From an uncultured Lachnospiraceae bacterium (GTDB lineage: Bacteria; Bacillota; Clostridia; Oscillospirales; CAG-272), in contig CAZCJU010000001.1 in NCBI GenBank assembly GCA_964498965.1, forward strand, positions 38,008-102,007: 64,000 bases of DNA, read 5' to 3'. How positions within the stretch are numbered: position 1 is the stretch's first letter; the number at the start of each line of letters is the position of its first letter. The notes beneath the pieces were generated by a model. That model was not told the DNA's origin, ran no database searches, and was given only the letters and a program-made list of their open reading frames with translations. Of this stretch, positions 1 to 64,000 are shown one piece after another. The translations under genes were made by a program, and so were the position numbers.

Positions 1-74
1 TAGTTTATCATTCGTCTGTTCGCACCGGATACCTCGTACAACGGTTCATTTACCTTTTTTTTGTTTTCAGCCAT
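1..74 (-). CDS. 5' end of an unidentified gene, partial (runs off window start)
   Basis: ATG at 74..72 with a purine-rich GAGGGAAAGGG upstream, 20 nt after the stop of the TadZ-like gene. The frame stays open to base 1 (MAENKKKVNEPLYEVSGANRRMIN...). Too short to identify. Confidence 0.3.
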   Translation of the reverse strand, partial: MAENKKKVNEPLYEVSGANRRMIN

Positions 75-94
75 GTTTTTTCACCCTTTCCCTC

Positions 95-1150
95 TTACAT
101 GAGCTGTCCGAACACATCGGACGTGGCAAGCTGTCTTGCCAACTGTGCCGAACCGACAGCCTGATACATCGGGAACGAGCCGAGCAAGCGTATGTCGTGT
201 TGACCTATGCCGCCGGCGGGTGACTTATTACAAAGCAGCCAAGCCTTCGGCAGTATTGCGAGTTCGGCTTTTTCGTCGATTATCTTAATACACGACAAAG
301 CTCTGTCCGTCTTGTCGCATGCCGCATCGGTGCCGTCCGTCACCAACACTATCGAGCTGCAATATCCGAAAAACTCGAATTCCGCCTGCGTTCTCGGAAA
401 TTCCGCGTCTATCACTACGTAATCGTAACAACCGAGCAATTTCAACTCGTTTTGAAGCGTTATGTAGTCCTTTGATCCCATTTCCATCATGTCAAGCGGC
501 ACTCTGACCGAAGAATAATAGTTTACTCCGCACGTATCGTGCTTGACCGTGCTTTGCAACTTCATCGTCCGGTTCGTCTTGTTACTCTTTACGGCATATA
601 TCACGTCGCTGAAATCGAATTGACCGTCACAGGAAAAATACATATCGGCATTTCCGTATATCTGTGCATTGAGGTACAGCACTCTCTGTCCGGCATTCGC
701 AAGAGCGATCGCCGATGCCGCCGCAACCGTCGATGTGCCGACGCCGCCGCACGGTGAGGTAAAAACGATCGTTTTCATCGCACCGTTCTCGATTGCCGCC
801 GCACCCGAAATATTCGGAATATGCTCGGAATATATGCTCAGTATCTGCTTGTATATAAGCTCGCCCTTTTGAAATTTACATATTGCCTTATGCTTGTCGA
901 CAAAGCTTATATCAAGGCTTTCCACCAAATACGCAAAACCGCACCTTTTGGGCAACATATTGGATTCTATTTTGAAATTGTCGCTTGCCAAGAACACGTC
1001 TATCTTTTTCTCTTCAAGGCAGGCACTCGCCGCATCGAGATCGGTAAACGAGTATATTTCCAGCTCGTCGGCGTATTTGTTATTAAACATCGGAACGACA
1101 CGGCGAAGATACGTAGTATCGCTTTCAAGTATCGCAAGCTTGATCTTCAT
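95..1150 (-). CDS. TadZ/CpaE-like protein: receiver-like N-domain fused to a MinD/ParA-type ATPase
   Basis: 351 aa. The N-terminus resembles a response-regulator receiver (KIKLAILESD...IDVFLASD). The central region carries a deviant Walker A (FTSPCGGVGTSTVAAASAIALA) typical of the MinD/ParA/CpaE family. AAGGAGGA RBS upstream. Lies next to a CpaF-type ATPase gene. Confidence 0.7.
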   Translation of the reverse strand: MKIKLAILESDTTYLRRVVPMFNNKYADELEIYSFTDLDAASACLEEKKIDVFLASDNFKIESNMLPKRCGFAYLVESLDISFVDKHKAICKFQKGELIYKQILSIYSEHIPNISGAAAIENGAMKTIVFTSPCGGVGTSTVAAASAIALANAGQRVLYLNAQIYGNADMYFSCDGQFDFSDVIYAVKSNKTNRTMKLQSTVKHDTCGVNYYSSVRVPLDMMEMGSKDYITLQNELKLLGCYDYVVIDAEFPRTQAEFEFFGYCSSIVLVTDGTDAACDKTDRALSCIKIIDEKAELAILPKAWLLCNKSPAGGIGQHDIRLLGSFPMYQAVGSAQLARQLATSDVFGQLM

Positions 1151-1344
1151 ATTTTATTCTGTCCTCCTTTTCACTGCGAAAGCATATGCTTTGCAACCGT
1201 ATTTTTGTAATTATATAATTAACGGCGGTTTAAATGCGGTATTTCGTCAAAATTCGCCCCTCCGATGTAAAAAACAGCTTAACGCACATTAGATACGCTT
1301 TGCCTCGCCCGCCGTACTTTATATGTTAGCCTGTGCGAATTCCT

Positions 1345-1460
1345 TCGTCTTATCCGCCATGCTACCGCATGTCCCCTCTGCCCCTAAAGGGAAAGGCTGT
1401 TTTGATTTTGCCTTTCCATTTTCGGGGAAGGTGTCGGCGAAGCCGACGGATAAGGGCATC
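1345..1460. repeat. REP-like GC-rich hairpin element (inverted pair)
   Basis: Contains cctttccattttcggggaagg followed by gtcggcgaagccgacggataagggc, with an inverted partial copy (cgtcttatccgcc...cccctaaagggaaaggc) just upstream. The same word family occurs at 8 or more other intergenic sites in the window. Confidence 0.7.
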
Positions 1461-1469
1461 GCTCCGTTA

Positions 1470-2702
1470 TCATATTACGGTTTGTATTCCCGACAATTTC
1501 AGTTTAAAATCGTTTTTAAGCTCGTTTTGGGTCCGAACAAGGCTCCCCGAAACCCTTTCGAGTGTGCTGTTTTTATCTTCTTTGAAAACGTACAGCGGAT
1601 TAAGTAAGATTTTTCCGTCCCGACATCCGACCACTTCCGTTATTTCAACGGTTCTTCTCGATTTATCACGCATTCTCGACAAATGGATTATCACATCTAT
1701 CGCCGAGCCTATCTGCTGGCGTATCGCTTCGAGCGGAAGTCCCGAAGCGCCCTGCAACACCATGGTTTCGAGTCGGCTCAACATATCTTCCGTCGAGTTT
1801 GCATGACCGGTCGAAAGAGAACCGTCGTGACCGGTATTCATCGCCTGAAGCATATCGAGTGCTTCCTCGCCTCTTACCTCTCCGACAACGATACGCTCGG
1901 GACGCATACGCAATGACGCTTTTATGAGTTCTCTTATCGTGACCCGCCCCGCACCCGATGCGTTCGCATTACGCGTTTCGAGGCTTACGAGATTATCTAT
2001 GCCCGTTATCTGAAGTTCCGCCGAGTCCTCTATCGTAATGACACGCTCGTCTTTCGGGATAAAATTGGACAATGCGTTGAGGAACGTCGTTTTACCGGAG
2101 CCTGTTCCGCCGCTGATGAATATATTGTATTTCGCTTTGACAAGCAATTCCAGCTTTTCGGCGATCTCCTCGGTTATCGATCCGTATTCGATAAGCTTTT
2201 CTATCGTCATGGGATTTTTGGAAAACTTTCTTATTGTAAGTATCGGGCCGCAAAGGGATATGGGAGGAAGCACGACATTCACACGGGAGCCGTCGGGCAG
2301 ACGTGTATCACATATCGGATTCGCACGATTGACCTCACGTCCCGCCATTCCGACTATACGTTGTATTATGTCTTCCAATTTTCTTTGGCTTTCGAACGCC
2401 GCATCCAGCTTTATAAGTCTTCCGTTTCTTTCTATAAACACGTTTTCCGGGCCGTTTATCATTATTTCCGTGACCGTTTCATCGCCGATTATCGTATCGA
2501 GCAAGCCGAAGCCCCTTATCGAGCTGTACACCTGCTGAACGAGATCCACTCTTGCCTGTACCGAATAATACTGTCCTCTTATATTCTCCTCTACGATGTC
2601 CTCGATCCCCGCCGTCAGCTCTTCGTCGCTAAGCTTACTCAGCTGCAGCTCCTCGGTGACTATTTTCTTTAATTTCGAAACTAAGTCCTTATCGAATTCC
2701 AC
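1470..2702 (-). CDS. cpaF: Tad/Flp-type secretion ATPase (CpaF/TadA family)
   Basis: Walker A GGTGSGKTTFLNAL. Also carries the type II/IV secretion NTPase signature VGEVRGEEALDMLQAMNTGHDGSLSTGHANS. The likely start is GTG at 2702, 8 nt after a GGAGGTG RBS; the maximal ORF starts at TTG 2726. Confidence 0.9.
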   Translation of the reverse strand: MEFDKDLVSKLKKIVTEELQLSKLSDEELTAGIEDIVEENIRGQYYSVQARVDLVQQVYSSIRGFGLLDTIIGDETVTEIMINGPENVFIERNGRLIKLDAAFESQRKLEDIIQRIVGMAGREVNRANPICDTRLPDGSRVNVVLPPISLCGPILTIRKFSKNPMTIEKLIEYGSITEEIAEKLELLVKAKYNIFISGGTGSGKTTFLNALSNFIPKDERVITIEDSAELQITGIDNLVSLETRNANASGAGRVTIRELIKASLRMRPERIVVGEVRGEEALDMLQAMNTGHDGSLSTGHANSTEDMLSRLETMVLQGASGLPLEAIRQQIGSAIDVIIHLSRMRDKSRRTVEITEVVGCRDGKILLNPLYVFKEDKNSTLERVSGSLVRTQNELKNDFKLKLSGIQTVI

Positions 2703-2718
2703 AGACGCTTCACCTCCG

Positions 2719-3486
2719 TTATTCAACCTGTATAACTATAAGCGTGGCATTATCTCCGCCGTTTTTCTTATCGACCTCGGCGAGTATTCGCTTAACAGCC
2801 TCGAAAGCGGTATTTTCCCTGAGTATCCCGTACATTTCTCCGATATTCAGTACGTCGGTAACTCCGTCCGAGCAAAGGACATACATATCTCCCGCACGGA
2901 TATCGCCCTTTGAGATATACGGCAATATGCTCATCTCGGTTTCGTCTATTCCGATATATTGAAGCAGAACGGGCTTTTTTCTTATTCCCATTGCCGTCAA
3001 TATCCGCTCGTCCGTATGATCCTCGGAAATACAGATCATTTTTTTGTCCCTTATTCTGAATATCCTGCTGTCACCGACATTGCAGGCGACCACTTCGTCC
3101 TGTAAAAACCAGACGGCGGCAACCGTCGTACCGACGGCGGACAATTGCTTGCTCTCACGCAGCAGATTCACCTCGTTATTTGCTCTTTCACAGGCGGAAA
3201 ACATAAATTCTCTGCCGGACATCGCCCACTCTTCGAGCTTTTTGTATTCCTCGCCGAACACCTTACTCGAAAGGCAGGATGCCTCCGCACCGCAGCATTC
3301 TCCTCCCATTCCGTCGAACACGGAAAACAGCACCGGCTCGTCCGTCGTACTGCTGCATTTAAGCGGATTTTTCAAACCCGTATTCGGGATCGGAAGTCGC
3401 TTTTTGTTAAAATAGAAATTGTCTTCGTTATTTCCCCGTCCGCAGCCGACAAACGAGCCGCAGGAGGCATTTAAGGTTAAGACCAT
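2719..3486 (-). CDS. PP2C-family Ser/Thr protein phosphatase
   Basis: 255 aa with PPM motifs: GRGNNEDNF, FSVFDGMGGECCGAEAS, NVGDSRIF, LCSDGVTDVL, GGDNATLIVI. Confidence 0.85.
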   Translation of the reverse strand: MVLTLNASCGSFVGCGRGNNEDNFYFNKKRLPIPNTGLKNPLKCSSTTDEPVLFSVFDGMGGECCGAEASCLSSKVFGEEYKKLEEWAMSGREFMFSACERANNEVNLLRESKQLSAVGTTVAAVWFLQDEVVACNVGDSRIFRIRDKKMICISEDHTDERILTAMGIRKKPVLLQYIGIDETEMSILPYISKGDIRAGDMYVLCSDGVTDVLNIGEMYGILRENTAFEAVKRILAEVDKKNGGDNATLIVIQVE

Positions 3487-3502
3487 AGCTTCAACACCGT
3501 TT

Positions 3503-3673
3503 TTAAATCTTCAATAAGGAATTTTCCCCGTCATTAAGCTCGGCAAGCAAATCCGGTATGGGATCGTATCCTCTGCCGAATGACGAACAAAACGCATCGT
3601 CCGAGAGGCGAGGCTTCTTGCCTAAGCTGCGGGTTTCATATATTTCGAGAATAAAATTTTTTAAAGATCGCAT
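3503..3673 (-). CDS. Possible 56-aa small protein between the kinase and the phosphatase
   Basis: Not in the ORF track (below 60 aa). ATG at 3673 lies 8 nt after the kinase stop, and TAA at 3505..3503 lies 16 nt before the PP2C ATG. Translation: MRSLKNFILEIYETRSLGKKPRLSDDAFCSSFGRGYDPIPDLLAELNDGENSLLKI. There is no clear SD, but it fills an otherwise empty 195-bp gap inside an operon. Confidence 0.25.
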   Translation of the reverse strand: MRSLKNFILEIYETRSLGKKPRLSDDAFCSSFGRGYDPIPDLLAELNDGENSLLKI

Positions 3674-3681
3674 TTTTCAAG

Positions 3682-5541
3682 TCAAAATCGTGCGAATATA
3701 TCGGAAGCGACAAGTATTATCGACGCTACCGCACCCGCTCCCGCCGTCACGCACGTTATTACGTACATTATCAGCTTTACGCCGTGCGGCTTCTCGCCGC
3801 TTCTGTAGCCGTATGCCCACACAAATGCGGTAAGAGCGGCTATATCGTAAAATACTTGCCACAATCCCGTTTCAAACGCTCCGTTTGCAAGGCAGTACAC
3901 GTTAAAAAGCCACTGCAGTGCGATCGCATAAACACACAGCACACCGCCGAGCCGCACTTCTCTTTGCGAGATTATGACTATGCCGCCGAAAAGCGTAAGC
4001 GCACCAGCCGCAAGCACGACTATGGCATCGAACGGTATTTCCGTTCTCACGCCGCCGTCAAGCATTGCCGTCGCACCCGTGACCAGCTTACCGAGCGAGA
4101 GAGCCGAAAGAGCCGTGCCGACCGCAAATTTGTTTCGGTCCGATGCCGCTATTGCGAATCCGACGGACAAAAGCGACACACAAACGGATATTTCCGTCGA
4201 GGTCATATCTCCGGTCACCGCAAGCACGACTCCGAGAACGCAAAGCACCGCCGCCATAAATACCGCCGCTATTCTGCATGCCTTGCTCGATTTCGAGGTA
4301 AGGTATGTATCGCTCTGTTTCGAATCGCTTATCGGCAATATCGTCCGCCGTCCGCCCGACGAGCGAACCTCGCCGACTTGATCCCCTTGTCCGTTCGGAT
4401 AAGTCGCACGGCTTCGAGCGTTCTGCGGCACATTCGCATAAGAAACCCGTCCCGCATTCGGGTACGGCGGGGAAGTCATACCGTCCTGTCCGAGGACCGT
4501 TGTGCCGCTGTCAAGCTCATCCACCACAAGACGTCCGTTTGCCGTCATATCGTTCGTCGTGCTTTGGAATATACTGACCGTATCGTTATAACACATTGCT
4601 TCCGATCCGATCTTTCCGTTATCGCCTGTTTGAACGAGTGTATTCCATTCCTCTATCAGTGCGTTCTTAAATTCCGAAGCCGAACGGTATCGCTGTGACG
4701 GTTCGAACGAGCAAGCTTTGACGATGACCTGCCCCAGAGAAGCATTTGCGTTGCACGGCAATTCGAGCGGCTTTCCCGAAAGCCTTTGTGTCAGTGCCTC
4801 CTCGTTGTCCTTATACGAGATCGGTTGCGGATATTTCGGTAAAAACGCCGTTCTGTTATTGTTCAAAAGGGTGTAAAGGACAAGACCGAGGGAATAAATA
4901 TCGACACTTGAGCCGTATTCCTCGCCCTTGTACACTTCCGGAGCCATATAATTCAGCGTACCCTTTCTCGAAAGGTTTGCGTGCGTCGCCTCAAGCTTTC
5001 GCGCTATGCCGAAATCGCCCAGCTTGTATTCTCCGAAGCGTGATATAAATATATTGTCCGGCTTGATATCTCTGTGAACGATATAATTCCGTTCGCATAT
5101 TTCAAGGGCGGAACATATGTCCAAGCCGAGCTTGATCACGTCTTTTTGGGAAAAGCTCGGATTCGATATAAAGCTGTCAAAAGGTGTCAAAAGCTCCATT
5201 CGGATAAATATATCCCACCCGAGTTCTCCCTCATGCTCGACTATCTTGTAATCTTCTATGCCGACTATGTTTTTCGCGCCCTTAAGATTATCCATAAGGG
5301 TTATTTCGTTAAGCAGATTGTCCACGATCCCTCTGAAATAATCGTACACTTCGCTGTCGCTCATGCCCTGCGTTTTGGCGTATTTGATCTCCTGTTGGCT
5401 TTTCGGAATCGTAATGACCTTGACGGCAGACCAAAACGTTCTGCCGTACTCAACTCTTTTAGCACGGTATACCTTGCCGAACGAGCCTTCGCCGAGGACG
5501 CATTCCTCGTTCCACTCCGGCCACACCTGATTTATATTCAT
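3682..5541 (-). CDS. Hanks-type Ser/Thr protein kinase with a polytopic C-terminal membrane domain
   Basis: Kinase motifs GEGSFGKVY, VAVK-like AVKVI, HRDIKPDNIF, DFG and GTLNYMAPE. The C-terminal ~200 aa contains about 6 hydrophobic segments. The preferred start is ATG 5541 (GAGGAAA RBS); the maximal ORF starts at 5574. Confidence 0.9.
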   Translation of the reverse strand: MNINQVWPEWNEECVLGEGSFGKVYRAKRVEYGRTFWSAVKVITIPKSQQEIKYAKTQGMSDSEVYDYFRGIVDNLLNEITLMDNLKGAKNIVGIEDYKIVEHEGELGWDIFIRMELLTPFDSFISNPSFSQKDVIKLGLDICSALEICERNYIVHRDIKPDNIFISRFGEYKLGDFGIARKLEATHANLSRKGTLNYMAPEVYKGEEYGSSVDIYSLGLVLYTLLNNNRTAFLPKYPQPISYKDNEEALTQRLSGKPLELPCNANASLGQVIVKACSFEPSQRYRSASEFKNALIEEWNTLVQTGDNGKIGSEAMCYNDTVSIFQSTTNDMTANGRLVVDELDSGTTVLGQDGMTSPPYPNAGRVSYANVPQNARSRATYPNGQGDQVGEVRSSGGRRTILPISDSKQSDTYLTSKSSKACRIAAVFMAAVLCVLGVVLAVTGDMTSTEISVCVSLLSVGFAIAASDRNKFAVGTALSALSLGKLVTGATAMLDGGVRTEIPFDAIVVLAAGALTLFGGIVIISQREVRLGGVLCVYAIALQWLFNVYCLANGAFETGLWQVFYDIAALTAFVWAYGYRSGEKPHGVKLIMYVITCVTAGAGAVASIILVASDIFARF

Positions 5542-5572
5542 AAATTTCCTCGTTTCTTTTGCCTGCATAGAC

Positions 5573-5630
5573 ATTTTAACCTAAAAAACGCCTGTTTTCA
5601 CGCAAATGTAATTTTCCGACCCGTAAATGT
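5573..5630 (-). promoter_or_regulatory. Candidate LytTR-regulator box plus promoter upstream of the kinase/PP2C/cpaF genes
   Basis: Minus strand reads ACATTTACG-GGTCGGAAAATT-ACATTTGCG: two 9-bp direct repeats (5630..5622 and 5609..5601) with a 12-bp spacer and 21-bp period. These are followed by a weak -35 (GTGAAA) and a -10 TAAAAT (5578..5573). The layout matches the known ComE/AgrA-type binding-site architecture, and a LytTR regulator gene lies immediately upstream. Confidence 0.45.
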
Positions 5631-5648
5631 AATTTTTCATCGATTTTT

Positions 5649-6953
5649 TTACTGTTCCTTCATTGACAGTACCGCCGTTGCCGTAAAAATTCCGTTTTGA
5701 GCGGAAACTATGAAGTCGCCTCTGTATTTTTTCGCTATTCCCGCAATGATGGGCATTCCGAGTCCGTGAGTTTGGCTTTTCGATTTCGTCGTTTCTATTC
5801 TGTCCGTGCTTTCTACGACCATGCCTATCTTGCACGAATTAAGGACACGCACCACCAAATACCCGTTTTTTTCGAATATTTCTATTATCATCTTCGGGTG
5901 CGACTGCTCACTGCAAACGCAGCCGCGTATGGCATTGTCGAGCAGATTGCCTATTACCGTGGACAGGTCGAAGTCCGATATCGGTATGTTATCCAGCCGC
6001 TCCTTTACTTTTATACGGGTTTCTATGTTCTTTGCCTCGGCTTCGCTCTTTTTGTTGGACAGCATAATATTAACGACCGGGTTATCGCAGTACATCATCT
6101 GATCCACCAAAGCATATCTTGCTTTCAGCTCGTTTATCAGCTCCAATCCCTTTTGATCCTGACCGTTGCCGAACAGCGAATACACCGTCTGAATGTGATT
6201 TGAAATATCGTGCTTGATCTCACGCAGTTTTTTTTCGTTCTCCACGCTCATTTCATAGTATTTGTATTCCATACTGCTTATTTCACGCCCGTAGTCCATG
6301 CCCGTGGACATGGTGACACGCCGCACAAGGTACGGTGCGACAGTACCCACGGAAAGGTTCGCTCCGATCATGCATACCGTTGCCGCAAGGGAAAGAGGAG
6401 AAAAATCGATTTCCTCCGCACCGCCCGCCGCCCTTCTCATCGCAAGCACCGCAGTTATCTCGGCGACACCCGTAACGGCAAGAGTTCCCAGCACCCACGG
6501 CTGTTCCACGCTTCTTCTCGGTCTTGTGAACTGAAAAATAACGGAGGTCGTGACCGAAAGCAGTATTAGGTATAATATATTACAATATATCGGATCGGTC
6601 GGTGTTTCCGCCGCCGAAAAAGTCACTTTACCGCTCAATGCCGCCGAATACAGGACGAATGCAAGTGCCGCCGAACCGAATGATGCGGCAAGCCTTATCA
6701 AAAGTACCCGTATTTTCTTTTTCGGCTTATCTTCGTACATTAAGAAAATAAATACGAACTCCGCTACGGTCGTTACGACGCAACGTATCAAAAACAGATC
6801 GCTTAAGGCGAGTATTATCGCCGCACATATCTCCCCCCAAAGCGTCAGCAGTAAAGGTCTGCCGTATTTCGCCTGCAGCATATTCGCCGTAAACGCACCC
6901 GATATCACCGCTTCAAGCACGAAAACAACGATCGAGTAAATATATTCGCTCAT
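5649..6953 (-). CDS. AgrC/ComD-like (HPK10-type) membrane sensor histidine kinase
   Basis: 434 aa. The N-terminal half has about 6 TM segments. H-box KHDISNHIQTVYSL and a GHKL ATPase C-terminus (GNLLDNAIR, THGLGMPII). Its start overlaps the stop of the LytTR regulator gene by 4 nt. Confidence 0.85.
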   Translation of the reverse strand: MSEYIYSIVVFVLEAVISGAFTANMLQAKYGRPLLLTLWGEICAAIILALSDLFLIRCVVTTVAEFVFIFLMYEDKPKKKIRVLLIRLAASFGSAALAFVLYSAALSGKVTFSAAETPTDPIYCNILYLILLSVTTSVIFQFTRPRRSVEQPWVLGTLAVTGVAEITAVLAMRRAAGGAEEIDFSPLSLAATVCMIGANLSVGTVAPYLVRRVTMSTGMDYGREISSMEYKYYEMSVENEKKLREIKHDISNHIQTVYSLFGNGQDQKGLELINELKARYALVDQMMYCDNPVVNIMLSNKKSEAEAKNIETRIKVKERLDNIPISDFDLSTVIGNLLDNAIRGCVCSEQSHPKMIIEIFEKNGYLVVRVLNSCKIGMVVESTDRIETTKSKSQTHGLGMPIIAGIAKKYRGDFIVSAQNGIFTATAVLSMKEQ

Positions 6954-7660
6954 TGTTCTTCACCGAGATATGATATAAATTTGATCTTCGCATCCTTTAA
7001 ATTCGGCTTACTTATCGGAAGAACGCTTCCGTCCGACAGATAAAACTCCTTGTTCGTCCTCTCGGTGATGTATTTCATGTTTATCAAAAAGCTCTTATGA
7101 CTTCGTATAAAAGTGCCTCCCAGCTGCTGCTGAATAACGTCCATTTTTTCGTAGATCTCGTTCTTTTTACCGTCTGCCATGTACAGTATGAGTTTTCGTC
7201 CTCGGCTTTCCAGATACATTATCTCCTTGCGGTACAATATCAGCTCCGAACCGTTCGTTTTTATGACTATAGCGTCGGCTCTGTCCGCCTCGATCTCGCA
7301 GCTTACCTTGGTTATTGCCGCACTCAAGCTGTTTTCGTTTATCGGTTTGAGAAGAAAATATGCCGGATTCGTTTCGAAAATAGTTGTCGCATAGCTGATA
7401 ACACCCGTCAGATAAATGACCTTGAGCTTCGGATAGTATTTCTGCAGACGCTTGACGGTTTCTATGCCGTTTCCGTCCTTCAGATTTATATCCATAATAA
7501 GAAGATCGGGAACATGTTCGTTAATCTCGATCATACCGATAAGCTCACCGCAACGGTTCATCGTGATGACCTTGTACTTGTCCCCGAAGTGCTTCATTAT
7601 GAAAAATTTCAGAAATTCCGTTATATTGATGTCATCGTCACATACAAAAATTTCGAGCAT
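6950..7660 (-). CDS. LytTR-family response regulator (AgrA/ComE-like)
   Basis: 236 aa. Receiver domain (MLEIFVCDDD...DLLIMDINLKDGNGIE) plus a C-terminal LytTR-type DNA-binding domain (FIRSHKSFLINMKYI). Confidence 0.9.
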   Translation of the reverse strand: MLEIFVCDDDINITEFLKFFIMKHFGDKYKVITMNRCGELIGMIEINEHVPDLLIMDINLKDGNGIETVKRLQKYYPKLKVIYLTGVISYATTIFETNPAYFLLKPINENSLSAAITKVSCEIEADRADAIVIKTNGSELILYRKEIMYLESRGRKLILYMADGKKNEIYEKMDVIQQQLGGTFIRSHKSFLINMKYITERTNKEFYLSDGSVLPISKPNLKDAKIKFISYLGEEQ

Positions 7661-7714
7661 GATCTTTTACTTCTTTCATTAATGCTGTGTCTGTGTGGTT
7701 TTTTTCGCATCGCC

Positions 7715-7800
7715 GACCTCCGCACTTCCCTCTTCGGGGTGAAGCATCGGCTGCAGCCCTTCCCGCAAAGCCTTCCCTTTTTGAGGGAAGGCTTTGGCTC
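7715..7800. repeat. REP-like GC-rich hairpin element
   Basis: Perfect hairpin aaagccttccc-tttttga-gggaaggcttt at 7767..7795, preceded by cttccctcttcggggtgaag. Lies between the giant surface-protein gene and the LytTR regulator gene. Confidence 0.7.
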
Positions 7801-7842
7801 AGAAGCGACGGGTGTAAAACACCCGAGAAGAGAATTTGTTGT

Positions 7843-10800
7843 TTATGCGTTCTTCTTTTTCTTCTTTTTTCTCGAAACGATAAGCAATACGAGTGCTGTC
7901 AATGCGAGTACCGCACCGCCTATCGAGCCGTAAAGTAAGGGCTTATTCGCGTAATAGATTACCCAACGGCTTTGCGATACCGTTACCTTTGTGTATTCCG
8001 CATTATACTCGTTTGCGTGTCCGTTTCCGTCATCGGACGAGTCACAGCATATTATTCGCACTCGGTTTTCAAGCCCTTCGGGAACGGTAAACGTGACTTT
8101 TCCTCCGTTTTCGGACAAGTATGTCAAAAATTCATCGCCCGATTTTTCGAATCTTACGCTGATATCGTTTCCGTTTTCATCGCACAACGGCTCCCCGTCC
8201 GAGGTAAGCACTACGGCTTTAAAGCTGTACAATCTGCCTCCGTCGTCATTGGGTATTGCCGTTACCGTTTGTTCGCCTACACGATAGCGACCGCCGTTTT
8301 CGATTCCGCTCACGGTAACGGTCGGAGCTGTTTTATCGACGGTAAACGCCGCATTCAGTCCTTTAACGTCACTGTAAGCCGCCGCACCTGCCTTATCGGT
8401 GCTTTCCACCGTAATGCGGTATTCGCCCTCTTCGGCGAACAGATCCTTTGAGATCACATATATACGTTTGCTCCACTCGTTTTCGCTTTGCGTCAAGCTC
8501 GATATATAGTCGCTGCCCTCCGCAAGCTCTTTTCCGTTGAGCTTAACAACGTATGTGTCAACGGGGTCCGTATTGACTTCTTCTATCACCATATCCTCGT
8601 TGACGCCGTACACATAGTATTGCTCAAGCAGCTTATCCGTGCTTTTATCCGCGGTAAATGCCGATCCGTTTCTGTTTACGGAGAAATCAACTTCCTCATA
8701 TGCTATTCCGTCATCGAGGGTAAGTGTCGAGCAGGTGTTTCCCGCAAGATCCTTTACCGTGCAGACAAGGGCGTATACACCGTCGTCCGCAAGGTTTTCG
8801 AGCTTAAGCTCGTATGTATTTCCCTCCCTGACGCACTTCATATCGGCGAACGGCACGTTTTTCTTTTCATATGTTCCGTCCTTGCCGGCGACAAGTACCG
8901 TAAGGCTCGGCAAAAACGTATCACCGTTTATATTCGCATCGTCTGCCGTGATCGTAATACCGAGCTTTTCTCCTTTGTTTGCCGAATTTTGCTTCGGTCC
9001 GCTCATTTTTACGGTCGGTGCGACCGTATCCAGCGTCAGCCGCTCGGAAGTATACGATTCCATTTTGTTATCGGATCTGTCGGTATACTCGACCGTCACC
9101 GTATAATTTCCGTCATCGGTGAGTTTGAATGTGCCGTTATGTACATCGGCACTTTCGTTTTCCCACTTGACCCCGACATTTTCGCCGTTCACCTTAACGT
9201 CCACGTCTTCCGAATAGAAGTTAGCTTCGTTTATGACGAGCTTTACCTCGATATCCGACGAATAATATTTCACTCCGTCCGAAGCATACACCGGTTCGTT
9301 ATACACGACGTTCATCGTCGGTGCTATATTATCCACTATGACGCGGTGCTTGTCCGCTTTTTCCGCACTGTTTTCGGCTCGGTCATACGCCGTAAATCTT
9401 ACCGTGCCGTTGAATTGGCTTTCCGTTTTCATCGCATCCTTCGGTACGACGAAGGTTGACGAATATTTTTTACCGTCCGTTATGATATCCGCTTCCTTTA
9501 CGACGGCGTTTATCATTTCCTCGTTTACGTCGCTTACACCGGCACTCTTAACATACGAATATGCAAAGCCGTACACTCCCGAGGTTTCGTCCTCCGCACT
9601 CACCGTAACGGTCACCTCGGCGTTATAATAGCCGAATGTTATCGCTTCAAGCACTCTGTCGGTAACGCTTCTGCTGTATGTAACGGTGAGCTTTTCGGGC
9701 GGAGTCGTATCGACCGTGAATTTATCCTCGCCGTATTTCGCCGCCGCATTGCGTGCCGTATCCGAGTACGAATATCCGAATGTATAATTCGCATCGGCGG
9801 AGAAGCGTACGGTTACGGTGTGCGTATCTCCGTTTTTATTCCAGTTGGCTTCGTTCGACATATACGCCGCAAAATCCGATATTTTAACGTCGTTGCCGAG
9901 AACGTTTTTCGCCGTGACGGTCGCCGCAAAATCCGACGCACGGAAATTATGTTCCGTCACCGTCACGGTAACACTCTGTTCCTTATCGAAATATTTTCTT
10001 CCGTCGATCTCGTTCACCGCATTCGTATTGCCGTAGCGAACGCTTACGATCGGTGCGGTTTTATCGACGGTGAAAATGTCGGACTTATAATATTTCCTTG
10101 CCGTGCCGTTATCGTAAGACGATATATCGGCTTCGTTGCCGGACATATCCGTGTATTCCAGCTCCAAAACGTAATCGCCGTCTTTATCGAAGCTTATTAC
10201 GAGGCTGTGCCGATCACCGTCGCCGGACCAGTTAAAATATTTTTTCACGGCGTTTTCGTATTTGCCCAAGCTGCCCTCGGGCAGATACTCATAAACGGTT
10301 TTTCCGCCGTCGTTATTTGTTTTTGTGAGTTTTATTCCGATATTGTGTATCACGCCGTCCGACGCACGCATTCCCTCGAAGAAGCTCGCCTCGTTCACCG
10401 TGATCGTCGCTTTAATATTGCCGTTATAGTATGCATGTGTCGCTTTATCGAGCGTACTTACATCTTTTCCGCTTCCGTCCGTAAAGCGAGCTTTTGTATT
10501 TACGCTTTCCGTTTCGTATTTAATACCCACAACGGGCGAGATGCTGTCAACTACGATGATCTTCCTGTTCTTCTCGTTTTGCTCCGTGTCGTTTCCGGCT
10601 TTATCCGTCGCTTTTACGGTTATATAGCCTCTTGCCTGCGCGTCGACGGTAAACGTCGCACTCGCAACGGTTCCGTTTTCGTCGTATGTAATATCGTCCG
10701 CACCTATTCTTCCGCTTTTGCCCGAGGAATAAGTACCGCTTACGCCGTCCTGCCTTACATAGCTCCATTCGAACGAGTCAACACCCGAAATACCGTCGTT

Positions 10801-13800
10801 TGCCGTTACGGTCACGGTCACCTTATGCTTATAGAAGCCGAAGCTTACCGCTTCTGTTAATTTATCCGACAAAGAACTGCCGTATTCTATTTTAAGTCCC
10901 TCGGGTGCCGTTTTATCGACAATGACCTTTTTCCCGTAAGCCGTTCTCGTACCGTTCACCGTCAATCCGTTTCCGCTCTCGTCGGTAAAGTCAAGCAGCA
11001 GCTCGTACTCGCCCTCGTTCGACAGTGTATATTCGGCGATCCAAACTCCGTTTTCCCCGTCGTATTCCCATGTAAGAGCCGTAAATGCGTCGTTCACCTT
11101 AAAGCTCGGCTCGCTTTGACGCAGGTCGAAGTTGTCCTCTTTGATTTTGAATACGACCAGCACGTCATCCGAACCGTAGATCACGTCGCCGAGTAGCTCT
11201 TTGCCGTTTACGCTGTACTCCGTTTCGAGTATCGGCGACAGTGTATCGACGACGAGGATGCGATCCGTTTGCACGCAGTCCGAGCTTGATCCCGCCTTGT
11301 CCGTTGCGGTCATTTTCACTCTGTTTCTGAATTGTGCCGGAATATCGAAGCTGTATTCGACGCTTCCGTCCGCATTTACCGTGCAAGCATCCGCATTCAC
11401 CGTTACCTCGCCGTTGCCGATATCGTACGTCAGGTGATCTATACCCGAGGTCGCATCAAATGCTTTGAGCGTTACGGTAACGGTATCCGAACTGTATATA
11501 CCGAATGTGAGCGATTCGAGTATTCTTTCGACAAAGCCCTCCGAATACGTTATTTCGAGATTTTCGGGTGCTTTTCGGTCTATTTTTATGTTTTCGATCT
11601 CTATCGCCTGCGAGATGTTGCCGTCCTTTTTCAAATATACCGTGATATTGTTTATTCCGTCGTCACCGAGTACAAGCGACTCGGACCACTCGTTTCCGTT
11701 CAGCTTGTCCGACGTGCTTATTTCCCAGCCTTCGGGAGGGATAACGATCGCTTCTCCGACATACCATTCCGATCCGTCGTTTCTTTCGCCCGAAACGGTC
11801 GGGGTCGGTACTTCCTCCTCATTTATGTAAGAAACCGTCAGCATAAAGCTTTTTTCCAGCTCCGAATACCGTTCGTCGGCTGTTCTTTTGACCGTAACGA
11901 TAACCGAACCGACCTTGCCCTCCGAATCGACGAGCGTAATTTTTCCGTTTTCGTCGACACTTGCTCCGATATCGTTTTCTCCGACGAGATATGTATACTT
12001 TCCGTCGTTGTCCGATCTATCGTCCGTCTTGATCTCGTACTCTGTCATGCCGTATTTCAATTCCGCGTCGGACACGTAAAATTCGGGAACGGCACGCAAA
12101 ACGGTAAGCGTATATTCGACCGTGATCGCTTTATACCTATCGTCCTCCGCTTTTGTCACTCCGATCGTTATTTCGCCCGCTTTTTTCGTTAAGATTTCGC
12201 CCGTTTCGCTGTCTATTTCGGCAACATCGTCGCCCGAAACTATTTCATACGACAATTCACCGTCGCCGCTTCCGCCGCTGACGGTAAGCACGCTTTGTTT
12301 TTCATTATTGTATACGACATCTCCGGCGACGGATACGTCCGGCTTCTCCTGCTCCGCCTTTGTTACCTCAAGCGTATACTCCGCACTGCCCGCCTCATAT
12401 GTGTCGTCCGCCTCTTTTGTCACCTCTACGGTAACAAAACCGGCTTTTTTGATCGTAAGCTCACCCGTTTCGGGGTCTATATCGGCAACATCATCACCCG
12501 AGGTTATTTTGTACGTCAGCTTTCCGCTGCCGCCCGCATTCACGGGCGTGTACGTATATGTCAAGCCGTCTTTGTAAGTGACCGTCGGGTCGGGACGTTC
12601 GAATTTGAAATCGGGACTTTGATCTTTTCTTACCGCACTGACCGTATATCGTGCCGTTGCCGACTTATATTTGTCGGTTTTGGCTATCGTCGCTTCCACC
12701 GTCGCCTTGCCGGACTTTTTGAAAACAAGCGAACCCGTTTCTTCGTTTATCTCCGCAATTTCTTCGCCCGAGATCAGCTTATACGTCACCTTGCCGTCGG
12801 AGCTTTCCGAAGTTGCCTTGTTCGTGTACTCGTCACCGACAAACACGTCGTCCGGGTCCTCGTCCCCGAATTTCAGATCCGTCAATTCCTTCAGCGGTTC
12901 AACCGAATACAGCTGTGTTGCCTCGTCGTATACGGCACCGTAAATTTCGTTATCGATATACCCGCCTACGTCCGATGCGAATTTTCCGCCGATTATGCCC
13001 GTAACATTATCGACATCATCGGTCTGCGTAAGCTTACCGAACGTACCGTTTGATATATCAAGGAATATTTTGCCTTTTACCTCGTCTGTGTTTTCGAGAT
13101 GTACGTTTCCGATCTTGACGTTTTCCCCTCCGCAGATTATATATGCGTCGTTTCCGTTAAGCGGATCGACCGAGATCGCAAACGACGTTCCGGATCTGTC
13201 GGAATAGCCGTTATAAACCTCCGTGCTTCCGGAAAGTGCGAGCTTGCACCTGTTATTTACGGTGAAACGTGTTTTATCTCCCGTTTTCAGCTCCGCACCG
13301 TCAAGCGTCAGCTCACCGTCGTTTTCGATACCGTATTTAGTGCCGCAAAGCACCGTGCCGTTTTTAATGCAAAGCTTGCTGTTTTTCCTAACGCACGCAC
13401 CTGTATTTCCCGCCGTGCAAAGAGTGAGTTGTTTGCCGTTCAGCTCGAAAACCATATTTTTCGGCTCTTTTCCGTAGTAATCGCCGATATCAAGCTCCTT
13501 TTCAAGTGCGATATTATCCGCAAGACGTATCGTGACGGGCTTTTCGGGACGTTCGCCGTCACTTCCGGCGTTTGCCGCAGCTATGAGGCTTTCGAATTCG
13601 CCTGCGTCGTAAGCTCCGAAAGTACCTCCGTCTATCTCAAACTCCGTATCGACCGAGCTGTTTCCGTCCTCTATGATCCTGTCGAAGCTGCCTGCGGAAA
13701 TGTCTAACTTTACCTTGCCTTTATTGTCGCTCGTTCTCGCATATCTTTCTATCTGAACCGTGCCGACGCTTACTTCTTCGCTGTCGCAGATCAGCGACGC

Positions 13801-14457
13801 ATCGACATCGTATGTATAATACAAATTGTACGGGTCAAGCGTAACGGCGATAAAATCGTTCTTGCCTACACTCTGCTCCGTCTTGCCGTTTTCGATACTC
13901 GTTTTTCCCGAAAGCGTGAGTTTACCTCGATTGTTTACGGTGTATATCGTCATCGCACCCGACTTTAATGTAACGTTCTCAAGCGACAGCTCTCCGTAGT
14001 TTGCGATTCCGACCTTTATATGCGACGCTTCATCGTCGGGACATACCAGCGTACCGTTTTCGATATGCAGCTTGCTGTACGCCAAGACACGTATACCGTT
14101 TGTTTCCGTTCCCTTGGAACCGACGGCGGGACGAAGCGTAAGCGTATTTCCGCCGAGGTCAAGCTCTATGTTTTTTGTCACCGAGCCGTTCGCCAGTCCG
14201 ACATCGAACCCGCATTCCGTATTTGCCGTAAGTTCGATCCTCGTCGGACTGTCCGGAAGGACACGGTTCTCGCCCGACTGTGCCGCATTTATCGCTTCGG
14301 ACAGTGTTTCGTAGCTGTTATCGCCTATTTTCGCAACGCCCGTTTCCGCTTTTACGTTGACGAAAAGCACTGCCGCAGGCACCGAGCCGACGGCGATCGC
14401 CGCCGCCAGCAGTATTGCCGACAGTTTTATCGGCAGACTGTTTTTAAATTTTATCAT
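7843..14457 (-). CDS. Giant (2204 aa) secreted, C-terminally membrane-anchored, repeat-rich surface protein (putative adhesin)
   Basis: N-terminal signal peptide (KLSAILLAAAIAVGSVPAAV). Two beta-helix-like modules (GGNTLTL...NG.RV...KL.I.NGT). Four Big_2-like Ig repeats (e.g. KVTYKLISGEEIAEINEETGSLVFKKSGKATVEATI). Three ~280-aa super-repeats (LEITYSEGFVERILESLTFGIY / LKIEYGSSLSDKLTEAVSFGFY / LTVTYSRSVTDRVLEAITFGYY). C-terminal TM segment plus SRKKKKKKNA tail. ATGA overlap with the upstream gene. Confidence 0.85.
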   Translation of the reverse strand: MIKFKNSLPIKLSAILLAAAIAVGSVPAAVLFVNVKAETGVAKIGDNSYETLSEAINAAQSGENRVLPDSPTRIELTANTECGFDVGLANGSVTKNIELDLGGNTLTLRPAVGSKGTETNGIRVLAYSKLHIENGTLVCPDDEASHIKVGIANYGELSLENVTLKSGAMTIYTVNNRGKLTLSGKTSIENGKTEQSVGKNDFIAVTLDPYNLYYTYDVDASLICDSEEVSVGTVQIERYARTSDNKGKVKLDISAGSFDRIIEDGNSSVDTEFEIDGGTFGAYDAGEFESLIAAANAGSDGERPEKPVTIRLADNIALEKELDIGDYYGKEPKNMVFELNGKQLTLCTAGNTGACVRKNSKLCIKNGTVLCGTKYGIENDGELTLDGAELKTGDKTRFTVNNRCKLALSGSTEVYNGYSDRSGTSFAISVDPLNGNDAYIICGGENVKIGNVHLENTDEVKGKIFLDISNGTFGKLTQTDDVDNVTGIIGGKFASDVGGYIDNEIYGAVYDEATQLYSVEPLKELTDLKFGDEDPDDVFVGDEYTNKATSESSDGKVTYKLISGEEIAEINEETGSLVFKKSGKATVEATIAKTDKYKSATARYTVSAVRKDQSPDFKFERPDPTVTYKDGLTYTYTPVNAGGSGKLTYKITSGDDVADIDPETGELTIKKAGFVTVEVTKEADDTYEAGSAEYTLEVTKAEQEKPDVSVAGDVVYNNEKQSVLTVSGGSGDGELSYEIVSGDDVAEIDSETGEILTKKAGEITIGVTKAEDDRYKAITVEYTLTVLRAVPEFYVSDAELKYGMTEYEIKTDDRSDNDGKYTYLVGENDIGASVDENGKITLVDSEGKVGSVIVTVKRTADERYSELEKSFMLTVSYINEEEVPTPTVSGERNDGSEWYVGEAIVIPPEGWEISTSDKLNGNEWSESLVLGDDGINNITVYLKKDGNISQAIEIENIKIDRKAPENLEITYSEGFVERILESLTFGIYSSDTVTVTLKAFDATSGIDHLTYDIGNGEVTVNADACTVNADGSVEYSFDIPAQFRNRVKMTATDKAGSSSDCVQTDRILVVDTLSPILETEYSVNGKELLGDVIYGSDDVLVVFKIKEDNFDLRQSEPSFKVNDAFTALTWEYDGENGVWIAEYTLSNEGEYELLLDFTDESGNGLTVNGTRTAYGKKVIVDKTAPEGLKIEYGSSLSDKLTEAVSFGFYKHKVTVTVTANDGISGVDSFEWSYVRQDGVSGTYSSGKSGRIGADDITYDENGTVASATFTVDAQARGYITVKATDKAGNDTEQNEKNRKIIVVDSISPVVGIKYETESVNTKARFTDGSGKDVSTLDKATHAYYNGNIKATITVNEASFFEGMRASDGVIHNIGIKLTKTNNDGGKTVYEYLPEGSLGKYENAVKKYFNWSGDGDRHSLVISFDKDGDYVLELEYTDMSGNEADISSYDNGTARKYYKSDIFTVDKTAPIVSVRYGNTNAVNEIDGRKYFDKEQSVTVTVTEHNFRASDFAATVTAKNVLGNDVKISDFAAYMSNEANWNKNGDTHTVTVRFSADANYTFGYSYSDTARNAAAKYGEDKFTVDTTPPEKLTVTYSRSVTDRVLEAITFGYYNAEVTVTVSAEDETSGVYGFAYSYVKSAGVSDVNEEMINAVVKEADIITDGKKYSSTFVVPKDAMKTESQFNGTVRFTAYDRAENSAEKADKHRVIVDNIAPTMNVVYNEPVYASDGVKYYSSDIEVKLVINEANFYSEDVDVKVNGENVGVKWENESADVHNGTFKLTDDGNYTVTVEYTDRSDNKMESYTSERLTLDTVAPTVKMSGPKQNSANKGEKLGITITADDANINGDTFLPSLTVLVAGKDGTYEKKNVPFADMKCVREGNTYELKLENLADDGVYALVCTVKDLAGNTCSTLTLDDGIAYEEVDFSVNRNGSAFTADKSTDKLLEQYYVYGVNEDMVIEEVNTDPVDTYVVKLNGKELAEGSDYISSLTQSENEWSKRIYVISKDLFAEEGEYRITVESTDKAGAAAYSDVKGLNAAFTVDKTAPTVTVSGIENGGRYRVGEQTVTAIPNDDGGRLYSFKAVVLTSDGEPLCDENGNDISVRFEKSGDEFLTYLSENGGKVTFTVPEGLENRVRIICCDSSDDGNGHANEYNAEYTKVTVSQSRWVIYYANKPLLYGSIGGAVLALTALVLLIVSRKKKKKKNA

Positions 14458-15008
14458 TTTCGATCTTCCCCCTTCGTTTCGGAGCTTTTCGCACGTTCTT
14501 TTTTCATTTCGCCGAATATTTTTTCTTTATTCGTAATATAATAAAATATTTTTCCGTTCAATGTGCAGTGCATACAAAACGACAGCACGAACAACGACAG
14601 CAGAATGTAGCAGATATAGCCGGTGCCTTTCGTCAATATCAAAGCCGCAACGAAGCCCGCCAAGTTCAGTACCGCGGCGATATCGGCACACACCGCACCC
14701 GGGTTTTCGAAAAACGATATGATCCCCGGTCTTCTTTTCACTCTTGACCGCCGTATACGGTTTTCGGCGTACCACGCCTTTCTTTTATGCGACAAAACGC
14801 ATTGAACGATCGCCGTCCCGACAAGGCATGACCAAAACATGATCCCCGCCGCAAACGTGTAGACCGAAATGCCGTTCACCGCTTCCTTGCCGTCGATGGG
14901 CATGAGCGAAAAGCTTGCCGACAGTCCCGTGAAAAGCAATATCGATATTGCGAACAATATGTACTCGCTTCGCTTTCCCTTGGCTTTGTTTTTCGCTGTT
15001 CGGCTCAT
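14454..15008 (-). CDS. Small polytopic membrane protein (about 4 TM), function unknown
   Basis: 184 aa with four hydrophobic segments. ATGA start/stop overlaps with both neighbours indicate translational coupling. Confidence 0.6.
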   Translation of the reverse strand: MSRTAKNKAKGKRSEYILFAISILLFTGLSASFSLMPIDGKEAVNGISVYTFAAGIMFWSCLVGTAIVQCVLSHKRKAWYAENRIRRSRVKRRPGIISFFENPGAVCADIAAVLNLAGFVAALILTKGTGYICYILLSLFVLSFCMHCTLNGKIFYYITNKEKIFGEMKKERAKSSETKGEDRK

Positions 15009-15589
15009 TGTACCGCCTCCGCGTAGATTATCTCGTCGGTATGTATGTACGTTATCTCGTATTCTATCTCAAACACCTCCGCACACGGAGTGCCGAGTAT
15101 TGTCGTTTCGGAGGTCGGGTGAGCGTCGAGATCGAGCGTACCGACGGCAAACGAGTCAAGCAAAGTTGTTTCCGAAGCGGGGCTTTCGTCGAGATCTACG
15201 GTCGTTTTTCCGTATGCGTCGAGCAAGGTCGTTTCGTCGCTCTCGCCGTTCGGCATCGTATATGCTCCCAAGCTCTGCGTGCCTATTTTCGATGTACCTG
15301 CGGCGTGAGTCTGCGTTCCGTGCCTTTGCACGACCTCGCCCGAGGACGAGATCTTATCGGTAAGCTTACCTCTCGCCTCATTAAACGCACTGCCCTTGTA
15401 ATTTTTTTCGCCCGTTTCCTCGTTTCGGCGGCGAATGTCCTTTATCGCCTTTTTCGCCGTTGCTCCCGAAAGATCGCCCATCACCTTAGGTATTTTAAGT
15501 GCGATGAAGATTATCAGCGTTGCGGCGAGCGATATTCCGCACAGAACGGCGGAGCCGATAAATATGTATCTGTAAATTTCGTATGTCAT
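15005..15589 (-). CDS. N-terminally anchored membrane protein with a triple ETT(L/I)L repeat
   Basis: 194 aa. Single N-terminal TM (IFIGSAVLCGISLAATLIIFIAL). The C-terminus carries repeats of about 21 aa: DETTLLDAYGKTTVDLD / SETTLLDSFAVGTLDLD / SETTILGTP. GGAGGA RBS 6 nt upstream. Confidence 0.6.
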   Translation of the reverse strand: MTYEIYRYIFIGSAVLCGISLAATLIIFIALKIPKVMGDLSGATAKKAIKDIRRRNEETGEKNYKGSAFNEARGKLTDKISSSGEVVQRHGTQTHAAGTSKIGTQSLGAYTMPNGESDETTLLDAYGKTTVDLDESPASETTLLDSFAVGTLDLDAHPTSETTILGTPCAEVFEIEYEITYIHTDEIIYAEAVQ

Positions 15590-15601
15590 TTCCGTCCTCC
15601 G

Positions 15602-17269
15602 TTACGGATTGACGGATTCGGCTTTTTTCACCGTTTCCGCAATCTTCGTTTTAAGTGTGCTTATGTCTTCCTCAAGCACCGATATGTTTATTTTTTCGGC
15701 TTCCGACAGTATCAGATTCAGCAGCTGCGCAACTTCTCCCGGTTCGGTAACTTCAAGCAACGGTGCTATATCCGATTCCGCCATGTCGCTTATCTCGTTC
15801 CACACCTGAAGCTTGGCGTCCACTCCGTCGAAGCCGTCGGCTTTTTCTTTCAGCTCGCACATCATGCCCCACAACCGTTTGTATTCCTCGTACATCTTTT
15901 CCGTCTGCTTTATCTTCGAGCCGTTATATTGATTTATCAGCTCAAGACAGCTTGAAATGTCACAGTAGATCCCGGCTATCGGATACTTTTCGCGTGCTTC
16001 GGCAAACCAATTATACGCATTGGCATACCTGTCGCCGGTGCTTTTGCCGTCATAGTAGAACAAAAACGACCGACCTATCTCGTAGCACACGTCGCAATAT
16101 CCGTCGCCGTCGGATTTTTTCAGTTGTTTTAAGACTTCCCTGCTCTGCGAAAAGCCGTCGTCGTCCTTTTCGTCAAGCCCTATCCGAAGCTTGGTCAGCT
16201 GCTGTCCCTCCTCCGGTGTCAACAGAAAATCGTCCGTAAGAAATTTATTCAACTGCAAATACGCTTCCGTTTTCGTCGGGTCGGTCAGTATCGCTTCGTA
16301 ATAGTCCTCCGTCGAATCGGCGGATCTTAAAATAACCTCGTAATTTTCGCTTTTCTTGTTCTCCGAGCATATATAGCCCCAAACGGAAACGGCGGCGAGG
16401 ATAAGCGTGAGGATCGCCGTAAATATGAACAGTCCGAGCTTTCTTTTCTGCTTCTTCTTATGTATGTCGTCTATTTCCTCGTAATGCTCGAGTGCGTACA
16501 TAAGCTCCGCACACGACTGATATCTGTCCGCGGGATTTCTCTGCGTGCATTTTTGTATTATCCGCTCCAAGCCTCCCGACAATGTGGGGTTTATTTCCCT
16601 TATCGGCTTAAGCTCGTAGGGCGGTTCGCTCGGATTTCTGCCGGTCACCAAATGATACAGCGTCGTTCCCAAACAGTATATATCCGTCCTTGCATCGGTT
16701 TGTCCCATACCGCCGAATTGCTCCGGTGCGGCATATCCGACCGTGCCTAAGCAGGTCGTATCCGCCAGATTTTTTTCCTTGTACTCTCTTGCCGTACCGA
16801 AATCTATGAGCATTATGTTGCCGTCGGGTTTGAGCATTATGTTTGCCGGCTTCATGTCCCTGTATATGATCGACGGCGAACGACTGTGCAGATAGCCCAA
16901 TACGTCGCACAGCTGTTTTGCCCAGAGGATCACGGTTTCCTGAGGTTGCGCTCCGAATTCCTCCAACGTTTTGTTCAGCGAATTTCCCTGAATGTAGTCC
17001 ATTATGATGATAAACGAGTCTTCCGTGTCTATAACGTCGATAATACTCGGCAGATTCGGGTGATCCAGCTTTTTCAAAATGTCGGTTTCGGCAATAAGTC
17101 CCTGCTTGACCGATTCGAAATCAAGCACACCGTCCTTTCGTACCTCCTTGACCGCCCATTGTTTATTCGCCTTTTCGTTCATGGCGAGATAAACAACGCT
17201 CATTCCGCCTTGACCGACCTTGTTCAGTATCTTGTATTTTCCGTCGACAAGCGATCCTATTTCAAGCAT
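15602..17269 (-). CDS. Hanks-type Ser/Thr protein kinase, single-pass, with a helical extracytoplasmic domain
   Basis: 555 aa. Motifs GQGGMSVVY, WAVKEV, YRDMKPANIML, DFGTA and GTVGYAAPEQ. One TM segment (LGLFIFTAILTLILAAVSVWGYI), then ~230 aa of helical-repeat-like sequence. No PASTA repeats recognised. Confidence 0.9.
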   Translation of the reverse strand: MLEIGSLVDGKYKILNKVGQGGMSVVYLAMNEKANKQWAVKEVRKDGVLDFESVKQGLIAETDILKKLDHPNLPSIIDVIDTEDSFIIIMDYIQGNSLNKTLEEFGAQPQETVILWAKQLCDVLGYLHSRSPSIIYRDMKPANIMLKPDGNIMLIDFGTAREYKEKNLADTTCLGTVGYAAPEQFGGMGQTDARTDIYCLGTTLYHLVTGRNPSEPPYELKPIREINPTLSGGLERIIQKCTQRNPADRYQSCAELMYALEHYEEIDDIHKKKQKRKLGLFIFTAILTLILAAVSVWGYICSENKKSENYEVILRSADSTEDYYEAILTDPTKTEAYLQLNKFLTDDFLLTPEEGQQLTKLRIGLDEKDDDGFSQSREVLKQLKKSDGDGYCDVCYEIGRSFLFYYDGKSTGDRYANAYNWFAEAREKYPIAGIYCDISSCLELINQYNGSKIKQTEKMYEEYKRLWGMMCELKEKADGFDGVDAKLQVWNEISDMAESDIAPLLEVTEPGEVAQLLNLILSEAEKINISVLEEDISTLKTKIAETVKKAESVNP

Positions 17270-17281
17270 TACCCATCCCCC

Positions 17282-18049
17282 TTAAAACGTTCTTATCGTT
17301 ATGACGGATATGTTGTCGCGTTCGCCGCGTTGCTTGTTCAATTCGATAAGCCCGAATCCGCCCCTGTCCATGGCAGCTCTGTCGGTCAGTACCTCCGGTC
17401 GCAGAGCCTCGAATATCTCATCGGGGCTTATCTCGTGCCTGAAGCCGTCCGAGCAAAGCATATAAGTGGCGTTTTGAAGCACATGACCGGTGAAAAAGTC
17501 GGGATATACCTCCTGCGACGCTCCTATGCATTGCAGAAGCACGCTTCTTCTTTCGTCGATCTCCGCTTGCTCGGGTGTCATATTGCCCAATGCGACCTCG
17601 CGTGCGACAAAAGTCTGATCGTACGTCAATTGCGTGAGCGTCGAGCCTATTTCATAGGCCCGGGAATCTCCGACGTTCATTATGCAGTAATCCGTTTGCG
17701 TGAGAAGCATTGCGACGGCGGTCGTGCCGAGCCTTACACCTTGTCTGCCGCCGTAGGTCCCTATCACGTTGTTTTGACCGATGAGTATTCTCTCCCACTG
17801 TGCCTTGATCGTGTCGGCATCTATTCCGTTCCGACATAACGTCGGCAGCTCGTCGATCACCCATCGATCGAATGCCCTTATTACCGATGCACTCGCCACC
17901 TCGCCTTTCGCAAGTCCGCCCATTCCGTCACATAAAACAGCAAAAGACAGCCTGCCCGCCGCAGTGTTTATCACCTTGACGGATAAGCTGTCCTGATTTG
18001 TACTTTTCACGTTTCCGATATCCGTATTCGCCGAAACAATAAAATCCAT
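17282..18049 (-). CDS. PP2C-family Ser/Thr protein phosphatase
   Basis: PPM motifs TDIGNVKSTNQDS, VLCDGMGGLAKGEVAS, NVGDSRAY, LCSDGF and ERDNISVI. Start taken as ATG 18049 (MDFIVSANTD...). The 34-codon upstream extension in the ORF track lies in a repeated non-coding cassette. Confidence 0.85.
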   Translation of the reverse strand: MDFIVSANTDIGNVKSTNQDSLSVKVINTAAGRLSFAVLCDGMGGLAKGEVASASVIRAFDRWVIDELPTLCRNGIDADTIKAQWERILIGQNNVIGTYGGRQGVRLGTTAVAMLLTQTDYCIMNVGDSRAYEIGSTLTQLTYDQTFVAREVALGNMTPEQAEIDERRSVLLQCIGASQEVYPDFFTGHVLQNATYMLCSDGFRHEISPDEIFEALRPEVLTDRAAMDRGGFGLIELNKQRGERDNISVITIRTF

Positions 18050-18140
18050 CGTTTGTGCCTTTCTTCGCATGATATTATACGGTCGGCAATTCTCGATATT
18101 CGTTGTACGCATCGTGAGCGTCAATATGTTTATACGTCCG

Positions 18141-18230
18141 TACGCCATCATACGCCATCATACGCCATCATACGCCATCATACGCCATCGTACGTCATCA
18201 TACGTCATCATACGACATCGTACGACATCG
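18141..18230. repeat. Tandem array of nine 10-bp units (TACGNCATCR)
   Basis: tacgccatca x4, tacgccatcg, tacgtcatca x2, tacgacatcg x2. Exact 10-bp phase. Lies about 90-180 bp upstream of the PP2C start codon. Confidence 0.95.
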
Positions 18231-18361
18231 ATCGACAATCGCCGATAACATTATACATTTTATGAATTTAAAAAAATATATATGTTAAAAAAGGACCTTA
18301 TTTTGTAAAAAACGGATCATATCGACAACGTATTCGGCACGCATTCGAATGTAAACGCAAC

Positions 18362-18384
18362 AAAAAAAGGCAACATTGCCTTTT
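18362..18384 (-). terminator. Rho-independent terminator (minus strand) inside repeat copy A
   Basis: Minus strand reads AAAGGCAA-TG-TTGCCTTTTTTTG: a 7-bp stem followed by a T7 run. Lies downstream of the acyl-CoA synthetase gene. Confidence 0.7.
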
Positions 18385-18469
18385 CGTAAATATGTATTTC
18401 ACCTTTAGCTTTTCCGTTCCGTACGCCTTTCCTTCATAAAGCTTTTCCGCTCTCCGTCCGTAAAGCTTT

Positions 18470-18540
18470 CTCCTTCGGGTACGGCGGCGATCGCCGCTCC
18501 TCCCTCGCAAGCCTTCCCCTGCCGGAGAAGGCTTGCGGAG
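18470..18540. repeat. REP-like GC-rich hairpin element
   Basis: ggcggcgatcgccgc palindrome followed by the hairpin gcaagccttc-ccctgccgga-gaaggcttgc (18507..18536). Confidence 0.7.
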
Positions 18541-18552
18541 CGTGGGAGATAT

Positions 18553-20202
18553 TTATTTCACATATTCCTTTGCTTTATTTCTGATGATCTTATCCGACGA
18601 GGTTTTCGGCAAGGAATCGACATACACTATACGTCTGGGGTATTTATACGGGGCGGTGCTTCTTTTTACATAAGCTTGAAGCTCTTTAGTCAGCTCATCG
18701 CTTGCGACGTAGCCTTTATTAAGTGCTATGACGGCACACACTATCTGACCTCTCACGGGGTCGGGTGCTCCGACTATGGCACTTTCCTTTACCGCCGGGT
18801 GGGCATTGAGGATACTTTCTATTTCAAACGGTCCTATTCTGTAGCCCGAGCATTTTATCATATCGTCCACTCGTCCGACGTACCAGAAATAGCCGTCCTC
18901 ATCGGCATACGCCGTATCGCCGGTATGATATATTCCGTCTGCGGCGGGATCGGTTCTTTTTCCGTCGAGGCAATAGCAATCGAGCAAGCCGAGCTGATTT
19001 TTTCTGTCGTGTATCCTCATCACTATTTCGCCCGTTTCGCCCGTTCTGCACAGGCTTCCGTCGGGGTGTACCAGCACGGTATCGTACAAGGGCGAGGGCT
19101 TACCCATTGAAGCGGGGCGGACATCGAGCCACGAGAACGTACAGGTTATGGGAGTACCCTCGCTTTGACCGTAGCCCTCGTGTATATAGTGACCCGTAAG
19201 GGCTTTGAATCTGTCGTTCACCTCGCCCGACAGCGGTTCGCCCGCCGTCGAGAACCACTTTACGGACTTAATATGTTTTTTTTCAAGTCCGTCACGAAGC
19301 AAAAATCTGTACATCGTCGGCGGTATACATATCGAGGTGGGCTTATATTTTTCCGTTATCGCCATCATATTCACGGTATTGAATTTGATCGGGTCGTATG
19401 CGAGTACGGCACTGCCGCATATCCACTGACCGTAGATATTGCCCCAACCGAATTTTGCCCATCCCGAATCGGTCTGAGTCAGGTGCAGACCGTTATTCCG
19501 CACTCTTTGCATAAATTTCGCCGTAACTATATGACCGAGCGGGTACAGTCGGTTGTGTATTGCCATTTTGGGATATCCCGATGTACCGGATGTGAAGTAG
19601 ATCACCATTTCGTCGCTGTTTTCGGCATTTCGTTCCTCCTCGTACAGAGGAGAGCCTGTCATTTCCGCATCGAAGTCGTCATACGGTGTATCGCTTTGTT
19701 TGTTGACTGCCGCAATGCGGACAAGTGAGGGACAAAGTCCGCTTATCCCGTCTATCTGCTTCATCACGAACTCGTCGTCGAGGGCTATGAGCATTTTTGC
19801 CTGTGCCGAATTTATTCTGTATGCGATATCCTTGGTCGTCATCTGTATCGACGAGGGAGCGACGACCGCACCTATTCTCGCACAGGCAACGGCGATGACC
19901 CAATATTCCCATCTGCGTCTGAGCAGGGTGACCACTCTGTCGCCACGACCTATACCGACACACGTGAAATACGATGCCGCTTTTTTCGACAACTCCGAAA
20001 TATCCGAAAACGTGAACACTCTCTCGTCACCGTCGTCGGTGCAATAGACGAGGGCCTTTTTTTCGGGTTCTATCTTCGCCCATTCATCGACGATATCGCG
20101 TGCAAAATCGAAATTTTCGGGTATATTTATTCTGAAATTCTTTTTAAATTCCTCATACGAATCGAACTCGTACTCGGGCAGATATCTTTGCAAAAGCTCC
20201 AT
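18553..20202 (-). CDS. AMP-forming acyl-CoA synthetase (acetyl/medium-chain acyl-CoA ligase family)
   Basis: AMP-binding motifs IYFTSGTSGYPK, YGQSEG, YHTGD and a C-terminal PKTSSDKIIR. Start set to ATG 20202 because the predicted promoter -10 (20252..20257) overlaps the longer ORF start at 20253. Confidence 0.85.
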   Translation of the reverse strand: MELLQRYLPEYEFDSYEEFKKNFRINIPENFDFARDIVDEWAKIEPEKKALVYCTDDGDERVFTFSDISELSKKAASYFTCVGIGRGDRVVTLLRRRWEYWVIAVACARIGAVVAPSSIQMTTKDIAYRINSAQAKMLIALDDEFVMKQIDGISGLCPSLVRIAAVNKQSDTPYDDFDAEMTGSPLYEEERNAENSDEMVIYFTSGTSGYPKMAIHNRLYPLGHIVTAKFMQRVRNNGLHLTQTDSGWAKFGWGNIYGQWICGSAVLAYDPIKFNTVNMMAITEKYKPTSICIPPTMYRFLLRDGLEKKHIKSVKWFSTAGEPLSGEVNDRFKALTGHYIHEGYGQSEGTPITCTFSWLDVRPASMGKPSPLYDTVLVHPDGSLCRTGETGEIVMRIHDRKNQLGLLDCYCLDGKRTDPAADGIYHTGDTAYADEDGYFWYVGRVDDMIKCSGYRIGPFEIESILNAHPAVKESAIVGAPDPVRGQIVCAVIALNKGYVASDELTKELQAYVKRSTAPYKYPRRIVYVDSLPKTSSDKIIRNKAKEYVK

Positions 20203-20251
20203 TTTTCCACAGCTCCGTGTTTTTTTCGTTATTTCATGACCTTTTCTTTGC

Positions 20252-20280
20252 ATTATACTATAATATTGCCGTTAAGTCAA
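20252..20280 (-). promoter_or_regulatory. Sigma-A-type promoter for the acyl-CoA synthetase gene
   Basis: Minus strand: TTGACT (20280..20275), 17-nt spacer, TATAAT (20257..20252). Confidence 0.6.
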
Positions 20281-20371
20281 GGACATTTTTTTCACATTTA
20301 GTATGAATTTTTTAAAACACGGAGAAAATGCGGGGTAAAACGGCAGCTTGTGTCAAAGCTTTATACCGTAT

Positions 20372-20397
20372 GGCGTGCGGTTTTCGGTCCGCACGCC
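20372..20397 (-). terminator. Stem-loop downstream of the last phage-like gene (possible terminator, no U-tract)
   Basis: 9-bp perfect stem ggcgtgcgg / ccgcacgcc with an 8-nt loop, 17 nt after the stop at 20414. It lacks a T-run, so its function is uncertain. Confidence 0.35.
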
Positions 20398-20413
20398 GCA
20401 TCGTTTCGGTCCG

Positions 20414-21358
20414 TCAATCGAAATAATCGATATCTACGCCCGATTTATACAGATCGAGAGCCGTATTCAGCTGTTCCATCGTATATCTCGGATTTTTGGA
20501 GGCGACGATGTTTTTGTATATATTCGCGAAATCGCGTGCGTAATCGTTTGAATCACGCAAGGTTTTCACTATTTCCTTTACCCTGTCGTCATAGCTTTCC
20601 GATTTCTTTTTGGACGTTATCTCCTTGCGGAATTTATTCACCATGGACGAATATCTCGAACTTCCGAATATGCTTTCTGCGTTTTCGGCGTTCACGCCCG
20701 TCACGGATTGATATATCCGTTGCATCTCGTCCGAGGTCTTTGCCTTTTCGAATTCCGTAAGCATTCTGTTATACAGCTCCGTTCTGTACGCCTCGATCGT
20801 TCCGCCGTCCGACGTGCCGGAGCCGGAGGAGGAGTAGGTGCCGTATTTTTTATCGGATTCCGCTTTTTTGAAGTTCAGCTCTTCTCTTTTCAAAGCGTTT
20901 TCCTCCTCGTCGCTTTGAGCCTTGTAAAGCTCGTCCGCAAGCTCTTTATCCGCTTGAAGCTGTGCTTCCGCCCGCTTCGCCTCGATGTCGGACAGTTTGC
21001 CGTTTCTTTCCGACAAAAGCGTGTCGAGTCGGCTCTTGCTGTCGCGTCCGAGCTGTGCCAGATCGGAATTATACGTAAGCTCGCTTTTAAGCTTCATATC
21101 GGTTTCCAATCCGCTTCCCGAATAGCCGTTATTCGTAATGTAGTAATTGAGATACCTACTCGCTTTCGCCTTGTTTGCGGCAAGAGCGTTTTTTTGTTTC
21201 TCGTAAGCGTCGTTTTCCGTTTTGACTTCGCTGTCGTAGCTTTCGTTCGCCACCGCCGCCAAAGCGTTGTACGCTCGGTCTATATTCTCCTTTTTGTCGC
21301 TGTTCAACAGCTGTGCCAGCTGCTTATATGCCTTGTATGCATTGCTTTCGCCCGCCAT
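20414..21358 (-). CDS. Phage-like coiled-coil protein, function unknown
   Basis: 314 aa, rich in K/E/A/S heptad-like sequence (LQADKELADELYKAQSDEEENALKREELNFKKAESDKK). Last gene of the cluster. No catalytic motif recognised. Confidence 0.45.
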   Translation of the reverse strand: MAGESNAYKAYKQLAQLLNSDKKENIDRAYNALAAVANESYDSEVKTENDAYEKQKNALAANKAKASRYLNYYITNNGYSGSGLETDMKLKSELTYNSDLAQLGRDSKSRLDTLLSERNGKLSDIEAKRAEAQLQADKELADELYKAQSDEEENALKREELNFKKAESDKKYGTYSSSGSGTSDGGTIEAYRTELYNRMLTEFEKAKTSDEMQRIYQSVTGVNAENAESIFGSSRYSSMVNKFRKEITSKKKSESYDDRVKEIVKTLRDSNDYARDFANIYKNIVASKNPRYTMEQLNTALDLYKSGVDIDYFD

Positions 21359-21370
21359 TCGATCCCTCCT

Positions 21371-22129
21371 TTAATCGACCGTTCGCTTGTATCCGTAAAC
21401 GAATACCGCACCGCCGCCTCCGCTTACTTCGCCCCAGCCGCCTCCGCCGTAGCCCGACGGATTTTTAACATCGTCCCTTACGGCTCCTCCTACCGCACCC
21501 TTGCCGTAGGTCAGGCAGTCGCCGCCTTTGCCGTAATCGTCAGTGCCGTCGCCGTAAACGCTGTCCGTGCCGTATATTCCGCTTCCTCGTGCGATCTTGG
21601 AATATTCGCTTCCGACGCCGCCGCCCGAGGCGATGCCGATGTATTCCTCTCCGTCCTCGCTCATAAAGCTCGTCGTTTCGCCGACTTGACCGACGCTTCC
21701 GCCTCCTCCGACGGTCACCGTATAACGTCCGGACAGCGATACTCCGTTTATGAGCGACGCATCGCCTCCGCCGCCGCCGAGCGTTACCGTGCCGACGTAG
21801 CCGCCGCCACCGCCGCCTATAAGCACGATATCGTACAAGCCGTTGTAGCTTTCGTATTCGTCCGTGTCGAAAACATATTCGCCCGTCTTGGTAAACGAGG
21901 CAAGACGCACTCTCGTCGGAATGTATTTGTACCCTCCGTCGCCGAGTACCGTGTTCGCCAGCTCGTCCAAAATGCACGGAATGAGCGTGTCGTTTATGTA
22001 ATTTTTGATTATGTTTCCGCTCTCGTCGAATTTCGCCTTGAGTGCCTGCGGCGTGTAGTCCGGGCTTGCGGGCGAATCGGGCAAAGCGGAAATTATGTCC
22101 ATGCTTTTTTTCAGCTTTTCAATTGCCAT
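21371..22129 (-). CDS. Glycine-rich tail-fibre-like protein
   Basis: 252 aa. The N-terminus (ISALPDSPASPDYTPQALKAKFDESGNIIKNYINDTL) resembles N-termini of Firmicutes phage tail fibres. The C-terminal half carries poly-Gly blocks (LIGGGGGGYVG, LGGGGGDA, VGGGGSVG, GYGGGGWGEVSGGGGAV). Confidence 0.55.
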   Translation of the reverse strand: MAIEKLKKSMDIISALPDSPASPDYTPQALKAKFDESGNIIKNYINDTLIPCILDELANTVLGDGGYKYIPTRVRLASFTKTGEYVFDTDEYESYNGLYDIVLIGGGGGGYVGTVTLGGGGGDASLINGVSLSGRYTVTVGGGGSVGQVGETTSFMSEDGEEYIGIASGGGVGSEYSKIARGSGIYGTDSVYGDGTDDYGKGGDCLTYGKGAVGGAVRDDVKNPSGYGGGGWGEVSGGGGAVFVYGYKRTVD

Positions 22130-22204
22130 TCGATTTCCTCAAATTCTTTTTTCGAGATCTCAAAATTTTCATTGTTCGGTTGTAAACCTTTTCCTTTTAT
22201 GTGA

Positions 22205-22340
22205 AGGCTTCTCGGGAAGCTTCTGTGCGATAACGCCCTCATCCGTCAAGCCTTCAAATCGCCGCCTCCCCCGAAAGAGGACGACTTACGGGGGCGGTTA
22301 CCGCCTTCCCCCGGAGGAGGAAGGCTTACGAAGCGGGGTC
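22205..22340. repeat. REP-like GC-rich hairpin element inside the phage-like cluster
   Basis: gccttccccc-ggag-gaggaaggc hairpin (22303..22325), plus cctcatccgtcaagccttc and ccccgaaagagg words of the family. Lies between the endolysin and fibre genes. Confidence 0.7.
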
Positions 22341-23376
22341 AACGGTTTACTTTTATCAAATGCTCCGTTGCACACCAGGTAGACAGCGATGAGCCGATCT
22401 CGCCCGTTTTTCTGTTCACCTTTCTGCCGAGCAGCACGCACTCCGCACCGTTTTTCAGCACCTTATTACCTCGGGAATCGGCTGTTTTTTCCGCAATATA
22501 ATCGTAATCCCGCACCCATTTCGGAAAATTCGCACTGCCGGGTGCATACGAGCTTTTATCCTCTCGAAGCCGCACGACATCTCCGACCTTTATCGTCGTT
22601 TTTTCATTCGGTATAAGAAGCTTTTGACCGACGAATATCAGATTCGGGTCGGCTATACCGTTATATTCGGCAAGGCACTTATACTCCGTACCGTATTTTT
22701 TCGCCACGGCGTAAAGGGTATCGCCCTTTTTCACGATATACTCCGTCGTTCTCCCGTCTGTTTTTTCATTTTCCTTAAGCGACAGCCTAAAGTACTCGGC
22801 TATAGCCTCCGCTTCGGCTTTTGCGACGAGCTTCCTTTTTTCTCCGTCCGCCATAAATCCGCACTCGGCTTTGTTCGTATGGAAGCCGTGTTCGATGATA
22901 TACGAGTATTTCAAGCCGTTTTTCACGCTTGAGCGGATAACGCCGTAATAATCGAGTATTTCGCCGTTATTCCCCTCATATGTCCTCGTCATAACGCCTC
23001 TCAAATATGTTTTGGACGTATGCTTTCGCATTACCGTCGCTACCGCCTCGCCGAGCTTCACGCCCAGTTTGTCGCTCTCGTAGTTTTTTATGCTTCTGAA
23101 AACGGACACGCCGTGAGCCTTTTCGCTGTTTGCGGCATTCGTATGTAACGATATGAACAGCTCCGAGCCGTTATCCCTCGCTGTCTTTCCTCTTTTTTCG
23201 AGTGTCGGGTCGTCATCGACGCTTTGTCTTGTGACGTAAACGTTCACGTCGGCGTATTTTTCAAGCTCTGCTTTAAGCTCGTATGCCAGCTCGAAAACGG
23301 CACTGCCCTCGTAATAGCCGTCAACGATGCCCTTATTCGTATATCGACCGTGACCGGGATCGAGAGTTATCGTCAT
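22339..23376 (-). CDS. Endolysin: N-acetylmuramoyl-L-alanine amidase (Amidase_3) + LysM + C-terminal binding domain
   Basis: 345 aa. Amidase_3 start ITLDPGHGRYTNKG...ELFISLHTNA...EHGFHTN. LysM motif YIVKKGDTLYAVAKKYGTEYKCLAEYNGIADPNLIFVGQKLLIP. SH3-like tail. Confidence 0.9.
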   Translation of the reverse strand: MTITLDPGHGRYTNKGIVDGYYEGSAVFELAYELKAELEKYADVNVYVTRQSVDDDPTLEKRGKTARDNGSELFISLHTNAANSEKAHGVSVFRSIKNYESDKLGVKLGEAVATVMRKHTSKTYLRGVMTRTYEGNNGEILDYYGVIRSSVKNGLKYSYIIEHGFHTNKAECGFMADGEKRKLVAKAEAEAIAEYFRLSLKENEKTDGRTTEYIVKKGDTLYAVAKKYGTEYKCLAEYNGIADPNLIFVGQKLLIPNEKTTIKVGDVVRLREDKSSYAPGSANFPKWVRDYDYIAEKTADSRGNKVLKNGAECVLLGRKVNRKTGEIGSSLSTWCATEHLIKVNR

Positions 23377-23645
23377 TATTTTCCGTCCTCCGTATCCGTA
23401 ATGTCTTTAATAAGCTCGAACGAGCCGTTCGACGAGAGCGACACAAAAGCTCCGTTCACAAAGCACAGTACAAGCTCTCCCGACGAATACGAGCCGGTAA
23501 AAAAAGCGGCAAGCACGAGAAGCGTGACCGCAACGCCGTAGCTCAGCAATCTTGTCGGGATATGAACGGGAACAAGCTCGTCGAAAAGCTCTTTAAGCAG
23601 CTGCGTAAGCAGTGTGACCGCAACGCACGCTCCCGAAAAGCTCAA
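23376..23645 (-). CDS. Holin-like small membrane protein
   Basis: 89 aa with two hydrophobic segments (ACVAVTLLTQLL; LLSYGVAVTLLVLAAFF) and an acidic tail. Sits between the xhlA-like and amidase genes, and its stop overlaps the endolysin start. The true start is uncertain: TTG in the track, and the frame is open 21 codons further upstream without a canonical start. Confidence 0.5.
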   Translation of the reverse strand: MSFSGACVAVTLLTQLLKELFDELVPVHIPTRLLSYGVAVTLLVLAAFFTGSYSSGELVLCFVNGAFVSLSSNGSFELIKDITDTEDGK

Positions 23646-23739
23646 TATACCGCTCCAATCGGTAAAATTCGCAACATCCGCGATATTCGTAATACTATTC
23701 GTAATATTGATTTCCTTTCTTTATAAACGTCCGACAAGC

Positions 23740-24030
23740 TCACAGCCGAGCGGCGAAAAAGCCTATCAACGCCGAGGTGAGAGCGGAAATTATCGCATTT
23801 ACGAATTTTTCGCTTCGCCTCGTCGGAACGCTTTCGAGCCTGTCTATACGCCCGCCATGCTCGCTTATCGTTTTATTCGTATGCTTCAGCTCCGAGGTCA
23901 GCGTGGTCAATGCCGTATTCATCACTCTAAGCTCCTTTGTCAGTTCCTTTATCTCGTTTATCTGGTGCTGTAAGGATTTAATGCTTTGGGATTGACAGCT
24001 TAACGTGACGGAAATCTCCTCCTCCGTCAT
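23740..24030 (-). CDS. xhlA: XhlA-family protein (lysis-associated, coiled coil + C-terminal TM)
   Basis: 96 aa. Coiled-coil N-terminal part (IKSLQHQINEIKELTKELRVMNTALTTLTSELKHTNKTISEHGGRIDRLE) and a C-terminal TM segment (NAIISALTSALIGFFAARL). The order XhlA-holin-amidase matches the PBSX lysis cassette. Confidence 0.6.
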   Translation of the reverse strand: MTEEEISVTLSCQSQSIKSLQHQINEIKELTKELRVMNTALTTLTSELKHTNKTISEHGGRIDRLESVPTRRSEKFVNAIISALTSALIGFFAARL

Positions 24031-24043
24031 ATGCTCACCGTCC

Positions 24044-25786
24044 TTACGTGCTTGCGAAAAGCACTATTTCGTTCACCGTACATCGTCCGTCCGCCTCATC
24101 GTTTTCCATTCTCAGCTTAACACTGTCGACACCTCGCAGATTCAGTCGCCGTTCGACCGACGACGGTCTGCCCTCACACTCAAACGAAAATCTGTTGAAA
24201 TCCATTGCGGAAAAATCGAATGCCTCACAGCAAAAGCACCCGTCCTCGCCGCATACCTTAGGCACGCCGACATTCGGCGAAACGGTTATTTTGACGTTCG
24301 TATGCGGCTCCGGAATGAGCGAGGCGGAAAGTCGGTAAATGTTTTTTCTGCCGTTCACCCCGAGATCCGCAAACGAGCTTTCCCATACCGCCTTGTATGC
24401 TCGCCCGTCGTCGGTGTACGTACCTTCGCCGAAGCGGTACAAGCCGTTTTCGTTCGAAAAATACACCGTTCCGTCGCAATCGTAAAACCTTTCGGCGTTT
24501 ATCCCGTCGTAAAAATACCACGCCGCACGCCTGTAGTTATATACGCAGATCGTGCCGCCGTAGGCGAGCCACGCCTCGCCCGCACCGGTTGCGTCGAAAA
24601 CGGTACAGTTTTCGAGAAACTCCCTCGTCAGCAGACGATCTACGGGAGATGAGATACGCTGTGCGTTTTTTTCGTCACGCACGTTCGTACCGCTCCAAAC
24701 GTAAACGCCGTCGGGGCTTACGGTAAGCGGTATGTTGTTGACCGGCACGCCGCCGTCCCTTATACAGCCGACCTTGCCGTTGAGCGGAAAGATCGGATAT
24801 GCGTTTTTCGTGTAATCGCCGTCCTCGACGCTCGATTGGGAAATGTACCATGCGTCCTTTTCGGTAAATACCGCAAGCGTCGAATAATGACGCACGAGCG
24901 AGGTGACCGGCGTGCCGTCGCCGACACGAATGAAGTTGTTTACGGGAAAATACATACAGTCCGCTCCCTTGTCCGTCACATCGGAGTAATATATCACATT
25001 GTCGCCGCCGTATACGAAAAGTGCCGAGTCGGTTCGAGAACCGAACGCACAAAAGCTCTTTTCGTAAAACAGACTCCTGTCGGGAAAATTCGGGTCCTTT
25101 AGCGAAAAAGTCACCTCAAGCCCGTCGGGAACCGACGAGGACGGAATGTGCATGAGCGTAAGCGTTCTCTTGCTCCTGTCGTAGCTGTAGCCGTCGGCGG
25201 GCAACGCAAGTCCGTTTTCTACCACGCCGACCACCGATAACGCCTCGGAGGGAAGCACGAAATTCGAGCTTGTGCCGTTCGGCGAATACGAAATTCGAGC
25301 GTAGGGCGACAGGCGGTTGAGCGATTCGAGTGCTATGCCGCCGCCCTCGTTCGGTGCGGTCACCGCCACCTTCGGTATGTACGGCTCGCATTTTCTTATG
25401 TTGTACCCGTCGAAAGTCAGGATATCCTCGCCTCCGACGATGTAAAGCGTGCCGCCGAAAACAAAACAGCTTCTTTTCGTCGTTTCACCCGTGTCGTATT
25501 CGACCGTCGAACCGTCGTCAAGGCTTTTTGCGATCACCGTCGTTCCCGATTGATAAACATACTTGATTCCCCTGCCCATACGTCCGCAATACAGCCCGTT
25601 TGCGTCCGAAATTTCCGCCACACGCTCGTAGCCGCTTCGCTTTTTGAGCTTTCCGTCGTCCGTTATTCGCCAATTACGCATATAAACGGCGTTTTTTACC
25701 TGCGAACCGAGGCGTCGGGTGCAATCCGTGCCGCCGAAATCGTCAAGCGTCATTCTGACGCTCGGCGTTTTTTTGAACAGCATCAT
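24044..25786 (-). CDS. Phage-like structural protein (580 aa; tail/nozzle-like, beta-rich)
   Basis: Position is downstream of the capsid and adaptor-like genes. Beta-rich repetitive sequence with many G/Y/V/T. No enzyme motif recognised. The function is inferred from context only. Confidence 0.45.
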   Translation of the reverse strand: MMLFKKTPSVRMTLDDFGGTDCTRRLGSQVKNAVYMRNWRITDDGKLKKRSGYERVAEISDANGLYCGRMGRGIKYVYQSGTTVIAKSLDDGSTVEYDTGETTKRSCFVFGGTLYIVGGEDILTFDGYNIRKCEPYIPKVAVTAPNEGGGIALESLNRLSPYARISYSPNGTSSNFVLPSEALSVVGVVENGLALPADGYSYDRSKRTLTLMHIPSSSVPDGLEVTFSLKDPNFPDRSLFYEKSFCAFGSRTDSALFVYGGDNVIYYSDVTDKGADCMYFPVNNFIRVGDGTPVTSLVRHYSTLAVFTEKDAWYISQSSVEDGDYTKNAYPIFPLNGKVGCIRDGGVPVNNIPLTVSPDGVYVWSGTNVRDEKNAQRISSPVDRLLTREFLENCTVFDATGAGEAWLAYGGTICVYNYRRAAWYFYDGINAERFYDCDGTVYFSNENGLYRFGEGTYTDDGRAYKAVWESSFADLGVNGRKNIYRLSASLIPEPHTNVKITVSPNVGVPKVCGEDGCFCCEAFDFSAMDFNRFSFECEGRPSSVERRLNLRGVDSVKLRMENDEADGRCTVNEIVLFAST

Positions 25787-25799
25787 AGTTTTCCTCCCG

Positions 25800-26174
25800 T
25801 CAAGAATATACGTCCTTTATCTGCGATATGTCGGCGGGAAGCGAGGCTATGTACCTCGCCCTCGCCGCCTCGTATTCGCTTCTGAGCCTGTCCGAAAGTG
25901 CGGGATTTTCGTCCGCACACAGCAAATACGCAAGCTTTATCGAACATAGCCAGCCAAGCGGCTCGTCAAGCGGAAACGCACCGTCAAGCCCCGAAAACGG
26001 CGACGGCAGTACCGCCGTCCCGCTTTCGCCCGTCGTCCTTTGCAAAACGGACAGCTCGCTTATCACCGCCCGCAGGAGCAATGGCGTCCTCTCCCTCAGC
26101 TCCCGTGCGTTTGCCGTCGTGCTGTCCTCGGAAATGTACGCACAAGCCGTATCGAATATGTCGGACAGCAGCAT
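25800..26174 (-). CDS. Small phage-like head-completion/adaptor-like protein (124 aa)
   Basis: Start ATG 26174 lies 2 nt after the capsid-gene stop (TAA-AA-ATG). The longer track ORF overlaps the capsid gene. Function assigned from position only. Confidence 0.4.
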   Translation of the reverse strand: MLLSDIFDTACAYISEDSTTANARELRERTPLLLRAVISELSVLQRTTGESGTAVLPSPFSGLDGAFPLDEPLGWLCSIKLAYLLCADENPALSDRLRSEYEAARARYIASLPADISQIKDVYS

Positions 26175-26176
26175 TT

Positions 26177-27010
26177 TTACGCCTCCTCGCCGAGCGTAAC
26201 GTCCAAAAGCATAAGCTCCTTGGGGTAAACTATCTTCGCTCCGTAAAGGTGAAGCCCCTTCACCGCATCGGCAAATCTCTTCTCGGGGCGGTATGCCTCG
26301 ACCTCGTTTATCTGCTCCGCAAAGGCTATGGCTCGCTTCGTTCTCGCAAAACATTTATATGCACCGCCGTTTTTGACGATATTGTTCGAAACGTATACCT
26401 TGAAGCCCAAAAACGTACCGATACAGCCTTTGTCAAGCTCGCTCTCGTTGCTCGTGCCGTTCATTATCTTCGCCTTGATTATCTTTGCGGCAACGGCGGG
26501 CGTAACCTCCAAAATTATCTCCTCGTTACCGGCTACGTTGTTTTCGAGCAATGCCCGACGTACCCCGAGGAGCAGATCGATAACTCCGTCCGACGTGAGA
26601 GAATCCGCTTTTACCGTGTTCTCCGCGGATACCGAAGAATAAAGCGAATAAATGTATTTGTCCGCTTCGTCGGATAATGCGGAAGCGGCAATGCTCATCG
26701 CCTCCTGCATGAGCTTGGGCGTGGATTGTGCTTTGTCTATGTCGTCTATCAAAAAGTTGAAGCCCTTTGCCCTGTCGATAACAAGCGAACGCTCCGAATC
26801 CGAAAGCTCCTCCGGAGCTTCCATGTCCGTGTTCTTTTCGTAGTCGAATACACTTATCGGATTGATTCCGATTATCTTTACCGTGTCGCCGATGCTCTTG
26901 ATGTCACCCTCGAAATCCCGACTGCAATTTTTCACGCCGATGTATTCCTTTTCAAGCTCTCTGTAAAGCGTTTCGCTCCATATTTTGGGTATAAAATAAG
27001 AAAGTGCCAT
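26177..27010 (-). CDS. Major capsid-like protein
   Basis: 277 aa. The N-terminus MALSYFIPKIWSETLYRELEKEYIGVKNCSRDFEGDIKSIGDTVKI resembles small P22-coat/HK97-fold capsid families of Firmicutes phages. Sits after the portal and scaffold-like genes. Confidence 0.6.
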   Translation of the reverse strand: MALSYFIPKIWSETLYRELEKEYIGVKNCSRDFEGDIKSIGDTVKIIGINPISVFDYEKNTDMEAPEELSDSERSLVIDRAKGFNFLIDDIDKAQSTPKLMQEAMSIAASALSDEADKYIYSLYSSVSAENTVKADSLTSDGVIDLLLGVRRALLENNVAGNEEIILEVTPAVAAKIIKAKIMNGTSNESELDKGCIGTFLGFKVYVSNNIVKNGGAYKCFARTKRAIAFAEQINEVEAYRPEKRFADAVKGLHLYGAKIVYPKELMLLDVTLGEEA

Positions 27011-27039
27011 TTTTTATCTCCTTTTAAATTTAATTTCAT

Positions 27040-27140
27040 TAAGCCTTCCCCCTTGGGGAAGGTGTCAGCCGAAGTCCCCACTTCGTAAGGCTTCCCCCTT
27101 GGGGGGTAGGTGTCGATCCGAAGGCTTGACGGATGAGGAC
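27040..27140. repeat. REP-like GC-rich hairpin element inside the phage-like cluster
   Basis: ccttcccc-cttg-gggaagg (27044..27062), aaggcttcccccttggggggtagg, and gtcgatccgaaggcttgacggatgaggac, which recurs almost verbatim at 61782..61810. Confidence 0.75.
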
Positions 27141-27153
27141 ATTATCCCGCCTC

Positions 27154-27209
27154 ACATCGATCGTCGATCGTCGAACGTCAATCGTCGAACGTCGAACGTC
27201 AATCGAAAA
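27154..27209. repeat. Tandem array of about eight 7-bp units (WCGTCRA)
   Basis: acatcga tcgtcga tcgtcga acgtcaa tcgtcga acgtcga acgtcaa tcgaaaa. It starts at the stop codon of the 114-aa gene. Confidence 0.85.
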
Positions 27210-27543
27210 AGCCGCCTTGCTCCATGCTTTCGACTATCGCGATATAATTTTCTCTGACCTCTTTATCCGTCATGCACGCAACCTGCTTTGCCGTAAAAAA
27301 GCCGTTTTTGCCGCCGAGGCTTATTTTGCCCGAGCTTTCCCGGCGGTTTTTGCCGTTCACACGCTCCGCCACGCCTCCCAAGCTGTCTTTGTCTATCAAA
27401 TATCTCGCATACGCTTCCTTAAGCGAGCCGCCGTCGGCTACACTTCGCCACACCGTATCGGGTATTGCGTCGGGATCGACCTCGGGATATGCGTCGAAAA
27501 GCTCCTCGATGCTTTTCGATATTTTATCTTCCTTATCGCTCAT
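27199..27543 (-). CDS. Scaffold-like small acidic protein
   Basis: 114 aa, acidic N-terminus. The C-terminal motif FTAKQVACMTDKEVRENYIAIVESMEQGGF resembles phage scaffolding-protein C-termini. Lies between the portal and capsid genes. Confidence 0.4.
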   Translation of the reverse strand: MSDKEDKISKSIEELFDAYPEVDPDAIPDTVWRSVADGGSLKEAYARYLIDKDSLGGVAERVNGKNRRESSGKISLGGKNGFFTAKQVACMTDKEVRENYIAIVESMEQGGFFD

Positions 27544-29116
27544 TTATTGCGTTTCCTCCGTTTTCCGCTTTTTCTTCTTTATTTTTCTCAAGCTCCTCGA
27601 GTAACCCGCCTCTGTCGGGTATTATTCCGTCCGGCAGACGCGACAGATACTGCTCGAAGCTTATAAAACCGCCCGAAAGGAGCTTATCGAGCGTATTTAC
27701 CGTCACCGCAAGCGAATATCGTACTCCCGCACCGACATCGACCTTGCAGCCGATGAGCGAATCGGCGAACGCACGCTTGTCGGGCAAGTGACCTCCCGTA
27801 TGCTCGCCGTTTTCGGTATACGGCAGCAATCGCTCGGGCGGACAATATTCTATAAGCATTTCCGACCAGCTCAACGCCACGTCCTCTATCGCCGCATACA
27901 GGCTCTGACGCAGGCTTTCAAGCGGTATGTCGCTCGCCTCCTGCAAAGCTATTATGGCACTCGTATTATTCGGGCTTACCTCGCCCAGTGCCGTATCCGT
28001 CGCTCCCATAAGCTCTTTCGTGTCACGCATCGTCATCGAAATTATTTCGAGAATGCCGCTCTGCATTTCTCCCGTTCCGATCACCGATGCCGCCGAACGT
28101 ACATCGCCGCCCCGCACGCCTATCGCCTCGCCGACCTCGTTGCTCCACTCGGGTATGAGGCTTTTATCGTATACGACCTTGGAAAACGCCGTATCCGTCA
28201 TGTGCTTCATCACCATGGCGTATGCTTTGTTGATGTATTTCTGATTTTCGATAAGCGACGTTACGGGGGCTTGTCCTATATAGCTGCCTTTCGTCCGCTC
28301 CCATGCGAAAACCGCTATCGGATATCGCTTAAGTCCCGTAGTGCATTCGGCTATCACCGCCTGCCTCGTGCTTTTTTGCCATACGACATGCCCGTTTTCA
28401 TCACGCGAAAACCTTATGAGGTACGTGCAGTTGCTCTCCGTTCCGCTCTCCGTATCGAACAGCTCCCCCGCACCTCTGCCCTCCGGTCTGTCGGCGGTTA
28501 TAAGCGACAAGGTATGCTCATCCGCTCCGTTCCCCTTCGCCTCCCTGCGAAGCGATTCCACCGATGCCCGTCCGCTTATCATCACGTATTCCTGCGACTG
28601 TATATCGTCGCTGTTCACACTTGCCACAAACAGCTCCGTGCTGTCACACAGCACCGTTTTGATATCGCCCGAAAACGGCTGTCCCGTCTGCACATCGGCA
28701 TCCCAATACGTATAAAATACGCCGTTGCCGCTTATCGCCGCATCGAGCAACGCATTTCGTATAAGCACCTCAAGCTTCGATTTGTCGAAGCGATATTCGG
28801 CGTTTTTGTTTAATAACGCTATCCCCTCTCGCCGCTGACGCTTGTAACCGTCCTCCTGCGTGCAAAACAACGCCTCATCGCTGTAATTTATATGTATCGG
28901 CTGTGCCGAAACGGAGCTTATCATGTAATTTATAACACGCTTTATCACGTTGAATACGGGCTTGGGAAGCTCCGCCGAATTTACCCCCGCCCACTGCTCG
29001 CCCCGATAAAAGCGTTCGTTTTCCCGCACACGGGAATACAGACCGAGCTTACGCTTGTATTCCGTTCCCGCTTCGTATTCCTCCCATGCACGTGTCAGCT
29101 TTTCGTTACCGCTCAT
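27533..29116 (-). CDS. Portal protein
   Basis: About 527 aa from ATG 29116 (GGAGAAGG RBS). The N-terminus EYKRKLGLYSRVRENERFYRGEQW is portal-like. Sits immediately after TerL. The 84-codon upstream extension in the ORF track overlaps TerL and is rejected. Confidence 0.7.
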   Translation of the reverse strand: MSGNEKLTRAWEEYEAGTEYKRKLGLYSRVRENERFYRGEQWAGVNSAELPKPVFNVIKRVINYMISSVSAQPIHINYSDEALFCTQEDGYKRQRREGIALLNKNAEYRFDKSKLEVLIRNALLDAAISGNGVFYTYWDADVQTGQPFSGDIKTVLCDSTELFVASVNSDDIQSQEYVMISGRASVESLRREAKGNGADEHTLSLITADRPEGRGAGELFDTESGTESNCTYLIRFSRDENGHVVWQKSTRQAVIAECTTGLKRYPIAVFAWERTKGSYIGQAPVTSLIENQKYINKAYAMVMKHMTDTAFSKVVYDKSLIPEWSNEVGEAIGVRGGDVRSAASVIGTGEMQSGILEIISMTMRDTKELMGATDTALGEVSPNNTSAIIALQEASDIPLESLRQSLYAAIEDVALSWSEMLIEYCPPERLLPYTENGEHTGGHLPDKRAFADSLIGCKVDVGAGVRYSLAVTVNTLDKLLSGGFISFEQYLSRLPDGIIPDRGGLLEELEKNKEEKAENGGNAINER

Positions 29117-29175
29117 TGTTCCTTCTCCCCCCGTCCTCGGGCTGTACCGTAAAGCCGTCGGACTAATGACTATGA

Positions 29176-30483
29176 CTAATAGTATATTATACTGCTTCTG
29201 TTCTCGGCCCGTTTTCGCCTCGCTTCGTACCGCTCCCTTTCCGTCCGAGCCTTTTCCGGTCTTGACATCACAAGATATCTCAACGCCTCCGGCAGGTGCG
29301 TTATCGAATGCGGCTCGCTCGAGCAGTCCTCCGTCCTCGTCTTGTCGTAGGTAAGCAACGACAGACAACGGTACAGCTCGGGACAGGCTCTCGAAATGTA
29401 CAGCTTGCCGCTTCCGCCGTGTATGTATTCTCTAAGCACACGCCAGCCCGGCACACGCCTGTCGTCGGCTCGTATCAGCGGTGCTATGCCGTCAAACGAT
29501 GCCATTATCTCAAAGCCCGACCGACCCGTGTCCTGCCGCCTGTTCCAAAGGTCCGGCGAGGCGGCTATGTATTCGCAGGCGTAAACGGAGCAACGCCTCG
29601 ATATTTCCTCCGCCGCCTCCGATAACGTCAGCCCCGAACGGTAATACTCGTGTATTATGTACAGATTTCCGTCGCTGTCCGCCGTGCCTACGATAAACGC
29701 AAGCATATCAAAGCCGTAGTCAAGACCGCCGAACATTCGCCAATGCTTAGGCGGCGTGAACGGCTCGCAAAGGTGCGTTTCGCCGAGTGAGGGAAAAAAC
29801 TGTCCCTCGAATACGTCCCATTGCCCGTACAACCACGCACGGCGAAGTCCCTCGGGCAAACTCTCCAATTGCTTTATATATTCTCCGTCCTTTTCAAGCA
29901 GTGCTTTGTTGTCGTAGGCACTTGCCTGTATAAACCCGTATTCATCTCCGTCCTCGCCCTGCAAATACCGCCTGTCGATAAATAATCGCTTCACCCACGC
30001 ATGACCGACTCCGCCCGGATTGCACGTCAGATACATTCGCTTCGGAAAACCGTTCGTGCCTCGTAAACATGCCTTGAGCGTCGAAAACTGATACTCCGTC
30101 AGCTGCGTTGCCTCGTCAAGGGCTATAATGTCGTATTCCTGACCTTGATATTGAAGCGTGTCTCCGTCGTCGTTCATGTAGCCCGGCTTGAGCAACGAGC
30201 CGTTCGGAAATCTGAAGCATTTCTCCGTTTCCGAATATTTCACACACCCGCCAAGCTCCGCCCGAAGCGGCATTATGTGATTGTACCTAAGCTCCGGATA
30301 ACTCCGTCGTATTATAAGACACCGTATGCCCGGATAGCGAAAGCATAACAATATCAGCTTTCGCCGCAATGCCCAGCTCTTGCCGCCCCCTCTGCTCCCG
30401 CCGTATGCCGTGTACTTTTTCTTCGAAGCGAAAAACAGCTTTTGCTTCTCGTTCGGCTCGCCCGCCAGTATAAGCTCTCGCAC
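29176..30483 (-). CDS. terL: Terminase large subunit
   Basis: 435 aa. Walker A YGGSRGGGKSWAL, Walker B-like YDIIALDEAT, and a C-terminal RNaseH-like nuclease region (GLDYGFDM...). Confidence 0.9.
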   Translation of the reverse strand: MRELILAGEPNEKQKLFFASKKKYTAYGGSRGGGKSWALRRKLILLCFRYPGIRCLIIRRSYPELRYNHIMPLRAELGGCVKYSETEKCFRFPNGSLLKPGYMNDDGDTLQYQGQEYDIIALDEATQLTEYQFSTLKACLRGTNGFPKRMYLTCNPGGVGHAWVKRLFIDRRYLQGEDGDEYGFIQASAYDNKALLEKDGEYIKQLESLPEGLRRAWLYGQWDVFEGQFFPSLGETHLCEPFTPPKHWRMFGGLDYGFDMLAFIVGTADSDGNLYIIHEYYRSGLTLSEAAEEISRRCSVYACEYIAASPDLWNRRQDTGRSGFEIMASFDGIAPLIRADDRRVPGWRVLREYIHGGSGKLYISRACPELYRCLSLLTYDKTRTEDCSSEPHSITHLPEALRYLVMSRPEKARTERERYEARRKRAENRSSIIYY

Positions 30484-30484
30484 C

Positions 30485-30814
30485 TTATTCGTAATCCCCG
30501 TGCGAGCATATCACATTGATGTCGCCGCCCGTATCCTCGCCGACACCGTAGCCGAACCGCTCCTTCATGTAAAGATTCAAAACGGACGACGATATCCTTT
30601 TCGTGTTCGCATTCAATGCCTCGTCCTCGAATACGGAGTCTATAAGCTCCGCTTCCTCCTTGTTTCTTCGGCAAAGCTCGTCGAATTTTTCACGCGTCAG
30701 GTGCATATATCTCAAATACCCCGCACGGTTCGGTATACGCTCCCGCTCCGCACACGCCTCAACATAATTCTCCACACTTTGCAAAAACCTTTTTCCGCTC
30801 ATCGCCGCATTCAT
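30485..30814 (-). CDS. terS: Terminase small subunit-like protein
   Basis: 109 aa, directly upstream of TerL with a 1-nt gap. The HTH-like N-terminus (FLQSVENYVEACAERERIPNRAGYLRYMHLTREKFDEL) is typical of small terminases. Confidence 0.6.
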   Translation of the reverse strand: MNAAMSGKRFLQSVENYVEACAERERIPNRAGYLRYMHLTREKFDELCRRNKEEAELIDSVFEDEALNANTKRISSSVLNLYMKERFGYGVGEDTGGDINVICSHGDYE

Positions 30815-31005
30815 AATATCCCTCCGTCACAGATAAACTCAAAAAGCCTCTCGGCAAAGCTCTCTAACCCCTCCTCGTCCGCAAGCTCGGCTAAGTCGCT
30901 TACGCACAGCTCGTTTACACATTCTCTGCATATGCCGCCCGTGCAGGTTCGAAGCACGTCCTCTTCGTCCGATTCCCTACAGCAAATCTGACACCTGTTC
31001 GTCAT
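30811..31005 (-). CDS. Cys-rich (zinc-finger-like) 64-aa protein, first gene of the phage-like cluster
   Basis: ATG 31005 with an AAGGAG RBS 6 nt upstream. Sequence MTNRCQICCRESDEEDVLRTCTGGICRECVNELC... contains CxxC...C...CxxC. ATGA overlap with terS. Confidence 0.5.
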   Translation of the reverse strand: MTNRCQICCRESDEEDVLRTCTGGICRECVNELCVSDLAELADEEGLESFAERLFEFICDGGIL

Positions 31006-31045
31006 TTTCACTCCTTTTCGAAATTTCAAAATCGATCCCAAACAC

Positions 31046-31059
31046 CGAACATTTGTTCG
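31046..31059. promoter_or_regulatory. LexA (Cheo/SOS) box
   Basis: CGAACATTTGTTCG is a perfect match to the Firmicutes LexA consensus CGAAC-N4-GTTCG. It lies 41 nt upstream of the first phage-like gene. Confidence 0.75.
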
Positions 31060-31074
31060 GCTATAATTTTCAAC

Positions 31075-31285
31075 CGCCCCTCGCCTTCTCCCGAAGCCGC
31101 TCTCTCATAGCCTTCCGCCCTCTTGGGAAAGATGCCGGCGTAGCCCCCTCCCGTAAGCTTCCACGTAAACCTTCCCTCTCGGGGACGGTGGCAATCGCAC
31201 CCCTTCGTAAGCCTCCCCTACCCCTCGTAAGCCTCCCCTTCGGGGAAAGGTGTCGGCGTAGCCGCCGGATGAAGGCGGTTTTTCT
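31075..31285. repeat. Cluster of REP-like GC-rich hairpin elements in the leader of the phage-like cluster
   Basis: Several family words: gccttctcccgaagc, ccgccctcttgggaaaga, ccttccctctcggggacgg, cctccccttcggggaaagg, and tgtcggcgtagccgccggatgaaggc. Confidence 0.7.
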
Positions 31286-31286
31286 C

Positions 31287-31300
31287 CGAACAAATGTTCG
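31287..31300. promoter_or_regulatory. LexA (Cheo/SOS) box
   Basis: CGAACAAATGTTCG, a perfect consensus in inverted orientation. Confidence 0.75.
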
Positions 31301-31313
31301 GTTGTTATTTTGT

Positions 31314-31327
31314 CGAACATCTGTTCG
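31314..31327. promoter_or_regulatory. LexA (Cheo/SOS) box
   Basis: CGAACATCTGTTCG, a perfect consensus, 27 bp centre-to-centre from the previous box. Confidence 0.75.
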
Positions 31328-31339
31328 CCAATCCTACCC

Positions 31340-31368
31340 TTGACAAGTTTACATTTTTATGATATCAT
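31340..31368 (+). promoter_or_regulatory. Candidate plus-strand sigma-A promoter (thrE-like operon), facing the phage-cluster promoter
   Basis: TTGACA (31340..31345), 17-nt spacer ending in TGA (extended -10), TATCAT (31363..31368). Confidence 0.5.
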
Positions 31369-31388
31369 ATATCGTGATTGCAGCATTG

Positions 31389-31402
31389 CGAACATTTGTT
31401 CG
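31389..31402. promoter_or_regulatory. LexA (Cheo/SOS) box overlapping the start of the phage-cluster transcript
   Basis: CGAACATTTGTTCG, 12 nt downstream of the minus-strand -10 hexamer. Confidence 0.8.
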
Positions 31403-31414
31403 TTTGCATTATAT

Positions 31415-31443
31415 ATTATACCACATTTTTCCGATTTTGTCAA
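31415..31443 (-). promoter_or_regulatory. Consensus sigma-A promoter driving the phage-like cluster
   Basis: Minus strand: TTGACA (31443..31438), 17 nt, TGG-TATAAT (extended -10, hexamer 31420..31415). Near-identical to the cassette at 37205..37233. Confidence 0.75.
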
Positions 31444-31498
31444 TACTTTTCAGTCAAAAATCGAAAAAACGGATTTCAACCGATCATTCGGAGAAAAT

Positions 31499-32317
31499 AT
31501 GGAAAAATACGATTTCACCGAAATAACCGACCTCGCCGCCTATGCGGGCAAGCTTTTGCTCGCCTCGGGAGCGGATATCGTGCGTGTCGAGGACACGGTA
31601 CGTCACATCATGCACTCCTACGGTGTAGACGATTTCGAGGTATTCACTCTGACCAACGGAATATTTTTGTCCTCTCGGGGCAAGACGGTATCGCTCGGCA
31701 AGGAGATCGAGAGTGCCGACGCGATACGCGATTATTTACGCGTTCGCAACGTACATTTATATTCCACGGATCTCGGCAAGATAGACCGCATAAACACGCT
31801 GTCCAGGCGACTTGAGGGCGGCGGGGTATCGCCGTCGGAGGCATATGCGGAGCTTGAGCGTATCGAGGCGTTGCCGCACCATTCCGTGCTTTTGCGTTTA
31901 CTCGCTTCCGGAGTGGCATCGGGGGCGATATGCTATATGTTCGGCGGCAGTGCGATCGACCTACTGTCGAGCTTCGCCGTAGGCTTCGTCTATTACATTT
32001 TGGCTATAGTGCTTGACGAAACCAAGCTGTCAAGACTGCTGACGAACATAATATGCGGCTTTGCCATAGCCGTATCGGCATACGGGCTTCGCTTTTGCGG
32101 AGTCGATGCCGACGTTGACATGGTCATAATCGGTGCGATAATGCCGCTCGTGCCGGGTGTATCATTCACCAATGCGGTACGGGATCTGGCTTCGGGCGAT
32201 TATATTTCCGGCACGGTACGAATGACGGACGCACTCATAGTCGCCGTCGGAATAGCCGTCGGTGTCGGCAGTGTCGTCGGTCTGCTCGGATTTTTACCCG
32301 GAGGAGGCGGCATATGA
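31499..32317 (+). CDS. Threonine/serine exporter family protein, ThrE-type N-terminal subunit (DUF1212)
   Basis: ATG 31499 with a GGAGAAAAT RBS. MEKYDFTEITDLAAYAGKLLLASGADIVRVEDTVRHIM is typical of the family. Polytopic C-terminal half. Confidence 0.75.
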   Translation: MEKYDFTEITDLAAYAGKLLLASGADIVRVEDTVRHIMHSYGVDDFEVFTLTNGIFLSSRGKTVSLGKEIESADAIRDYLRVRNVHLYSTDLGKIDRINTLSRRLEGGGVSPSEAYAELERIEALPHHSVLLRLLASGVASGAICYMFGGSAIDLLSSFAVGFVYYILAIVLDETKLSRLLTNIICGFAIAVSAYGLRFCGVDADVDMVIIGAIMPLVPGVSFTNAVRDLASGDYISGTVRMTDALIVAVGIAVGVGSVVGLLGFLPGGGGI

Positions 32318-32790
32318 GCGTATTTACGGAATGTCTGCTTCAGGCGTTTGCCGCTTTTGCGGCGACACTTGCGTTTTGCGTGCTTTTCAACGTTCCGTTT
32401 CGCCAATATGCGTTTTGCGGAGCGAACGGAGCGGTAAGCTGGGTCATATACTACTTTTCGGTGAAGCCGTTCGGAGCTTTCGCCGCCACATTTGCGGCAA
32501 CCGTTGCGATAGTGCTTATCTCCCGCATTTCGGCGATATATCGCAAAACGCCCGTCACCGTACTGCTGATACCGGGCATGATACCTCTCGTACCGGGTGC
32601 GGCGATATACCACACGGCATATTATTGCTTCACGGGCGACGTATCCGCCTTTGCCGAATACGGCTTCATGACCGTTAAGATAGCGTTCGCCATAGTTCTC
32701 GGCATAGTCGTCGTGTTCGCACTGCCGTTAAAGCGGCACAATTTCGCAAAGCGTTCCGACATTTCAAAGGGAGGTGATCGAAACGGTTGA
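32314..32790 (+). CDS. Threonine/serine exporter family protein, small subunit (DUF3815-like)
   Basis: 158 aa with 5 hydrophobic segments. ATGA overlap with the preceding gene, the usual pairing. Confidence 0.7.
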   Translation: MSVFTECLLQAFAAFAATLAFCVLFNVPFRQYAFCGANGAVSWVIYYFSVKPFGAFAATFAATVAIVLISRISAIYRKTPVTVLLIPGMIPLVPGAAIYHTAYYCFTGDVSAFAEYGFMTVKIAFAIVLGIVVVFALPLKRHNFAKRSDISKGGDRNG

Positions 32791-33568
32791 TTTTCACATA
32801 CATTCGTGCTTTTCGTTCGATATAATACGGACGGGAGCGTTTCCGCAGGTTCTCGTATCGGCGGCGGAGGAAAAGGGACTCGAAGCCGTATTTCTCACCG
32901 ACCACCTCGAGATAAACGGCGAAACGGAGGGCATATACGCTCCGTTTTGCTTCGCCGAACGAAAAAGGGCGTGCGTTGCGGCAAAAAGATCGGCGAATAT
33001 CCCCGTGATCATCGGAATAGAGCTTGGGCAGGCGACGCAATACCCGTCCTTTGCCGAAACGATCGTAAAGGAAGCCCGCTTCGACTTCGTTTTAGGCTCG
33101 TTGCACAACATCAAGGGTATGCCCGATTTCGCCCTGATCGATTATTCCGACCTCGCTCCCGACGGTTACAACGGGCTGTGGAACGACTATCTCGACGAAT
33201 ATCTCGCCATGACAAAGCTGAAATACATCGATTCCTTCGCACACTTGACATATCCGTTGCGGTATTTTGCGAAAAACGGCTTCGAGCTTGACATACGGCA
33301 AAGCGAAAGCAAGCTGATAAAAATACTGAAAAGCATCATCGCCCGAAAAAAAGCGTTGGAGCTTAATTCCTCGGGCTTTCGGCAGTCGCTCGGCGAAAGT
33401 ATGCCGAACGAATACGTCATAAGCCTTTATTCGCAGCTCGGCGGCAGACTCATAACCACCGGCTCTGACGCACATACCCCGTCCGATATTGCCGCCGATT
33501 TCGACAAACTGGAAGAATTATCGAAAAAATACGAGCTTAAATTACTCGATTGGAGAAAATTTATATGA
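32774..33568 (+). CDS. PHP-family histidinol-phosphatase-like hydrolase
   Basis: MIETVDFHIHSCFSFD is the PHP-domain metal motif. Later motifs SLHN, FAHLTYP and GSDAH. Confidence 0.75.
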   Translation: MIETVDFHIHSCFSFDIIRTGAFPQVLVSAAEEKGLEAVFLTDHLEINGETEGIYAPFCFAERKRACVAAKRSANIPVIIGIELGQATQYPSFAETIVKEARFDFVLGSLHNIKGMPDFALIDYSDLAPDGYNGLWNDYLDEYLAMTKLKYIDSFAHLTYPLRYFAKNGFELDIRQSESKLIKILKSIIARKKALELNSSGFRQSLGESMPNEYVISLYSQLGGRLITTGSDAHTPSDIAADFDKLEELSKKYELKLLDWRKFI

Positions 33569-34041
33569 ACGAGTTGCTTAAATTGCTTGAAAACGACGGA
33601 CGGCTCACACCCGAAATGCTTTCCGTTATGCTGAACAAGGAAGTCGGGGATATAAAAGCCGCCGTCGAAGCCCTTGAAGAGGACGGCACGATAGTCGGCT
33701 ATCAGGCGATCATCGACTGGGATAAGACCGACAGAGAATACGTGACCGCACTCATAGAGCTTAAAATAACGCCGCAAAGAGATCTCGGTTTCGACCGCGT
33801 CGCCGAAAAGATCTATAACTACCCCGAAGTGAAAAGTCTGTACCTCATGTCGGGCGGCTTCGACCTCGCCGTGATCATCGAGGGCAAAACGATGAAAGAG
33901 GTCGCTTATTTCGTTGCCGAAAAACTCGCCCCCATGGAATCGGTCGTTTCGACGGCAACGCACTTCGTGCTTCGCAAGTATAAAGACAAAGGTCTTGTGT
34001 ACGGTCAAAGCGAGGTGGACCTGAGAGGTAATTGTATCTGA
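33565..34041 (+). CDS. Lrp/AsnC-family transcriptional regulator
   Basis: MNELLKLLENDGRLTPEMLSVMLNKEVGDIKAAVEALEEDGTIVGY (wHTH) followed by an RAM-like domain. Confidence 0.8.
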   Translation: MNELLKLLENDGRLTPEMLSVMLNKEVGDIKAAVEALEEDGTIVGYQAIIDWDKTDREYVTALIELKITPQRDLGFDRVAEKIYNYPEVKSLYLMSGGFDLAVIIEGKTMKEVAYFVAEKLAPMESVVSTATHFVLRKYKDKGLVYGQSEVDLRGNCI

Positions 34042-35219
34042 TGGACTATTCCGAAATGTTATCGAAAACGGCGGTCGAGCTTAAGCCGTCTGGCATACGC
34101 AAATTTTTCGATATGCTCGAAGGCATGAAGGACGTTATCTCCCTCACCGTCGGTCAGCCCGACTTTCCCACCCCGTGGCATATAAGAGAAGCGGGAATAA
34201 TATCCCTCGAAAAAGGCTATACCTATTATACGTCGAACAGCGGAACGATGCAGCTGCGTGAGGAGATATGCAAATACCTCTCCCGCCGCTTCGATATGAG
34301 CTACGACCCGAAAAGCGAGATCATAGTCACCGTCGGAGGAAGCGAAGCGATAGACCTCGCGATCAGAGCGATCGTCGAACCCGGAGATGAAGTCATTATA
34401 CCCGAGCCGTGCTTCGTATGCTACGATCCGCTCGTGCGTTTGGCTCACGGCGTCCCCGTACCCGTAAGCACACGTGCCGAGGACGGTTTTATGCTCACCG
34501 CCGAGCAGATCCGCCGAAAGCTCACGAAACGCACCAAAGCGGTGATATTGCCGTTTCCGAATAACCCGACCGGAGCCGTCATGAGCAAGGAGGAGCTTGA
34601 ACGTATCGCACGTCTGCTCGACGGCACGAATATCGCCGTTTTGTCGGACGAGATCTATGCCGAGCTGACCTACGGCAAAAAGCATATCTCACCCGTTCAT
34701 ATCGACGGAATGCGTGAACGGACGATCATCGCAAGCGGATTTTCGAAAGCGTACTCCATGACCGGGTGGCGGCTCGGCTATACTGCGGCCCCCGCCGAAA
34801 TAACAAAGCAAATGCTTAAAATACACCAGTTCGCCGTGATGTGCGCCCCCACCGCAAGCCAGCTTGCCGCCGTTTCGGCAATGCAAAACGGCGACGACGA
34901 TATCGAAATGATGAAAGCCGAATACGACCGCCGCAGACGCTATATAGTAAAAGGTCTGTGCGATGCGGGCTTGCCGTGTGCCGAACCGCAGGGAGCGTTT
35001 TACGTGTTCCCCGACGTGAGCGGCTACGGTATGAGCAGCGAGGAGTTTTGTCAACGCCTGCTGAATGAAAAAGGCGTAGCCATAGTCCCCGGAACGGCGT
35101 TCGGCGAATGCGGCGAGGGCTATGCGAGGATTTCATATGCTTACAGCGTCAAGCATATCTCAAAAGCACTGGAACGTATTGCGGATTTCACCGCCTCGCT
35201 TCGCTCAGAGCGTTCTTAA
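34041..35219 (+). CDS. PLP-dependent class I/II aminotransferase (aspartate/alanine aminotransferase-like)
   Basis: Motifs NPTGAV and the PLP-lysine region SGFSKAYSMTGWRLGY. About 392 aa. Confidence 0.85.
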   Translation: MDYSEMLSKTAVELKPSGIRKFFDMLEGMKDVISLTVGQPDFPTPWHIREAGIISLEKGYTYYTSNSGTMQLREEICKYLSRRFDMSYDPKSEIIVTVGGSEAIDLAIRAIVEPGDEVIIPEPCFVCYDPLVRLAHGVPVPVSTRAEDGFMLTAEQIRRKLTKRTKAVILPFPNNPTGAVMSKEELERIARLLDGTNIAVLSDEIYAELTYGKKHISPVHIDGMRERTIIASGFSKAYSMTGWRLGYTAAPAEITKQMLKIHQFAVMCAPTASQLAAVSAMQNGDDDIEMMKAEYDRRRRYIVKGLCDAGLPCAEPQGAFYVFPDVSGYGMSSEEFCQRLLNEKGVAIVPGTAFGECGEGYARISYAYSVKHISKALERIADFTASLRSERS

Positions 35220-36968
35220 GCGTTGTGCGAGCCTGTCCGTGTAAAAAGCTTTTATGCACGCCTCGTTCGGGTATAACCCGTCGGGCGTGTATTTTTCTTT
35301 GAGTTCGTCGATCTCGTTTATAGGCGGCAGCAGCGGTGCGAAATCTATGTATTCCACACCCCATTTTTCCAAGATCCTCTTAAACAGCTCCCTGCGTTCG
35401 CTCCGTTCGGCGGCAGGCAACGATATAAACGCCATGCAAAGCCGCTTTTCGGGATATTTCATAACAAGCATATATAAAAACTCCTCAAGACCGCCCGCCG
35501 AGGTCGATATATCGTTGTCCGTACCGTATGAATCGCTCATTTCACCGAGAACAGCCGAATTTACATAGTCGCATATGCCGTCGTCAAACAGTATCGTATC
35601 CCCGTCTACATCGCCCTTGATAACTCGCTCCGTGTATGAACGACGTGCGGACACGTCGGCATATCCGTTGCCGTCGGTGAGAAATTCTTCGTATTCCGCC
35701 CCCGCCGATATCGCCGCAGCCCTTGCCCATGAGTCCGGACAACAGGAAAAACAGAATACCTTTTTGCCGTATAAAGGCGAAACGAGATTTACGTCCGCTC
35801 TGTACTCAACCTCAATATCGTTGCCCGAACAGGATATAACGTCCGACTCCGATCTCAATTCGCCGAGCGAACAGGCACATTCCTCCTCGACAGGCTGCGT
35901 GTACTCGTAGTAGATCTTAAGTCCCTCGCCGCTTTCGTACTTCGATACGCAAAACGACTTGAATTCGCTTACCCCGTCGCAGCCCGCCTCGCCAACGGTG
36001 AAATATACATAATCGTCCGATCCGCCGTACATCATGCCGGCTACCGCCTTTTCCGGATCCCGTGCATCGGGCGTGGTGACGAAATCGGGTGAAGCAAAAC
36101 ACCCCGTCACCGATATCTTCGAAAACGACCTCTTGTTTACTTTGACGCATTCCGTGTTCTTGTATTGTCCGTCACCGTGCGAAACTATGTTAAACGTCCT
36201 CGTGCTTCGCCCGTAAACACCGTCGGCGTGGTACAGCGAACCGCCGTCGCATATGACCTCGCCCGACGATATGCGACGCATCAGCTTGCCCGATACCGCA
36301 TCGTAGGTGTCGCATACACCGCCGAGAGAACGTAATACGACCTCCCGCTCAAGCGGATATTCGACATCGCCCGCAGTCACGGAATCTATGACCGAAGCCG
36401 TTCCGCTTCCGCTTCCGAAAACTATAAGCTTCGTCGGCTTGCACGGAAATACCCCTCCGCTCGGTGCGACCCGCTTGCCGAACGCACGACGATAATATGC
36501 GTTCGAATATTTCGTAAGCTCCTCGGTGCTTATCTTGCTCTCGTCGTATCGCTCGCTCAATTCCCGACAGGCGGCAGTGCTTTTTTCGCATTCGCTCACC
36601 GCCGCCTCGCATAGCTGCGTAAGCTGCGTGTATACCCCGTCCTCGGGTAAAAGTAACTCGCCCTCACCGTCGATAACACCCGGCTCGCACCTGACCTCGA
36701 TCGCCGTGCTTGTACGCAAGCCCGCCGCATATACGCCGACGGTTATACTCGGCGGGTATATTATCCCGCAAGGTACTTTCGCCTCGCCGTCCTTGTTCAA
36801 TACGATGTCAACGTATTTCCCCCCGTTCGATATGCGTGCGGTCTTTATCCGACCGTCCCATTCTCCGTCAAACGAAAATGCGAATACGTAGTCGCCGTTG
36901 CCCGAAACTATCGCTTCGTTCCCCTCCCGACTTATCCGCTTCTGTGCAATATTGAATTTTAATACCAC
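35205..36968 (-). CDS. Tail-fibre/tailspike-like protein with a C-terminal SGNH/GDSL-type esterase-like domain, SOS-box controlled
   Basis: 587 aa. GTG start 7 nt after an AAGGAG RBS. The N-terminus (FAFSFDGEWDGRIKTARISNGGKYVDIVLNKDGEAKVPCGIIYPPSITVGVYA) resembles the Ig-like N-domain of Firmicutes phage fibre/baseplate proteins. The C-terminal part has SGNH-like blocks (VFCFSCCPDS..., ILFDDGICDY, YTPDGLYPNEA). The gene ends 15 nt inside the convergent aminotransferase gene. Confidence 0.55.
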   Translation of the reverse strand: MVLKFNIAQKRISREGNEAIVSGNGDYVFAFSFDGEWDGRIKTARISNGGKYVDIVLNKDGEAKVPCGIIYPPSITVGVYAAGLRTSTAIEVRCEPGVIDGEGELLLPEDGVYTQLTQLCEAAVSECEKSTAACRELSERYDESKISTEELTKYSNAYYRRAFGKRVAPSGGVFPCKPTKLIVFGSGSGTASVIDSVTAGDVEYPLEREVVLRSLGGVCDTYDAVSGKLMRRISSGEVICDGGSLYHADGVYGRSTRTFNIVSHGDGQYKNTECVKVNKRSFSKISVTGCFASPDFVTTPDARDPEKAVAGMMYGGSDDYVYFTVGEAGCDGVSEFKSFCVSKYESGEGLKIYYEYTQPVEEECACSLGELRSESDVISCSGNDIEVEYRADVNLVSPLYGKKVFCFSCCPDSWARAAAISAGAEYEEFLTDGNGYADVSARRSYTERVIKGDVDGDTILFDDGICDYVNSAVLGEMSDSYGTDNDISTSAGGLEEFLYMLVMKYPEKRLCMAFISLPAAERSERRELFKRILEKWGVEYIDFAPLLPPINEIDELKEKYTPDGLYPNEACIKAFYTDRLAQRLRTL

Positions 36969-37017
36969 GCCTTAACTCCTTAATAAATCACTTTGTATAA
37001 AAATCTTCCCGTCCTAC

Positions 37018-37031
37018 CGAACATTTGTTCG
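37018..37031. promoter_or_regulatory. LexA (Cheo/SOS) box
   Basis: CGAACATTTGTTCG, 50 nt upstream of the GTG start at 36968. Confidence 0.75.
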
Positions 37032-37040
37032 CATATTTTT

Positions 37041-37162
37041 CGAAACCGTCGCTCCCCTCGACTTATCCGTTTTTCACAATACCGAATTTCAATATCTCGC
37101 CTTAACCGACTAAACCCCACTTTGCATATAAAACCTGCCGGCTTTGCCGAACATTTGTTCGC
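37041..37162. repeat. Decayed tandem duplicate of the 5' end, RBS and LexA box of the tail-fibre-like gene
   Basis: 37041..37162 aligns with 36903..37032 at roughly three-quarters identity by eye. Shared strings: cgaaac..tcgc..tcccctc.gacttatccg...caata..gaattt.aata...cgccttaac...cacttTG.ATA.AAA.CT..CCG....CCGAACATTTGTTCGC. The upstream copy has GAG in place of the GTG start and an in-frame stop. Confidence 0.75.
37148..37161. promoter_or_regulatory. LexA (Cheo/SOS) box
   Basis: CGAACATTTGTTCG, part of the duplicated unit. Confidence 0.75.
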
Positions 37163-37180
37163 CAACTTCCCGAAGAAAAG

Positions 37181-37194
37181 AGAACATTTGTTCT
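37181..37194. promoter_or_regulatory. LexA-like box (AGAAC-N4-GTTCT) just downstream of the promoter
   Basis: AGAACATTTGTTCT: the GAAC-N4-GTTC core is intact but the flanking bases differ from consensus. It occupies the same position relative to the -10 as box 31389..31402. Confidence 0.65.
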
Positions 37195-37204
37195 CGCATA
37201 TTAT

Positions 37205-37233
37205 ATTATACCACATTTTGACGGATTTGTCAA
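37205..37233 (-). promoter_or_regulatory. Consensus sigma-A promoter, second copy of the SOS cassette
   Basis: Minus strand: TTGACA (37233..37228), 17 nt, TGG-TATAAT (hexamer 37210..37205). The string attatattataccacatttt...gat(t)ttgtcaa is shared with 31411..31443. Confidence 0.75.
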
Positions 37234-37304
37234 GCCCGAAAACAGTATTTCTTCTCGCCGTTTTTTCCGTTCTCCGTTCCTTCGCCTTGTTTTTCTCCGC
37301 CTAA

Positions 37305-37385
37305 TGTAATCGCCTTTCCGAGAAGGGAAAGGCGACGATCCGTCCCTACGCAAAGCCTTCCCGAAAAGGAAGGCTTTGCGTAGAA
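37305..37385. repeat. REP-like GC-rich hairpin elements
   Basis: cgcctttcc-gagaa-gggaaaggcg (37311..37334) and cgcaaagccttcc-cgaaaa-ggaaggctttgcg (37349..37380). Confidence 0.75.
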
Positions 37386-37390
37386 GCGAT

Positions 37391-39199
37391 TTACGAAGCG
37401 GGGGATCGATCGGGCTTTTTTGTTGTATATTCCAGCGGGATCTCGTACTCTTTTTCGTAGATCTGTCGCCAAGCGTTCTTATTTTCCTCCATCATACGAG
37501 CGACTCTTGCCGAATATTTTTCGTTTTCGCCCGGGTATATCGGCGGGCAGATATGGACGGTATACTCCTGCACATAGAATCCGTCCTCGCCCATGATATC
37601 GGAATCACGCATGGTTATGAAGCATGGCAGGACGGGAACGGAGCTTTTTGCGGCGATTATATATGCACCCTTTTGGAGCGGTTTGGGCTTTCTGTAATTC
37701 CACCACATACTCTGTTCGGGGTACATCAGCACGAAGTTGCCGTCCTTAAGCAATTTTACCGTTGCGTCCATAAATTTTGTAAGTGTTTTACCGTTACTCG
37801 ACAGCGGCAGTGTATTGCAATGTCGCATAAGGAAGCCGTAGAAGCCGGGGAACGAGGTATAATTTCCCTCTCTTATGACCCGATAAAAGGTTCTGTGCGG
37901 TTGATTTGCCGCTTCATACGCCATTTGTATCGCAAATGAATCGAACGCATTAAAATGATTACAGGTGACCACCGCACCGCATTTCAGGTTTGCGAAATTA
38001 TCTATTCCGCGTATTTCTTTGATTATGAGCTTTTTTTCCCGTATCAGCTCGCCGACGAATTTTCTCGCCATAAAATAAGCGGCTTTCGTTTTGAGCTTCT
38101 CGACGGGTGATTTTTTCAGATAATCGATATCATCGGGCAACAGCGGTTTTGTCGGCGGGTCGTCCTCGACGTCCTCGGCGAAGCGTCCGCATTTTTCGTA
38201 TTCCTCTATTTTTTTGAGTATTTCGACTCTGTCCCTCGCACGGTTCAGCTTGTTCAGGCGATTGAGGTAATTATCCTCCCTCGCCGTTTCCTTTTCGGCG
38301 GTCTTAAGCAGATTATCCGCACCGAGTGCGTCGTTTTTCCTTTGCTCGTCGGTATACGATTCGAGTTTACGTATCAGCTCTCCGTAGACGTCCGTATGCA
38401 GAGCGTACTCCCAGAATATATCGCCATAGCGGCAATCGTAGTAGTGCCACGGCTTATTCACCATTATATAATGGATTATTTTCGCCTGCTCGATAGGATA
38501 CGGGATCTCGCCGAACACCTCGGTATTCCAGCGACCGTCGAGCCAATGTACTCTGTCCTTACAGATGAGATTCAGGTAATCCTCGTCCTGCGTAACGACG
38601 AAATTGTACGTTTTGAGAAGCCTTACGAATTTATCGAAAACGCAATGGCATCTGAATTCCGCACAATTCAAAAGCATAACGCCGGCATTGAAGAAGTTAT
38701 ATCTCGACACGCCGACGACCTTCTCGGCATACGTACCGAACGTATCGACCTGCACCATTGCCTGTTCGTGGCATGCACCGAGATAGCAATCGCCGATATC
38801 CGTATCGTACAGCTCGCTTATATCGCCCGTTATCGCCGTATCGCTGTCAACGTATATCGCCTTATCGTACTCGGGGAACATATCCGCGATGAAGAACCTG
38901 TAATATGTCGTTTTGGAATAGTAATCCCGTATGGGAAGCTTATCGGAAACCGAACGCAAATGCTCGGTCACGTCGGCGAATATTATCTCCGTGTTTTCGT
39001 TTGCAAGCTCCGTCAGCCGACGCTTTTCGTCCTCGCCGATATCGGTATGCAAAACGTATATGCGATATCTGCGATCGGGCGAAGCGTTTTTTATCAGCGA
39101 ATAAGCCGAAACGACGGTGAATTTCAGAAAATTCGAATCGCAGGCATAAAAGATCGGTATTATTTCGTTTGTATTTGCGGTATTCGTCGCATTCGTCAT
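37391..39199 (-). CDS. Fusion protein: GT8 glycosyltransferase (N) + PlsC/LPLAT-type acyltransferase (C)
   Basis: 602 aa. The N-terminal part carries GT8 features (IPIFYACDSNF, YVDSDTAITGD with DxD, HYIMVNKPW). The C-terminal part carries the acyltransferase HX4D motif (CNHFNAFDSF) and YPEQSMWW/VPVLP blocks. A coiled, acidic linker joins the two. Confidence 0.75.
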   Translation of the reverse strand: MTNATNTANTNEIIPIFYACDSNFLKFTVVSAYSLIKNASPDRRYRIYVLHTDIGEDEKRRLTELANENTEIIFADVTEHLRSVSDKLPIRDYYSKTTYYRFFIADMFPEYDKAIYVDSDTAITGDISELYDTDIGDCYLGACHEQAMVQVDTFGTYAEKVVGVSRYNFFNAGVMLLNCAEFRCHCVFDKFVRLLKTYNFVVTQDEDYLNLICKDRVHWLDGRWNTEVFGEIPYPIEQAKIIHYIMVNKPWHYYDCRYGDIFWEYALHTDVYGELIRKLESYTDEQRKNDALGADNLLKTAEKETAREDNYLNRLNKLNRARDRVEILKKIEEYEKCGRFAEDVEDDPPTKPLLPDDIDYLKKSPVEKLKTKAAYFMARKFVGELIREKKLIIKEIRGIDNFANLKCGAVVTCNHFNAFDSFAIQMAYEAANQPHRTFYRVIREGNYTSFPGFYGFLMRHCNTLPLSSNGKTLTKFMDATVKLLKDGNFVLMYPEQSMWWNYRKPKPLQKGAYIIAAKSSVPVLPCFITMRDSDIMGEDGFYVQEYTVHICPPIYPGENEKYSARVARMMEENKNAWRQIYEKEYEIPLEYTTKKPDRSPAS

Positions 39200-40032
39200 T
39201 TGCTGTTCTCCCTCTCGAATTTTTCTTTGAGATAAATGTATTCGTACAGTATGTCGTCGAAAACGTAGTAGCCGAATATCTTATGCACTCGGCTCACCTG
39301 CCACTGCTTCACGTTGTCCGTATGCGGATACGGCAGCCAGAAAAGCCGCTTGGAAAAATGCCGCACGACGGTGTGCTTATGCAAAAATTTCTGGTCGTTG
39401 AAGCGTTGCGGCAAAAGCTTTTTCTTTGTCGTAGAGCGTATCAAAGCACTTTGATCGGCAAACGTAAGCTTCTTCGTTTTTATAAGCTCCCGTGCCTTTT
39501 CGAAAAGCCCCGTTTCGCGTGCTTTTTTCATGTCGAAAAGCAGTATTCCCGCATTTATGTAATGCGGATTGAGCAGATATTTTCCGTAGTGATCGTTTGC
39601 CGCCGCATATTCCGCTCCGTCAAGCGGTATGTCGTACAGCAGACGTATGTCGCGGTTGAACATCACGTCGGCATCGGAATACAGCAGTCGGTCGGGTATC
39701 TGCGGAACGAGGTCGGCGAAAAGCCGTATCAGCGTGTACGGCGAGCAGTACGCCCCCTCGTTGGGACAGGCGGCGAACTCACGCATATACAGCTCGGTCA
39801 CGTCGATCCTTTCGACCTCGTTTTTTTCGTTAAAGCTCTTGGCGACGGAAAGCAGAAATTCCGTCTGTGCGTCGCTTATCGGCACGTACTCGGGCTTCAG
39901 GTGACTTACGTCCATAGTGAATATGAATATCTTAAACGGCTCTTTTGTTTCCGTCCGCTTGAATATCGACAGCATTCCCGTCAATATTCCGTCGAAAACG
40001 AAAGAATTACCGCAATACAGCAGATTGATCAT
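39196..40032 (-). CDS. GT8-family glycosyltransferase
   Basis: 278 aa. Motifs LLYCGN...GILTGMLS, YSDADVMF (DxD), NAGILLFD and HFSKRLFWLPYP. ATGA overlap with the downstream gene. Confidence 0.75.
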   Translation of the reverse strand: MINLLYCGNSFVFDGILTGMLSIFKRTETKEPFKIFIFTMDVSHLKPEYVPISDAQTEFLLSVAKSFNEKNEVERIDVTELYMREFAACPNEGAYCSPYTLIRLFADLVPQIPDRLLYSDADVMFNRDIRLLYDIPLDGAEYAAANDHYGKYLLNPHYINAGILLFDMKKARETGLFEKARELIKTKKLTFADQSALIRSTTKKKLLPQRFNDQKFLHKHTVVRHFSKRLFWLPYPHTDNVKQWQVSRVHKIFGYYVFDDILYEYIYLKEKFERENSK

Positions 40033-40780
40033 CTTTTTTAATATACTCTATCAATTTCACTTCGTTAAGCTCGGAACGGGCGACCATTTGCCTGTATACC
40101 TCGTCCCTCAGCTTCTTTTTTCTCTCGCCGACGGGCAACGTGTCGTCGGGATAAAACGGTCCGTCGATGTAGGTAACGAGCCTCGGCTTTTTCGAATGCT
40201 TACGCCTCATGTATACGTTCGTGAAGCAGTACACCGGCACGGAAAACTTTATCGGATAGTAAAACGACTCGCAGGAGAAATTCCTTATCCGCGTGCAGTA
40301 CGGCCAAATATGCGCTTCGGGATAAATGCATACGGCGTTGCGTTTTTCGATACGCCGCTTAAGCTCGGCGTTGAAATTTCTGTACGCCGATATGTCGTCG
40401 GGAAGCGGCATAGCCCCCATGTACGGCGTTAATCTGCCGAGAAGCTTCATCGAAACGTTGTTCGGGTGTACGATCACCGAGGTGCGACGGGGAAAATTTA
40501 TCATCGCCGGATTGACTGCGTCGGCAATGTCCTGTGTGTGATTGCCGTAGATGAAATACCCCGTGTCACCGCATTTTTTCAGTTTTTCCTTGCCGACCGT
40601 GCGTCGGCGGTGAGCAAAGAAAAGATATAACGCCGCAAGCGGTGCGGCTATGAGCCGATACAGAATAAAGCTCGGCACACATCCCCTGTCGTATCTGTAA
40701 TTCCCGTCGATCGTACGAGGCTTTATGACGGCAGTCGAAAATTCGTCGTTCAGCTCGTCGGTATAATATACCGTTTTCAT
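40007..40780 (-). CDS. PlsC/LPLAT-family acyltransferase
   Basis: 257 aa. N-terminal TM, HX4D motif (GNHTQDIAD), and an IYPEAHIWPY block paralogous to the C-domain of the 602-aa fusion. Confidence 0.7.
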   Translation of the reverse strand: MKTVYYTDELNDEFSTAVIKPRTIDGNYRYDRGCVPSFILYRLIAAPLAALYLFFAHRRRTVGKEKLKKCGDTGYFIYGNHTQDIADAVNPAMINFPRRTSVIVHPNNVSMKLLGRLTPYMGAMPLPDDISAYRNFNAELKRRIEKRNAVCIYPEAHIWPYCTRIRNFSCESFYYPIKFSVPVYCFTNVYMRRKHSKKPRLVTYIDGPFYPDDTLPVGERKKKLRDEVYRQMVARSELNEVKLIEYIKKDDQSAVLR

Positions 40781-42496
40781 TTACTCCCCGCTCCCGTCGC
40801 CCCTGTTGGAGCTGTCCGCACGCTTTATCTTTTTCGACGGCGTGAGCGAAAATTCCTTTTTGCGAACATAAAACGTCCGAATGTGCTTGTATACCGCAAG
40901 ACGGGCGTTCACCGCCTTTACCTCGTTGCGTAAAAGCAGGTAAACGAGCCTGTCGTATTCGTCCTCGTCCTCGTCCTCGCCGTCGCCGTCGGACGTGATT
41001 CCCTCTTTTTCGAAATGCTTCCCGACCTCGTTTTTGTCCGGCAAAAGCGATGCGGCGACCTCTACCGTGCCGTCGTCGTTCTCGACGCCGTATACGAATG
41101 CGTCGGAAATGTACGGACTTTGGCATAAAAGCAGCTCGAGTTCCTCGGGCAATACCTTTTTTCCGTTGTTTTTGACTATCATGCTTTTCGACCTGCCGAC
41201 TATCGTGTAGCTGCCGTCGTCGTTACGCTTCGCCAGATCGCCCGTCTTGAACCAGCCGTCCTCAAACGCCCGATCCGTTTCCTCCGCATCGTCGTAATAC
41301 CCGAGCATGACGACGGGAGAACGTACCGCAAGCTCGCCCACTCCGTCGCCGTCCGTGCCGAGCAGCTTGAGCTTCACGCCGCAAAGCGGCTTGCCCGAGG
41401 TTTCGATCGAATGGTAAAAATCGTTGTCACCCATGATTATGGGCGAGGTTTCCGTCAAGCCGTAGCCGCAGTAGACCTTGAAGCCGAGCGATGTGAATCG
41501 CCGCTTAAGCTCGGGACGAAGTGCCGCTCCGCCGCATAATATCAGCCTCAGCCTGCCGCCGAATACCTCGTGTACTTCCTTGTAAATTTTTTTACGCACA
41601 TCGAGCTTCACCCTTTGCAACGCACCCGAAAGCATTCGTGCGGCGGAAAACATCGCCTTTTTTGCCTTGTCGGCTTCGATCTTGGAATTTATCTGCCTGT
41701 AGACCGTTTCCATTATGATAGGCACGGTAACGAATATCGTCGGTCGGTAATATTGCATATCCTGTACCATTCGACGAAGATTTTCATTGTACGCTATGCT
41801 TCCGCCGCTGTATAAAATTGCAAGAAATCCCGCCGTACATTCATATGTGTGCGACAGCGGAAGCACGGATAATACCCTGTCCTCACAAGTCACACTCACC
41901 TGCTTCAAAACATTCATTATGTCATAGCAAATGTTGTATTGCGACAGCATAACGCCCTTCGACGCACCGGAAGTACCCGAGGTGTATATTAAAACGCTTA
42001 AACCGTCGGAAATTATCTCATGCTCGTTGTACGGATCGAAACGCTCCGTAAGCACTCTGCCGTTGCATAAAATTTCATCTATATTAGATAAATTTATCAC
42101 TTTTACGCCAAGCTCGCCGCAACCGGTCAAGTCGACTTTTACAGCCCCGGTGCATATTATAGCCTCCGCTCCCGTCATTTTCAATATCTGACATATGCCC
42201 TCCCGCTTCATCTCTCGGTCGATCGGCACGACAACGCCCACCCCGCAGCATATCGCCAAATACGATATCGCCCAGCCGTAGCCGTTCGGTCCTATCAACG
42301 CGACCTTTGCGTTCTCGCTCACAAGACCCCGTATATATGCCGCCAACGCACGCACGTCCCGGCGTGCCTCGGCGTAGGTCTTTTCTTTTTCCTCACCGTT
42401 TTTCCGAAATAAAAACGCCGTCCTGTCGCCGTATTCCTCGACGCTCGTATCGAGCAGCTCCCTGAAATTCTTTACGAGCCTTACGTCATATACCAT
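40781..42496 (-). CDS. Long-chain fatty-acid-CoA/AMP ligase (FadD-like adenylating enzyme) with an acidic C-terminal insert
   Basis: AMP-binding motifs IYTSGTSGASKGVMLS, YGLTET and FKTGD. Acidic run SDGDGEDEDEDEYD. Start ATG 42496 or 42502 (AAAGGG RBS); the maximal ORF starts at 42544. Confidence 0.85.
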   Translation of the reverse strand: MVYDVRLVKNFRELLDTSVEEYGDRTAFLFRKNGEEKEKTYAEARRDVRALAAYIRGLVSENAKVALIGPNGYGWAISYLAICCGVGVVVPIDREMKREGICQILKMTGAEAIICTGAVKVDLTGCGELGVKVINLSNIDEILCNGRVLTERFDPYNEHEIISDGLSVLIYTSGTSGASKGVMLSQYNICYDIMNVLKQVSVTCEDRVLSVLPLSHTYECTAGFLAILYSGGSIAYNENLRRMVQDMQYYRPTIFVTVPIIMETVYRQINSKIEADKAKKAMFSAARMLSGALQRVKLDVRKKIYKEVHEVFGGRLRLILCGGAALRPELKRRFTSLGFKVYCGYGLTETSPIIMGDNDFYHSIETSGKPLCGVKLKLLGTDGDGVGELAVRSPVVMLGYYDDAEETDRAFEDGWFKTGDLAKRNDDGSYTIVGRSKSMIVKNNGKKVLPEELELLLCQSPYISDAFVYGVENDDGTVEVAASLLPDKNEVGKHFEKEGITSDGDGEDEDEDEYDRLVYLLLRNEVKAVNARLAVYKHIRTFYVRKKEFSLTPSKKIKRADSSNRGDGSGE

Positions 42497-42824
42497 TTTC
42501 ATCGCCCTTTCTCGGTCTGAACGCATAGATCGCAAGCCCCGCAAACGCAGTCAATCCGCCCGTTATCATCGCCGCACGACGCATACGCAGCCGTGCCGCA
42601 ACGGCGGAAAAATCGCCCCTCGGCTTCTTCTTCGGTTCGCCCTCCGCGGCTATGTCCCATTCCCTGTAAAAATATCTGCAATCGGTGCATTTTTTCAGAT
42701 GACGACGAACAAGACGTGCGGTAAGCTTGCCCGCACAGCCGTCCTTTATCGTCGGATACAGATCCTTTACCACATCACACGGTAATCCGTTCATATCTAC
42801 GCTTCCTCCTCCCGACACCGTCAT
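42486..42824 (-). CDS. Anti-sigma factor (zf-HC2 type, single TM)
   Basis: HLKKCTDCRYFYREW is the H-x3-C-x2-C motif. C-terminal TM segment ITGGLTAFAGLAIYAF. ATGA overlap with the sigma-factor stop; an alternative start lies at ATG 42794. Confidence 0.75.
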   Translation of the reverse strand: MTVSGGGSVDMNGLPCDVVKDLYPTIKDGCAGKLTARLVRRHLKKCTDCRYFYREWDIAAEGEPKKKPRGDFSAVAARLRMRRAAMITGGLTAFAGLAIYAFRPRKGDENGI

Positions 42825-43312
42825 TCCCGAGTGTCCTCAAGCTCTTTTCTCAGTATTTCCTTGGCTCGGTGAAATATTACCTTTGCCGAACCCTCTCTTA
42901 TGCCCAACGAAGCGGCAATGTCTGCGTACGACAGTCCCGCATATATCCTCAAGATGACCACATCTCGAAATTTATTCGGCAACGCCGCTATCGCCTGCCG
43001 TACACGTTCGGCGGCAAAACGCTTCTCCACTACCCGCTCCGGCTCCTCGCCGCCCTCCGTGTAAAATGCGAGGTCAAGCTCGACGGTCTTTATGCGATCC
43101 TTGCGTAAATACCCGAGCCATACGTTCTTGCCTATCGCCGCAAGCCATGTGAACAGCTCGCAGTTGCCGTTGTAACGGTCGAATGCGATAAAAGCCCTGT
43201 AAAACGTTTCCTGAGTCATTTCTTCACTTAATTCGGCACTGCGGCAAAGCTTGTACAAAAAAGCGTATACACGGGGGAAATATTCCTCGTAGATCTTTTC
43301 GAATTCTTTCAA
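42821..43312 (-). CDS. ECF-type sigma-70 family RNA polymerase sigma factor
   Basis: Region 2 (YFPRVYAFLYKLCRSAELSEEMTQETFYRAF) and region 4 (LSYADIAASLGIREGSAKVIFHRAKEIL). The preferred start is TTG 43312, 9 nt after a GGGAGGTG RBS; the maximal ORF starts at 43387. Confidence 0.85.
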   Translation of the reverse strand: MKEFEKIYEEYFPRVYAFLYKLCRSAELSEEMTQETFYRAFIAFDRYNGNCELFTWLAAIGKNVWLGYLRKDRIKTVELDLAFYTEGGEEPERVVEKRFAAERVRQAIAALPNKFRDVVILRIYAGLSYADIAASLGIREGSAKVIFHRAKEILRKELEDTRE

Positions 43313-43484
43313 TACCCGCCGCACCTCCCTCGCAAAACGGTTTTTCGAACGTTCGATAACGACTTGCCCCGTCAATCGACAAAGCAAGAGGTCGGTCTAC
43401 GCCTCTCTTGCCTAAGTTAGTAACAAAAATCTCCCGAAAGTTACAAAACGGGATAATTTTTTTGCTTTTCCGCGGCTCTCCCAT

Positions 43485-43615
43485 ATATCTTTCCCCCGGA
43501 GAAAGATGGCAGCCCGAAGGGTTGACCGATGAAGGCATCATTGCACCCGACGCAACGGCTTTCCCTCTCGGGGGAAAGTGTCGGCCCGAAGGATCGACGG
43601 ATCAAGGGAGCGTGT
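43485..43615. repeat. REP-like GC-rich hairpin elements
   Basis: tctttccccc-gga-gaaaga, ggcagcccgaagggttgaccgatgaaggc, ctttccctctcgggggaaag and tgtcggcccgaaggatcgacggatcaaggg. Confidence 0.75.
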
Positions 43616-43616
43616 A

Positions 43617-44204
43617 TCAATTGAATTTTTGCATTGCGGTATCGAAATCGCCCTTTACGATATATTCCAAAGCGGACAGGCACGAGCCGTAAAGCTCGGT
43701 CAGCGTTTTCAGCTCATCCCTTGTGAAATTCGACAGGACGTGGTCCGCAAGATCCTGATCCGGGTGTATTTTGCCGCCTATACCTATTTTTATTCTCGGG
43801 AACGTATCCGTTCCGAGCCGTGCTATAATGCTTTTAAGTCCGTTATGCCCGCCCGCCGAGCCTTTTTTCCTTATTCGTATTTTGCCGACGGGCAAGGATA
43901 TATCGTCCGACAGCACCACCGTTTTTTCGGGCGGGATCTTATAAAACGATGCCGCTTCGTAAACGGCACAGCCCGATTCGTTCATATACGTTTGCGGCTT
44001 AAGGAACACGCATTTATGCCCGTTAAGCTCACCCGTACCGTAATTCGAACGAAATTTGATCTTATTGAACGAAAAGCCGAGCTTATCGGCGATATAATCG
44101 CCGCAAAGGAAGCCCGCATTATGACGTGTAAATTCATATTCATCGCCCGGATTACCCAGGCAGACTATCAAAAATTCCGCACCCGACGGACGTGAAAATA
44201 ACAT
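43617..44204 (-). CDS. pth: Peptidyl-tRNA hydrolase
   Basis: FLIVCLGNPGDEYEFTRHNAGF and GGHNGLKSI motifs. ATG 44204 with a GGAG RBS. Confidence 0.9.
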   Translation of the reverse strand: MLFSRPSGAEFLIVCLGNPGDEYEFTRHNAGFLCGDYIADKLGFSFNKIKFRSNYGTGELNGHKCVFLKPQTYMNESGCAVYEAASFYKIPPEKTVVLSDDISLPVGKIRIRKKGSAGGHNGLKSIIARLGTDTFPRIKIGIGGKIHPDQDLADHVLSNFTRDELKTLTELYGSCLSALEYIVKGDFDTAMQKFN

Positions 44205-44304
44205 AATTTTATCTCCGATTCGATTCATCGCTTTTCATTATACAAAATTTCCGACGGAATTTCAAGTATTTTCGTGTATTTTCAAAAAAATAACGTTTAA
44301 CCTC

Positions 44305-44333
44305 TTGCAAAACGAAACAGAATATTATATAAT
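44305..44333 (+). promoter_or_regulatory. Sigma-A promoter for the DUF218 gene (very short leader)
   Basis: TTGCAA (44305..44310), 17 nt, TATAAT (44328..44333). The first ATG lies at 44345, only 11 nt after the -10. Confidence 0.5.
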
Positions 44334-44344
44334 ATAGTATATTT

Positions 44345-44998
44345 ATGCTTATGTTCGACACGGACATGTACGGCAACGGCGAAAAAACGGAGGTGGTCGC
44401 CACGGAACACGATTTCGTCAAAGCTCTGACGGACTATATTTTCATAAAGGACGAGCCTGTACGCTCGGACGTAATATTTATCCCCGGCTGTACCTACTAT
44501 CCGTTGCCGGAATATGCGGCGGCACTGTACGCCTCGGGGCTTGCCGATGTCATTATCCCCTCGGGCAGGTATTCGACGCTTCGGGGACATTTGACACTTC
44601 AATCACCGCAGGACAAGTACCGTTTCGATTTTCCGACGGAGGCTGAGTTTTTCGCCCACGTGCTTACGGAAAACGGCGTACCCGAGGAAGCGGTGCTGTG
44701 CGAAACGAAAAGCGAATACACGTGTCAAAACGCTTTTTTCACTGCCGAGCTCGTTGCGAAAGCGGGGATAAAAGCCGACACGGCACTGCTCGTTTGCAAA
44801 TCGTTTCATGCACGTCGTGCGTATTCCTACTACAAATGGGCGTTTCCCGACACGGACATCCGAGTTTGCCCCGTCGATACCGTCGGCGAGAGTGCGGACG
44901 ACTGGTTCGAAACTCAAAAAGGACGCGACCGCATAATGGGCGAGCTTAAGCGAATAGCCGACTATTTCGGCTCTTACCCTACCGATCGGCACGGATAA
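44345..44998 (+). CDS. YdcF/DUF218-family protein
   Basis: 217 aa. VIFIPGCTYYPLPEYAAALYASGLADVIIPSG plus LVCKSFHARRA, typical of the DUF218/ElyC-like family. Confidence 0.65.
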   Translation: MLMFDTDMYGNGEKTEVVATEHDFVKALTDYIFIKDEPVRSDVIFIPGCTYYPLPEYAAALYASGLADVIIPSGRYSTLRGHLTLQSPQDKYRFDFPTEAEFFAHVLTENGVPEEAVLCETKSEYTCQNAFFTAELVAKAGIKADTALLVCKSFHARRAYSYYKWAFPDTDIRVCPVDTVGESADDWFETQKGRDRIMGELKRIADYFGSYPTDRHG

Positions 44999-45096
44999 AA
45001 CGAAGCCTTCCGTTCAAGACGGATGGTCCGTTCAAGACGGACGGTGCGAAAAAACAAAAAATAAATAACGTTTACGGATAACGGAGATATGAAAAA

Positions 45097-46140
45097 ATGG
45101 GAGCATTCACCGGTAAAACACTTCTTATAACGGGCGGAACAGGCTCGTTCGGCAACGCAGTATTGAACAGATTTCTTCAAACCGACATCGGCGAGATACG
45201 CATATTTTCGAGAGATGAAAAAAAGCAGGACGATATGCGTCACGAATTTCAGGCGAAAATGCCCGAAGCGTCGTCGAAAATAAGGTTTCACATCGGCGAC
45301 GTACGCGACCTGCAAAGCGTTCGCTCTGCGGTGACGGGAGTCGATTATATTTTCCACGCCGCCGCACTGAAGCAAGTACCCTCCTGCGAGTTTTTCCCCA
45401 TGGAGGCCGTGCGGACGAACGTCATCGGCACGGACAACGTGCTTACGGCGGCGATAGATGCGGGCGTTAAGCGTGTTATCTGCCTGTCCACCGACAAGGC
45501 GGCATACCCGATAAACGCAATGGGAACGAGCAAGGCGATGATGGAAAAGATCGTAGTGGCAAAATCCCGAATAGCCGACCCCGACAAAACGACGATATGC
45601 TGTACCCGTTACGGCAACGTAATGTGTTCGAGAGGCTCGGTTATCCCGCTTTTCATAGACAATATCGAAAAGGGACTTCCGCTCACGGTGACGGATCCCG
45701 AAATGACAAGATTCATAATGAGCCTCGAGGAAGCGGTAGACCTCGTGCTTTTCGCTTTCGAACACGGCAACTCGGGCGATCTGCTCGTTCAAAAAGCTCC
45801 CGCCTGCACCATAGGCGTGCTTACCGAAGCGATACGCAGACTTTTCGACCCGACTGCGGAGATAAAGAACATCGGAATACGTCACGGCGAGAAGATGTAC
45901 GAAACACTGCTTACCGCCGAAGAGGCGTTGCGTGCGGAGGACATGGGCGACTTTTACCGCGTCCATGCCGATAACAGAGATCTGAATTACGATAAGTATT
46001 TCAGCAAAGGCACGGAAAGCGGAGCAACGATACCAGAATTCAATTCCGACAACACGGAGCGGCTCGATGTTGACGGAGTTATCGAAAAGCTTCTGTCGCT
46101 GTCGTACATACAAAAAAGACTTGCGGAGATGAAGAAATGA
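45097..46140 (+). CDS. capE: UDP-N-acetylglucosamine 4,6-dehydratase/5-epimerase (CapE/FnlA-type)
   Basis: GKTLLITGGTGSFGNAVL Rossmann motif, STDKAAYPINAMGTSKAMMEK and RYGNVMCSRGSVIP. The capF- and capG-like genes follow. Confidence 0.85.
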   Translation: MGAFTGKTLLITGGTGSFGNAVLNRFLQTDIGEIRIFSRDEKKQDDMRHEFQAKMPEASSKIRFHIGDVRDLQSVRSAVTGVDYIFHAAALKQVPSCEFFPMEAVRTNVIGTDNVLTAAIDAGVKRVICLSTDKAAYPINAMGTSKAMMEKIVVAKSRIADPDKTTICCTRYGNVMCSRGSVIPLFIDNIEKGLPLTVTDPEMTRFIMSLEEAVDLVLFAFEHGNSGDLLVQKAPACTIGVLTEAIRRLFDPTAEIKNIGIRHGEKMYETLLTAEEALRAEDMGDFYRVHADNRDLNYDKYFSKGTESGATIPEFNSDNTERLDVDGVIEKLLSLSYIQKRLAEMKK

Positions 46141-47279
46141 ATGTTCTCGTGACGGGTGCAAAGGGCTTTGTCGGAAAAAACCTTTGCAGAGCATTAAAAA
46201 ACATTTCCGACGGCAAGGATAAAACAAGAGCGATAAGCGGTGAGATAAACGTGTTCGAATACGATATCGATTCCGCCCCCGAGCAGCTCGACGAATATTG
46301 TGCCGAAGCCGATTTCGTCTTTAACCTTGCGGGAGTGAACCGCACAAACGACGATAACGAATTTTTCAACGGCAATTTCGGTTTCGCCTCGGTCTTGCTC
46401 GACACACTCGAAAAGCACGGCAACAAATGCCCCGTAATGCTGTCCTCATCCGTCCATGCGGCGGGCAATACACCCTACGGACGCTCGAAAAAAGCGGGCG
46501 AGGAGCTGTTTTTCGAATACGGCAGACGAACCGGAGCGAAAACCTACGTCTATCGCTTCCCGCACCTTTTCGGCAAATGGTGCAGACCGAATTACAACAG
46601 TGCGGTCGCTACGTTTTGCAATAACATCGCACTCGGACTGCCGATAACCGTGTCCGACCCCGCCGTTTCCCTCACTCTCGTTTACATAGACGACTTGGTC
46701 GACGAGCTGATAAAAGCACTGTGCGGCGAGCCGACAACGGACGGAGAATACTGCTTCGTACCCGTTTTCGCAAAGAAAACACTCGGCGAGATAACCTCGC
46801 TGCTGTACTCCTTCAAAGCGTCGAGGACCGAGTTTTGCGTGCCGAGAAGCGACGACGAATTCGAAAAAAAGCTGTACGCCGCTTACCTGTCGTACCTACC
46901 CCCCGAGGAGCTGTCCTATCCGCTTAAAATGAATTGCGACGCAAGAGGCAGCTTCACCGAAATAATAAGAACGGCGGAACGGGGTCAGTTCAGCGTCAAC
47001 GTGTCAAAACCGCATATAGTCAAGGGAAATCATTGGCATAATACAAAAAACGAAAAATTCCTCGTCGTCAGCGGCAAAGGCGTGATACGCTTCCGCAAAA
47101 TAGGCGAGCAACGCGTGTACGAATACTACGTAGACGGAAACGACCTGCGTGTCGTCGATATCCCGACCGGCTACACGCATAACATAGAAAATTTGGGCGA
47201 GGACGATATGGTAACGTTCATGTGGGCAAACGAATGCTTCGACCCCAATAAGCCCGATACATATTTCGAGGAGGTGTAA
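46137..47279 (+). CDS. capF: CapF/FnlB-type bifunctional reductase/epimerase (SDR domain + C-terminal cupin)
   Basis: VLVTGAKGFVGKNL and YGRSKKAGE (YxxxK). C-terminal cupin GSFTEI...VKGNHWHNTKNEKFLVVSGKG. ATGA overlap with capE. Confidence 0.8.
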   Translation: MNVLVTGAKGFVGKNLCRALKNISDGKDKTRAISGEINVFEYDIDSAPEQLDEYCAEADFVFNLAGVNRTNDDNEFFNGNFGFASVLLDTLEKHGNKCPVMLSSSVHAAGNTPYGRSKKAGEELFFEYGRRTGAKTYVYRFPHLFGKWCRPNYNSAVATFCNNIALGLPITVSDPAVSLTLVYIDDLVDELIKALCGEPTTDGEYCFVPVFAKKTLGEITSLLYSFKASRTEFCVPRSDDEFEKKLYAAYLSYLPPEELSYPLKMNCDARGSFTEIIRTAERGQFSVNVSKPHIVKGNHWHNTKNEKFLVVSGKGVIRFRKIGEQRVYEYYVDGNDLRVVDIPTGYTHNIENLGEDDMVTFMWANECFDPNKPDTYFEEV

Positions 47280-47281
47280 AC

Positions 47282-48424
47282 ATGGGAAAACTCAAGCTCA
47301 TGACCGTTCTGGGTACTCGCCCGGAAATAATACGTCTTTCCGAGGTAATTAAAAAATGCGATAAATATTTCGATCAAATACTCGTCCATACGGGTCAAAA
47401 CTACGATTACGAGCTGAATCAGGTCTTTTTCGAGGAGCTGGGACTGCGTTCGCCCGACTTCTACCTCTATGCGGCGGGAAATACCGTCGGCGAAACCGTC
47501 GGTGCCGTGATCTCCAAGTCGTATTCATTGATGCAAAGCGAAGCCCCCGACGCATTGCTCGTTCTGGGCGATACGAACTCCTGCCTCGCCGCATATTCCG
47601 CAAAGCGACTTCATATCCCGATATTCCATATGGAAGCGGGCAACAGGTGCTTCGACGAATGTTTGCCCGAGGAAACCAACAGACGTATCGTCGATCATAT
47701 ATCCGATGTCAATATGTGCTACTCCGAACACGCAAGACGGTATCTCAATCACGAGGGCGTGGCAAAGGAACGTACATATGTCACCGGTTCTCCGATGGCG
47801 GAGGTGCTGGCAGCTAACCTCGATAAGATCAAAGCCTCCGACGTTTTGTCACGGCTCGGTCTTGAAAAGAAAAAATATATCCTGCTCTCCGCTCACCGTG
47901 AGGAAAACATCGACAACGAAAGGAATTTCTTCGATTTGATGAATGCGGTGAATAAAATGGCGGAAAAGTACGATATGCCCGTGCTGTATTCCTGCCACCC
48001 CCGCTCGGCAAAATATATCGAAAGAAGAGGCTTCGAATTCGATAGGAGAGTTATAAAGCATAAGCCCCTCGGCTTCTGCGATTACAATAACCTGCAGATA
48101 AACGCCTTCGCCGTCGTGTCCGACAGCGGAACATTGCCCGAAGAATCGAGCTTTTATACCTCGGTCGGAATGCCGTTCCCCGCAGTGTGCATAAGAACCT
48201 CCACCGAACGCCCCGAAGCGATAGATAAAGGCTGCTTCGTCATCGCCGGCATAAACGGTGACGGAGTGCTGTCGGCGGTCGATTGTGCCGTCAAAATGAA
48301 CGAAAACGGCGATATCGGCACTCCCGTACCCGATTACATCGAGCAAAACGTCAGCACCAAGGTCGTAAAAATAATCCAAAGCTATACGGGAATAGTAAAT
48401 AAGACCGTTTGGCGTAAATATTAA
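47282..48424 (+). CDS. capG: Non-hydrolysing UDP-N-acetylglucosamine 2-epimerase (CapG/FnlC/WecB-type)
   Basis: KLMTVLGTRPEIIRLS, VLGDTNS, HMEAGNRCFD and SDSGTLPEES motifs. Confidence 0.85.
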   Translation: MGKLKLMTVLGTRPEIIRLSEVIKKCDKYFDQILVHTGQNYDYELNQVFFEELGLRSPDFYLYAAGNTVGETVGAVISKSYSLMQSEAPDALLVLGDTNSCLAAYSAKRLHIPIFHMEAGNRCFDECLPEETNRRIVDHISDVNMCYSEHARRYLNHEGVAKERTYVTGSPMAEVLAANLDKIKASDVLSRLGLEKKKYILLSAHREENIDNERNFFDLMNAVNKMAEKYDMPVLYSCHPRSAKYIERRGFEFDRRVIKHKPLGFCDYNNLQINAFAVVSDSGTLPEESSFYTSVGMPFPAVCIRTSTERPEAIDKGCFVIAGINGDGVLSAVDCAVKMNENGDIGTPVPDYIEQNVSTKVVKIIQSYTGIVNKTVWRKY

Positions 48425-48438
48425 AGGAGCAAAACGAA

Positions 48439-49905
48439 ATGAATTACGTAAGCACAAGAGGCTTAAAGGAAAATACAACGTCCGCTCGGGCGATAAAAAA
48501 AGGTCTTGCACCCGACGGCGGTCTTTATATGCCCGACGAGCTGCCGAAAATAACGCTTGACGAAATCAAAAAATATGCGAAAATGCCTTATTTCGAAAGA
48601 GCGGCGGCGGTGCTGGGTAAATTTTTGCCCGATTACGACGCAGACGAACTCAAAGAGGATTGCCGTAAAGCGTACTCCGAGGAAAACTTCAAAGGCGGTG
48701 CCGCCCCCGTGCATAAGCTGTGCGACGGCAGCTACGTGCTTGAGCTTTTCCACGGCCCGACCTGTGCTTTTAAAGATATGGCACTGCAGATAATGCCGTC
48801 CCTGCTCTCTCGCTCGCTTAAAATGACGGGCGAGGATAAAACGGCTTATATCCTCGTTGCGACCTCCGGTGACACCGGTAAGGCGGCTCTCGAGGGCTAC
48901 GCCGATAAAGCGGGAATAAAGATCAAGGTCTTTTATCCCTCGTGCGGCGTAAGTAAGATCCAAAAATTGCAAATGGCGACCCAAAACGGCGAAAACGTGT
49001 CCGTCTGTGCTATAGAGGGCAACTTCGACGATGCCCAAAACGGTGTTAAAAGAATATTCGCCGATAAAGAGGTCAACGAAAAGCTCGGCGAAAAAGGCTT
49101 CTTCCTCTCAAGTGCGAACTCCATAAACTGGGGCAGACTCGCTCCCCAAATAGTTTATTATATCTCCGCATACGCCGATCTGCTGAATGCCGGCGAGCTT
49201 TCCGAGGGCGAGAAACTCAATGTCACCGTGCCGACCGGCAACTTCGGTAATATCTTCGCCGCTTATATCGCAAAACAAATGGGTCTGCCGATAGGCACTC
49301 TCGTGTGTGCGTCCAATAAAAACAATATCCTCACCGACTTCTTCAATACAGGCACGTACGACAGAAACAGACATTTCTACCAGACCGTGTCGCCGTCAAT
49401 GGATATCCTTATCTCCTCTAACCTCGAAAGATTACTGTACCTCGTTTGCGGAAGCGAAGCCGTTAAGGAATATATGTCCTCGCTTGCCCGCGACGGAAAA
49501 TATACCGTCGACGAAAAATATATGACACAAATAAGAGCTTCGTTCTGCGGCGATTGCACCGACGAGGAGCAGACAAAAGCTCAGATCAAAAAAACTTTCG
49601 ACGAGTACGGATACCTCATAGATACACATACGGCGGTCGCATTGCGTGTCGCCGAAAGCTATAAGGCGAAAAACGGCGGCAAAATGCTCACCGTTTCCAC
49701 CGCAAGTCCTTATAAATTCGCCGCCGACGTGCTTGGCTCGCTCGGTGAAACGGCAGACGGCGACGAGTTCGCTCCTCTGTATAAATTAGCCGAAGTAAGC
49801 AATACCGAGATCCCGTCACCCCTCGCCTCTCTTAAGGAAAAGAAAATTCGCTTCGATAAGGTAATAGCTCCGTCGGATATGGCGACAGAGGTGCTTGATG
49901 GCTGA
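48439..49905 (+). CDS. thrC: Threonine synthase
   Basis: 488 aa. FHGPTCAFKDMALQ (PLP-lysine motif), TSGDTGKAA and PTGNFGNIFA. Confidence 0.9.
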   Translation: MNYVSTRGLKENTTSARAIKKGLAPDGGLYMPDELPKITLDEIKKYAKMPYFERAAAVLGKFLPDYDADELKEDCRKAYSEENFKGGAAPVHKLCDGSYVLELFHGPTCAFKDMALQIMPSLLSRSLKMTGEDKTAYILVATSGDTGKAALEGYADKAGIKIKVFYPSCGVSKIQKLQMATQNGENVSVCAIEGNFDDAQNGVKRIFADKEVNEKLGEKGFFLSSANSINWGRLAPQIVYYISAYADLLNAGELSEGEKLNVTVPTGNFGNIFAAYIAKQMGLPIGTLVCASNKNNILTDFFNTGTYDRNRHFYQTVSPSMDILISSNLERLLYLVCGSEAVKEYMSSLARDGKYTVDEKYMTQIRASFCGDCTDEEQTKAQIKKTFDEYGYLIDTHTAVALRVAESYKAKNGGKMLTVSTASPYKFAADVLGSLGETADGDEFAPLYKLAEVSNTEIPSPLASLKEKKIRFDKVIAPSDMATEVLDG

Positions 49906-50212
49906 AAATTTCAGAAACGAAAAAACAGACTTCCTGTTCGACGCGATACTTACATTGCAAACAAGAGAAGAATGCTATGCCCTGTTCGAAGACCTGTGTA
50001 CCGTCGCCGAGATCGTCGAAATGTCCAAAAGACTGCACGCCGCTCGCCTGCTCGGCAAAAACGCCGTCTATAACGATATCAGCGAACAAACGGGACTCTC
50101 TACGGCGACGATAAGCCGTGTAAATCGGTGCTTGAAATACGGCACAAACGGCTATTCCACCGTCTTGGATCGCCTCGAAGGTAAAACCGATACAGAGGAT
50201 AAAAATAAATGA
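49895..50212 (+). CDS. YerC/YecD (TrpR-like) family protein
   Basis: 105 aa. LFDAILTLQTREECYALFEDLCTVAEIVEMSKRLHAARLL...TGLSTATISRVNRCLKYG. Confidence 0.8.
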   Translation: MMAENFRNEKTDFLFDAILTLQTREECYALFEDLCTVAEIVEMSKRLHAARLLGKNAVYNDISEQTGLSTATISRVNRCLKYGTNGYSTVLDRLEGKTDTEDKNK

Positions 50213-50955
50213 ACTCCCAGTATACCTCCCTCGCCGCCTATTACGATTCCATGTGCGGCAGAAGCGACGATCGGTGGAGCGATTACCTGATCTCGTTGCT
50301 TAGGGAAAACGGCATAAAAAAAGACGAACTCGTCCTCGACTGTGCCTGCGGTACGGGTACGATCACCGCCGCATTGGCTCGTTACGGTTACGATATGATA
50401 GGCTTCGATGCCTCGCCCGATATGCTGTCGCACGCACTCGAAAATACCGCCGGCCTCGACGTGCTGCTGCTGTGCCAAAATATGACGGATTTCGAGCTTT
50501 ACGGCACGGTGCGGGCGGCTGTGTGCTGTACCGATTCGCTCAATTACTTAAAATCGACCGACGAGGTCGAAAAATTCTTTAAGCTGTGCCGAAATTATAT
50601 AGAAAAAGACGGCGTACTGATCTTCGATGTCAATACACCGTATAAATTCTCGAATGTCTATTCCGATAAGGACTTCATTTTGGAAAACGACGAGGGAAAT
50701 ATGCTCTGCTGGAGCTGCGACTACGAAAAAGAACGACATCGCTGCCGATTTTTGCTCACCGTGTTCTCCCCGTGCGAGGACGGACGGTGGGAAAGAGAGG
50801 ACGAAGAACAGTTCGAGTACGTTTACGGGATCGATGAGCTGAAAAAGCTTCTCGAAAAAAACGGCTTCATCGTGAAAAATATCTACGGCGAGCTGTCACA
50901 TGATACGCCGAACGATAACGAACAGCGTGTCCACTTCGTCTGTATCGCCGCCTGA
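50209..50955 (+). CDS. Class I SAM-dependent methyltransferase
   Basis: VLDCACGTGTIT (motif I) and GFDASPDML. 248 aa. Confidence 0.8.
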   Translation: MNSQYTSLAAYYDSMCGRSDDRWSDYLISLLRENGIKKDELVLDCACGTGTITAALARYGYDMIGFDASPDMLSHALENTAGLDVLLLCQNMTDFELYGTVRAAVCCTDSLNYLKSTDEVEKFFKLCRNYIEKDGVLIFDVNTPYKFSNVYSDKDFILENDEGNMLCWSCDYEKERHRCRFLLTVFSPCEDGRWEREDEEQFEYVYGIDELKKLLEKNGFIVKNIYGELSHDTPNDNEQRVHFVCIAA

Positions 50956-51017
50956 TCCGCCTCTCTCAAGACTTTCCCCTCACCCGCAATCATTCACCCG
51001 AATAACAGGAAGAACAA

Positions 51018-51884
51018 ATGTCTGATTCGATCTTACGTGCAATGACACGTGACGGTTCCGCACGTGTACTTGTCATAAATTCAACAAACACAGTCAACGA
51101 CTGTATAAAATACCACCGCACCCTGCCGACTGCGACCGCCGCACTCGGCAGAGTCGTTACCGCCGCCTCCCTTATGGGTACGACGCTCAAAAACAAGGGC
51201 GATACACTCACCTTGACTTTTCGGGGCAACGGCGAGGCGGGCATGGTCATGGCCGTTTCCGATTATATGGGAAACGTCAAAGGCTATATCGAAAACCCCG
51301 GCGTAGATCTGCCCCTTAAGCCGAACGGCAAACTCGATGTCGGCTCGGCGATCGGTGCCGGAACGGTAAATATCGTCCGCACGGACGGCGATAACGAGCC
51401 TTACGTCGGCATTTCCGAGATCAAAACAGGCGAAATAGCCGAAGACATCTCGTATTATTTCGCTCAAAGCGAGCAGATCCCTACCTTGCTCGCACTCGGC
51501 GTGCTTGTGGATACCGATCTGTCATGCATGGGTGCGGGCGGCGTTTTCGTGCAACTTTTGCCGTTCGCCGATCGCGAAACGGTGCTTCGGCTCGAACAAA
51601 ACGCCGAAAGCCTGCGAAATATATCCCGCCTTATCGCCGACGGATGCGACTGCGAGCGGCTGATGGCAATTGCCTTGGACGGCATCGAATACGACATCTT
51701 CGACGAGCTTGATATCGGCTACGTTTGCGACTGCGGCGAGGAAAGAACACGCCGTGCCGTAGTGTCGCTGGGCAGAGCCGAGCTTGAAAAGATTTTCTCC
51801 GAACAGGAAAATATCGAGGTCTGCTGCCGTTTTTGCGACAAAAAATACGTTTTCGACAAAAGTATAATGAAATACCTTAAGTAA
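51018..51884 (+). CDS. hslO: Redox-regulated chaperone Hsp33
   Basis: 288 aa. C-terminal zinc centre CDCGEERT...CCRFCDKKYVF. The N-terminal domain is typical of HslO. Confidence 0.9.
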   Translation: MSDSILRAMTRDGSARVLVINSTNTVNDCIKYHRTLPTATAALGRVVTAASLMGTTLKNKGDTLTLTFRGNGEAGMVMAVSDYMGNVKGYIENPGVDLPLKPNGKLDVGSAIGAGTVNIVRTDGDNEPYVGISEIKTGEIAEDISYYFAQSEQIPTLLALGVLVDTDLSCMGAGGVFVQLLPFADRETVLRLEQNAESLRNISRLIADGCDCERLMAIALDGIEYDIFDELDIGYVCDCGEERTRRAVVSLGRAELEKIFSEQENIEVCCRFCDKKYVFDKSIMKYLK

Positions 51885-51895
51885 GGAGAGCGAAA

Positions 51896-52828
51896 ATGAA
51901 CGAATCGGAATATTCCATACCGCTTTGCGATGTGATAAAGGAGTTTAAACTCGAAGAAATTTTCCTGCCCGATGACATAGCTTCAAGACAGGTGTGCAAA
52001 AGCGAGCTGAACCGCCCCGGACTTAAGCTGGCAGGCTTCGGAGAATTGTTCGACCCGAAACGATTACAGCTGATAGGACGTGCGGAATACGAATACCTTA
52101 GCAAATTCGCCGAGGAAGAGCGTGAAAAACGCTTCGAAGCCCTCGTCGCCGAAAGACCCGTCGCCATTATATTCACTACCTCACTGCCCGTTTCGCCGAG
52201 AGAAATAAGTACGTGCGAAAAATACGGCGTGCCGCTCCTCCGTACCGATTGGCTCACCTCGTCGTTCATGGCGGCGGTGATAGCCTCCCTGAATGTTTCA
52301 CTTGCCCCGAGGGTAACACGCCACGGCGTTCTGGTCGAGGTGTACGGCGAAGGTATACTCATTCTGGGCGACAGCGGCGTAGGTAAGAGCGAAACGGCTA
52401 TAGAGCTTGTGAAAAGAGGTCACCGACTGATAGCGGACGACGCAGTCGAAATAAAACGTGTGTCCGCCGTATCCCTCGTCGGAAGCGCACCGGAAATAAT
52501 CCGCCATTACGTCGAATTGCGAGGCATCGGAATAGTCGATGTCCGCCGCATATTCGGTATGGGTGCGGTCAAAGTGTCCGAAAAAATAGATATGATAATC
52601 AAGCTCGAACCGTGGGTGCAGGGAAAAATGTACGACAGATTCGGACTTGAATCGGAATATACCGAGATCCTCGGAATAAATATCCCCACGACTACAATAC
52701 CCGTCCGCCCCGGACGTAACCTCGCCATAATTTTGGAGATCGCCGCAATGAATAACCGACAAAAGAAAATGGGTTACGATACGGCGGTCGAATTCAATAA
52801 AAAACTCATGGGACAGTTCGGTGAATAG
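51896..52828 (+). CDS. hprK: HPr kinase/phosphorylase
   Basis: Walker A GDSGVGKSETAIEL and the signature ELRGIGIVDVRRIFG. Confidence 0.9.
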   Translation: MNESEYSIPLCDVIKEFKLEEIFLPDDIASRQVCKSELNRPGLKLAGFGELFDPKRLQLIGRAEYEYLSKFAEEEREKRFEALVAERPVAIIFTTSLPVSPREISTCEKYGVPLLRTDWLTSSFMAAVIASLNVSLAPRVTRHGVLVEVYGEGILILGDSGVGKSETAIELVKRGHRLIADDAVEIKRVSAVSLVGSAPEIIRHYVELRGIGIVDVRRIFGMGAVKVSEKIDMIIKLEPWVQGKMYDRFGLESEYTEILGINIPTTTIPVRPGRNLAIILEIAAMNNRQKKMGYDTAVEFNKKLMGQFGE

Positions 52829-52873
52829 CTCCTCCCGCAAGCTGACCGTAACGAAACAAGGTGAAATAATAAT

Positions 52874-54067
52874 ATGGAAATTGAATATTCGAAAAAAATA
52901 GCCGAGCTTAAGCCGTCGGCGATAAGAGAGATCTTCAAAAGCCTTACCGACCCGAGCGTCATATCGTTTGCCGCCGGAAATCCCGCCCCCGAAAGCTTCC
53001 CCGTCGATGCCTTCAACTCGTTTTGCGAAGAGATCTTCGCCACACAGTCTACTCTCGCTCTGCAATACGGTATCACCGAGGGCTACGGACCGCTGAGAAA
53101 TGCGATATTCGAAAGAAATCACCGAATTTTCGACATCGGCGGCGATAACGATACGTGTATCGTGACGACGGGCGGTCAGCAGGGCATAGACCTTACCTGC
53201 AGGATACTGTGTAACGAGGGCGATACCGTTATCTGCGAAGAGCCGTCGTTTATCGGAGCGTTGAATTCGTTCCGCTCCTACGGTTGCCGCCTCGTCGGCG
53301 TAAGCATGGACGGCGACGGAATAAATCTCGAAGCCCTCGAAAACGCAATGAAAAATAACCCGAACGCCAAATTCGTTTACCTTATCCCCACATTCCAAAA
53401 CCCCACCGGTATCACGATGAGTGCGGAAAAACGCAAGGCGTGCTATGAGCTGGCGAAAAAGTACGATATGCTCATTTTGGAGGATAATCCCTACGGCGAA
53501 TTGAGATTTTCCGGAAAGGACGTGCCGCCGATAAAAGCCCTCGATACCGACGGACGTGTCATTTATTGCAGCTCGTTTTCAAAACTGCTGTCGGCGGGAA
53601 TGCGCGTCGGATACCTGATACTGAACGAAAATATTGCCCGTAAAATATCCGTCGCAAAACAGTGTGCGGACGTGCATACGCCTATGCTGTTCCAGCTCCT
53701 GTGCCATAAATTCCTGACCGAGTACGACCTCGACAGCCATGTCGCAAATATCAAAACGCTCTATGCGAAAAAGTGTAAACTCATGCTCGACGCACTCGAT
53801 TCGTGCGTGCCGAGCGAAGTGGAATATACCCGCCCCGACGGCGGTCTGTTCATTTGGGGTAAACTGCCGAAGCATATCGATCCCAAGGCGTTTATCGCAA
53901 GGCTCGCCGAAAATAAACTCGCCGTCGTCCCCGGTGCAACCTTTATGTGCGACGGAGAAGCCGTGTGCCGCGGCTTTCGAATGAATTATTCCACCCCGTC
54001 GGACAAGCAAATAGTAAAGGGCGTGCAAATACTCGCCGATACCTTGAAAAGCGAAACGCTTAAGTAA
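52874..54067 (+). CDS. PLP-dependent aminotransferase (2-aminoadipate/aromatic aminotransferase-like)
   Basis: 397 aa. ISFAAGNPAPESFP, TFQNPTG and SSFSKLLSAGMRVGY (PLP lysine). Confidence 0.8.
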   Translation: MEIEYSKKIAELKPSAIREIFKSLTDPSVISFAAGNPAPESFPVDAFNSFCEEIFATQSTLALQYGITEGYGPLRNAIFERNHRIFDIGGDNDTCIVTTGGQQGIDLTCRILCNEGDTVICEEPSFIGALNSFRSYGCRLVGVSMDGDGINLEALENAMKNNPNAKFVYLIPTFQNPTGITMSAEKRKACYELAKKYDMLILEDNPYGELRFSGKDVPPIKALDTDGRVIYCSSFSKLLSAGMRVGYLILNENIARKISVAKQCADVHTPMLFQLLCHKFLTEYDLDSHVANIKTLYAKKCKLMLDALDSCVPSEVEYTRPDGGLFIWGKLPKHIDPKAFIARLAENKLAVVPGATFMCDGEAVCRGFRMNYSTPSDKQIVKGVQILADTLKSETLK

Positions 54068-54078
54068 GGAGCAATATA

Positions 54079-55086
54079 ATGGAAGAAAATAAAAAAACCG
54101 TCTTTTCCGGCATACAGCCGTCCGGTAACCTCACTATCGGTAATTACCTCGGTGCGTTGAAAAATTTCTCGTCGTACGGCGATGACTTCGAATGCCTGTA
54201 TTGCGTCGTGGATCAACATGCCATAACCGTTCGCCAAAACCCCGCCGAGCTGAGAAGAAGAACGTATGAAATCCTGTCGCTGTATATCGCCTGCGGACTC
54301 GATCCCGAAAAAAATATATTGTACGTGCAAAGCCATGTCCCCGCTCACGCTCAATTGGCTTGGGTGCTTGATTGCTATACCATGTTCGGCGAGCTGTCGA
54401 GAATGACGCAGTTTAAGGACAAAAGTGCAAAAAACGCCGATAATATCAATGCCGGACTGTTTACTTACCCCACCCTCATGGCGGCGGATATATTGCTGTA
54501 CCAAACGGATATAGTTCCCGTCGGCGAGGATCAAAGACAACATATCGAAATAACAAGAGATATCGCAAACAGATTCAATACCGTGTACGGCGATACGTTC
54601 AAGATCCCCGAAGCGGCGGTGCGTGCCGGTGCGAAAATTTTCTCCCTCGCCGAACCGGATAAAAAAATGAGTAAGTCCGATCCCAATCCCAACGGCTCGG
54701 TGTCCTTGCTCGATGACAGAGATACCGTGATAAGAAAATTCCGACGTGCCGTCACCGATTCCGATACCTGCGTCCGACGTGCCGAGGGTAAAGCGGGTAT
54801 AAATAACCTCATGACGATATATTCCTGCTTTACCGGTAAAACCGATGCGGAGATCGAAAAAGAATTCGAGGGCAGGGGCTACGGCGACTTTAAATCCGCC
54901 GTCGGCGAAGCCTGTGCGGATGAACTCGTGCCTATCCAAAAACGCTTCAACGAGCTTATGAAGGATAAAGCATACCTCGATTCCGTGCTTTCCCAAAATG
55001 CGAAAAAAGCCGCCTACCTCGCATCGAAAACACTCTCTAAAGTCTATCGTAAGGTCGGCTTCGTTCCCCCCGCCCGTAATAATTAA
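54079..55086 (+). CDS. trpS: Tryptophan-tRNA ligase
   Basis: GIQPSGNLTIGNYLGA (HIGH region), GEDQRQH and KMSKS. Confidence 0.95.
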   Translation: MEENKKTVFSGIQPSGNLTIGNYLGALKNFSSYGDDFECLYCVVDQHAITVRQNPAELRRRTYEILSLYIACGLDPEKNILYVQSHVPAHAQLAWVLDCYTMFGELSRMTQFKDKSAKNADNINAGLFTYPTLMAADILLYQTDIVPVGEDQRQHIEITRDIANRFNTVYGDTFKIPEAAVRAGAKIFSLAEPDKKMSKSDPNPNGSVSLLDDRDTVIRKFRRAVTDSDTCVRRAEGKAGINNLMTIYSCFTGKTDAEIEKEFEGRGYGDFKSAVGEACADELVPIQKRFNELMKDKAYLDSVLSQNAKKAAYLASKTLSKVYRKVGFVPPARNN

Positions 55087-55205
55087 CTCCGAGGTGAAAG
55101 AGATCGTGCGGATCGGCCGAGAAGGCTTATGAGGGAATAGTACGGGGTAATACCGAGCCGGAAGGCAAAAAAAGCCGCATTTCGCTTTCTCAAGGAGGAC
55201 ACCGA

Positions 55206-55235
55206 ACAAAAAAACGGGGATATCCCCGTTTTTTC
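55206..55235. terminator. Bidirectional rho-independent terminator
   Basis: AAAAAAAAA-CGGGGA-TA-TCCCCG-TTTTTTC between the convergent trpS and zinc-ribbon genes. Confidence 0.8.
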
Positions 55236-55236
55236 T

Positions 55237-56817
55237 TTATTTAAGATTTTGTACGTTGAAATTCTCCTTCAATATCGCCCTGTACGTACCCGAGAACATA
55301 CATATGAGTACACCGAAGCAGATCGTCGAAAATGCCGAAAGCCATGCGGAAGCCGTGTTCCACATAGCCGCATTGAACAGCTGACCGCAAGCGACAATGA
55401 ACAGCATTACAGCCGCAAACATCGACGGGTGTCCCCATTCCCGTCCGTCGGCAATGCTTTCGAAGTTTTTGACCGTTCCGTGTATTCTGATATTGAATAT
55501 CATATTCACAACGACTATCAAGGTGAGTATCGAAAGACCGATTATCGCCATAGTTATTTTCGTTTTTATATAATCGGAATATACAATCTCTTCATATAAG
55601 CTTTCACTCGCATAGCTCTTAAGATAATCGTAGTATTCTTTTCGTTCGTCGATCACCCGAGTAATATCCGTGACAACATATATGATCAAGAGTGCGTCGA
55701 GAACGACGTAGATTATCGAGAACACCATTTTAATTGCGGTTATTACCTTTATCGTCACTATCCCCGTAGTCGAAATACCGCTTCGTTTCTTGTCAAACGC
55801 CGAATACAGCGTCAGCCACAGACCTATTGCGACAACGATATTCGGTATCTGTCCGATGAAAGCGAAAAGCTTTGCCGTACCCGAAAACATATCCGATATT
55901 TCCTTCAAAGCACCGATAGCTTCCGCTTCTTCGGAACTTCTGTAGTACCGACTGCCGTATGCTTCCTTTTCGTATTCGGTAACGAGATCGATCGCTTTGT
56001 CGATGGCGTCCGAAACGAATGAACCGGCATCGGTTATCGCAAAGATTATCATAAGCGTAAACAGAACCGTCGCTATGATCGTTACCGGCGAGAAAACGAA
56101 TTTGCACAGCCGTTCGTTTCTGCGACAGTCAAAACGCTTACCCCAGTTAAAACCCGCTATGGCTGCGGCAGTAGGCTGTTGTGTGCCTTGCCCGGCGGAA
56201 TATTGACCGTACTGTTGACCGGGATCGTATTGTTGAGCGAAATCGTACTGTTGACCGGGATCGTACTGTTGACCGGGATTATTCCGCCGATCGAAATCGT
56301 ACTGTCGGTTCGGTGCGTATTGCGGTGTGAATTGCGTTTGCTCGGGCTGCGGAGGCTGCCGATAAGCTCCTTGTCCTGCCTGCATACTGTCTAAATTCAC
56401 GGTGCATTCATACGTATCATCGGGCGATAGGGTGTCCGTCGTTTGATCGACAAACTCTTCCGCAGACCGATCGTCAACTATAGGTTGAGCGTAAGCTTGA
56501 TCGAAATGCACGGTTTCGGACGGTGCTTCGTCAAACTCCGTATTGTCGGACTCCGTACCGCCGTCGTGCAATGCGTCGTTGCTCGGTGTATCGGCCACCT
56601 CTGCGTATTGCATAGGCTCGTCTTTAAATTCTTCCGTATGTGCTTCTTCCGTATTTCCGACCGCTGTTTCCGCGATCTGCTCCGTCACCTGCTCCGCATT
56701 CGCCTGTGCGGTTTTTCTTTCCCGAAAAGCACTGTAATCGGAAAGTTTTGTTCCGCACTCTCGGCAAAACAATGCGTCATCGTCGACTTTAGTGCCGCAA
56801 TTGGGACAATAAAACAT
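55237..56817 (-). CDS. Zinc-ribbon membrane protein with an acidic/Q-P-rich repeat linker and a polytopic C-domain
   Basis: 526 aa. MFYCPNCGTKVDDDALFCRECGTKL zinc ribbon. Repeats DPGQQYDF/AQQYDPGQQYG. About 7 TM segments, with motifs shared with the upstream paralog (KFVFSPVTII, PNIVVAIGLWLTLYSAFDKK). Confidence 0.8.
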   Translation of the reverse strand: MFYCPNCGTKVDDDALFCRECGTKLSDYSAFRERKTAQANAEQVTEQIAETAVGNTEEAHTEEFKDEPMQYAEVADTPSNDALHDGGTESDNTEFDEAPSETVHFDQAYAQPIVDDRSAEEFVDQTTDTLSPDDTYECTVNLDSMQAGQGAYRQPPQPEQTQFTPQYAPNRQYDFDRRNNPGQQYDPGQQYDFAQQYDPGQQYGQYSAGQGTQQPTAAAIAGFNWGKRFDCRRNERLCKFVFSPVTIIATVLFTLMIIFAITDAGSFVSDAIDKAIDLVTEYEKEAYGSRYYRSSEEAEAIGALKEISDMFSGTAKLFAFIGQIPNIVVAIGLWLTLYSAFDKKRSGISTTGIVTIKVITAIKMVFSIIYVVLDALLIIYVVTDITRVIDERKEYYDYLKSYASESLYEEIVYSDYIKTKITMAIIGLSILTLIVVVNMIFNIRIHGTVKNFESIADGREWGHPSMFAAVMLFIVACGQLFNAAMWNTASAWLSAFSTICFGVLICMFSGTYRAILKENFNVQNLK

Positions 56818-56834
56818 GATTTAGCTCCTTGTCG

Positions 56835-58052
56835 TTAAAATCCGGTGGGATTATTTCCGTTACCGTTATTACCGTTATTACCGTTGTATGTGTAAAAGTC
56901 GTTTCCGCCGTTATTTCCGTTGTTGCCGTTATAAGAACCGAAGCCGTTGCCGTTGTTGTCCGTGCCGTTGTACGCATAGAAACCGCCGCCGTTATTTGCC
57001 GATGTCGTGCCGCTCATGACGGTACGGAGCTGATGTATAAGTATTCCGAACAAAACGCATGTTGCGACGCCGAACAGTGCCGAAACGCTGAAAGCTATTA
57101 TTGTCGAAACAAACTGATATCCCGCCGTTACGTAACACATTATTTCAACTAAAAGCGACGGAGTATGTACTTGCTTTGTAAGCACGGTCTGCTCGAAATC
57201 TCTTGCCGTCGTGTATACCTTGTAATTATAAAATGCGGAAAATGCCATTGCGGCAAGTATTATCGCAAAAAGGATAAGGGATAACAGGAACGCTCCGAAG
57301 CCGACTTGGAAAAGAATAATGAACAGGTATATTATAAGCACGATAGCGGTAATTCCGAGGCCGACAGCCGATGAGATCGCACTTATTATCGACATTATTT
57401 TAATGACCTTAGGACCGTTTACCGATATAAAATTCTGCTTTTTGTCATACGCCGACCAAACGGTGAGCCACATTCCGACAGCCAGAACGATGTTCGGAGT
57501 GTTGAATATAAGTGCGAACACCCTTGCGGTAGTCGAAACCTCCCGGGCAAGCCACTCGAACACCTCCGCTCCGTCGGACATATCGTATTTGTAAAGCCAG
57601 TCTGCTATTGAAATTAAGAAATCGGAAGCCGCCGATCCCGCCGTAAGCACCGCTATGAGTATGTTTAACGTAAACAGACCGACGGTGATCAGAGTGAACG
57701 GCGAAAACAGGAATTTACCGAGCGTTGCGTCGGTTTGCGTAGCCCACGGCTTGTTGAGAGTGAAAAAGCCGTTTATCGCATTTTGTGCCTGACCGAATGC
57801 CGCCTTTGCCTGCTGTGAAAAATCCTGACCGTTGTGCTGCCGGGCATTCGGATCATAGGTGTTGCCGTTATATCCGTTTTGCCCTTGATTCGACGTGCCT
57901 TGATACGGTGCGTATCCGTTTTGAGTATACGTGCCTTGATTTTGCGTACCTTGGTTTTGAGTGCCTTGGTTTGCCCCCGAGAGAGGTTTACCGCAGGACG
58001 CACAAAACGCAGCACTGTCGTTGTTTTGTGTTCCGCAATTGGGACAATACAT
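56835..58052 (-). CDS. Zinc-ribbon membrane protein, tandem paralog, with QGT repeats and an N/G-rich tail
   Basis: ATG 58052 with a GGAGAAAAA RBS. MYCPNCGTQNNDSAAFCASCGKPL zinc ribbon. NQGTQNQGTQNQGT repeats. TM core (KFLFSPFTLI, PNIVLAVGMWLTVWSAYDKK). C-terminal NNGGGFYAYNGTDNNGNGFGSYNGNNGNNGGNDFYTYNGNNGNNGNGNN. Confidence 0.8.
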   Translation of the reverse strand: MYCPNCGTQNNDSAAFCASCGKPLSGANQGTQNQGTQNQGTYTQNGYAPYQGTSNQGQNGYNGNTYDPNARQHNGQDFSQQAKAAFGQAQNAINGFFTLNKPWATQTDATLGKFLFSPFTLITVGLFTLNILIAVLTAGSAASDFLISIADWLYKYDMSDGAEVFEWLAREVSTTARVFALIFNTPNIVLAVGMWLTVWSAYDKKQNFISVNGPKVIKIMSIISAISSAVGLGITAIVLIIYLFIILFQVGFGAFLLSLILFAIILAAMAFSAFYNYKVYTTARDFEQTVLTKQVHTPSLLVEIMCYVTAGYQFVSTIIAFSVSALFGVATCVLFGILIHQLRTVMSGTTSANNGGGFYAYNGTDNNGNGFGSYNGNNGNNGGNDFYTYNGNNGNNGNGNNPTGF

Positions 58053-58167
58053 GGTTTTTCTCCTTAGATATAAAATGATTTTAAAATACCGATATGATAC
58101 GGTCGGCAATTCTCGATATTCGATATTCGTTGTACGCATCGTGAGCGTCAATATGTTTATACGTCCG

Positions 58168-58227
58168 TACTACATCGTACTACATCATACGACATCGTAC
58201 GACATCGTACACCATCGTACGACATCG
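58168..58227. repeat. Tandem array of six 10-bp units (TACNNCATCR)
   Basis: tactacatcg tactacatca tacgacatcg tacgacatcg tacaccatcg tacgacatcg. Confidence 0.95.
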
Positions 58228-58358
58228 ATCGATAATCGCCGATAACATTATACATTTTATGAATTTAAAAAAATATATATGTTAAAAAAGGACCTTATTT
58301 TGTAAAAAACGGATCATATCGACAACGTATTCGGCACGCATTCGAATGTAAACGCAAC

Positions 58359-58383
58359 AAAAAAAGGCAACATTGCCTTTTCG
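58359..58383 (-). terminator. Rho-independent terminator (minus strand) inside repeat copy B
   Basis: Same AAAGGCAA-TG-TTGCCTTTTTTT hairpin as in copy A, downstream of the ylbF-like gene. Confidence 0.7.
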
Positions 58384-58493
58384 TAAATATGTATTTCACC
58401 TTTAGCTTTTCCGTTCCGTACGCCTTTCCCTCATAAAGCTTTTCCACCCCCCGTCCGTAAAGCTTTCTCCCTTTGGGTACGGTGGCGATCGCC

Positions 58494-58577
58494 GCACGTC
58501 GCACATCGCACGTCGCATGTCGCACGTCGCACATCGTATGTCGCACGTCGCACATCGCACGTCGCATGTCGCACACG
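58494..58577. repeat. Tandem array of twelve 7-bp units (GCAYRTC) with 28-bp higher-order structure
   Basis: gcacgtc gcacatc gcacgtc gcatgtc | gcacgtc gcacatc gtatgtc | gcacgtc gcacatc gcacgtc gcatgtc gcacacg. It begins 13 nt after the stop of the ylbF-like gene. Confidence 0.9.
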
Positions 58578-58589
58578 GGTATCGTATTT

Positions 58590-58985
58590 TTAATGGCAAT
58601 GATGACCGCAATGGGAGCAATCGGAGTTACAGGGACGCTCGCCGGTTATTTGGTAAGTGATCTCGCCGTTTACCTCATTCATCAGCTCGTTTACGGCGTT
58701 TTGAGCTTCCCGATACTCACACATAAGCGGATTTTCGGTTATTTCGTTATAAAGCTCGGTCATTCTGCCCTCAACGCTTGTTATTGCCGCTTCATCTCTT
58801 GCTTCGGCGGTATAAAGCTCGGTCAGGGTTTGCGATATGGCGTTATACTCGTCCACCAACGCACACAGGTTTTTATCGGCGTTATATTTTGCGGTCATTT
58901 CGTCCATTTTTTTCATTATCGGCTCTTCCTTTATTGCCCGACCCAATGCCGCAGCCAGCTCAGTTACCTTACTCATTTTTTTCAC
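58590..58985 (-). CDS. YlbF/YmcA-family regulatory protein with a Cys/His-rich C-terminal tail
   Basis: 131 aa, helical (LCALVDEYNAISQTLTELY...EAQNAVNELMNEVNGEI), typical of the YlbF family. Ends in CNSDCSHCGHHCH. Confidence 0.65.
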   Translation of the reverse strand: MKKMSKVTELAAALGRAIKEEPIMKKMDEMTAKYNADKNLCALVDEYNAISQTLTELYTAEARDEAAITSVEGRMTELYNEITENPLMCEYREAQNAVNELMNEVNGEITYQITGERPCNSDCSHCGHHCH

Positions 58986-58998
58986 CTCATGTATAATA

Positions 58999-60432
58999 TT
59001 ATATTTTTTTACCTATCAAAGCAAAGGCTCCCGCCTTTTCTATTTTAATTTTTACGGTTTTTCCGACATCGTTTTCGTCGGCATCGAAATGCACCAGCTT
59101 GCCCGTACCCGTTCTGCCGGTATACATGGTATCGTCGTTTTTGCTCACGCCCTCGCACAGCACGTCGAACACTTTGCCCACAAGCTCCCTGTTTTTTTCT
59201 TCGGAGATCTCGTTTTGCACCTCGAGCAGCACGGCGAAGCGTCTGCTTTTCGTTTCCTCGTCGAGCTGATCGGGGTATTCGGCGGCGGGTGTATTTTTTC
59301 TCGGCGAATAAATGAACGAGAATATCATATCGAAGCGAGCTTTTTTCAGCACCTCGATCGTATCGAGGAAATCCTTTTCGCTTTCGCCCGGGAAACCGAC
59401 CATTATATCGCTTGTCACCGTGATATCGGGCATTTTTTCACGCATATATTCGAGTATGGACAAATACTTTTCCGCCGTATAGCGTCGGTTCATTCGTTTC
59501 AGGACGTTATCCGAACCCGATTGAAGCGGCAAATGGAAGCTGTGAGCCGTTTTGGTACAGCGAGCCATGGTATCTATCAGCTCCCGACTTGCGTCCTTCG
59601 GATGTGAAGTCATGAATCTCAACACGAAATCGCCGGGAATCCTATCGCAATCCCTGAGCAGTGAGGCGAATGTATATTCGTCACCGTACAGGTCGCGACC
59701 GTAGGAATTCACATTTTGTCCGAGCAGGGTAATATCCCGACATCCGTTTTCGGCAAGAGCTTTGATCTCGTCGAGGATCTTTTCCTTTTCCCGACTTCTT
59801 TCTCTGCCTCTGACATACGGCACGACGCAATAGGTGCAAAAGTTATTGCACCCGTACATTATGCTCACCCACGCCTTATCTCGGCTTTTACGCTTCACGC
59901 CCAGTCCCTCGGCGACGACACCGTCGCAATCGTTCTCGTAAAAGCTTCGTTTTCCGCCGTTTTTCCTGTCGAATATTATTTCGGGAAGCATATATATCAT
60001 GCTCGTACCCACCGTGAAATCGACGTATGGGTATTTGAATTTTATATCCTCCCTGCGGTGCTGCTGCGAAACCATACAGCCGCACATACCTATGAGCAGC
60101 TCGGGATTCTTCTCCTTGAGCTTTTTATATTGCCCCGCCTGCGACAACGCTCTGAGTTCGGCGTGTTCTCTGACCGCACACGTATTTATGAGTATCAGCT
60201 CCGCTTCGCTCTCGTTCTCGCACTCGGTATAGCCCATTCTTTCGCAAAGCGAGGACAGTATTTCGCTGTCCGCTTCGTTCTGCTGACAGCCGAAGGTTTT
60301 TACGCAATAGTATTTGGTCTTTCCCGTGCCGAGGTTTTCCTCTCTTATCCTCGAGGCTATCTCGAATTGTCTGTCTATGTCCCGTTTTGACAGCCTGCGT
60401 ATGCCGTTTTCCATATTTTTCTCTCCCGTCAA
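58999..60432 (-). CDS. miaB: tRNA-2-methylthio-N6-dimethylallyladenosine synthase (radical SAM methylthiotransferase)
   Basis: YCVKTFGCQQNEADSE (UPF0004 domain), GCNNFCTYCVVP (radical SAM CxxxCxxC) and a TRAM-like C-terminus. Confidence 0.9.
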   Translation of the reverse strand: MTGEKNMENGIRRLSKRDIDRQFEIASRIREENLGTGKTKYYCVKTFGCQQNEADSEILSSLCERMGYTECENESEAELILINTCAVREHAELRALSQAGQYKKLKEKNPELLIGMCGCMVSQQHRREDIKFKYPYVDFTVGTSMIYMLPEIIFDRKNGGKRSFYENDCDGVVAEGLGVKRKSRDKAWVSIMYGCNNFCTYCVVPYVRGRERSREKEKILDEIKALAENGCRDITLLGQNVNSYGRDLYGDEYTFASLLRDCDRIPGDFVLRFMTSHPKDASRELIDTMARCTKTAHSFHLPLQSGSDNVLKRMNRRYTAEKYLSILEYMREKMPDITVTSDIMVGFPGESEKDFLDTIEVLKKARFDMIFSFIYSPRKNTPAAEYPDQLDEETKSRRFAVLLEVQNEISEEKNRELVGKVFDVLCEGVSKNDDTMYTGRTGTGKLVHFDADENDVGKTVKIKIEKAGAFALIGKKI

Positions 60433-60438
60433 CGAGTG

Positions 60439-61611
60439 TTAATTACAATACTTATGCTCGACCTTTATCACGCCGTTCAGGCGTTCGTCGTGAGCTTTAA
60501 GTCCTTCGTTTATGTCGCTTTTCAGCTGTTCGGTAAGCCTGTCGTCGAAGCTTTGCGGTACGACGACATCGAATATCACGTTTATCCTGTTTTCGCCCTT
60601 TACGATACGCAGGTCGTGTATCGAAAATTCCCCGTTTATCTCCGCCGTTACCTCGGCGGCAAGCGTTCTCAGCCTGCAGGCAAGCTCGTCCTGCGTCGCT
60701 ATCGGATCCATATGTATCACCGTCAGTATGCCGAGTTCGTCGAGTATCTTTTGCTCGGTTTCGTCGATCACTTCGTGGATCTTCAATATGTCCGAGCTGT
60801 CCGACACCTCCGCATGAACAGTCGCCATTATGCGTCCCGGACCGTAGTCATGTACTATAAGGTCGTGTATGCCGACTATTTCGCTCGGCGACGTAACGTA
60901 CCGCGTTATGTCGGCGACCGTTTTTTCGTCGGGCGGCGAACCCAAAAGCACACCTATCGTATCGAGTGCCATTTTCACGCCCGAGTACAAAATATATACC
61001 GATACGGCACAGCCGATAACGCCGTCAAGCGAAAACGGCACGTATTTGTCGAGTACGGACGACAGTATTACGGCACACGTTGCGATAACGTCGTTTATGC
61101 TGTCACGCCCGGTGTCGAGCAGCAGCTGCGAACCTATCTTTTTCCCCATTCGGCGGTTTATGTAAAAAAGCCAAAGCTTTACGAAAAGCGAAAGGAAAAG
61201 TATGATAAGCACAACGGCGTCCGTCTTGACCTCTGTCGGTGAAATTATTTTGCCTATCGAACCCTTTCCGAGCTGAAAACCGACGGAAACGACTATCATT
61301 GCGATGAAAAGCGAGGAAATGTACTCGAGCCTGCCGTGTCCGAACGGGTGCTTGCTGTCGGGGTGCTTATTCGCGAGCCGAGAGCCGATTATCGTTATCA
61401 CGGACGAGCCGCCGTCGGACAGGTTGTTGAACGAGTCCGAAATTACGGCGACGGAGGAGGACAAAATGCCCGCAATGAGCTTCGTCGCAAAGAGAAAAAG
61501 GTTGCATATTATGCCGATAACACCGGATAAAACGCAATACCTTTCCCGAACGTGACGGTCATGCACGTTTTCGCCGTCTTTTATGAATTTTTTTATAAGA
61601 AACCCGAGCAT
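60439..61611 (-). CDS. Cation diffusion facilitator (CDF) family metal efflux transporter
   Basis: 390 aa. Six TM segments with the SDSFNNLSD-type and HPFGHGRLE motifs, plus a C-terminal cytoplasmic domain. Confidence 0.85.
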   Translation of the reverse strand: MLGFLIKKFIKDGENVHDRHVRERYCVLSGVIGIICNLFLFATKLIAGILSSSVAVISDSFNNLSDGGSSVITIIGSRLANKHPDSKHPFGHGRLEYISSLFIAMIVVSVGFQLGKGSIGKIISPTEVKTDAVVLIILFLSLFVKLWLFYINRRMGKKIGSQLLLDTGRDSINDVIATCAVILSSVLDKYVPFSLDGVIGCAVSVYILYSGVKMALDTIGVLLGSPPDEKTVADITRYVTSPSEIVGIHDLIVHDYGPGRIMATVHAEVSDSSDILKIHEVIDETEQKILDELGILTVIHMDPIATQDELACRLRTLAAEVTAEINGEFSIHDLRIVKGENRINVIFDVVVPQSFDDRLTEQLKSDINEGLKAHDERLNGVIKVEHKYCN

Positions 61612-61639
61612 GGATCATCCGCTCCTCAAATTAATTTGT

Positions 61640-61815
61640 TTGTACGGCTTGCTTCACCTCAACCGCCGCGGCAAGCTGCGATCCCACCTCCCCCGAAAAG
61701 GAAGGCTCGGGTGAGAAACAAAGACGGAAGGCGGCGATCGCCGCTCCTCCCGCGTAAGCCTTCTCCCTTTAAGGGAGAGCGGCGATCCGAAGGCTTGACG
61801 GGTAAGGGCAAGGCT
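61640..61815. repeat. REP-like GC-rich hairpin elements
   Basis: cctcccccgaaaaggaagg, ggcggcgatcgccgc, ctctccctttaagggagag and ggcgatccgaaggcttgacgggtaagggc. Confidence 0.75.
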
Positions 61816-62591
61816 TAAGACAACGTGGAGAAAAAGAGTTTTTTCGCATTATTATAAGTCAACTCGCAGACGTGTTCGGCGGTCGTATTTCTCAGCTGTG
61901 CGAGGCACTGCACGATATACGTTATATTCGAGCTGTCGTTCACGCTTCCCCGTACCGGCACGGGTGACAGGTACGGGCAATCGGTTTCGACCAGCAGTCG
62001 GTCGTCGGGAACGGCACAGGCTGTTCTTTGCACGTTTTTGGCGTTTTTGAACGTGACGCTGCCCGAAAACGAGATATAAAATCCGTGTTTAACAAGTCTT
62101 TCGGCATCCTCCGCACTTTCCGAGCAGGAATGCATAACGCCTTTCGCTTTATGCTCGAGCAAAATGCGTACACAATCGCCGTGTGCTTCTCTGTCGTGTA
62201 TAACGACGGGTTTACCGAGCTTTTCCGCCAAGCACAGTTGTCTTTCGAACCATTCGAGCTGAAGCCGTTTGGGTGAAAAATCGTAGTGGTAATCGAGTCC
62301 TATTTCGCCCAAGGCGACACATTTGGGGTGGGACAGGTATTCGCCGAGCTTTTTCAGCGTCGCATCGATATCGTCGTACCTACAGCAGTCCGACGGGTGT
62401 ATTCCCGCCGCAAAATAAACGCCGTCGAAGCGTTCGGCGAGACACAGTGACCTATGGCACGTATCGAGGCTCGTACCCGCATTTATCACGTATTTCACCT
62501 CGCCCCCGAGCAGTCGTTCGAGCAGTGCCTCCGCTCCGCCGAGAGCGGAAAATTTTTCGTCGTCGTAATGGGCGTGCGTATCGAATATCAT
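61815..62591 (-). CDS. tatD: TatD-family metal-dependent hydrolase/DNase
   Basis: MIFDTHAHYDDEKF, GEIGLDYHY, VVIHDREAH, HSCSES and ETDCPYL motifs. It follows metG, as in many Firmicutes. Confidence 0.9.
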   Translation of the reverse strand: MIFDTHAHYDDEKFSALGGAEALLERLLGGEVKYVINAGTSLDTCHRSLCLAERFDGVYFAAGIHPSDCCRYDDIDATLKKLGEYLSHPKCVALGEIGLDYHYDFSPKRLQLEWFERQLCLAEKLGKPVVIHDREAHGDCVRILLEHKAKGVMHSCSESAEDAERLVKHGFYISFSGSVTFKNAKNVQRTACAVPDDRLLVETDCPYLSPVPVRGSVNDSSNITYIVQCLAQLRNTTAEHVCELTYNNAKKLFFSTLS

Positions 62592-62597
62592 TTTACG

Positions 62598-64000
62598 TTA
62601 TCTTACTCTTTCGCCGACGGGTGTTTCGGGGTCGAGGAACAGCACTCTCGGTTTTTCCTCGCCGCAAGCGAGTATCATGCCCTGCGATTCCTCGCCGCAC
62701 AGCTTTGCGGGCTTAAGGTTGCAAACGAGCGTCACTTTTTTGCCGACAAGCTCGTCGGGCGTATAATAATTCGCTATGCCCGACAGCACCTGCCTTTTTT
62801 CATATCCGAGGTCCACCGTCATTTTGAGCAGCTTTTTGCTTTTTTTCAGCTTTTCGCAGGTGATTATCTCCGCACAACGAAGCTCGATCCCCATAAAATC
62901 ATCTATCGAGATCTCCGGCATTTTTTCGGGTGCGGGCATTTTTTCCGCCGCCCTTGCCGCTTCCTCCGCTTTCGCTTTAAGCATTTCGACGGTCTTTTTC
63001 TCGTCCAGGCGGGCAAACAACGCTTCTCCGTCATGCACGGAAATGCCGCTTTCCAGCGTGCCGAAGCTCAGATCGTCGAACGTTTTCCTTTTCGTTCCGA
63101 GCGAAGCGAATATCTTTTCGCTTGCGTCGGGGATTATCGGACAGAGCAGTATCGCCCCTATACGAATGACCTCGAGCAGGTTATACAATACGGTCTTAAG
63201 TCTTTGCACTCCGTCCTCGGATCTTGCAAGCGTCCACGGCAGAGTTTCGTCGATATACTTATTGCCTCGTTTAAGCATAGCGAACACCTTGGCACACGCT
63301 TCCGCCGTTTTATATTCGTCCATAAGCCCGAAATACGCCTTTACGGTGTCATCGACTTCTTTTTTCAGCTCTTTATCGAGTTCTTCCTCCTCGCCCGGTG
63401 TCGGTATGACGGAGGAAAAATATTTTGTGGTCATTGCGACCGTACGCTTCGCAAGGTTGCCCAAATTGTTGGCAAGGTCGGTATTGTAGCGGCTTATCAC
63501 GCTGTCGTAGGTTATCGAACCGTCGTTTGCGTAAGGCATTTCGGATAGGGCGTAATGGCGACAGCCGTCCTTGCCGATAAGCTCCGTCAGATCGTCGGCA
63601 TATATGACGTTGCCCTTCGATTTGCTCATCTTATCCGTGCCGAATAACAACCACGGGTGACCGAACACCTGCTTCGGCAACGGCTCGCCCAAGGCCATGA
63701 GTATTATCGGCCAATATATGGTATGGAATCTGACGATATCCTTACCTATAACGTGCACGTCGCAGGGCCAATATTTTTTGAAAAGCTCACCCTGCTCATC
63801 TACATCGTAGCCGAGAGCGGTGATGTAGTTCGAAAGCGCGTCGATCCAGACGTATATAACGTGCTTTTCGTCATTCGGCACGGGCACGCCCCACGTAAAC
63901 GAGCTTCTCGTTACGCAAAGATCTTGGAGCCCCGGCTTTAAGAAATTGTTTACCATCTCCTTAAGCCTCGATTCCGGCTCCACAAATCCCGGATTTTCCT
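62598..64000 (-). CDS. metG: Methionine-tRNA ligase, C-terminal ~467 aa (partial; N-terminus beyond window end)
   Basis: DKMSKSKGNVI (KMSKS), the anticodon-binding helical domain, and a C-terminal EMAP/tRNA-binding domain (KVTLVCNLKPAKLCGEESQGMILA). The frame is open to base 64000 (…ENPGFVEPESR…). Confidence 0.9.
   Translation of the reverse strand, partial: ENPGFVEPESRLKEMVNNFLKPGLQDLCVTRSSFTWGVPVPNDEKHVIYVWIDALSNYITALGYDVDEQGELFKKYWPCDVHVIGKDIVRFHTIYWPIILMALGEPLPKQVFGHPWLLFGTDKMSKSKGNVIYADDLTELIGKDGCRHYALSEMPYANDGSITYDSVISRYNTDLANNLGNLAKRTVAMTTKYFSSVIPTPGEEEELDKELKKEVDDTVKAYFGLMDEYKTAEACAKVFAMLKRGNKYIDETLPWTLARSEDGVQRLKTVLYNLLEVIRIGAILLCPIIPDASEKIFASLGTKRKTFDDLSFGTLESGISVHDGEALFARLDEKKTVEMLKAKAEEAARAAEKMPAPEKMPEISIDDFMGIELRCAEIITCEKLKKSKKLLKMTVDLGYEKRQVLSGIANYYTPDELVGKKVTLVCNLKPAKLCGEESQGMILACGEEKPRVLFLDPETPVGERVR

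Follow-up and report, generated by a model that had tools for sequence, protein, structure and literature searches.

The defective element PBSX of Bacillus subtilis is 28 kb long and myovirus-like, with sheath, tube and tape measure, and is controlled by an Xre repressor of its own. A role in lysis or killing has been proposed for it. FpGTA of Faecalibacterium prausnitzii is a podovirus-like gene transfer agent (GTA) encoded by two operons (Borodovich et al., Nat Commun 2026, PMC12946183); its 40-nm particles carry about 9 kb of host DNA and are specified by a podovirus-like gene set analogous to the one described below (PMC12946183). In RcGTA, LexA exerts only an indirect effect, through CckA (PMC9638019). 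In GIL01, a temperate phage of Bacillus thuringiensis, host LexA acts on boxes of the CGAAC-N4-GTTCG type at the main promoter and replaces a phage repressor (PMC4551915).

We analysed a 64-kb stretch of DNA from an uncultured Lachnospiraceae bacterium (hereafter, the window) containing an 11-kb cluster of phage-type genes. The cluster probably belongs to a GTA-like particle-and-lysis system that derives from a podovirus, has become domesticated and fixed in the chromosome, and is gated directly by host LexA.

Gene content of the operon

ORF calling in the window identified thirteen intact, co-directional genes on the minus strand between positions 20414 and 31005, each where the original prediction had placed it. 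Matches to family profiles showed the flanking genes to encode an AMP-binding enzyme on one side and a ThrE exporter on the other, in line with the ordinary metabolic surroundings expected. No att-like direct repeats were found around the cluster and no GC anomaly was apparent.

The first gene (30811..31005) encodes a Cys-rich 64-aa protein with two CxxC motifs; family searches gave no match. It is followed by a small terminase candidate of 109 aa (30485..30814), identified by a GP3_package match under the Pfam cut-off (E 1.6e-4) and by its position immediately ahead of the large terminase gene; this ORF is kept in 67 of 80 related loci. The large terminase, TerL (29176..30483), matches Terminase_3, Terminase_6N and phrog_979 (E 1.6e-46). 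The portal (27533..29116; 527 aa counted from the ATG) is of the P22/podovirus type (P22_portal, E 5.5e-17), with more than 1600 homologues recovered in a homologue search. Next comes an acidic 114-aa protein (27199..27543), kept in 62 of the 80 loci, whose location between portal and capsid makes it a scaffold candidate. The 277-aa major capsid protein (26177..27010) belongs to an HK97-type family (phrog_267, E 8e-45; Phage_capsid_4) and is 41-45% identical to those of Aeribacillus AP45 and C. perfringens phiCP26F-type phages. Between capsid and tail genes lies a helical 124-aa protein (25800..26174), a candidate head-to-tail adaptor whose family occurs in 57 loci and which had no match in PDB or Pfam.

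The adjacent gene (24044..25786) codes for a 580-aa protein originally described as beta-rich. Structure prediction, one of the checks proposed at the outset, yielded an AlphaFold2 model (pLDDT 86, pTM 0.83) with a beta-propeller. Foldseek searches of PDB returned podovirus nozzle or tail-hub chains as all of the top 29 matches (E 1e-17 to 8e-11), among them Pa223, P22 gp10 (8eap), T7 gp12 and Sf6. Judging from the model, the protein is a podovirus tail nozzle of the P22 gp10/T7 gp12 type, and Bacillus Pagevirus podophages have a homologue in their tail module. Thus, the cluster is not tail-less. The inventory first drawn up was right in that the thirteen genes include no integrase, replication, sheath, tube or tape-measure gene; it had missed that tail genes are present. 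The nozzle fold also bears out the podovirus-like character attributed to the set.

The lysis cassette comprises an XhlA-like accessory protein (23740..24030; phrog_937 'hemolysin', E 4.4e-7), an 89-aa holin candidate (23376..23645) and an endolysin (22339..23376) combining an N-acetylmuramoyl-L-alanine amidase with LysM (Amidase_3, E 2e-26; LysM, E 1e-16). Family searches gave no match for the holin candidate, which was recognized by its hydrophobic segments, charged C-terminus and position ahead of the endolysin. The last two genes encode a Gly-rich 252-aa fibre or spike candidate (21371..22129; Gly_rich_2, E 9.5e-4, under the cut-off), kept in 18 loci of close relatives (class A, see below) with many Gly residues invariant, and a coiled-coil 314-aa protein (20414..21358) without match to families or PDB, kept as the operon's last gene in 17 class A loci. 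The latter is a virion-associated candidate. Overall, families supported the identities first proposed for TerL, portal, capsid, endolysin and XhlA-like protein; those of the TerS-like and Gly-rich proteins have matches below cut-off, and the scaffold and holin assignments follow from position or composition. Any roles of the 64-, 114-, 124-, 252- and 314-aa proteins are predictions.

Promoters and LexA-type boxes

The operon is preceded by a sigma-A promoter on the minus strand (31415..31443) in which TTGACA is separated by 17 nt from a TG-extended TATAAT (12/12 consensus, TG present). The motif TTGACAAA-N10-TGTGGTATAAT occurs only twice in the window. As had been foreseen, the promoter is accompanied by four perfect matches to CGAAC-N4-GTTCG. 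Box 1 (CGAACATTTGTTCG, 31389..31402) lies at about +6 to +20, between two face-to-face start sites; the others are located at 31314..31327 (box 2), 31287..31300 (box 3) and 31046..31059 (box 4, 41 nt ahead of the first gene). The opposing promoter, TTGACA-17-TATCAT on the plus strand (31340..31368; 11/12 match, TG present), points to thrE here and to an S24 repressor-like gene in most relatives; class A leaders retain its reverse-complement motif.

The window contains six perfect boxes against 0.33 expected, a number reached by no shuffle, and all six sit at the operon promoter or at a paralogous one described below. The box is identical to the B. subtilis LexA consensus, CGAAC(n)4GTTCG (PMC4551915). 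These sequences suggest that the operon is gated directly by host LexA, with LexA binding and SOS induction as predictions. The 64-kb window contains no lexA, recA or uvr gene bearing this box, so that the motif is not anchored to the SOS regulon of this genome; in five related loci, the box was absent within 300 nt of recA.

A second locus

The sole other copy of the operon promoter motif in the window lies 5.8 kb upstream of the first, on the same strand (TTGACAAATCCGTCAAAATGTGGTATAAT, 37205..37233; 12/12, TG present), and aligns with it. Sequence reading and promoter alignment place an imperfect box, GAGAACAAATGTTCTC (37180..37195), directly after its -10 motif, followed by perfect boxes 5 (37148..37161) and 6 (37018..37031). 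The gene downstream (35205..36968, minus strand) encodes a 587-aa tail-fibre-like protein (phrog_5240 'tail fiber protein', E 1e-7; phrog_19695) with an anchor domain at the N-terminus and a degenerate, SGNH/GDSL-like domain at the C-terminus. A family scan of 63 sequences (the query and 62 relatives) matched phrog_5240 in 39, Lipase_GDSL_2 in 36 and BppU_N in 3. The nearest relative, L001, has an orthologue at the same place behind a similar promoter with box-like sites, and L133 retains a 169-aa relic of the N-domain there. The paralogous LexA-box promoter in front of this gene implies that the system has at least two loci. The cluster originally assigned to the interval 20414-31443 is real; the second promoter, the boxes at 37018 and 37148 and the 587-aa gene had been left outside it.

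Conservation in related genomes

The genomes of at least 408 species encode related portals; many of these portal genes belong to smaller, head-only clusters surrounded by housekeeping genes. We distinguished close relatives (class A) from more distant ones (class B; portal about 50% identical). The same twelve to thirteen genes in unchanged order are present in 21 GTDB species genomes and 2 NCBI MAGs, and in 16 of these 23 the operon adjoins thrE/thrE2, as in the window; the arrangement thrE-thrE2-PHP-asnC-aminotransferase is common to the window, L001, L132 and L133. A positional homologue of the Cys-rich protein is present in 18 class A loci. Class B loci keep six or seven genes (packaging, head and nozzle) and have no adjacent lysis genes. 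In the related loci, the flanking families checked were housekeeping genes, no integrase or replication gene was detected in any of 80 loci, and more than 80 loci included no case of these genes residing in a complete prophage.

Regulatory sites are conserved as well. The operon promoter is kept in all class A relatives where upstream DNA is present, and every one of these has a LexA-type box upstream of terS. In most class A relatives the 5' end of the first gene carries a perfect box; at the position equivalent to box 1, L132 and L133 carry a box and L004 and L008-L010 a box with one mismatch. A divergent gene for an XRE-HTH + Peptidase_S24 repressor-like protein (f16) adjoins the operon in 13 of 21 class A loci. 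The claim that no phage repressor is involved thus holds for this genome, where the window has no f16 homologue, and fails for the family.

Portal identity tracks that of ThrE, a comparison gene linked to the operon (Mantel r 0.92, reached by 0 of 5000 permutations). Across nine genes dN/dS was 0.08-0.17 (among them XhlA-like protein, 0.08; portal, 0.085; TerL, 0.10; TerS-like and Cys-rich proteins, 0.11; adaptor candidate, 0.13; endolysin, 0.14; holin candidate, 0.17), values that are approximate as dS, 0.66-1.3, is near saturation. The comparative check envisaged originally therefore showed a syntenic locus, co-diverging with the adjacent host gene under purifying selection, and neither the frameshifts nor the relaxed selection that would have spoken for decay. 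From its fixed position, its co-divergence with ThrE and this selection, the element has been kept over long evolutionary time and is not a decaying prophage.

Origin and function of the element

The original prediction had wavered between a prophage remnant and a host-controlled, GTA-like producer of particles. Lack of prophage context, intact ORFs, low dN/dS, synteny and the conserved promoter and box favour the latter. It is very unlikely that head, nozzle and lysis genes are functionless leftovers of deletion and the boxes a relic of an old SOS switch: none of the thirteen ORFs is disrupted, either here or in over 20 species whose portals share only about 60-75% identity, the same pairs of species differ less in capsid and portal than in the adjacent host protein ThrE, conservation of the regulatory sites extends to wobble positions, and the unlinked fibre gene retains a paralogous promoter with the same boxes. 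Such a remnant would fit the absence of integrase and replication genes, the pieces lost in some relatives (the class B reduction; L012 and L017 are without holin and endolysin) and the CI-like S24 gene and face-to-face promoters of relatives, which are typical of a phage switch. Least probable of all is a capsid-forming phage satellite or mini-phage that has retained its mobility and relies on a helper phage to supply the missing functions. Its size of about 11 kb and head-gene content resemble those of capsid-forming PICIs, and short IMG/VR contigs bearing related portals are classed as viral; these relatives, however, are short fragments whose identity does not exceed 49%, and for complete phage contigs of 37-45 kb it is only 33-40%. 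Excisionase, primase/replicase and att repeats are missing along with integrase, the chromosomal site is unchanged across deep divergence, and a helper's tail would not be needed by an element with its own nozzle, fibre and lysis genes.

The remaining alternatives concern function and control. LexA-controlled lysis has precedents in the colicin and pyocin systems, the operon holds a complete XhlA-holin-amidase cassette, and the fibre protein evolves fast, a trait of receptor-binding proteins in killing particles. A device for lysis or killing that is triggered by SOS and transfers no genes, releasing contents, vesicles or a bacteriocin-like particle with DNA packaged incidentally, is still unlikely: TerS, TerL and portal rank with the most strongly conserved genes, a pattern not easily reconciled with packaging being irrelevant; class B retains packaging and head genes plus nozzle while adjacent lysis genes are missing; and the analogous FpGTA particles carry host DNA of discrete length. 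We also give little credence to the boxes being operators of a dedicated S24-family repressor (of the f16 type or a LexA paralogue), forming a private switch separate from housekeeping LexA. Although f16 adjoins most class A operons, L007 and L011 have a perfect box upstream of the -35 on the f16-facing side and the sampled recA upstream regions of relatives have none, the window has the most boxes and no f16, L001, L132 and L133 likewise keep boxes without it, and the box is the canonical Firmicutes LexA operator. CGAAC-N4-GTTCG is not known as an operator of XRE-type HTH proteins. In most class A relatives the adjacent S24-family gene product could be a user of the boxes or an extra layer of control.

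Under the favoured reading, a GTA-like system controlled by LexA, LexA dimers would in undamaged cells occupy the operator at about +6 to +20, three more in the 400-nt leader and two or three at the fibre-gene promoter, silencing both transcription units. DNA damage would activate RecA and cause LexA to cleave itself, and its loss would allow the thirteen-gene operon and the fibre gene to be transcribed together. TerS/TerL, portal, scaffold candidate and capsid protein would then build and fill small heads; adaptor candidate, nozzle, Gly-rich, coiled-coil and 587-aa fibre proteins would finish a short tail; and XhlA, holin and amidase would lyse the cell to release particles. Since the element lacks modules for replication and excision, the DNA open to terminase would be the host chromosome, as in known GTAs. 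Particle formation, host-DNA packaging and transfer are predicted from the genes. The 11-kb operon might fit one head, so that self-transfer may occur as well.

Comparison with known systems

The nearest true phages are the Bacillus megaterium Pagevirus podophages Page, Pascal and Pony and the 37-45-kb IMG/VR phage contigs. Pagevirus nozzles are 25-26% identical to that of the window over 91-93% of length and the Pascal portal, of the same podovirus type, is 29% identical; unlike the window element, these phages have complete genomes of 37-45 kb that include modules for replication, regulation and large tail spikes. LexA-type boxes at the main promoter, read from sequence in the window, are shared with GIL01 and other LexA-borrowing phages; GIL01, however, is a replicating tectivirus needing the small co-repressor gp7, whereas the window element is non-replicating and chromosomally fixed. 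By its genes the latter can be likened to PBSX, an SOS-inducible, defective phage-like element of a Firmicute that packages host DNA. Both have an xhlA-holin-amidase lysis cassette, and the PBSX-family terminase model matches the window TerL below threshold; the window element differs in being podovirus-like, without contractile tail and, in this genome, without an Xre-type gene. With the RcGTA-type agents of Alphaproteobacteria it shares vertical inheritance, purifying selection, a multi-locus 'genome', a short small terminase and control by host regulators (predicted for the window). The tails of RcGTA are siphovirus-like, its protein families are unrelated, and its control runs via CtrA/GafA and quorum sensing.

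FpGTA is the closest known system and has a design in common with the window element, as far as genes reveal it. The element is thus less unusual than first assumed, a podovirus-like GTA from a related bacterial family having been published in 2026 (PMC12946183). Likened by gene order, annotation and structure match, the two come from hosts of the same broad group, gut Clostridia, and consist of phage-derived genes devoid of replication or integration functions. The order TerS, TerL, portal, small protein, capsid, small protein(s), nozzle is common to both, as is a coiled-coil/'TolA-like' end, the 314-aa protein being the positional analogue of an abundant 'TolA-like' FpGTA particle protein. 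The PDB match of the FpGTA nozzle, 8eap, is also among the top matches of the window nozzle. Each system has more than one locus and includes holin and endolysin, with fibre components encoded apart, including a BppU-like fibre and an SGNH/GDSL protein. No Faecalibacterium genome was among the best 80 of the at least 408 portal-bearing species. The window capsid does not match NCBIfam N4-gp56, the family annotated for the FpGTA capsid, and, unlike FpGTA, there is no Prp-like protein between portal and capsid. The lysis cassette lies within the main operon in the window and in operon II in FpGTA; in the former, a lone gene 4 kb from the operon end makes up the second locus, which in the latter lies 125 kb away. 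Perfect LexA operators are present in the window, whereas LexA is not mentioned in the FpGTA paper (PMC12946183). Two marker families, in-operon lysis genes and predicted direct LexA operators would thus set the window element apart from FpGTA.

Operon genes and a predicted short tail

Thirteen co-directional ORFs occupy the minus strand from position 31005 down to 20414, as the original prediction had described. Family searches recognized, all on this strand, the large terminase (Terminase_3/6N; phrog_979, E 1.6e-46), a P22-type portal of 527 aa starting from an ATG at 29116 (E 5.5e-17), the major head protein (phrog_267, E 8e-45), an endolysin with Amidase_3 and LysM domains, and an XhlA-like protein (phrog_937, E 4e-7). 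Sub-threshold matches pointed to a small terminase candidate (GP3_package) and to a Gly-rich protein (Gly_rich_2). None of these searches matched the 89-aa holin candidate or the proteins of 64, 114, 124 and 314 aa, and NCBIfam naming of the operon proteins returned a sub-threshold match to a PBSX-type large terminase alone.

A profile search with the family of the 580-aa protein against PDB sequences gave weak matches only and the protein was therefore submitted to structure prediction. The AlphaFold2 model, built from an alignment of 23 homologues, was confident and all-beta (pLDDT 86, pTM 0.83). When the model was compared to the PDB with Foldseek, the best 29 matches were all nozzle or tail-hub chains of podoviruses (E 1e-17 to 8e-11), including those of Pseudomonas phage Pa223, cyanophage A4, Klebsiella phages Kp7 and Kp9, P22 (gp10; 8eap), T7 (gp12) and Sf6. 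The only homologues found by sequence in cultured phages come from the Bacillus megaterium Pagevirus podophages, whose tail module encodes them as a "virion structural protein". Since the 580-aa protein is predicted to fold as a nozzle, the element does encode a short, podovirus-type tail. This bears out the podovirus-like character proposed for the gene set. The accompanying statement that tape measure, tube and sheath genes are lacking was correct (neither these nor baseplate genes are found among the 13 genes or their flanks), but the short tail had been missed. Profile searches of the 124-, 314- and 252-aa families against PDB sequences yielded chance-level matches only. Their positions in the operon make the 124-aa protein an adaptor candidate, the Gly-rich protein a candidate fibre or spike and the coiled-coil protein a candidate virion protein.

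The flanking genes are ordinary metabolic genes, as anticipated: an AMP-binding enzyme on one side and a ThrE/ThrE_2 exporter pair on the other. No tRNA and no GC anomaly were detected, and repeats at the cluster ends resembling att sites did not exceed chance. Just downstream of the AMP-binding gene, a separate minus-strand group (7843-18151) comprises a gene for a 2204-aa protein with multiple Ig-like domains, followed by two small ORFs, a Ser/Thr kinase and a PP2C phosphatase.

LexA-type boxes at two promoters

The operon is preceded by a promoter (31443-31415) with a 12/12 match to TTGACA-17-TATAAT and an upstream TG, and its leader contains four perfect CGAAC-N4-GTTCG sites, at 31389, 31314, 31287 and 31046; both features had been foreseen. 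Two further perfect boxes (37148 and 37018) had escaped notice. They are positioned behind a second promoter (37233-37205, TTGACAAATCCGTCAAAATGTGGTATAAT), which is a paralogue of the first: the motif TTGACAAA-N10-TGTGGTATAAT occurs at two sites only in the 64 kb, and these are the two promoters. Altogether the window holds six perfect boxes, against 0.33 expected, and no shuffled sequence reached six. CGAAC(n)4GTTCG is the LexA consensus of B. subtilis, and phage GIL01 provides a precedent for a phage run by the LexA protein of its host (PMC4551915). As read from the sequence, the placement of a box just downstream from the operon promoter fits the Firmicutes LexA regulon, and LexA control of the locus is likely.

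A third promoter, on the plus strand (31340-31368), opposes that of the operon. Its inferred start site lies about 33 nt from the operon's, and box 1 falls between the two (31340-31408). It faces thrE in the window and in three related loci (L001, L132 and L133). Because the two promoters face each other around a single box, thrE may be co-regulated or may meet transcriptional interference.

GC-rich, hairpin-forming repeats (CCTTCCCC..GGGGAAGG-CTTACG) are present in the operon leader (31086-31275), in intergenic gaps (27011-27150 and 22230-22340) and upstream of the second promoter (37270-37400); short pieces of them reappear at 22237, 61783, 1428 and 46441. An Rfam scan of the 20-38 kb interval, aimed at the long leader and these hairpins, returned no match. 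The 114-aa gene carries at its 3′ end (27157-27205) a tandem repeat, ATCGTCGAACGTCGAACGTCA, of 2.2 copies that includes CGAAC half-sites.

A separate tail-fibre-like gene

The second promoter drives a 587-aa ORF (35205-36968) whose product resembles phage tail fibres, matching phrog_5240 ("tail fiber protein") and phrog_19695. In an exhaustive search, the N-terminal ~130 residues and the C-terminal ~160 residues each recurred independently in numerous proteins whose lengths vary widely. When the protein and 62 relatives were considered together, 39 of the 63 matched phrog_5240, 36 matched GDSL/SGNH hydrolase models and 3 matched BppU_N; others matched further tail-fibre families. The gene lies 4 kb from the end of the operon, with five host genes, read from the other strand, in between (thrE, thrE2, a PHP-domain gene, asnC and an aminotransferase gene). 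Thus, the system extends over at least two loci, which share a single type of promoter and operator. The corresponding place in L133 harbors a 169-aa relic of the N-terminal domain of the fibre gene. That the 580- and 587-aa proteins might be paralogues was ruled out, as they share no similarity. An AlphaFold2 model of the 587-aa protein, made from two sequences only, reached a pLDDT of 33. Inspection by eye of its SGNH-like domain (residues ~400-587) indicated that the consensus catalytic residues are apparently lost (DGxHPN reads DGLYPN), which suggests a binding rather than an enzymatic role.

Relatives and gene order

Portal homologues at 48% identity or above number more than 1600, and at least 408 species-representative genomes encode a portal relative. 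The best 80 of these genomes are all MAGs of uncultured Clostridia, Oscillospiraceae or "Eubacteriales" from gut and rumen; no Faecalibacterium record is found among these best 80 loci. Gene maps were drawn for the 80 loci and sorted into groups. The closest group, class A (L001-L021; portal 59-75% identical), has the same 12-13 genes in unchanged order, and in 14 of its loci thrE-thrE2 directly adjoins the operon as in the window. Two further NCBI MAGs (L132 and L133; portal 72-74%) carry the operon beside thrE-thrE2-PHP-asnC-aminotransferase, exactly as in the window. Class B (portal ~50%) is limited to terS-terL-nozzle-portal-114-capsid-124 and a third group to terS-terL-portal-114-capsid, both embedded among housekeeping genes such as recA/recX, hprK, valS, rarA, dapA and der. 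No integrase or replication module was found in the mapped loci, none of which is part of a complete prophage. The closest viral contigs in IMG/VR are short, with identities of no more than 49%, and for contigs of 37-45 kb identity drops to 33-40%.

Several particulars of these maps may be recorded here. L022-L080 are minimal head (+ nozzle) clusters of 6-7 genes, at many different sites and with no lysis or fibre genes next to them; most have the nozzle gene placed between terL and portal, and L033, L055 and L061, for example, sit beside recX-recA. Two class A loci (L012 and L017) are without the holin, the endolysin and the Cys-rich first gene and keep a LexA box directly upstream of terS. 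The gap between the 114-aa and capsid genes ranges from ~90 to ~630 nt among relatives. Two unannotated "Bacteriophage sp." scaffolds of ~10 kb from human faeces (MT836592.1 and MT836833.1) match the nozzle at 23-24% identity; the former also encodes TerL (51% identical), a portal (28%) and a capsid in the window's order, the latter besides only a weak TerL match. They were rejected as evidence for a free 10-kb phage, being distantly related, unannotated fragments, neither of which has terminal repeats.

Regulation in the relatives

Every class A locus with upstream DNA present has the same extended -10 promoter as the window, and every one has a LexA-type box upstream of terS. In most, the Cys-rich gene that opens the operon has a perfect CGAACAAATGTTCG at its 5′ end, conserved at wobble positions. 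The boxes of L132 and L133 are placed as in the window, before the -35, just after the -10 and before the first gene, and the fibre-gene promoter of L001 has box-like sites. In class B a box was found in 7 of 46 loci, exactly those with the window-like gene order. Perfect boxes also occur inside terL or portal coding sequences in L132 (9382), L133 (9381), L014 (5932) and L021 (10537), and at none of these places in the window. Within 300 nt upstream of recA in related loci no LexA box was seen; the promoters may lie further away.

In 13 of the 21 class A loci a divergent gene for a CI/LexA-like protein (XRE-HTH plus Peptidase_S24; Pfam E 7e-27) lies between thrE and the operon, and the opposing promoter reads into it. 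Loci with the gene include L007 and L011-L021 (in L017 at 4650-5273, for example). It is absent from the L001, L132 and L133 loci and from the window, which has no homologue elsewhere. We postulate that the switch of an ancestral phage used a CI-like repressor capable of self-cleavage and that, in the window's lineage, only host LexA would remain in control, with an increased number of operators.

Selection, descent and alternative explanations

The original prediction had left open whether the cluster is a decayed prophage remnant. For nine genes, comparison with the closest contigs available (74-90% amino-acid identity) gave dN/dS ratios of 0.08-0.17, which are approximate since dS (0.66-1.3) is near saturation. 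In 15 genomes, pairwise portal identity tracks that of the adjacent ThrE (Pearson/Mantel r 0.92, reached in 0 of 5000 permutations). Given the linkage of thrE to the cluster, this result demonstrates that the locus, and not the whole genome, has co-diverged; portal and capsid are conserved more strongly than ThrE in these genomes. Synteny at a fixed locus in 23 genomes together with purifying selection, albeit with a linked host marker and dS near saturation, indicates the vertical inheritance expected of a GTA. The same observations, and the finding that no relative lies within a complete prophage, argue against decay, and we hold with high confidence that the locus is not a decaying remnant. 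A capsid-forming satellite of the PICI type was excluded, since the position is fixed and genes for an integrase and for replication are missing; att sites are absent too.

Other hallmarks of GTAs are also present: the chromosome carries phage-derived head, tail and packaging genes unaccompanied by functions for replication, integration or excision, and the LexA-type boxes on both units of the two-locus system would provide host regulation. The best explanation of the locus is a GTA-like system of podovirus origin, domesticated and inherited vertically, that has its own lysis cassette and a fibre gene located apart from it, both under canonical LexA operators. That it would package and transfer host DNA rests on the lack of any replication module and on analogy with FpGTA, the podovirus-like GTA of Faecalibacterium prausnitzii (PMC12946183).

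Implications

The locus and its relatives represent a second, much wider set of candidate GTA clusters, in hundreds of gut and rumen species, with what appears a simple switch in the canonical LexA operators of the two transcription units. Provided that this switch works as the sequence suggests, drugs that induce SOS and genotoxic stress of other kinds would lead directly to lysis and to the export of host DNA in abundant anaerobes, which would matter for gene flow and for how bacterial DNA is interpreted in viromes. In addition, the family is a natural series in which to study the taming of a phage, through repressor loss, operator gain and module dispersal. A bolder proposal, which we advance tentatively and would sooner expect to fail than to hold, is that the window is the most compact form of a large, undescribed family of podovirus-derived GTAs, spread over at least 408 uncultured gut and rumen Clostridia species and distinct from FpGTA, in which host LexA directly triggers particles and altruistic lysis. 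DNA damage, including that induced by antibiotics, would then lead to capsid-mediated export of chromosomal DNA. Stages of domestication would be visible in the loss of the CI-like S24 repressor as LexA operators multiplied, and in the scattering of modules into head-only clusters. Such a family could be the missing gene set responsible for the packaging of GTA type that has been reported in Ruminococcus, Gemmiger and other taxa where no GTA operon had been found.

Comparison with known systems

GTAs were long known almost only from Alphaproteobacteria. PBSX, an SOS-induced, myovirus-like element with its own repressor, resembles the window element in its xhlA-holin-amidase cassette (here phrog_937, a holin-like ORF and Amidase_3 plus LysM) and differs in having contractile tail genes. 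RcGTA, unlike the window element, is siphovirus-like. LexA affects it only indirectly (PMC9638019).

The closest parallel is FpGTA, described in Faecalibacterium by Borodovich et al. (Nat Commun 2026; PMC12946183). Its operon I (10.5 kb) encodes TerS, TerL, portal, a Prp-like protein, an "N4-gp56 family" capsid, a nozzle that was matched to 8eap in the PDB, and a "TolA-like" protein of high abundance; operon II (5.5 kb) encodes a BppU-like fibre, an upper fibre, a receptor-binding protein, an SGNH/GDSL protein, a holin and an endolysin. The 40-nm particles carry 8.4-8.9 kb of host DNA. That paper covers one genus, gives no regulatory mechanism and never mentions LexA; GTA-like packaging was also observed in Ruminococcus, Gemmiger, Onthomonas and Christensenellaceae, where its authors did not find the responsible genes (PMC12946183). 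By gene order and annotation, as opposed to sequence comparison, the two systems share the succession TerS, TerL, portal, capsid, nozzle and coiled-coil protein (RCH50852 to RCH50844, Supplementary Data 2), with a nozzle matching 8eap in both. In contrast to FpGTA, the window capsid is without the N4-gp56 match annotated for RCH50849 and has no NCBIfam match at E < 0.01, and no Prp-like protein (RCH50850) lies between portal and capsid, the window's 114-aa protein being without Pfam or NCBIfam match. The lysis genes of the window element lie within the main operon and, unlike FpGTA as published, it has LexA operators. The kind of element has been known since 2026; what is new is the direct SOS wiring, likely on the evidence of its operators, together with the layout in one operon, the marker families, which differ, and the very broad distribution.

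Follow-up and report, generated by a model that had tools for sequence, protein, structure and literature searches.

Organization of the locus

The question raised by this locus is whether a single fibre-type gene, separated from a phage-derived gene cluster by a run of bacterial genes, encodes part of the particle specified by that cluster and is switched on together with it. We consider it probable (roughly 0.6) that this 587-aa gene encodes a particle appendage, of the fibre or receptor-binding type, of the neighbouring cluster, which resembles a gene transfer agent (GTA), and that it is expressed from its own LexA-repressed sigma-A promoter. The three units are arranged as follows within the window (the whole 64,000-nucleotide stretch of DNA that was analysed, from a gut Clostridia lineage represented by uncultured MAGs, that is, metagenome-assembled genomes):

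20414..31005, minus strand: phage-derived head, packaging and lysis cluster
31499..35219, plus strand: operon of ThrE, ThrE_2, PHP, AsnC/Lrp and class I/II aminotransferase genes
35205..36968, minus strand: 587-aa fibre-type gene, with a GTG start behind AAGGAG

The original prediction had placed five plus-strand genes between two SOS-controlled units, and these are the five genes of the thrE operon, whose 3' end overlaps that of the fibre gene by 15 nt. It had also called the fibre locus ‘remote’, which does not describe this genome, where the gene lies 4.2 kb from the cluster promoter in an arrangement of conserved synteny. The five-gene order is the same in two relatives (L001 and L015); a third (L011) has only PHP, ThrE and ThrE.

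Promoters and LexA boxes at the two loci

The following control elements were located:

37205..37233, minus strand: fibre-gene promoter, with TTGACA, a 17-nt spacer, TATAAT and a TGG extended −10 (12/12 match)
37182..37193: LexA box 1 (GAACAAATGTTC), over the expected transcription start of the fibre gene; equivalent present in orthologues and paralogues
37149..37160: LexA box 2 (CGAACAAATGTTCG), fibre leader; a second box ∼30 nt apart is also present in L001 and L011
37019..37030: LexA box 3, fibre leader, duplicated from box 2; 50 nt separate it from the start codon downstream
36915..37174, minus strand: ∼130 bp tandem duplication in the fibre leader, repeat spacing 130–131
31415..31443, minus strand: main-cluster promoter, laid out as at the fibre gene; kept in 11/11 close relatives
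31047..31401: cluster leader, four LexA boxes (first positions 31390, 31315, 31288 and 31047)
31340..31368, plus strand: putative thrE-operon promoter, TTGACA-17-TATCAT with TG; conserved in L001

Perfect extended −10 promoters (TTGACA-17-TGGTATAAT) occur twice between positions 19500 and 38500, at 37233–37205 and 31443–31415, both on the minus strand, and the same two sites are the only matches to TTGACA-N14-TGNTANAAT in the whole window. The two promoter stretches are 84% identical over 38 nt, with 10 of 14 spacer positions matching, and a second homologous stretch (31044–31086 versus 37016–37058, 77%) joins the start-proximal boxes of both loci. Exact GAAC-N4-GTTC sequences number seven in the window, where 1.66 would be expected and none of 100 shuffles reached that count. 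All seven are situated just downstream of the fibre promoter (37019, 37149 and 37182) or the cluster promoter (31047, 31288, 31315 and 31390). With only two perfect promoters, and every exact box beside them, the predicted repeat of a promoter-plus-operator layout was confirmed; the box had further been placed at the same offset in each, which is correct to within 2 nt (11 nt from the −10 element to the start of the first box at the fibre gene, 13 nt at the cluster). Against reading this likeness as the mark of a shared particle, part of it is simply the consensus of a strong promoter, and promoters resembling TTGACAA...TGTG.TA.AAT also precede unrelated genes in two related genomes (L012 and L100).

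The fibre gene has three exact boxes between its −10 element and its start codon, of the Cheo type (CGAAC-N4-GTTCG) that serves as the LexA operator in Gram-positive bacteria. The leader contains three because the tandem duplication copied box 2 along with a gene start that has since decayed: the upstream duplicate (37045–37174) holds box 2 and a degraded ribosome-binding site and start (GAG replaces GTG, and an early stop is present), and the downstream duplicate (36915–37044) holds box 3 and the real ribosome-binding site and start. The duplication is absent from L010 and L011, in which the leaders are 75 nt long.

The intervening genes had been described as housekeeping genes. They are not a neutral spacer: the putative thrE promoter is itself flanked by LexA boxes and faces the cluster promoter, in a layout repeated in three further relatives (L012–L014). 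Because boxes also bracket this promoter, a LexA box alone is not a marker of a particle gene.

The phage-derived cluster

The packaging and head genes of the cluster encode a 64-aa Cys-rich protein, a TerS-like protein, TerL, a podovirus-type portal, p114, the major capsid protein and p124. The remaining genes encode a tail or virion protein (p580), two membrane, holin-like proteins (p96 and p89), an amidase-LysM endolysin, the Gly-rich p252 and the coiled-coil p314. The cluster thus has its own fibre candidate in p252, which counts against assigning the separate fibre gene to its particle. No integrase, replication or lysogeny gene was found among the annotated cluster ORFs, and the annotated flanking genes are of host type (GT8, AMP-binding and Ser/Thr kinases).

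In all 11 tier-1 loci ThrE is the divergent neighbour, and LexA boxes lie upstream of TerS in the same 11 of 11. Amino acid identities are 73–77% for TerL and 80–88% for the capsid protein, as against 88–91% for the flanking Lrp and 52–73% for PHP, a host-like level of divergence in keeping with vertical inheritance. Given the missing integrase and replication genes, and the same chromosomal position across species, the cluster looks GTA-like by gene content and location. Its capsid protein matches PF25209/phrog_267, matched no NCBIfam model, and has relatives in at least 362 species genomes; of the cluster proteins, TerL alone resembles a PBSX-family model, that of the terminase, weakly and below threshold. 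A capsid-forming phage satellite (cf-PICI type) was considered and rejected, as the ORFs annotated between 18.5 and 42.5 kb include no integrase plus replication/primase module.

A modular fibre-type protein

The ORF encodes 587 residues, as predicted, and contains both of the sequence blocks (ILFDDGICDY and PDGLYPNEA) that had been singled out in it. Its parts are:

36654..36968, minus strand: N-terminal beta-rich domain, aa 1–105, of phage fibre anchor type
36504..36638, minus strand: helical stalk, aa 111–155, probably a coiled coil (predicted model)
35784..36473, minus strand: middle domain, aa 166–395, rare and poorly modelled
35208..35783, minus strand: C-terminal SGNH-fold domain, aa 396–587, with a degenerate catalytic set

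Judged by its sequence relationships, the product is a modular phage fibre-type protein. It matches phrog_5240 (‘tail fiber protein’; 1.1e-7, aa 416–586) and phrog_19695 (1.2e-7, aa 1–86), and its orthologues and relatives reach 1e-64 in matches to phage fibre families. Full-length matches in BFVD are to phage proteins described as ‘hydrolase’, ‘GDSL’ and ‘tail fiber’. The N-terminal domain, modelled as eight strands (pLDDT 81–90), gave no Pfam or PDB sequence match. It recurs in over 700 proteins of phages and prophages, is N-terminal in 119 of the 130 segments matched, ahead of varied C-terminal parts, and has relatives encoded within prophage structural modules. This conserved N-terminal anchor, the swappable distal modules and the structural-module context uphold the claim of a phage fibre-type gene. 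The stalk is modelled as two helices (residues 111–140 and 148–155; low confidence as a monomer), and the middle domain is common only to P0002–P0004 and the shorter paralogues P0007 and P0009. Neither a signal peptide nor a membrane segment is present in the fibre protein, so cytoplasmic assembly is plausible.

The designation as a ‘tail’ fibre was too narrow, as a head fibre or other appendage is equally possible. Relatives of the N-terminal domain occur in siphovirus-like or head-module contexts and the cluster is podovirus-like, which counts against assigning the fibre to this particle; no docking partner common to those contexts and the cluster was detected. One alternative, which we regard as unlikely, is that the protein is a head fibre or capsid decoration comparable to phi29 gp8.5-type fibres, its N-terminal domain binding the capsid lattice and its stalk presenting a glycan-binding end. 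Many family members do have collagen or coiled-coil stalks, and in one relative (L009) the N-domain gene has a MuF gene on one side and scaffold and capsid genes on the other; in another (L007), however, it follows the tape-measure and distal tail genes, beside the lysis genes. In the closest cultured-phage relatives of the capsid protein (the phiCP34O group) the capsid gene is followed immediately by one for an SGNH protein, but phiCP34O gp13 is without the N-terminal domain of the window fibre, and the solved SGNH virion proteins that were matched are tail components.

An SGNH fold with degenerate catalytic positions

Structure prediction had been proposed as a check, and returned a beta domain at the N-terminus and an SGNH fold at the C-terminus. 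The model of residues 400–587 (pLDDT 70–93) matched 7bxd, 3dc7 and 4nrd in Foldseek (E=5e-8 to 1e-5, TMt 0.63–0.74; for 7bxd, E=5e-8 and TMt 0.70), and a family profile matched two solved virion proteins, 80alpha gp59 (7e-16) and the SGNH protein of podovirus Andhra (3e-8). No Pfam family, including the SGNH models PF13472 and PF00657, was assigned to the 587-aa protein; more canonical relatives (P0005, P0010, P0023 and P0083) pass PF13472.

The C-terminus had been described as an SGNH/GDSL-like esterase, of which the fold is supported and the activity is not. In the window protein Cys, Cys and Tyr stand where the block I Ser, block III Asn and block V His would be expected (SCCPD for GDSI, DGICD for GGVND and DGLYPN for DGWHPN), and in three orthologues the same positions read Ser/Cys/His, Tyr/Tyr/Thr and Lys/Gly/Ile. 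Since these residues are not conserved, the term ‘esterase’ is unsupported, and a binding pseudo-enzyme appears more likely from the sequence; the protein would thus exemplify an SGNH domain that lost its catalytic residues and was probably retained for binding. That it is instead an SOS-induced carbohydrate or peptidoglycan O-acetyl esterase, aiding lysis or remodelling the producer's wall, is very unlikely: the fold, the canonical relatives that pass PF13472 and the presence of the same domain in a tail-associated lysin (gp59 of staphylococcal phage 80alpha) would fit, but the nucleophile, oxyanion Asn and His are replaced, and replaced differently in the orthologues, the window protein has neither a Pfam domain nor an export signal, and its paralogues lack the SGNH domain entirely and pair with a CBM5/12 protein.

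Conservation of the cassette and the fibre gene

The fibre promoter is kept in L010/L015, L011, L100, L101, L104 and L105, and at least one LexA box follows the same promoter in all of these and in L001. Across eight cassettes from five genomes the sequence TTGACAAA...GTGGTATAAT is invariant, and seven of the eight have a LexA box 7–13 nt downstream. Fibre orthologues at 63%, 38% and 35% identity retain the promoter, the boxes and synteny with the cluster, bearing out the proposal of a separate transcription unit with a conserved promoter and LexA operator of its own. Where fibre identity has fallen to 32–34%, TerL remains at 73–77% and the capsid protein at 80–88%; the fibre is diverging faster, which is the usual pattern for a receptor-binding protein. 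Within the clade the gradient along the window protein is modest (71/42/39% for the N-terminal domain versus 59/34/32% for the C-terminal domain).

Co-occurrence of the two loci was another of the suggested checks. Linkage of fibre gene and cluster is conserved in four lineages, and MAG JAZKZC01 has both at separate loci, with the cluster on contig 169 (L019) and, on contig 37 (L104), a shorter fibre paralogue preceded by the same promoter and LexA box, a link that depends on correct binning. On the other side, the fetched upstream sequence (∼2.7–10 kb) of nine close cluster relatives (L012–L014 and L020–L025) held no fibre gene, and JAZKZC01 was the single further MAG that yielded a remote copy. 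Two paralogues (L100 and L101) are set amid housekeeping genes (DHDPS, QueA, GerA and SpoIIP), and no capsid gene lies within 10 kb of them. The paralogues are without the SGNH domain and are paired with a CBM5/12 protein instead.

These last observations could be taken to mean that the fibre gene is the orphan of a different, decayed prophage, or an independent member of the SOS regulon, its promoter likeness arising by convergence on a strong consensus plus a LexA box. The isolated L100 and L101 paralogues, the lack of a neighbouring fibre in most cluster relatives and the consensus-like promoters elsewhere in these genomes all lend it something. We nevertheless judge it quite unlikely: ORF and cassette are intact across orthologues down to 32–35% identity, the four-lineage linkage and the joint presence in JAZKZC01 connect fibre to cluster, and the shared spacer positions and second homologous leader stretch tie the window's own two loci together.

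Proposed mechanism

Under the reading that we favour, an appendage of the cluster's particle under LexA control, the fibre gene would be transcribed from its own strong sigma-A promoter, held shut by LexA. In the undamaged cell LexA dimers would be bound to the box that overlies the transcription start as well as to those further downstream (three at the fibre gene, four in the cluster leader). DNA damage would activate RecA and provoke LexA self-cleavage, upon which both promoters would fire together; capsid, portal, terminase, tail protein, fibre, holin and endolysin would therefore be made in the same cells. The fibre would attach through its conserved N-terminal beta domain and oligomerize through the helical stalk, displaying its fast-evolving distal part. 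With the catalytic Ser, Asn and His lost, the SGNH end would most likely bind a surface glycan without cleaving it.

The locus thus offers a concrete, testable control mechanism, and with LexA boxes at each transcription unit, induction by DNA-damaging drugs would be expected. More tentatively, and at less than even odds, a podovirus-derived GTA family widespread in uncultured gut Clostridia/Oscillospirales might be wired directly to LexA, with main cluster, fibre gene and fibre plus CBM5/12 pairs sharing one cassette. If so, the promoter-operator cassette could be used as a genomic tag for every particle part, a sequence signature for locating scattered components, and, following DNA damage in the gut, the choice of cells to which DNA is delivered would rest with a fast-evolving pseudo-esterase fibre.

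Relationship to known systems

Like the SOS-inducible defective prophages of the PBSX type (Bacillus), the cluster is chromosomal and phage-derived, and would, upon DNA damage, yield a particle that packages host DNA and lyse its producer. PBSX is myovirus-like, ∼28 kb in length, encoded at a single locus and controlled by an Xre repressor.

RcGTA of Rhodobacter capsulatus is regulated via CtrA, GafA and quorum sensing, not by LexA boxes directly at each promoter. Its adsorption genes (head-spike, tail-fibre and others) lie away from the main cluster and are co-regulated with it, and its inheritance is vertical (Hynes et al. 2016, PMC5026251). The particle is alphaproteobacterial and siphovirus-like, and the likeness to the window is one of layout. 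In terms of sequence, the C-terminal domain belongs to the same family as 80alpha gp59 (PDB 6v8i) and the Andhra SGNH protein (PDB 8egr), both structural components of virion tails; they differ in their N-terminal parts, and the degenerate catalytic residues are those of the window protein and its three orthologues.

Dispersed loci of this kind had been thought not to be known for Firmicutes defective phages, but a split GTA, FpGTA of Faecalibacterium prausnitzii (operons I and II), is already published (Borodovich et al., Nat Commun 2026, PMC12946183). Among gut Ruminococcaceae and Oscillospiraceae, host-DNA packaging of a GTA-like kind was recently reported to be common, with a genetic locus identified only in Faecalibacterium; the window would represent another element family, apparently distinct from that one, whose capsid relatives span hundreds of species-level genomes. 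The two systems share a host type (Firmicutes (Oscillospirales) gut anaerobes), a ∼10 kb structural operon that encodes TerS, TerL, portal, capsid and podovirus-type tail proteins and lacks integrase and replication genes, and the placing of additional structural genes at a second locus. The window locus resembles the two-locus layout of FpGTA, but appears to add a clear regulatory link in the LexA promoter-operator shared by both loci; no LexA boxes are reported for FpGTA in PMC12946183. In the window the lysis genes are inside the main cluster, and the second locus consists of one gene at a distance of only 4 kb. The two capsid proteins carry different annotations: that of FpGTA is named as N4-gp56 family and that of the window is PF25209/phrog_267, with no match to the NCBIfam family that names the former. 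Purified FpGTA particles contain, by mass spectrometry, the SGNH/GDSL protein of the remote locus (PMC12946183). They also contain an abundant ‘TolA’-annotated protein (PMC12946183), with which p314 of the window cluster may be compared.

Two loci with a shared promoter and LexA-box cassette

The regulatory features of the fibre gene (a 587-aa minus-strand ORF, 35205-36968) and of the phage-derived cluster (minus strand, 20414-31005) are as follows, with LexA boxes taken as exact GAAC-N4-GTTC.

37233-37205, minus: fibre promoter, TTGACA-17 nt-TATAAT with a TGG extended -10
31443-31415, minus: cluster promoter, laid out as at the fibre gene
37182, 37149, 37019: LexA boxes in the fibre leader
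31390, 31315, 31288, 31047: LexA boxes in the cluster leader

A second promoter and LexA-box cassette is present at the fibre gene, as originally noted; its promoter is 84% identical to that of the cluster over 38 nt, with 10 of 14 spacer bases the same. These two promoters are the only sites within 19500-38500 that match at 12 of 12 positions, and the only matches to TTGACA-N14-TGNTANAAT in the entire 64-kb window. The boxes had been placed at the same offset; the distances are nearly equal: the -10 element is followed by the first box after 11 nt at the fibre gene and after 13 nt at the cluster. The leaders also share a second homologous stretch, which connects their start-proximal boxes. 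The exact GAAC-N4-GTTC sequence occurs seven times in the window against 1.66 expected (none of 100 shuffles reached seven), and all seven lie inside the two leaders, three at the fibre gene and four at the cluster. Across eight aligned cassettes from five genomes TTGACAAA and GTGGTATAAT are invariant, and a LexA box lies 7-13 nt downstream in seven of the eight.

On the simplest reading of these sequence features, fibre gene and cluster would form one LexA-repressed regulon, which upon DNA damage would build a phage-derived particle, with lysis of the cell.

The fibre leader is long (∼235 nt) because of a tandem duplication of ∼130 bp (36915-37174) that spans box 2, ribosome-binding site and initial codons, and supplies the third LexA box. 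The upstream copy has decayed (GAG for GTG, and an early stop), and the duplication is absent from the orthologous leaders of loci L010 and L011, both of 75 nt. The 360-nt cluster leader holds G-rich direct repeats (31118-31266; AGGGGAGGCTTACGA-like units), in which 19-nt copies are 95% and 31-nt copies 81% identical; the cluster leader of L011 is far shorter. An Rfam search over 30000-38000, these repeats included, returned no known RNA.

A modular fibre protein with a diverged SGNH domain

Pfam identified no family in the fibre protein, for which neither a signal peptide nor a membrane segment was predicted, while PHROGs gave a match to a 'tail fiber protein' family in its C-terminal third and to phrog_19695 in its first 86 residues. 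An exhaustive HMMER search showed the protein to be modular: ∼120 of the best 150 matches share residues 1-130 alone (nearly always N-terminal there, and continuing into varied C-terminal parts), ∼44 share residues 400-587 alone, mostly at their own C-terminus, and the middle domain is common only to homologues P0002-P0004 and, weakly, P0007 and P0009. A genome-contig search with the fibre protein alone gave no match, and a third large homologue search, with alignment A6 as query, returned only P0001 and P0002.

The N-domain, which had no sequence match in the PDB or Pfam, is carried by more than 700 proteins. All three of the gene contexts that we looked at are prophage structural regions, with the carrier located 3′ of tape measure and distal tail genes, between lysis and terminase genes, or between a MuF and a scaffold gene. 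The fibre could be mounted on the head or on the tail of a particle, both being possible. The gp13 protein of phiCP34O, a cultured phage with a related capsid, was considered as a further carrier of the N-domain and rejected on comparison.

A single-sequence AlphaFold model gave no usable fold (pLDDT 36). The model built on 13 full-length relatives displays eight beta strands over residues 1-100 (pLDDT 81-90), a helical stalk (residues 111-155), a poorly modelled middle domain, and a C-terminal domain (residues 400-587; pLDDT 70-93) that superposes on SGNH hydrolases. In a viral structure library the top full-length matches are to phage proteins annotated as hydrolase, GDSL lipase, collagen-repeat or tail fiber. 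The family profile also finds two virion tail proteins with solved structures, gp59 of 80alpha and the SGNH protein of podovirus Andhra. The model and the searches together bear out the assignment of a phage fibre-type protein, with a beta-strand N-domain and an SGNH-fold C-terminus.

Its description as an esterase did not hold in the same way: the fold is that of SGNH proteins, but the motifs have changed. In alignment A4, which comprises full-length two-domain proteins and includes canonical relatives, the GDSI (block I), GGVND (block III) and DGWHPN (block V) of those relatives correspond to SCCPD, DGICD and DGLYPN in the fibre protein, and the three catalytic positions read Ser/Cys/His, Tyr/Tyr/Thr and Lys/Gly/Ile in the three orthologues. 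Such drift of the catalytic set within a conserved fold suggests that the SGNH-fold end serves in binding, and the protein is probably not an active esterase. In other genomes shorter paralogues are without the SGNH domain and are followed by a gene for a small CBM5/12 protein, a pairing that fits a carbohydrate-binding distal end. That the fibre product is instead a lytic esterase is possible, but this fits less well with the conservation and linkage of its gene.

A cluster with GTA-like traits

The unit downstream of the promoter at 31443 spans ∼10.6 kb and encodes the following proteins.

Minus: 64-aa Cys-rich protein
Minus: gp3-like small terminase (TerS) and TerL
Minus: P22/podovirus-type portal
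Minus: p114, between portal and capsid
Minus: 277-aa HK97-type capsid protein
Minus: p124, after the capsid
Minus: p580, after p124
Minus: two small membrane proteins, after p580
Minus: amidase-LysM endolysin, after the membrane proteins

p580 has a homologue among the virion proteins of Bacillus podoviruses (genus Pagevirus), where its gene lies between those for tailspike and tail fibre. Beyond the endolysin lie p252 (with a fibre-like N-terminus, LPDSPASPDYTPQALKAKFDE, a glycine-rich domain and a weak PF21722 match) and p314, a K/E/A-rich coiled-coil protein (20414-22129). The two are syntenic with the cluster in at least 10 relatives and probably belong to it; from that synteny and their position they are likely further particle components. 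Neither matched a protein of cultured phages; p580, p252 and the portal had no PDB sequence match, and the sole NCBIfam outcome was a sub-threshold terminase match, which gave no family-name link to FpGTA.

Among the ORFs annotated over ∼18.5-42.5 kb, none was recognised as an integrase, repressor or replication gene. Judged from sequence, the cluster has several of the traits expected of a domesticated GTA-like element and not of a prophage or satellite, since it is small, lacks mobility and replication genes, occupies a fixed chromosomal position and has diverged about as much as the surrounding host genes.

Conservation and linkage among relatives

Capsid relatives were found in at least 362 genomes in a scan of one genome per species. 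The best 80 all come from the guts of animals and humans and are MAGs of uncultured Clostridia, Oscillospiraceae, 'Ruminococcus' or Flemingiibacterium. With capsid identity of at least 68%, 12 loci make up the closest tier, 11 of them with upstream sequence (L011-L015, L020-L025); all 11 display a TTGACAAA...TGTGGTATAAT promoter, LexA boxes upstream of TerS and, as divergent neighbour, the split ThrE/ThrE_2 exporter pair (31499-33568 in the window), which persists even where no fibre gene is nearby. The constant ThrE neighbour may be a matter of inherited synteny alone or may reflect a functional link. In most loci of the more distant tier LexA boxes are missing.

A fibre gene adjoining the cluster was seen only in the window's own sub-lineage. 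The closest orthologue (63% identity) is on a contig of 5.8 kb, where it is followed by the same five genes and has two LexA boxes in front; the contig stops in the cluster-side LexA-box region. A 35% orthologue (GCA_965337645.1) and a 34-38% orthologue (a MAG labelled Lachnospiraceae) are each part of the complete layout, in which the fibre gene is followed by (aminotransferase, Lrp) PHP-ThrE-ThrE on the opposite strand and then by the cluster; in both, the two promoters and their LexA boxes are kept. Identity across these genomes is 73-77% for TerL and 80-88% for the capsid versus 32-34% for the fibre, which is therefore the fast-evolving part.

Co-occurrence of the two loci was borne out in part. 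They adjoin in the sub-lineage and lie on separate contigs in MAG JAZKZC01, where contig 169 carries the cluster (L019) and contig 37 a 454-aa fibre paralogue with a CBM5/12 gene. Large, unrelated surface-protein genes flank this pair, and the same promoter and LexA box stand in front of it; the link between cluster and remote paralogue comes from one binned MAG. In the assemblies of L012-L014 and L020-L025, however, a genome scan found no fibre homologue, with peptide patterns so narrow that the absence is weakly supported. In two further MAGs the same pair lies amid housekeeping and sporulation genes. The two-gene unit (a paralogue of 454-474 aa with N-domain and middle domain and without SGNH, then a 152-157 aa CBM5/12 protein) has the same promoter and LexA box upstream at the four loci listed next, in housekeeping or surface-protein surroundings.

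L100, 10001-11838
L101
L104 (contig 37 of JAZKZC01), 4728-6550
L105

The fibre gene might be an unrelated orphan, which is possible but fits less well with this conservation and linkage. The same applies to convergence of the two promoters: their likeness is in part a generic strong-promoter consensus, but conservation and linkage again fit less well. One LexA-repressed regulon is the simpler reading.

An extra exact GAAC-N4-GTTC occurs in six relatives (L020-L025, ∼2165-2185 nt 3′ of the TerS start; L011, 15724) at a conserved position in the coding region near the TerL-portal junction, where the protein sequence probably accounts for its conservation. A related mini-cluster (L006, MT836592.1, 9588 bp; see also L098), deposited in GenBank as 'UNVERIFIED Bacteriophage sp.' from human faecal samples, encodes TerS, TerL, portal, a scaffold-like protein, capsid, two small genes and a 642-aa tail protein, and has no LexA boxes. 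An origin from Faecalibacterium was rejected, its only close relative being a Clostridia MAG; the scaffold may derive from a GTA-like locus on the chromosome of such a MAG, recovered as phage sequence, and not from a true phage.

Comparison with FpGTA

Split loci are known for the Rhodobacter GTA and were originally described as not known to occur in Firmicutes defective phages; the gene transfer agent of Faecalibacterium prausnitzii, FpGTA, reported in 2026, is a published precedent with experiments (PMC12946183). Its ∼40-nm capsids each hold ∼8.5-9 kb of host DNA. Operon I (10.5 kb) encodes TerS, TerL, portal, scaffold, capsid and tail nozzle, and operon II (5.5 kb, 125 kb away) encodes fibre, receptor-binding and lysis genes; particle proteomics detected an SGNH/GDSL protein from operon II (PMC12946183). 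The FpGTA I and II sequences are at 2536737-2546346 and 2672270-2677176 of CP030777. A host-recognition part encoded apart from the cluster thus has a Firmicute precedent; what goes beyond FpGTA is the presence of LexA boxes and a shared promoter at both loci, as neither a LexA operator nor a shared promoter appears in that paper (PMC12946183) or in a related 2026 preprint. Compared by family annotation, the FpGTA capsid belongs to the N4-gp56 family, whereas that of the window matches other capsid families. One of the abundant proteins in FpGTA particles is annotated 'TolA', and the coiled-coil p314 of the window may be compared with it.

The intervening thrE operon

The five plus-strand genes between the two loci have the identities originally assigned to them: ThrE, ThrE_2, PHP, Lrp/AsnC and aminotransferase. 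Their promoter would face that of the cluster.

31340-31368, plus: putative thrE-operon promoter

It lies ∼50 nt from the cluster promoter (31443-31415, minus), such that both transcripts would overlap in antisense, and LexA boxes flank the facing pair on either side (31288-31443). This layout is kept in relatives (L012-L014, ∼9200-9370; L001, 5690-5780), which suggests transcriptional interference, or SOS control that extends to the thrE-PHP operon.

At the far end of the operon, the fibre and aminotransferase genes converge with a 15-nt overlap (35205-35219), so that a terminator would not fit between them; L001 and L010 have this tail-to-tail overlap too. The G+C content is 52-53% from the cluster through the operon to the fibre gene (20414-37233), versus 48.5-49.7% in the flanks (20 kb on one side and 27 kb on the other).

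Follow-up and report, generated by a model that had tools for sequence, protein, structure and literature searches.

A candidate two-module transcription unit joining an ECF sigma factor with predicted fatty-acid-supply targets to a glycosyltransferase-acyltransferase cassette

Related regulators and enzymes

In Bacillus subtilis the SigW/RsiW pair acts on fabHa-fabF, and in Pseudomonas aeruginosa SigX acts on fatty-acid biosynthesis genes (PMC3498285, PMC8144471, PMC3875570). In both systems, as predicted for the locus described here, an ECF sigma factor held by a membrane anti-sigma factor alters the expression of genes for fatty-acid synthesis and, through them, the make-up of the membrane. 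The locus lies within the window, the whole stretch of 64,000 nucleotides that was analysed, whose genus belongs to the uncultured gut Clostridia. The fab genes are a minor part of the broad stress regulons of SigW and SigX, whereas the targets predicted here are almost exclusively genes of fatty-acid supply. These change from lineage to lineage among FASII, Fak and FadD, and in this genus the predicted set also takes in a cassette of glycosyl- and acyltransferases. Moreover, unlike in the SigW and SigX systems, the anti-sigma factor is a tail-anchored protein of ~100 amino acids with no outer domain, and the sigma factor scores far below the SigW, SigM and SigX NCBIfam cut-offs.

The cassette consists of three genes (the trio), which encode a stand-alone LPLAT-type acyltransferase (LPLAT-a), a GT8 glycosyltransferase (GT8-a) and a GT8::LPLAT fusion. 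The early phosphatidylinositol-mannoside (PIM) pathway of mycobacteria employs PimA, PimB', PatA and a second acyltransferase, and places one acyl group onto a sugar. The predicted activity of the trio resembles this pathway in logic only, in that glycosyl and acyl transfers, two of each, at the cytoplasmic face would give an acylated diglycosyl membrane lipid. Among the structural matches of the fusion's acyltransferase domain, PatA ranks second. However, the PIM glycosyltransferases are GT-B enzymes of family GT4, whereas those of the trio are GT-A enzymes of family GT8. The trio acyltransferases are also of the PF01553 type with YPEQ/YPEA blocks, a glycosyltransferase is fused to an acyltransferase, and there is no inositol-lipid context, all unlike the PIM pathway.

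The N-terminal half of the fusion finds its best sequence and fold matches in LgtC, the alpha-1,4-galactosyltransferase of Neisseria, and the GT8 domain of WbbM, whose DxD, DQD and H...KPW motifs it shares at an identity of only 24-26%. Both enzymes act in diderms, where they elongate the glycans of LPS or O-antigen; in contrast, the GT8 domain here is fused to an acyltransferase and its hosts are mostly Clostridia, which are taken to be monoderms. GT8 enzymes are not known to act as diacylglycerol glycosyltransferases. The top fold match of the C-terminal domain is PlsC, the 1-acyl-G3P acyltransferase of Thermotoga maritima (5KYM; TM-score 0.53-0.58, 16% identity), and the fusion carries the HX4D motif. 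The succession of FadD and LPLAT recalls Escherichia coli Aas (2-acyl-GPE acyltransferase / acyl-ACP synthetase), where AMP-forming fatty-acid activation is coupled to an LPLAT. However, Aas is a single fusion that re-acylates lysophospholipids, whereas here the genes are separate and LPLAT-a hardly matches NF006386 (14 bits vs a cut-off of 1221). No characterised pathway matching the gene set was found in NCBIfam, the PDB or the literature searched, in line with the sequence-only reading, which had recognised none.

Organisation of the unit and its products

Pfam searches confirmed the six minus-strand reading frames and domains named in the sequence-only reading: an ECF sigma factor, a zf-HC2 anti-sigma factor, a FadD-type ligase, LPLAT, GT8 and the GT8::LPLAT fusion, in that order (Table 1). 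The claim that the genes overlap or abut was upheld at all five junctions by direct reading of the sequence. The sigma/anti-sigma and GT8/fusion junctions are ATGA overlaps, the anti-sigma and FadD genes overlap by 20 nt and the LPLAT and GT8 genes by 26 nt, and FadD meets LPLAT at TAAATG with a gap of zero. The proposed search for an ECF motif upstream of the sigma frame found the site listed in Table 1, and transcription of the unit likely ends at the stem-loop beyond the fusion. These junctions and the hairpin support the view that the six genes form one packed unit behind a predicted ECF promoter. No conserved internal promoter was found within the unit: a single good sigma-70-like match lies in FadD, but two congeners lack it, and promoter-like matches are as frequent as in shuffled sequence. 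Three lineages of the window's genus share the order of the six genes, with the fusion at 100, 91 and 80% identity. A separate consensus promoter at 37233-37205 precedes the gene that follows (35205-36968).

Table 1. Features of the six-gene unit, in window coordinates
Feature	Position	Strand	Basis
Predicted ECF-type autoregulatory promoter, TGTAAC-N17-TACTAAC	43416..43445	-	Motif conservation
Leader of ~100 nt, promoter to sigma start; GGGAGG RBS 11 nt 5' of TTG	43313..43415	-	Sequence read directly
ECF sigma factor, 163 aa	42821..43312	-	Pfam Sigma70_r2 + r4_2; TIGR02937
Tail-anchored ZAS-type anti-sigma factor, 112 aa	42486..42824	-	zf-HC2; ATGA overlap with sigma
ACSL/FadD-type fatty-acid-activating enzyme, 573 aa	40781..42502	-	AMP-binding (PF00501)
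Stand-alone LPLAT-type acyltransferase (LPLAT-a), 257 aa	40007..40780	-	PF01553, weak match
Divergent GT8 glycosyltransferase (GT8-a), 278 aa	39196..40032	-	PF01501, 52.1 bits
GT8::LPLAT fusion, 602 aa	37391..39199	-	Pfam GT8 + PF01553
Perfect 16-bp stem-loop without T-run, 7 nt 3' of fusion stop	37346..37383	-	Sequence read directly

The longest sigma frame spans 42821-43387. Its domains were described correctly before, but the start at 43387 did not stand: alignment of orthologues and the database gene call (P0271) make TTG 43312 the most likely start. The protein contains Sigma70_r2 and Sigma70_r4_2 only, which fits ECF (group IV) membership, and scores 90.9 bits against TIGR02937 (ECF superfamily; cut-off 42.9). 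Its gene overlaps that of a probably co-transcribed zinc-binding (HxxxCxxC) class I anti-sigma factor, as expected of an ECF system. The best NCBIfam family matches are SigM, SigY, SigX and SigW; none of the named Bacillus equivalogs in NCBIfam (SigW, SigM, SigX, SigY, SigV) is matched above its cut-off (SigM subfamily, the best, 102 bits vs 148; SigW 80 vs 209; SigX 81 vs 260). We know of no study of an ECF sigma factor of this orthogroup so far. The main text of the ECF classification of Casas-Pastor et al. 2021 (PMC7826278) does not contain the term 'fatty acid'.

The anti-sigma factor of the window carries the motif HLKKCTDC, a transmembrane helix at about residues 84-102 and a C-terminal tail of ten amino acids. 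Its zf-HC2 score of 20.6 bits is just below the cut-off of 22.2 with HxxxCxxC present, and orthologous anti-sigma factors reach 25.7-50.6 bits. HxxxCxxC occurs in all 23 anti-sigma factors identified; none was identified at one further locus (L128). The tail-anchored architecture, with an outer tail of 3-14 amino acids, is shared by 22 of the 23, and comparison of the orthologues' architecture revealed no extracytoplasmic sensor domain. The releasing signal is thus probably sensed in the membrane or cytoplasm, and most likely is lipid or fatty-acid status.

FadD, whose open reading frame spans 40781-42544, most likely starts at ATG 42502. Its AMP-binding domain (PF00501) scores 218 bits, and the A3/A5/A7 adenylation motifs are present, YTSGTSGASKGV, GYGLTE and TGDL all being conserved. 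In NCBIfam it most resembles long-chain fatty-acid-CoA ligases, yet every score stays under the curated cut-off (NF004837, 210 bits vs 476; other models score lower). An 'acidic insert' reported earlier turned out to be merely a lineage-specific expansion of a variable loop by 6-7 residues. FadD orthologues follow the sigma and anti-sigma genes in three other lineages. FASII is absent from genomes G000 and G001 of the window's genus, which carry Fak pairs and FadD paralogues; given a genus without FASII, which cannot synthesise fatty acids itself, FadD probably supplies scavenged acyl groups.

In the trio, LPLAT-a falls below the PF01553 cut-off (19.8 bits vs 23). It has an N-terminal hydrophobic helix, an IYPEAHIWPY block and an HX5D variant (GNHTQDIAD) rather than HX4D, conserved as GNHT....D in 46 orthologues. 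The DxD of GT8-a is SDADV and was checked for conservation in 54 orthologues. The fusion comprises an LgtC-like GT8 domain (DSD, DQD, HxxxxxKPW; PF01501, 161.8 bits), a helical linker and a PlsC-like domain (NHFNAFD, YPEQSMWWNYRKP; PF01553, 48.9 bits), with HX4D/E kept in all 12 diverse homologues. The GT8 motifs DSD/DAD, DQD and H..KPW are invariant in homologues, as are the trio's catalytic motifs generally. An AF2 model of the fusion (pLDDT 89.9, pTM 0.84) has fold matches to WbbM, LgtC and GlyE in its N-terminal half (WbbM/LgtC, E 1e-20 to 1e-18) and to PlsC, PatA, LpxM and GPAT in its C-terminal half, a set that points to lipid enzymes working at the membrane surface. Scores above the PF01501 cut-off, the DxD and a GT-A fold (modelled for the fusion only) identify retaining GT8 glycosyltransferases. 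The paralogy proposed between the two acyltransferases holds at a distance (23% over 196 aa, E 6e-5), and GT8-a and the fusion's N-terminal half are likewise 23% identical (E 4e-10).

A housekeeping PlsC lies at G000:C18 (PF01553, 84.9 bits) and is the sole such gene retained by relatives that lack the trio, which indicates that the trio LPLATs are extra. We rejected the fusion as the genome's housekeeping LPA acyltransferase, given that better PF01553 gene and a TIGR00530 score of 27.7 bits vs 102.95. The trio was also rejected as a replacement of YpfP/UgtP-type (MGDG_synth) enzymes: its distribution is not complementary to that of PF06925. Within the same family, PF06925 is found in five of 11 genomes that carry the module and in six of 14 that do not, and the window's own genome has both.

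Promoter conservation and distribution of the modules

The shared site has the consensus TGTAAC-N17/18-YAYTAAC and stands upstream of every orthologous sigma gene examined, in at least 12 genera and at sigma identities of 41-78%. This conservation leads us to predict that it is an autoregulatory promoter, with the AAC-containing -35 element expected of ECF sigma factors. In the window's own genome the site at 43416..43445 is the only exact match. Genome-wide, the exact motif is not enriched over its reversed control, so that only the position and context of a site carry weight.

Sigma orthologues are present in 20 of 401 genomes sampled from the order (Oscillospirales), and 17 of these 20 loci adjoin fatty-acid supply genes, namely FASII operons, FakA-FakB or FadD. 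FASII operons beside the sigma gene have the same site 5' of fabH or acpP. Second sites directly precede fabH-acpP-fabK-fabD-fabG-fabF-accB-fabZ-accC in four genomes (G034, G090, G111 and G282) and fakB-fakA in another (G009). In two genomes where sigma and fab genes are unlinked (G248 and G275), an exact N18 site, predicted beforehand, lies 35-60 nt before fabH on another contig. Three species of a further genus have operons of motif, sigma, anti-sigma, FakA and FakB, and the same arrangement with FadD is seen in G391 and G126; at loci L167-L169 the FadD-type operon has a site with one mismatch or in variant form. The predicted targets of the sigma orthogroup are its own operon and fatty-acid supply genes (FASII, FakAB or FadD), depending on lineage. 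In one genome (G018) the sigma pair adjoins rplJ-rplL, with no fatty-acid link.

The trio has a distribution of its own. Following the fusion across genomes, as the sequence-only reading had advised, revealed a conserved LPLAT-GT8-GT8::LPLAT unit. Among 69 informative loci, 63 have this unit by itself, with neither sigma nor FadD; its sampled hosts are Oscillospirales, Lachnospiraceae, Christensenellales and Sphaerochaeta. It lies next to this sigma factor only in the window's own genus, and syntenic sister lineages have the sigma, anti-sigma and FadD genes without it. The idea of a conserved six-gene pathway therefore had to be abandoned, the trio being an independent cassette that lacks sigma and FadD in every other lineage sampled. 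Its lipid-related neighbours, where there are any, are DegV, an LtaS-like sulfatase-family protein (seven of 80 loci) or a FlK thioesterase. In G018, G006 and G007, where trio and sigma are not linked, no motif was found before the trio, which suggests that control of the trio by sigma is lineage-specific and could be incidental. Judged by synteny, sigma-antisigma-FadD is the older operon and the trio was added in one genus.

Proposed function and alternatives

On balance we favour a two-module transcription unit that begins with the promoter at 43445 and ends with the hairpin at 37346, and in which a fatty-acid-supply sigma factor drives FadD and a glycolipid trio. Two older modules would have been joined. 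One would comprise the autoregulated ECF sigma factor, its tail-anchored zinc-finger anti-sigma factor and the FadD-type ligase, with lipid or fatty-acid status releasing sigma from the anti-sigma factor. The other, a mobile trio, would have been inserted immediately behind FadD in this genus, so that its expression would now accompany the scavenging of fatty acids. Fatty acids taken up from outside are probably activated by FadD. A membrane lipid probably receives two alpha-linked hexoses, with UDP-sugars as donors, from the two GT8 domains, and ester-linked acyl groups from the pair of LPLAT domains. From these enzyme families we infer donors, acceptor and product, which is probably an acylated diglycosyl lipid. 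Fatty-acid activation, two acyl transfers and two retaining glycosyl transfers indeed best fit an acylated glycolipid, as was suggested before.

The trio may instead be a passenger, in which case the sigma pair would control FadD only, and a weak internal promoter or constitutive read-through would express genes that arrived by chance and have no tie to the signal. Outside this genus the trio is invariably preceded by an upstream region of its own and never accompanied by this sigma factor, sister lineages stop at FadD, the motif is missing before the trio in the three genomes named above, and sigma-70-like matches occur inside FadD. We nevertheless think this unlikely, as the TAAATG junction leaves no space for a promoter, the internal match is not kept in congeners amid promoter-like matches at shuffle expectation, the six-gene order persists in three lineages, and trio neighbours elsewhere, among them DegV/FakB and thioesterases, share the functional theme. 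An acceptor other than a membrane lipid also seems improbable to us, be it a protein, a small secreted glycoside, or a polymer of the teichoic-acid type or its linkage unit. The characterised bacterial GT8 enzymes LgtC, WbbM and GlyE do act on LPS cores, O-antigen and serine-rich proteins, the LtaS-like gene adjoins some trios, and no flippase is conserved alongside them. However, both LPLAT domains match lipid-acting acyltransferases only, LPLAT-a has its hydrophobic helix, the neighbouring DegV, thioesterases and FadD suggest fatty-acyl chemistry, and the cassette includes no polymerase, exporter or target-protein gene.

A classical envelope-stress role like that of SigW, SigM or SigV, in which wall or membrane damage from outside elicits protective envelope remodelling, is very doubtful. 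The TGTAAC -35 element is similar to Bacillus ECF promoters, and the nearest NCBIfam families are SigM, SigY, SigX and SigW. SigW is moreover known to act on fabHa-fabF (PMC3498285, PMC8144471). Against this, all equivalog scores are far under the curated cut-offs, the short outer tails of the anti-sigma factors offer no external sensor, and predicted targets are limited to the sigma operon and fatty-acid supply genes. The label 'envelope-stress sigma' given in the sequence-only reading is too generic for such targets and such an anti-sigma factor.

Beyond the two-module unit itself, we tentatively suggest that the sigma and anti-sigma factors could be a dedicated homeostat of membrane fatty-acid supply in Oscillospirales, rewired from FASII to FakAB/FadD and here also commanding the trio and hence a new acylated glycolipid. 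If so, the pair would fill the role that FapR or FabT has in other Firmicutes, and an anti-sigma factor of ~100 amino acids would itself sense the status of lipids or acyl groups, by way of its single membrane helix or its zinc site. Its output would have moved from de novo synthesis to scavenging as lineages became fatty-acid auxotrophs, and the new acylated glycolipid may store imported fatty acids or act as a sink for them.

Organization of the six-gene unit

ORF listing and Pfam and NCBIfam scans of the window confirmed six minus-strand genes, all in the same direction, that encode an ECF sigma factor, an anti-sigma factor, a FadD-type ligase, and a trio made up of a stand-alone acyltransferase (LPLAT-a), a stand-alone glycosyltransferase (GT8-a) and a GT8::LPLAT fusion. 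From sigma to fusion, successive genes meet at an ATGA, a 20-nt overlap, a TAAATG, a 26-nt overlap and a second ATGA, which bears out the overlapping or abutting genes described in the sequence-only reading. The most likely start of sigma is a TTG at 43312, giving a protein of 163 aa, and that of FadD is most likely the ATG at 42502. A perfect 16-bp hairpin lies 3' of the fusion stop codon. The 587-aa gene that follows was ruled out as a member of the operon by its own consensus promoter. A candidate internal sigma-70 promoter that might drive the trio lacks conservation in congeners. The interval from the stop codon of pth to the promoter of sigma is taken up by two GC-rich REP-like hairpins, and similar hairpins occur 3' of the fusion stop. 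In a 91%-identical congener (L113, 3683-3827), GT8-a and the fusion are separated by 143 nt, versus the ATGA overlap of the window.

Features of the six-gene unit and its flanks (window positions)
Feature	Position	Strand	Evidence
ECF sigma factor (longest ORF)	42821-43387	minus	Sigma70_r2 and r4_2; TIGR02937, 90.9 bits (cut-off 42.9)
Anti-sigma factor, 112 aa	42486-42824	minus	zf-HC2
FadD-type ligase	40781-42544	minus	AMP-binding, 218 bits
LPLAT-a	40007-40780	minus	weak PF01553
GT8-a	39196-40032	minus	GT8
GT8::LPLAT fusion, 602 aa	37391-39199	minus	GT8 and PF01553
Predicted sigma promoter	43445-43416		TGTAAC-N17-TACTAAC
Candidate internal sigma-70 promoter	42184-42156
REP-like hairpins upstream of sigma	43450-43610
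Similar hairpins, 3' of fusion	37300-37383
Perfect hairpin, 3' of fusion	37346-37383		16 bp
Downstream gene, 587 aa	35205-36968
Promoter of downstream gene	37233-37205		consensus

A conserved putative promoter motif and its predicted regulon

A candidate ECF promoter was found upstream of sigma, in the region where the sequence-only reading had proposed to look for such a motif (5' of 43387). It is kept in the congener, within a spacer that has otherwise diverged. The same motif is present at orthologous sigma/zf-HC2 pairs of three other genera, and in each of these genomes exact matches to the pattern are close to unique. An extra match in one Oscillospirales genome (G034) is a divergent site directly before fabH-acpP-fabK-fabD-fabG-fabF-accB-fabZ-accC, and another (in G009) lies 28 nt before a fakB(DegV)-fakA operon.

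We identified sigma orthologues (E <= 1e-33) in 20 of 401 genomes of the order Oscillospirales, representing 12 genera, and fatty-acid supply genes adjoin sigma in 17 of the 20 loci. The motif, sigma and anti-sigma are followed by FadD and the trio in the window's own genus, by FadD in G391 and G126, and by FakA-FakB in G232, G313 and G397. In 11 genomes from five families the pair adjoins a FASII cluster or diverges from one, and motif-like sites point toward fabH or acpP. The pair in G018 adjoins rplJ-rplL. In a widespread metagenomic lineage (L169, 7001-10674), sigma-antisigma-FadD is followed by a gene for a glycerophosphodiester phosphodiesterase (GDPD), another lipid-salvage function.

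As a test of the prediction, we turned to two genomes in which sigma and fab are unlinked (G248 and G275). Their fab clusters are on contigs other than that of sigma, and exact TGTAAC-N18-YAYTAAC sites are located 35-60 nt before fabH. A further exact match in G248 (on C15) was taken as background for want of a plausible gene downstream of it. Genome-wide, the motif shows no enrichment, as its reversed control turns up no less often, and none was seen before the trio where the trio is unlinked from sigma. Roughly 30 sites were collected in all. These contexts and sites point to a new sigma orthogroup in Oscillospirales that has a defined motif and whose predicted regulon would shift between FASII, Fak and FadD. 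The literature searched held nothing specific on an ECF/fatty-acid link in Clostridia.

Among 24 sigma loci we identified 23 anti-sigma factors, with none found in L128. Of the 23, 22 are 95-129 aa long and combine an N-terminal HxxxCxxC domain, one C-terminal transmembrane helix and a basic tail of only 3-14 aa. No extracytoplasmic sensor domain was found in 22 of 23. Given this and the fatty-acid target set, the input is probably read in the membrane or cytoplasm.

All genomes compared are MAGs. In those of the window (G000, 84% complete) and its congener (G001, 96% complete), no matches were found to FabF, FabH, FabK, FabD, FabZ or ACP. Both genomes carry two FakB-FakA pairs and FadD paralogues (several FadD-like ligases), and for these reasons the genus is probably a fatty-acid auxotroph. 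Many abundant gut and rumen Clostridia lack FASII and depend on imported fatty acids. Of the sigma-bearing genomes checked for FabF, seven lack it and six have it. Sigma is linked to FadD or Fak in six of the seven FabF-negative genomes (G000, G001, G009, G232, G391 and G126), and the seventh, G018, has no fatty-acid link at sigma. The motif precedes fabH in four of the six FabF-positive genomes (G034, G282, G248 and G275). FabF is present in G313 and G397, yet both have the sigma-antisigma-FakA-FakB operon; no motif was found in the examined part of their fab clusters.

The glycosyltransferase-acyltransferase trio

In the GT8 domain of the fusion the DSD, DQD and H...KPW motifs are invariant, and the LPLAT domain keeps NH-x4-D/E, REGN, YPEQxMWxNYRKP and PxxP. 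AF2 models the fusion confidently as one body (pLDDT 89.9, pTM 0.84). Fold matches of the N-terminal half are WbbM, LgtC and GlyE; those of the C-terminal half are PlsC (TM 0.53-0.58), PatA, LpxM and GPAT, all of them lipid acyltransferases and most acting at the membrane surface. A hydrophobic helix at the N terminus and a conserved HX5D variant mark LPLAT-a. In GT8-a there is a DxD motif, and its C-terminal region is very conserved but divergent. The paralogy claimed within the unit is real for both pairs, though distant (23% identity). The ACSL-type adenylation motifs are present in FadD, which scores below every curated NCBIfam cut-off. The acidic insert attributed to it proved to be only a short variable loop, which rules out a FAAL-like insertion.

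A housekeeping PlsC is encoded elsewhere in the same genome (C18) and is the sole LPLAT in relatives lacking the trio, so that the trio LPLATs are not the housekeeping PlsC. The genome also encodes a YpfP/UgtP-type glycolipid synthase, whose distribution is independent of the trio; the two distributions are not complementary, which rules out the trio as its replacement.

Homologues of the fusion number more than 3,800, and about a dozen full-length clusters are left at the 50% identity level. We surveyed 80 species-level loci from named assemblies. According to MAG labels, the hosts include Oscillospiraceae, Ruminococcus, Acutalibacteraceae, Christensenellales, Erysipelotrichaceae, Sphaerochaeta and Lachnospiraceae (Roseburia, Agathobacter, Lachnospira and Acetatifactor), at 57-70% identity. 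Sphaerochaeta/Spirochaetales MAGs from herbivore guts (L084, L087, L094 and L105) carry the fused trio at ~60% identity, which suggests that it has moved horizontally between phyla. In 63 of the 69 loci whose upstream DNA extends for 1.8 kb or more, LPLAT-a and GT8-a lie directly upstream of the fusion. Members of the window's own family also carry these four domains on four separate genes, arranged in other gene orders. Fused or split, this module is present in 11 of the genomes G000-G024 (family-level relatives); FabF is found in 0 of these 11 versus 4 of the 14 without the module (p roughly 0.08), which is only suggestive of a link between the module and FASII loss, or life on imported fatty acids. 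The literature searched held nothing specific on the cassette.

None of the 80 trio loci contains this sigma, this anti-sigma or an orthologous FadD. The six-gene order is confined to the window's genus, where it recurs in G001/L032 (fusion 80% identical) and L113 (91%). The reading of the six genes as one unit holds for their packing, but what is conserved as a unit is the trio. Synteny across DUF218, pth, sigma, anti-sigma and FadD extends to two sister lineages (sigma 68-74% identical), which lack the trio. On this synteny, the only argument used, insertion of the trio behind an older operon of sigma, anti-sigma and FadD is the most parsimonious explanation, and this capture of the trio in one genus would be new. 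In GC and GC3 the trio shows no meaningful difference from neighboring genes, and we make no claim of recent transfer from base composition.

Genes flanking the trio are variable across the 80 loci. Recurrent lipid-related neighbors are DegV/FakB (6-7 loci), an FlK-type hotdog thioesterase (6 loci) and an LtaS-like membrane protein of the sulfatase family (7 loci). The last is polytopic, ~700 aa long, with a C-terminal LtaS/phosphoglycerol-transferase-like domain (for example, L058 and L036); it is found no more than a few genes from the trio, and directly 3' of the fusion in six of the seven loci. This neighbor hints that a polyol-phosphate polymer may use the putative trio glycolipid as its substrate or anchor. 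In one Oscillospirales assembly (L031, 5960-9773) the trio LPLAT overlaps at its start with the gene for a 4HBT thioesterase; genes for an AMP-binding ligase and a DAGK_cat lipid kinase lie within 3 kb.

A proposed model for fatty-acid-responsive glycolipid synthesis

In the resting state, the tail-anchored anti-sigma would hold sigma at the membrane until a lipid or fatty-acid-related cue frees it. Sigma-RNA polymerase would then fire the predicted promoter and, because the genes are tightly packed, probably transcribe all six. FadD would activate scavenged fatty acids. The two GT8 domains would place two alpha-linked hexoses on a lipid acceptor in the membrane, and the pair of LPLAT domains would add acyl chains to yield an acylated diglycosyl lipid. 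The early PIM pathway is the closest logical analogue of this chemistry. The closest regulatory analogues are SigW acting on fabHa-fabF and SigX in Pseudomonas (PMC3498285, PMC8144471, PMC3875570).

The locus offers a concrete, testable regulator of fatty-acid supply, with a defined sigma factor, a minimal anti-sigma, a defined promoter motif and predicted targets that are consistent across genera. It also ties this regulator to a very widespread four-domain glycosyl/acyl-transferase cassette, and makes fatty-acid scavenging a physiological handle for finding the cassette's lipid product. The surface glycolipids of commensals in the gut often serve as immune ligands, and the product is therefore worth identifying.
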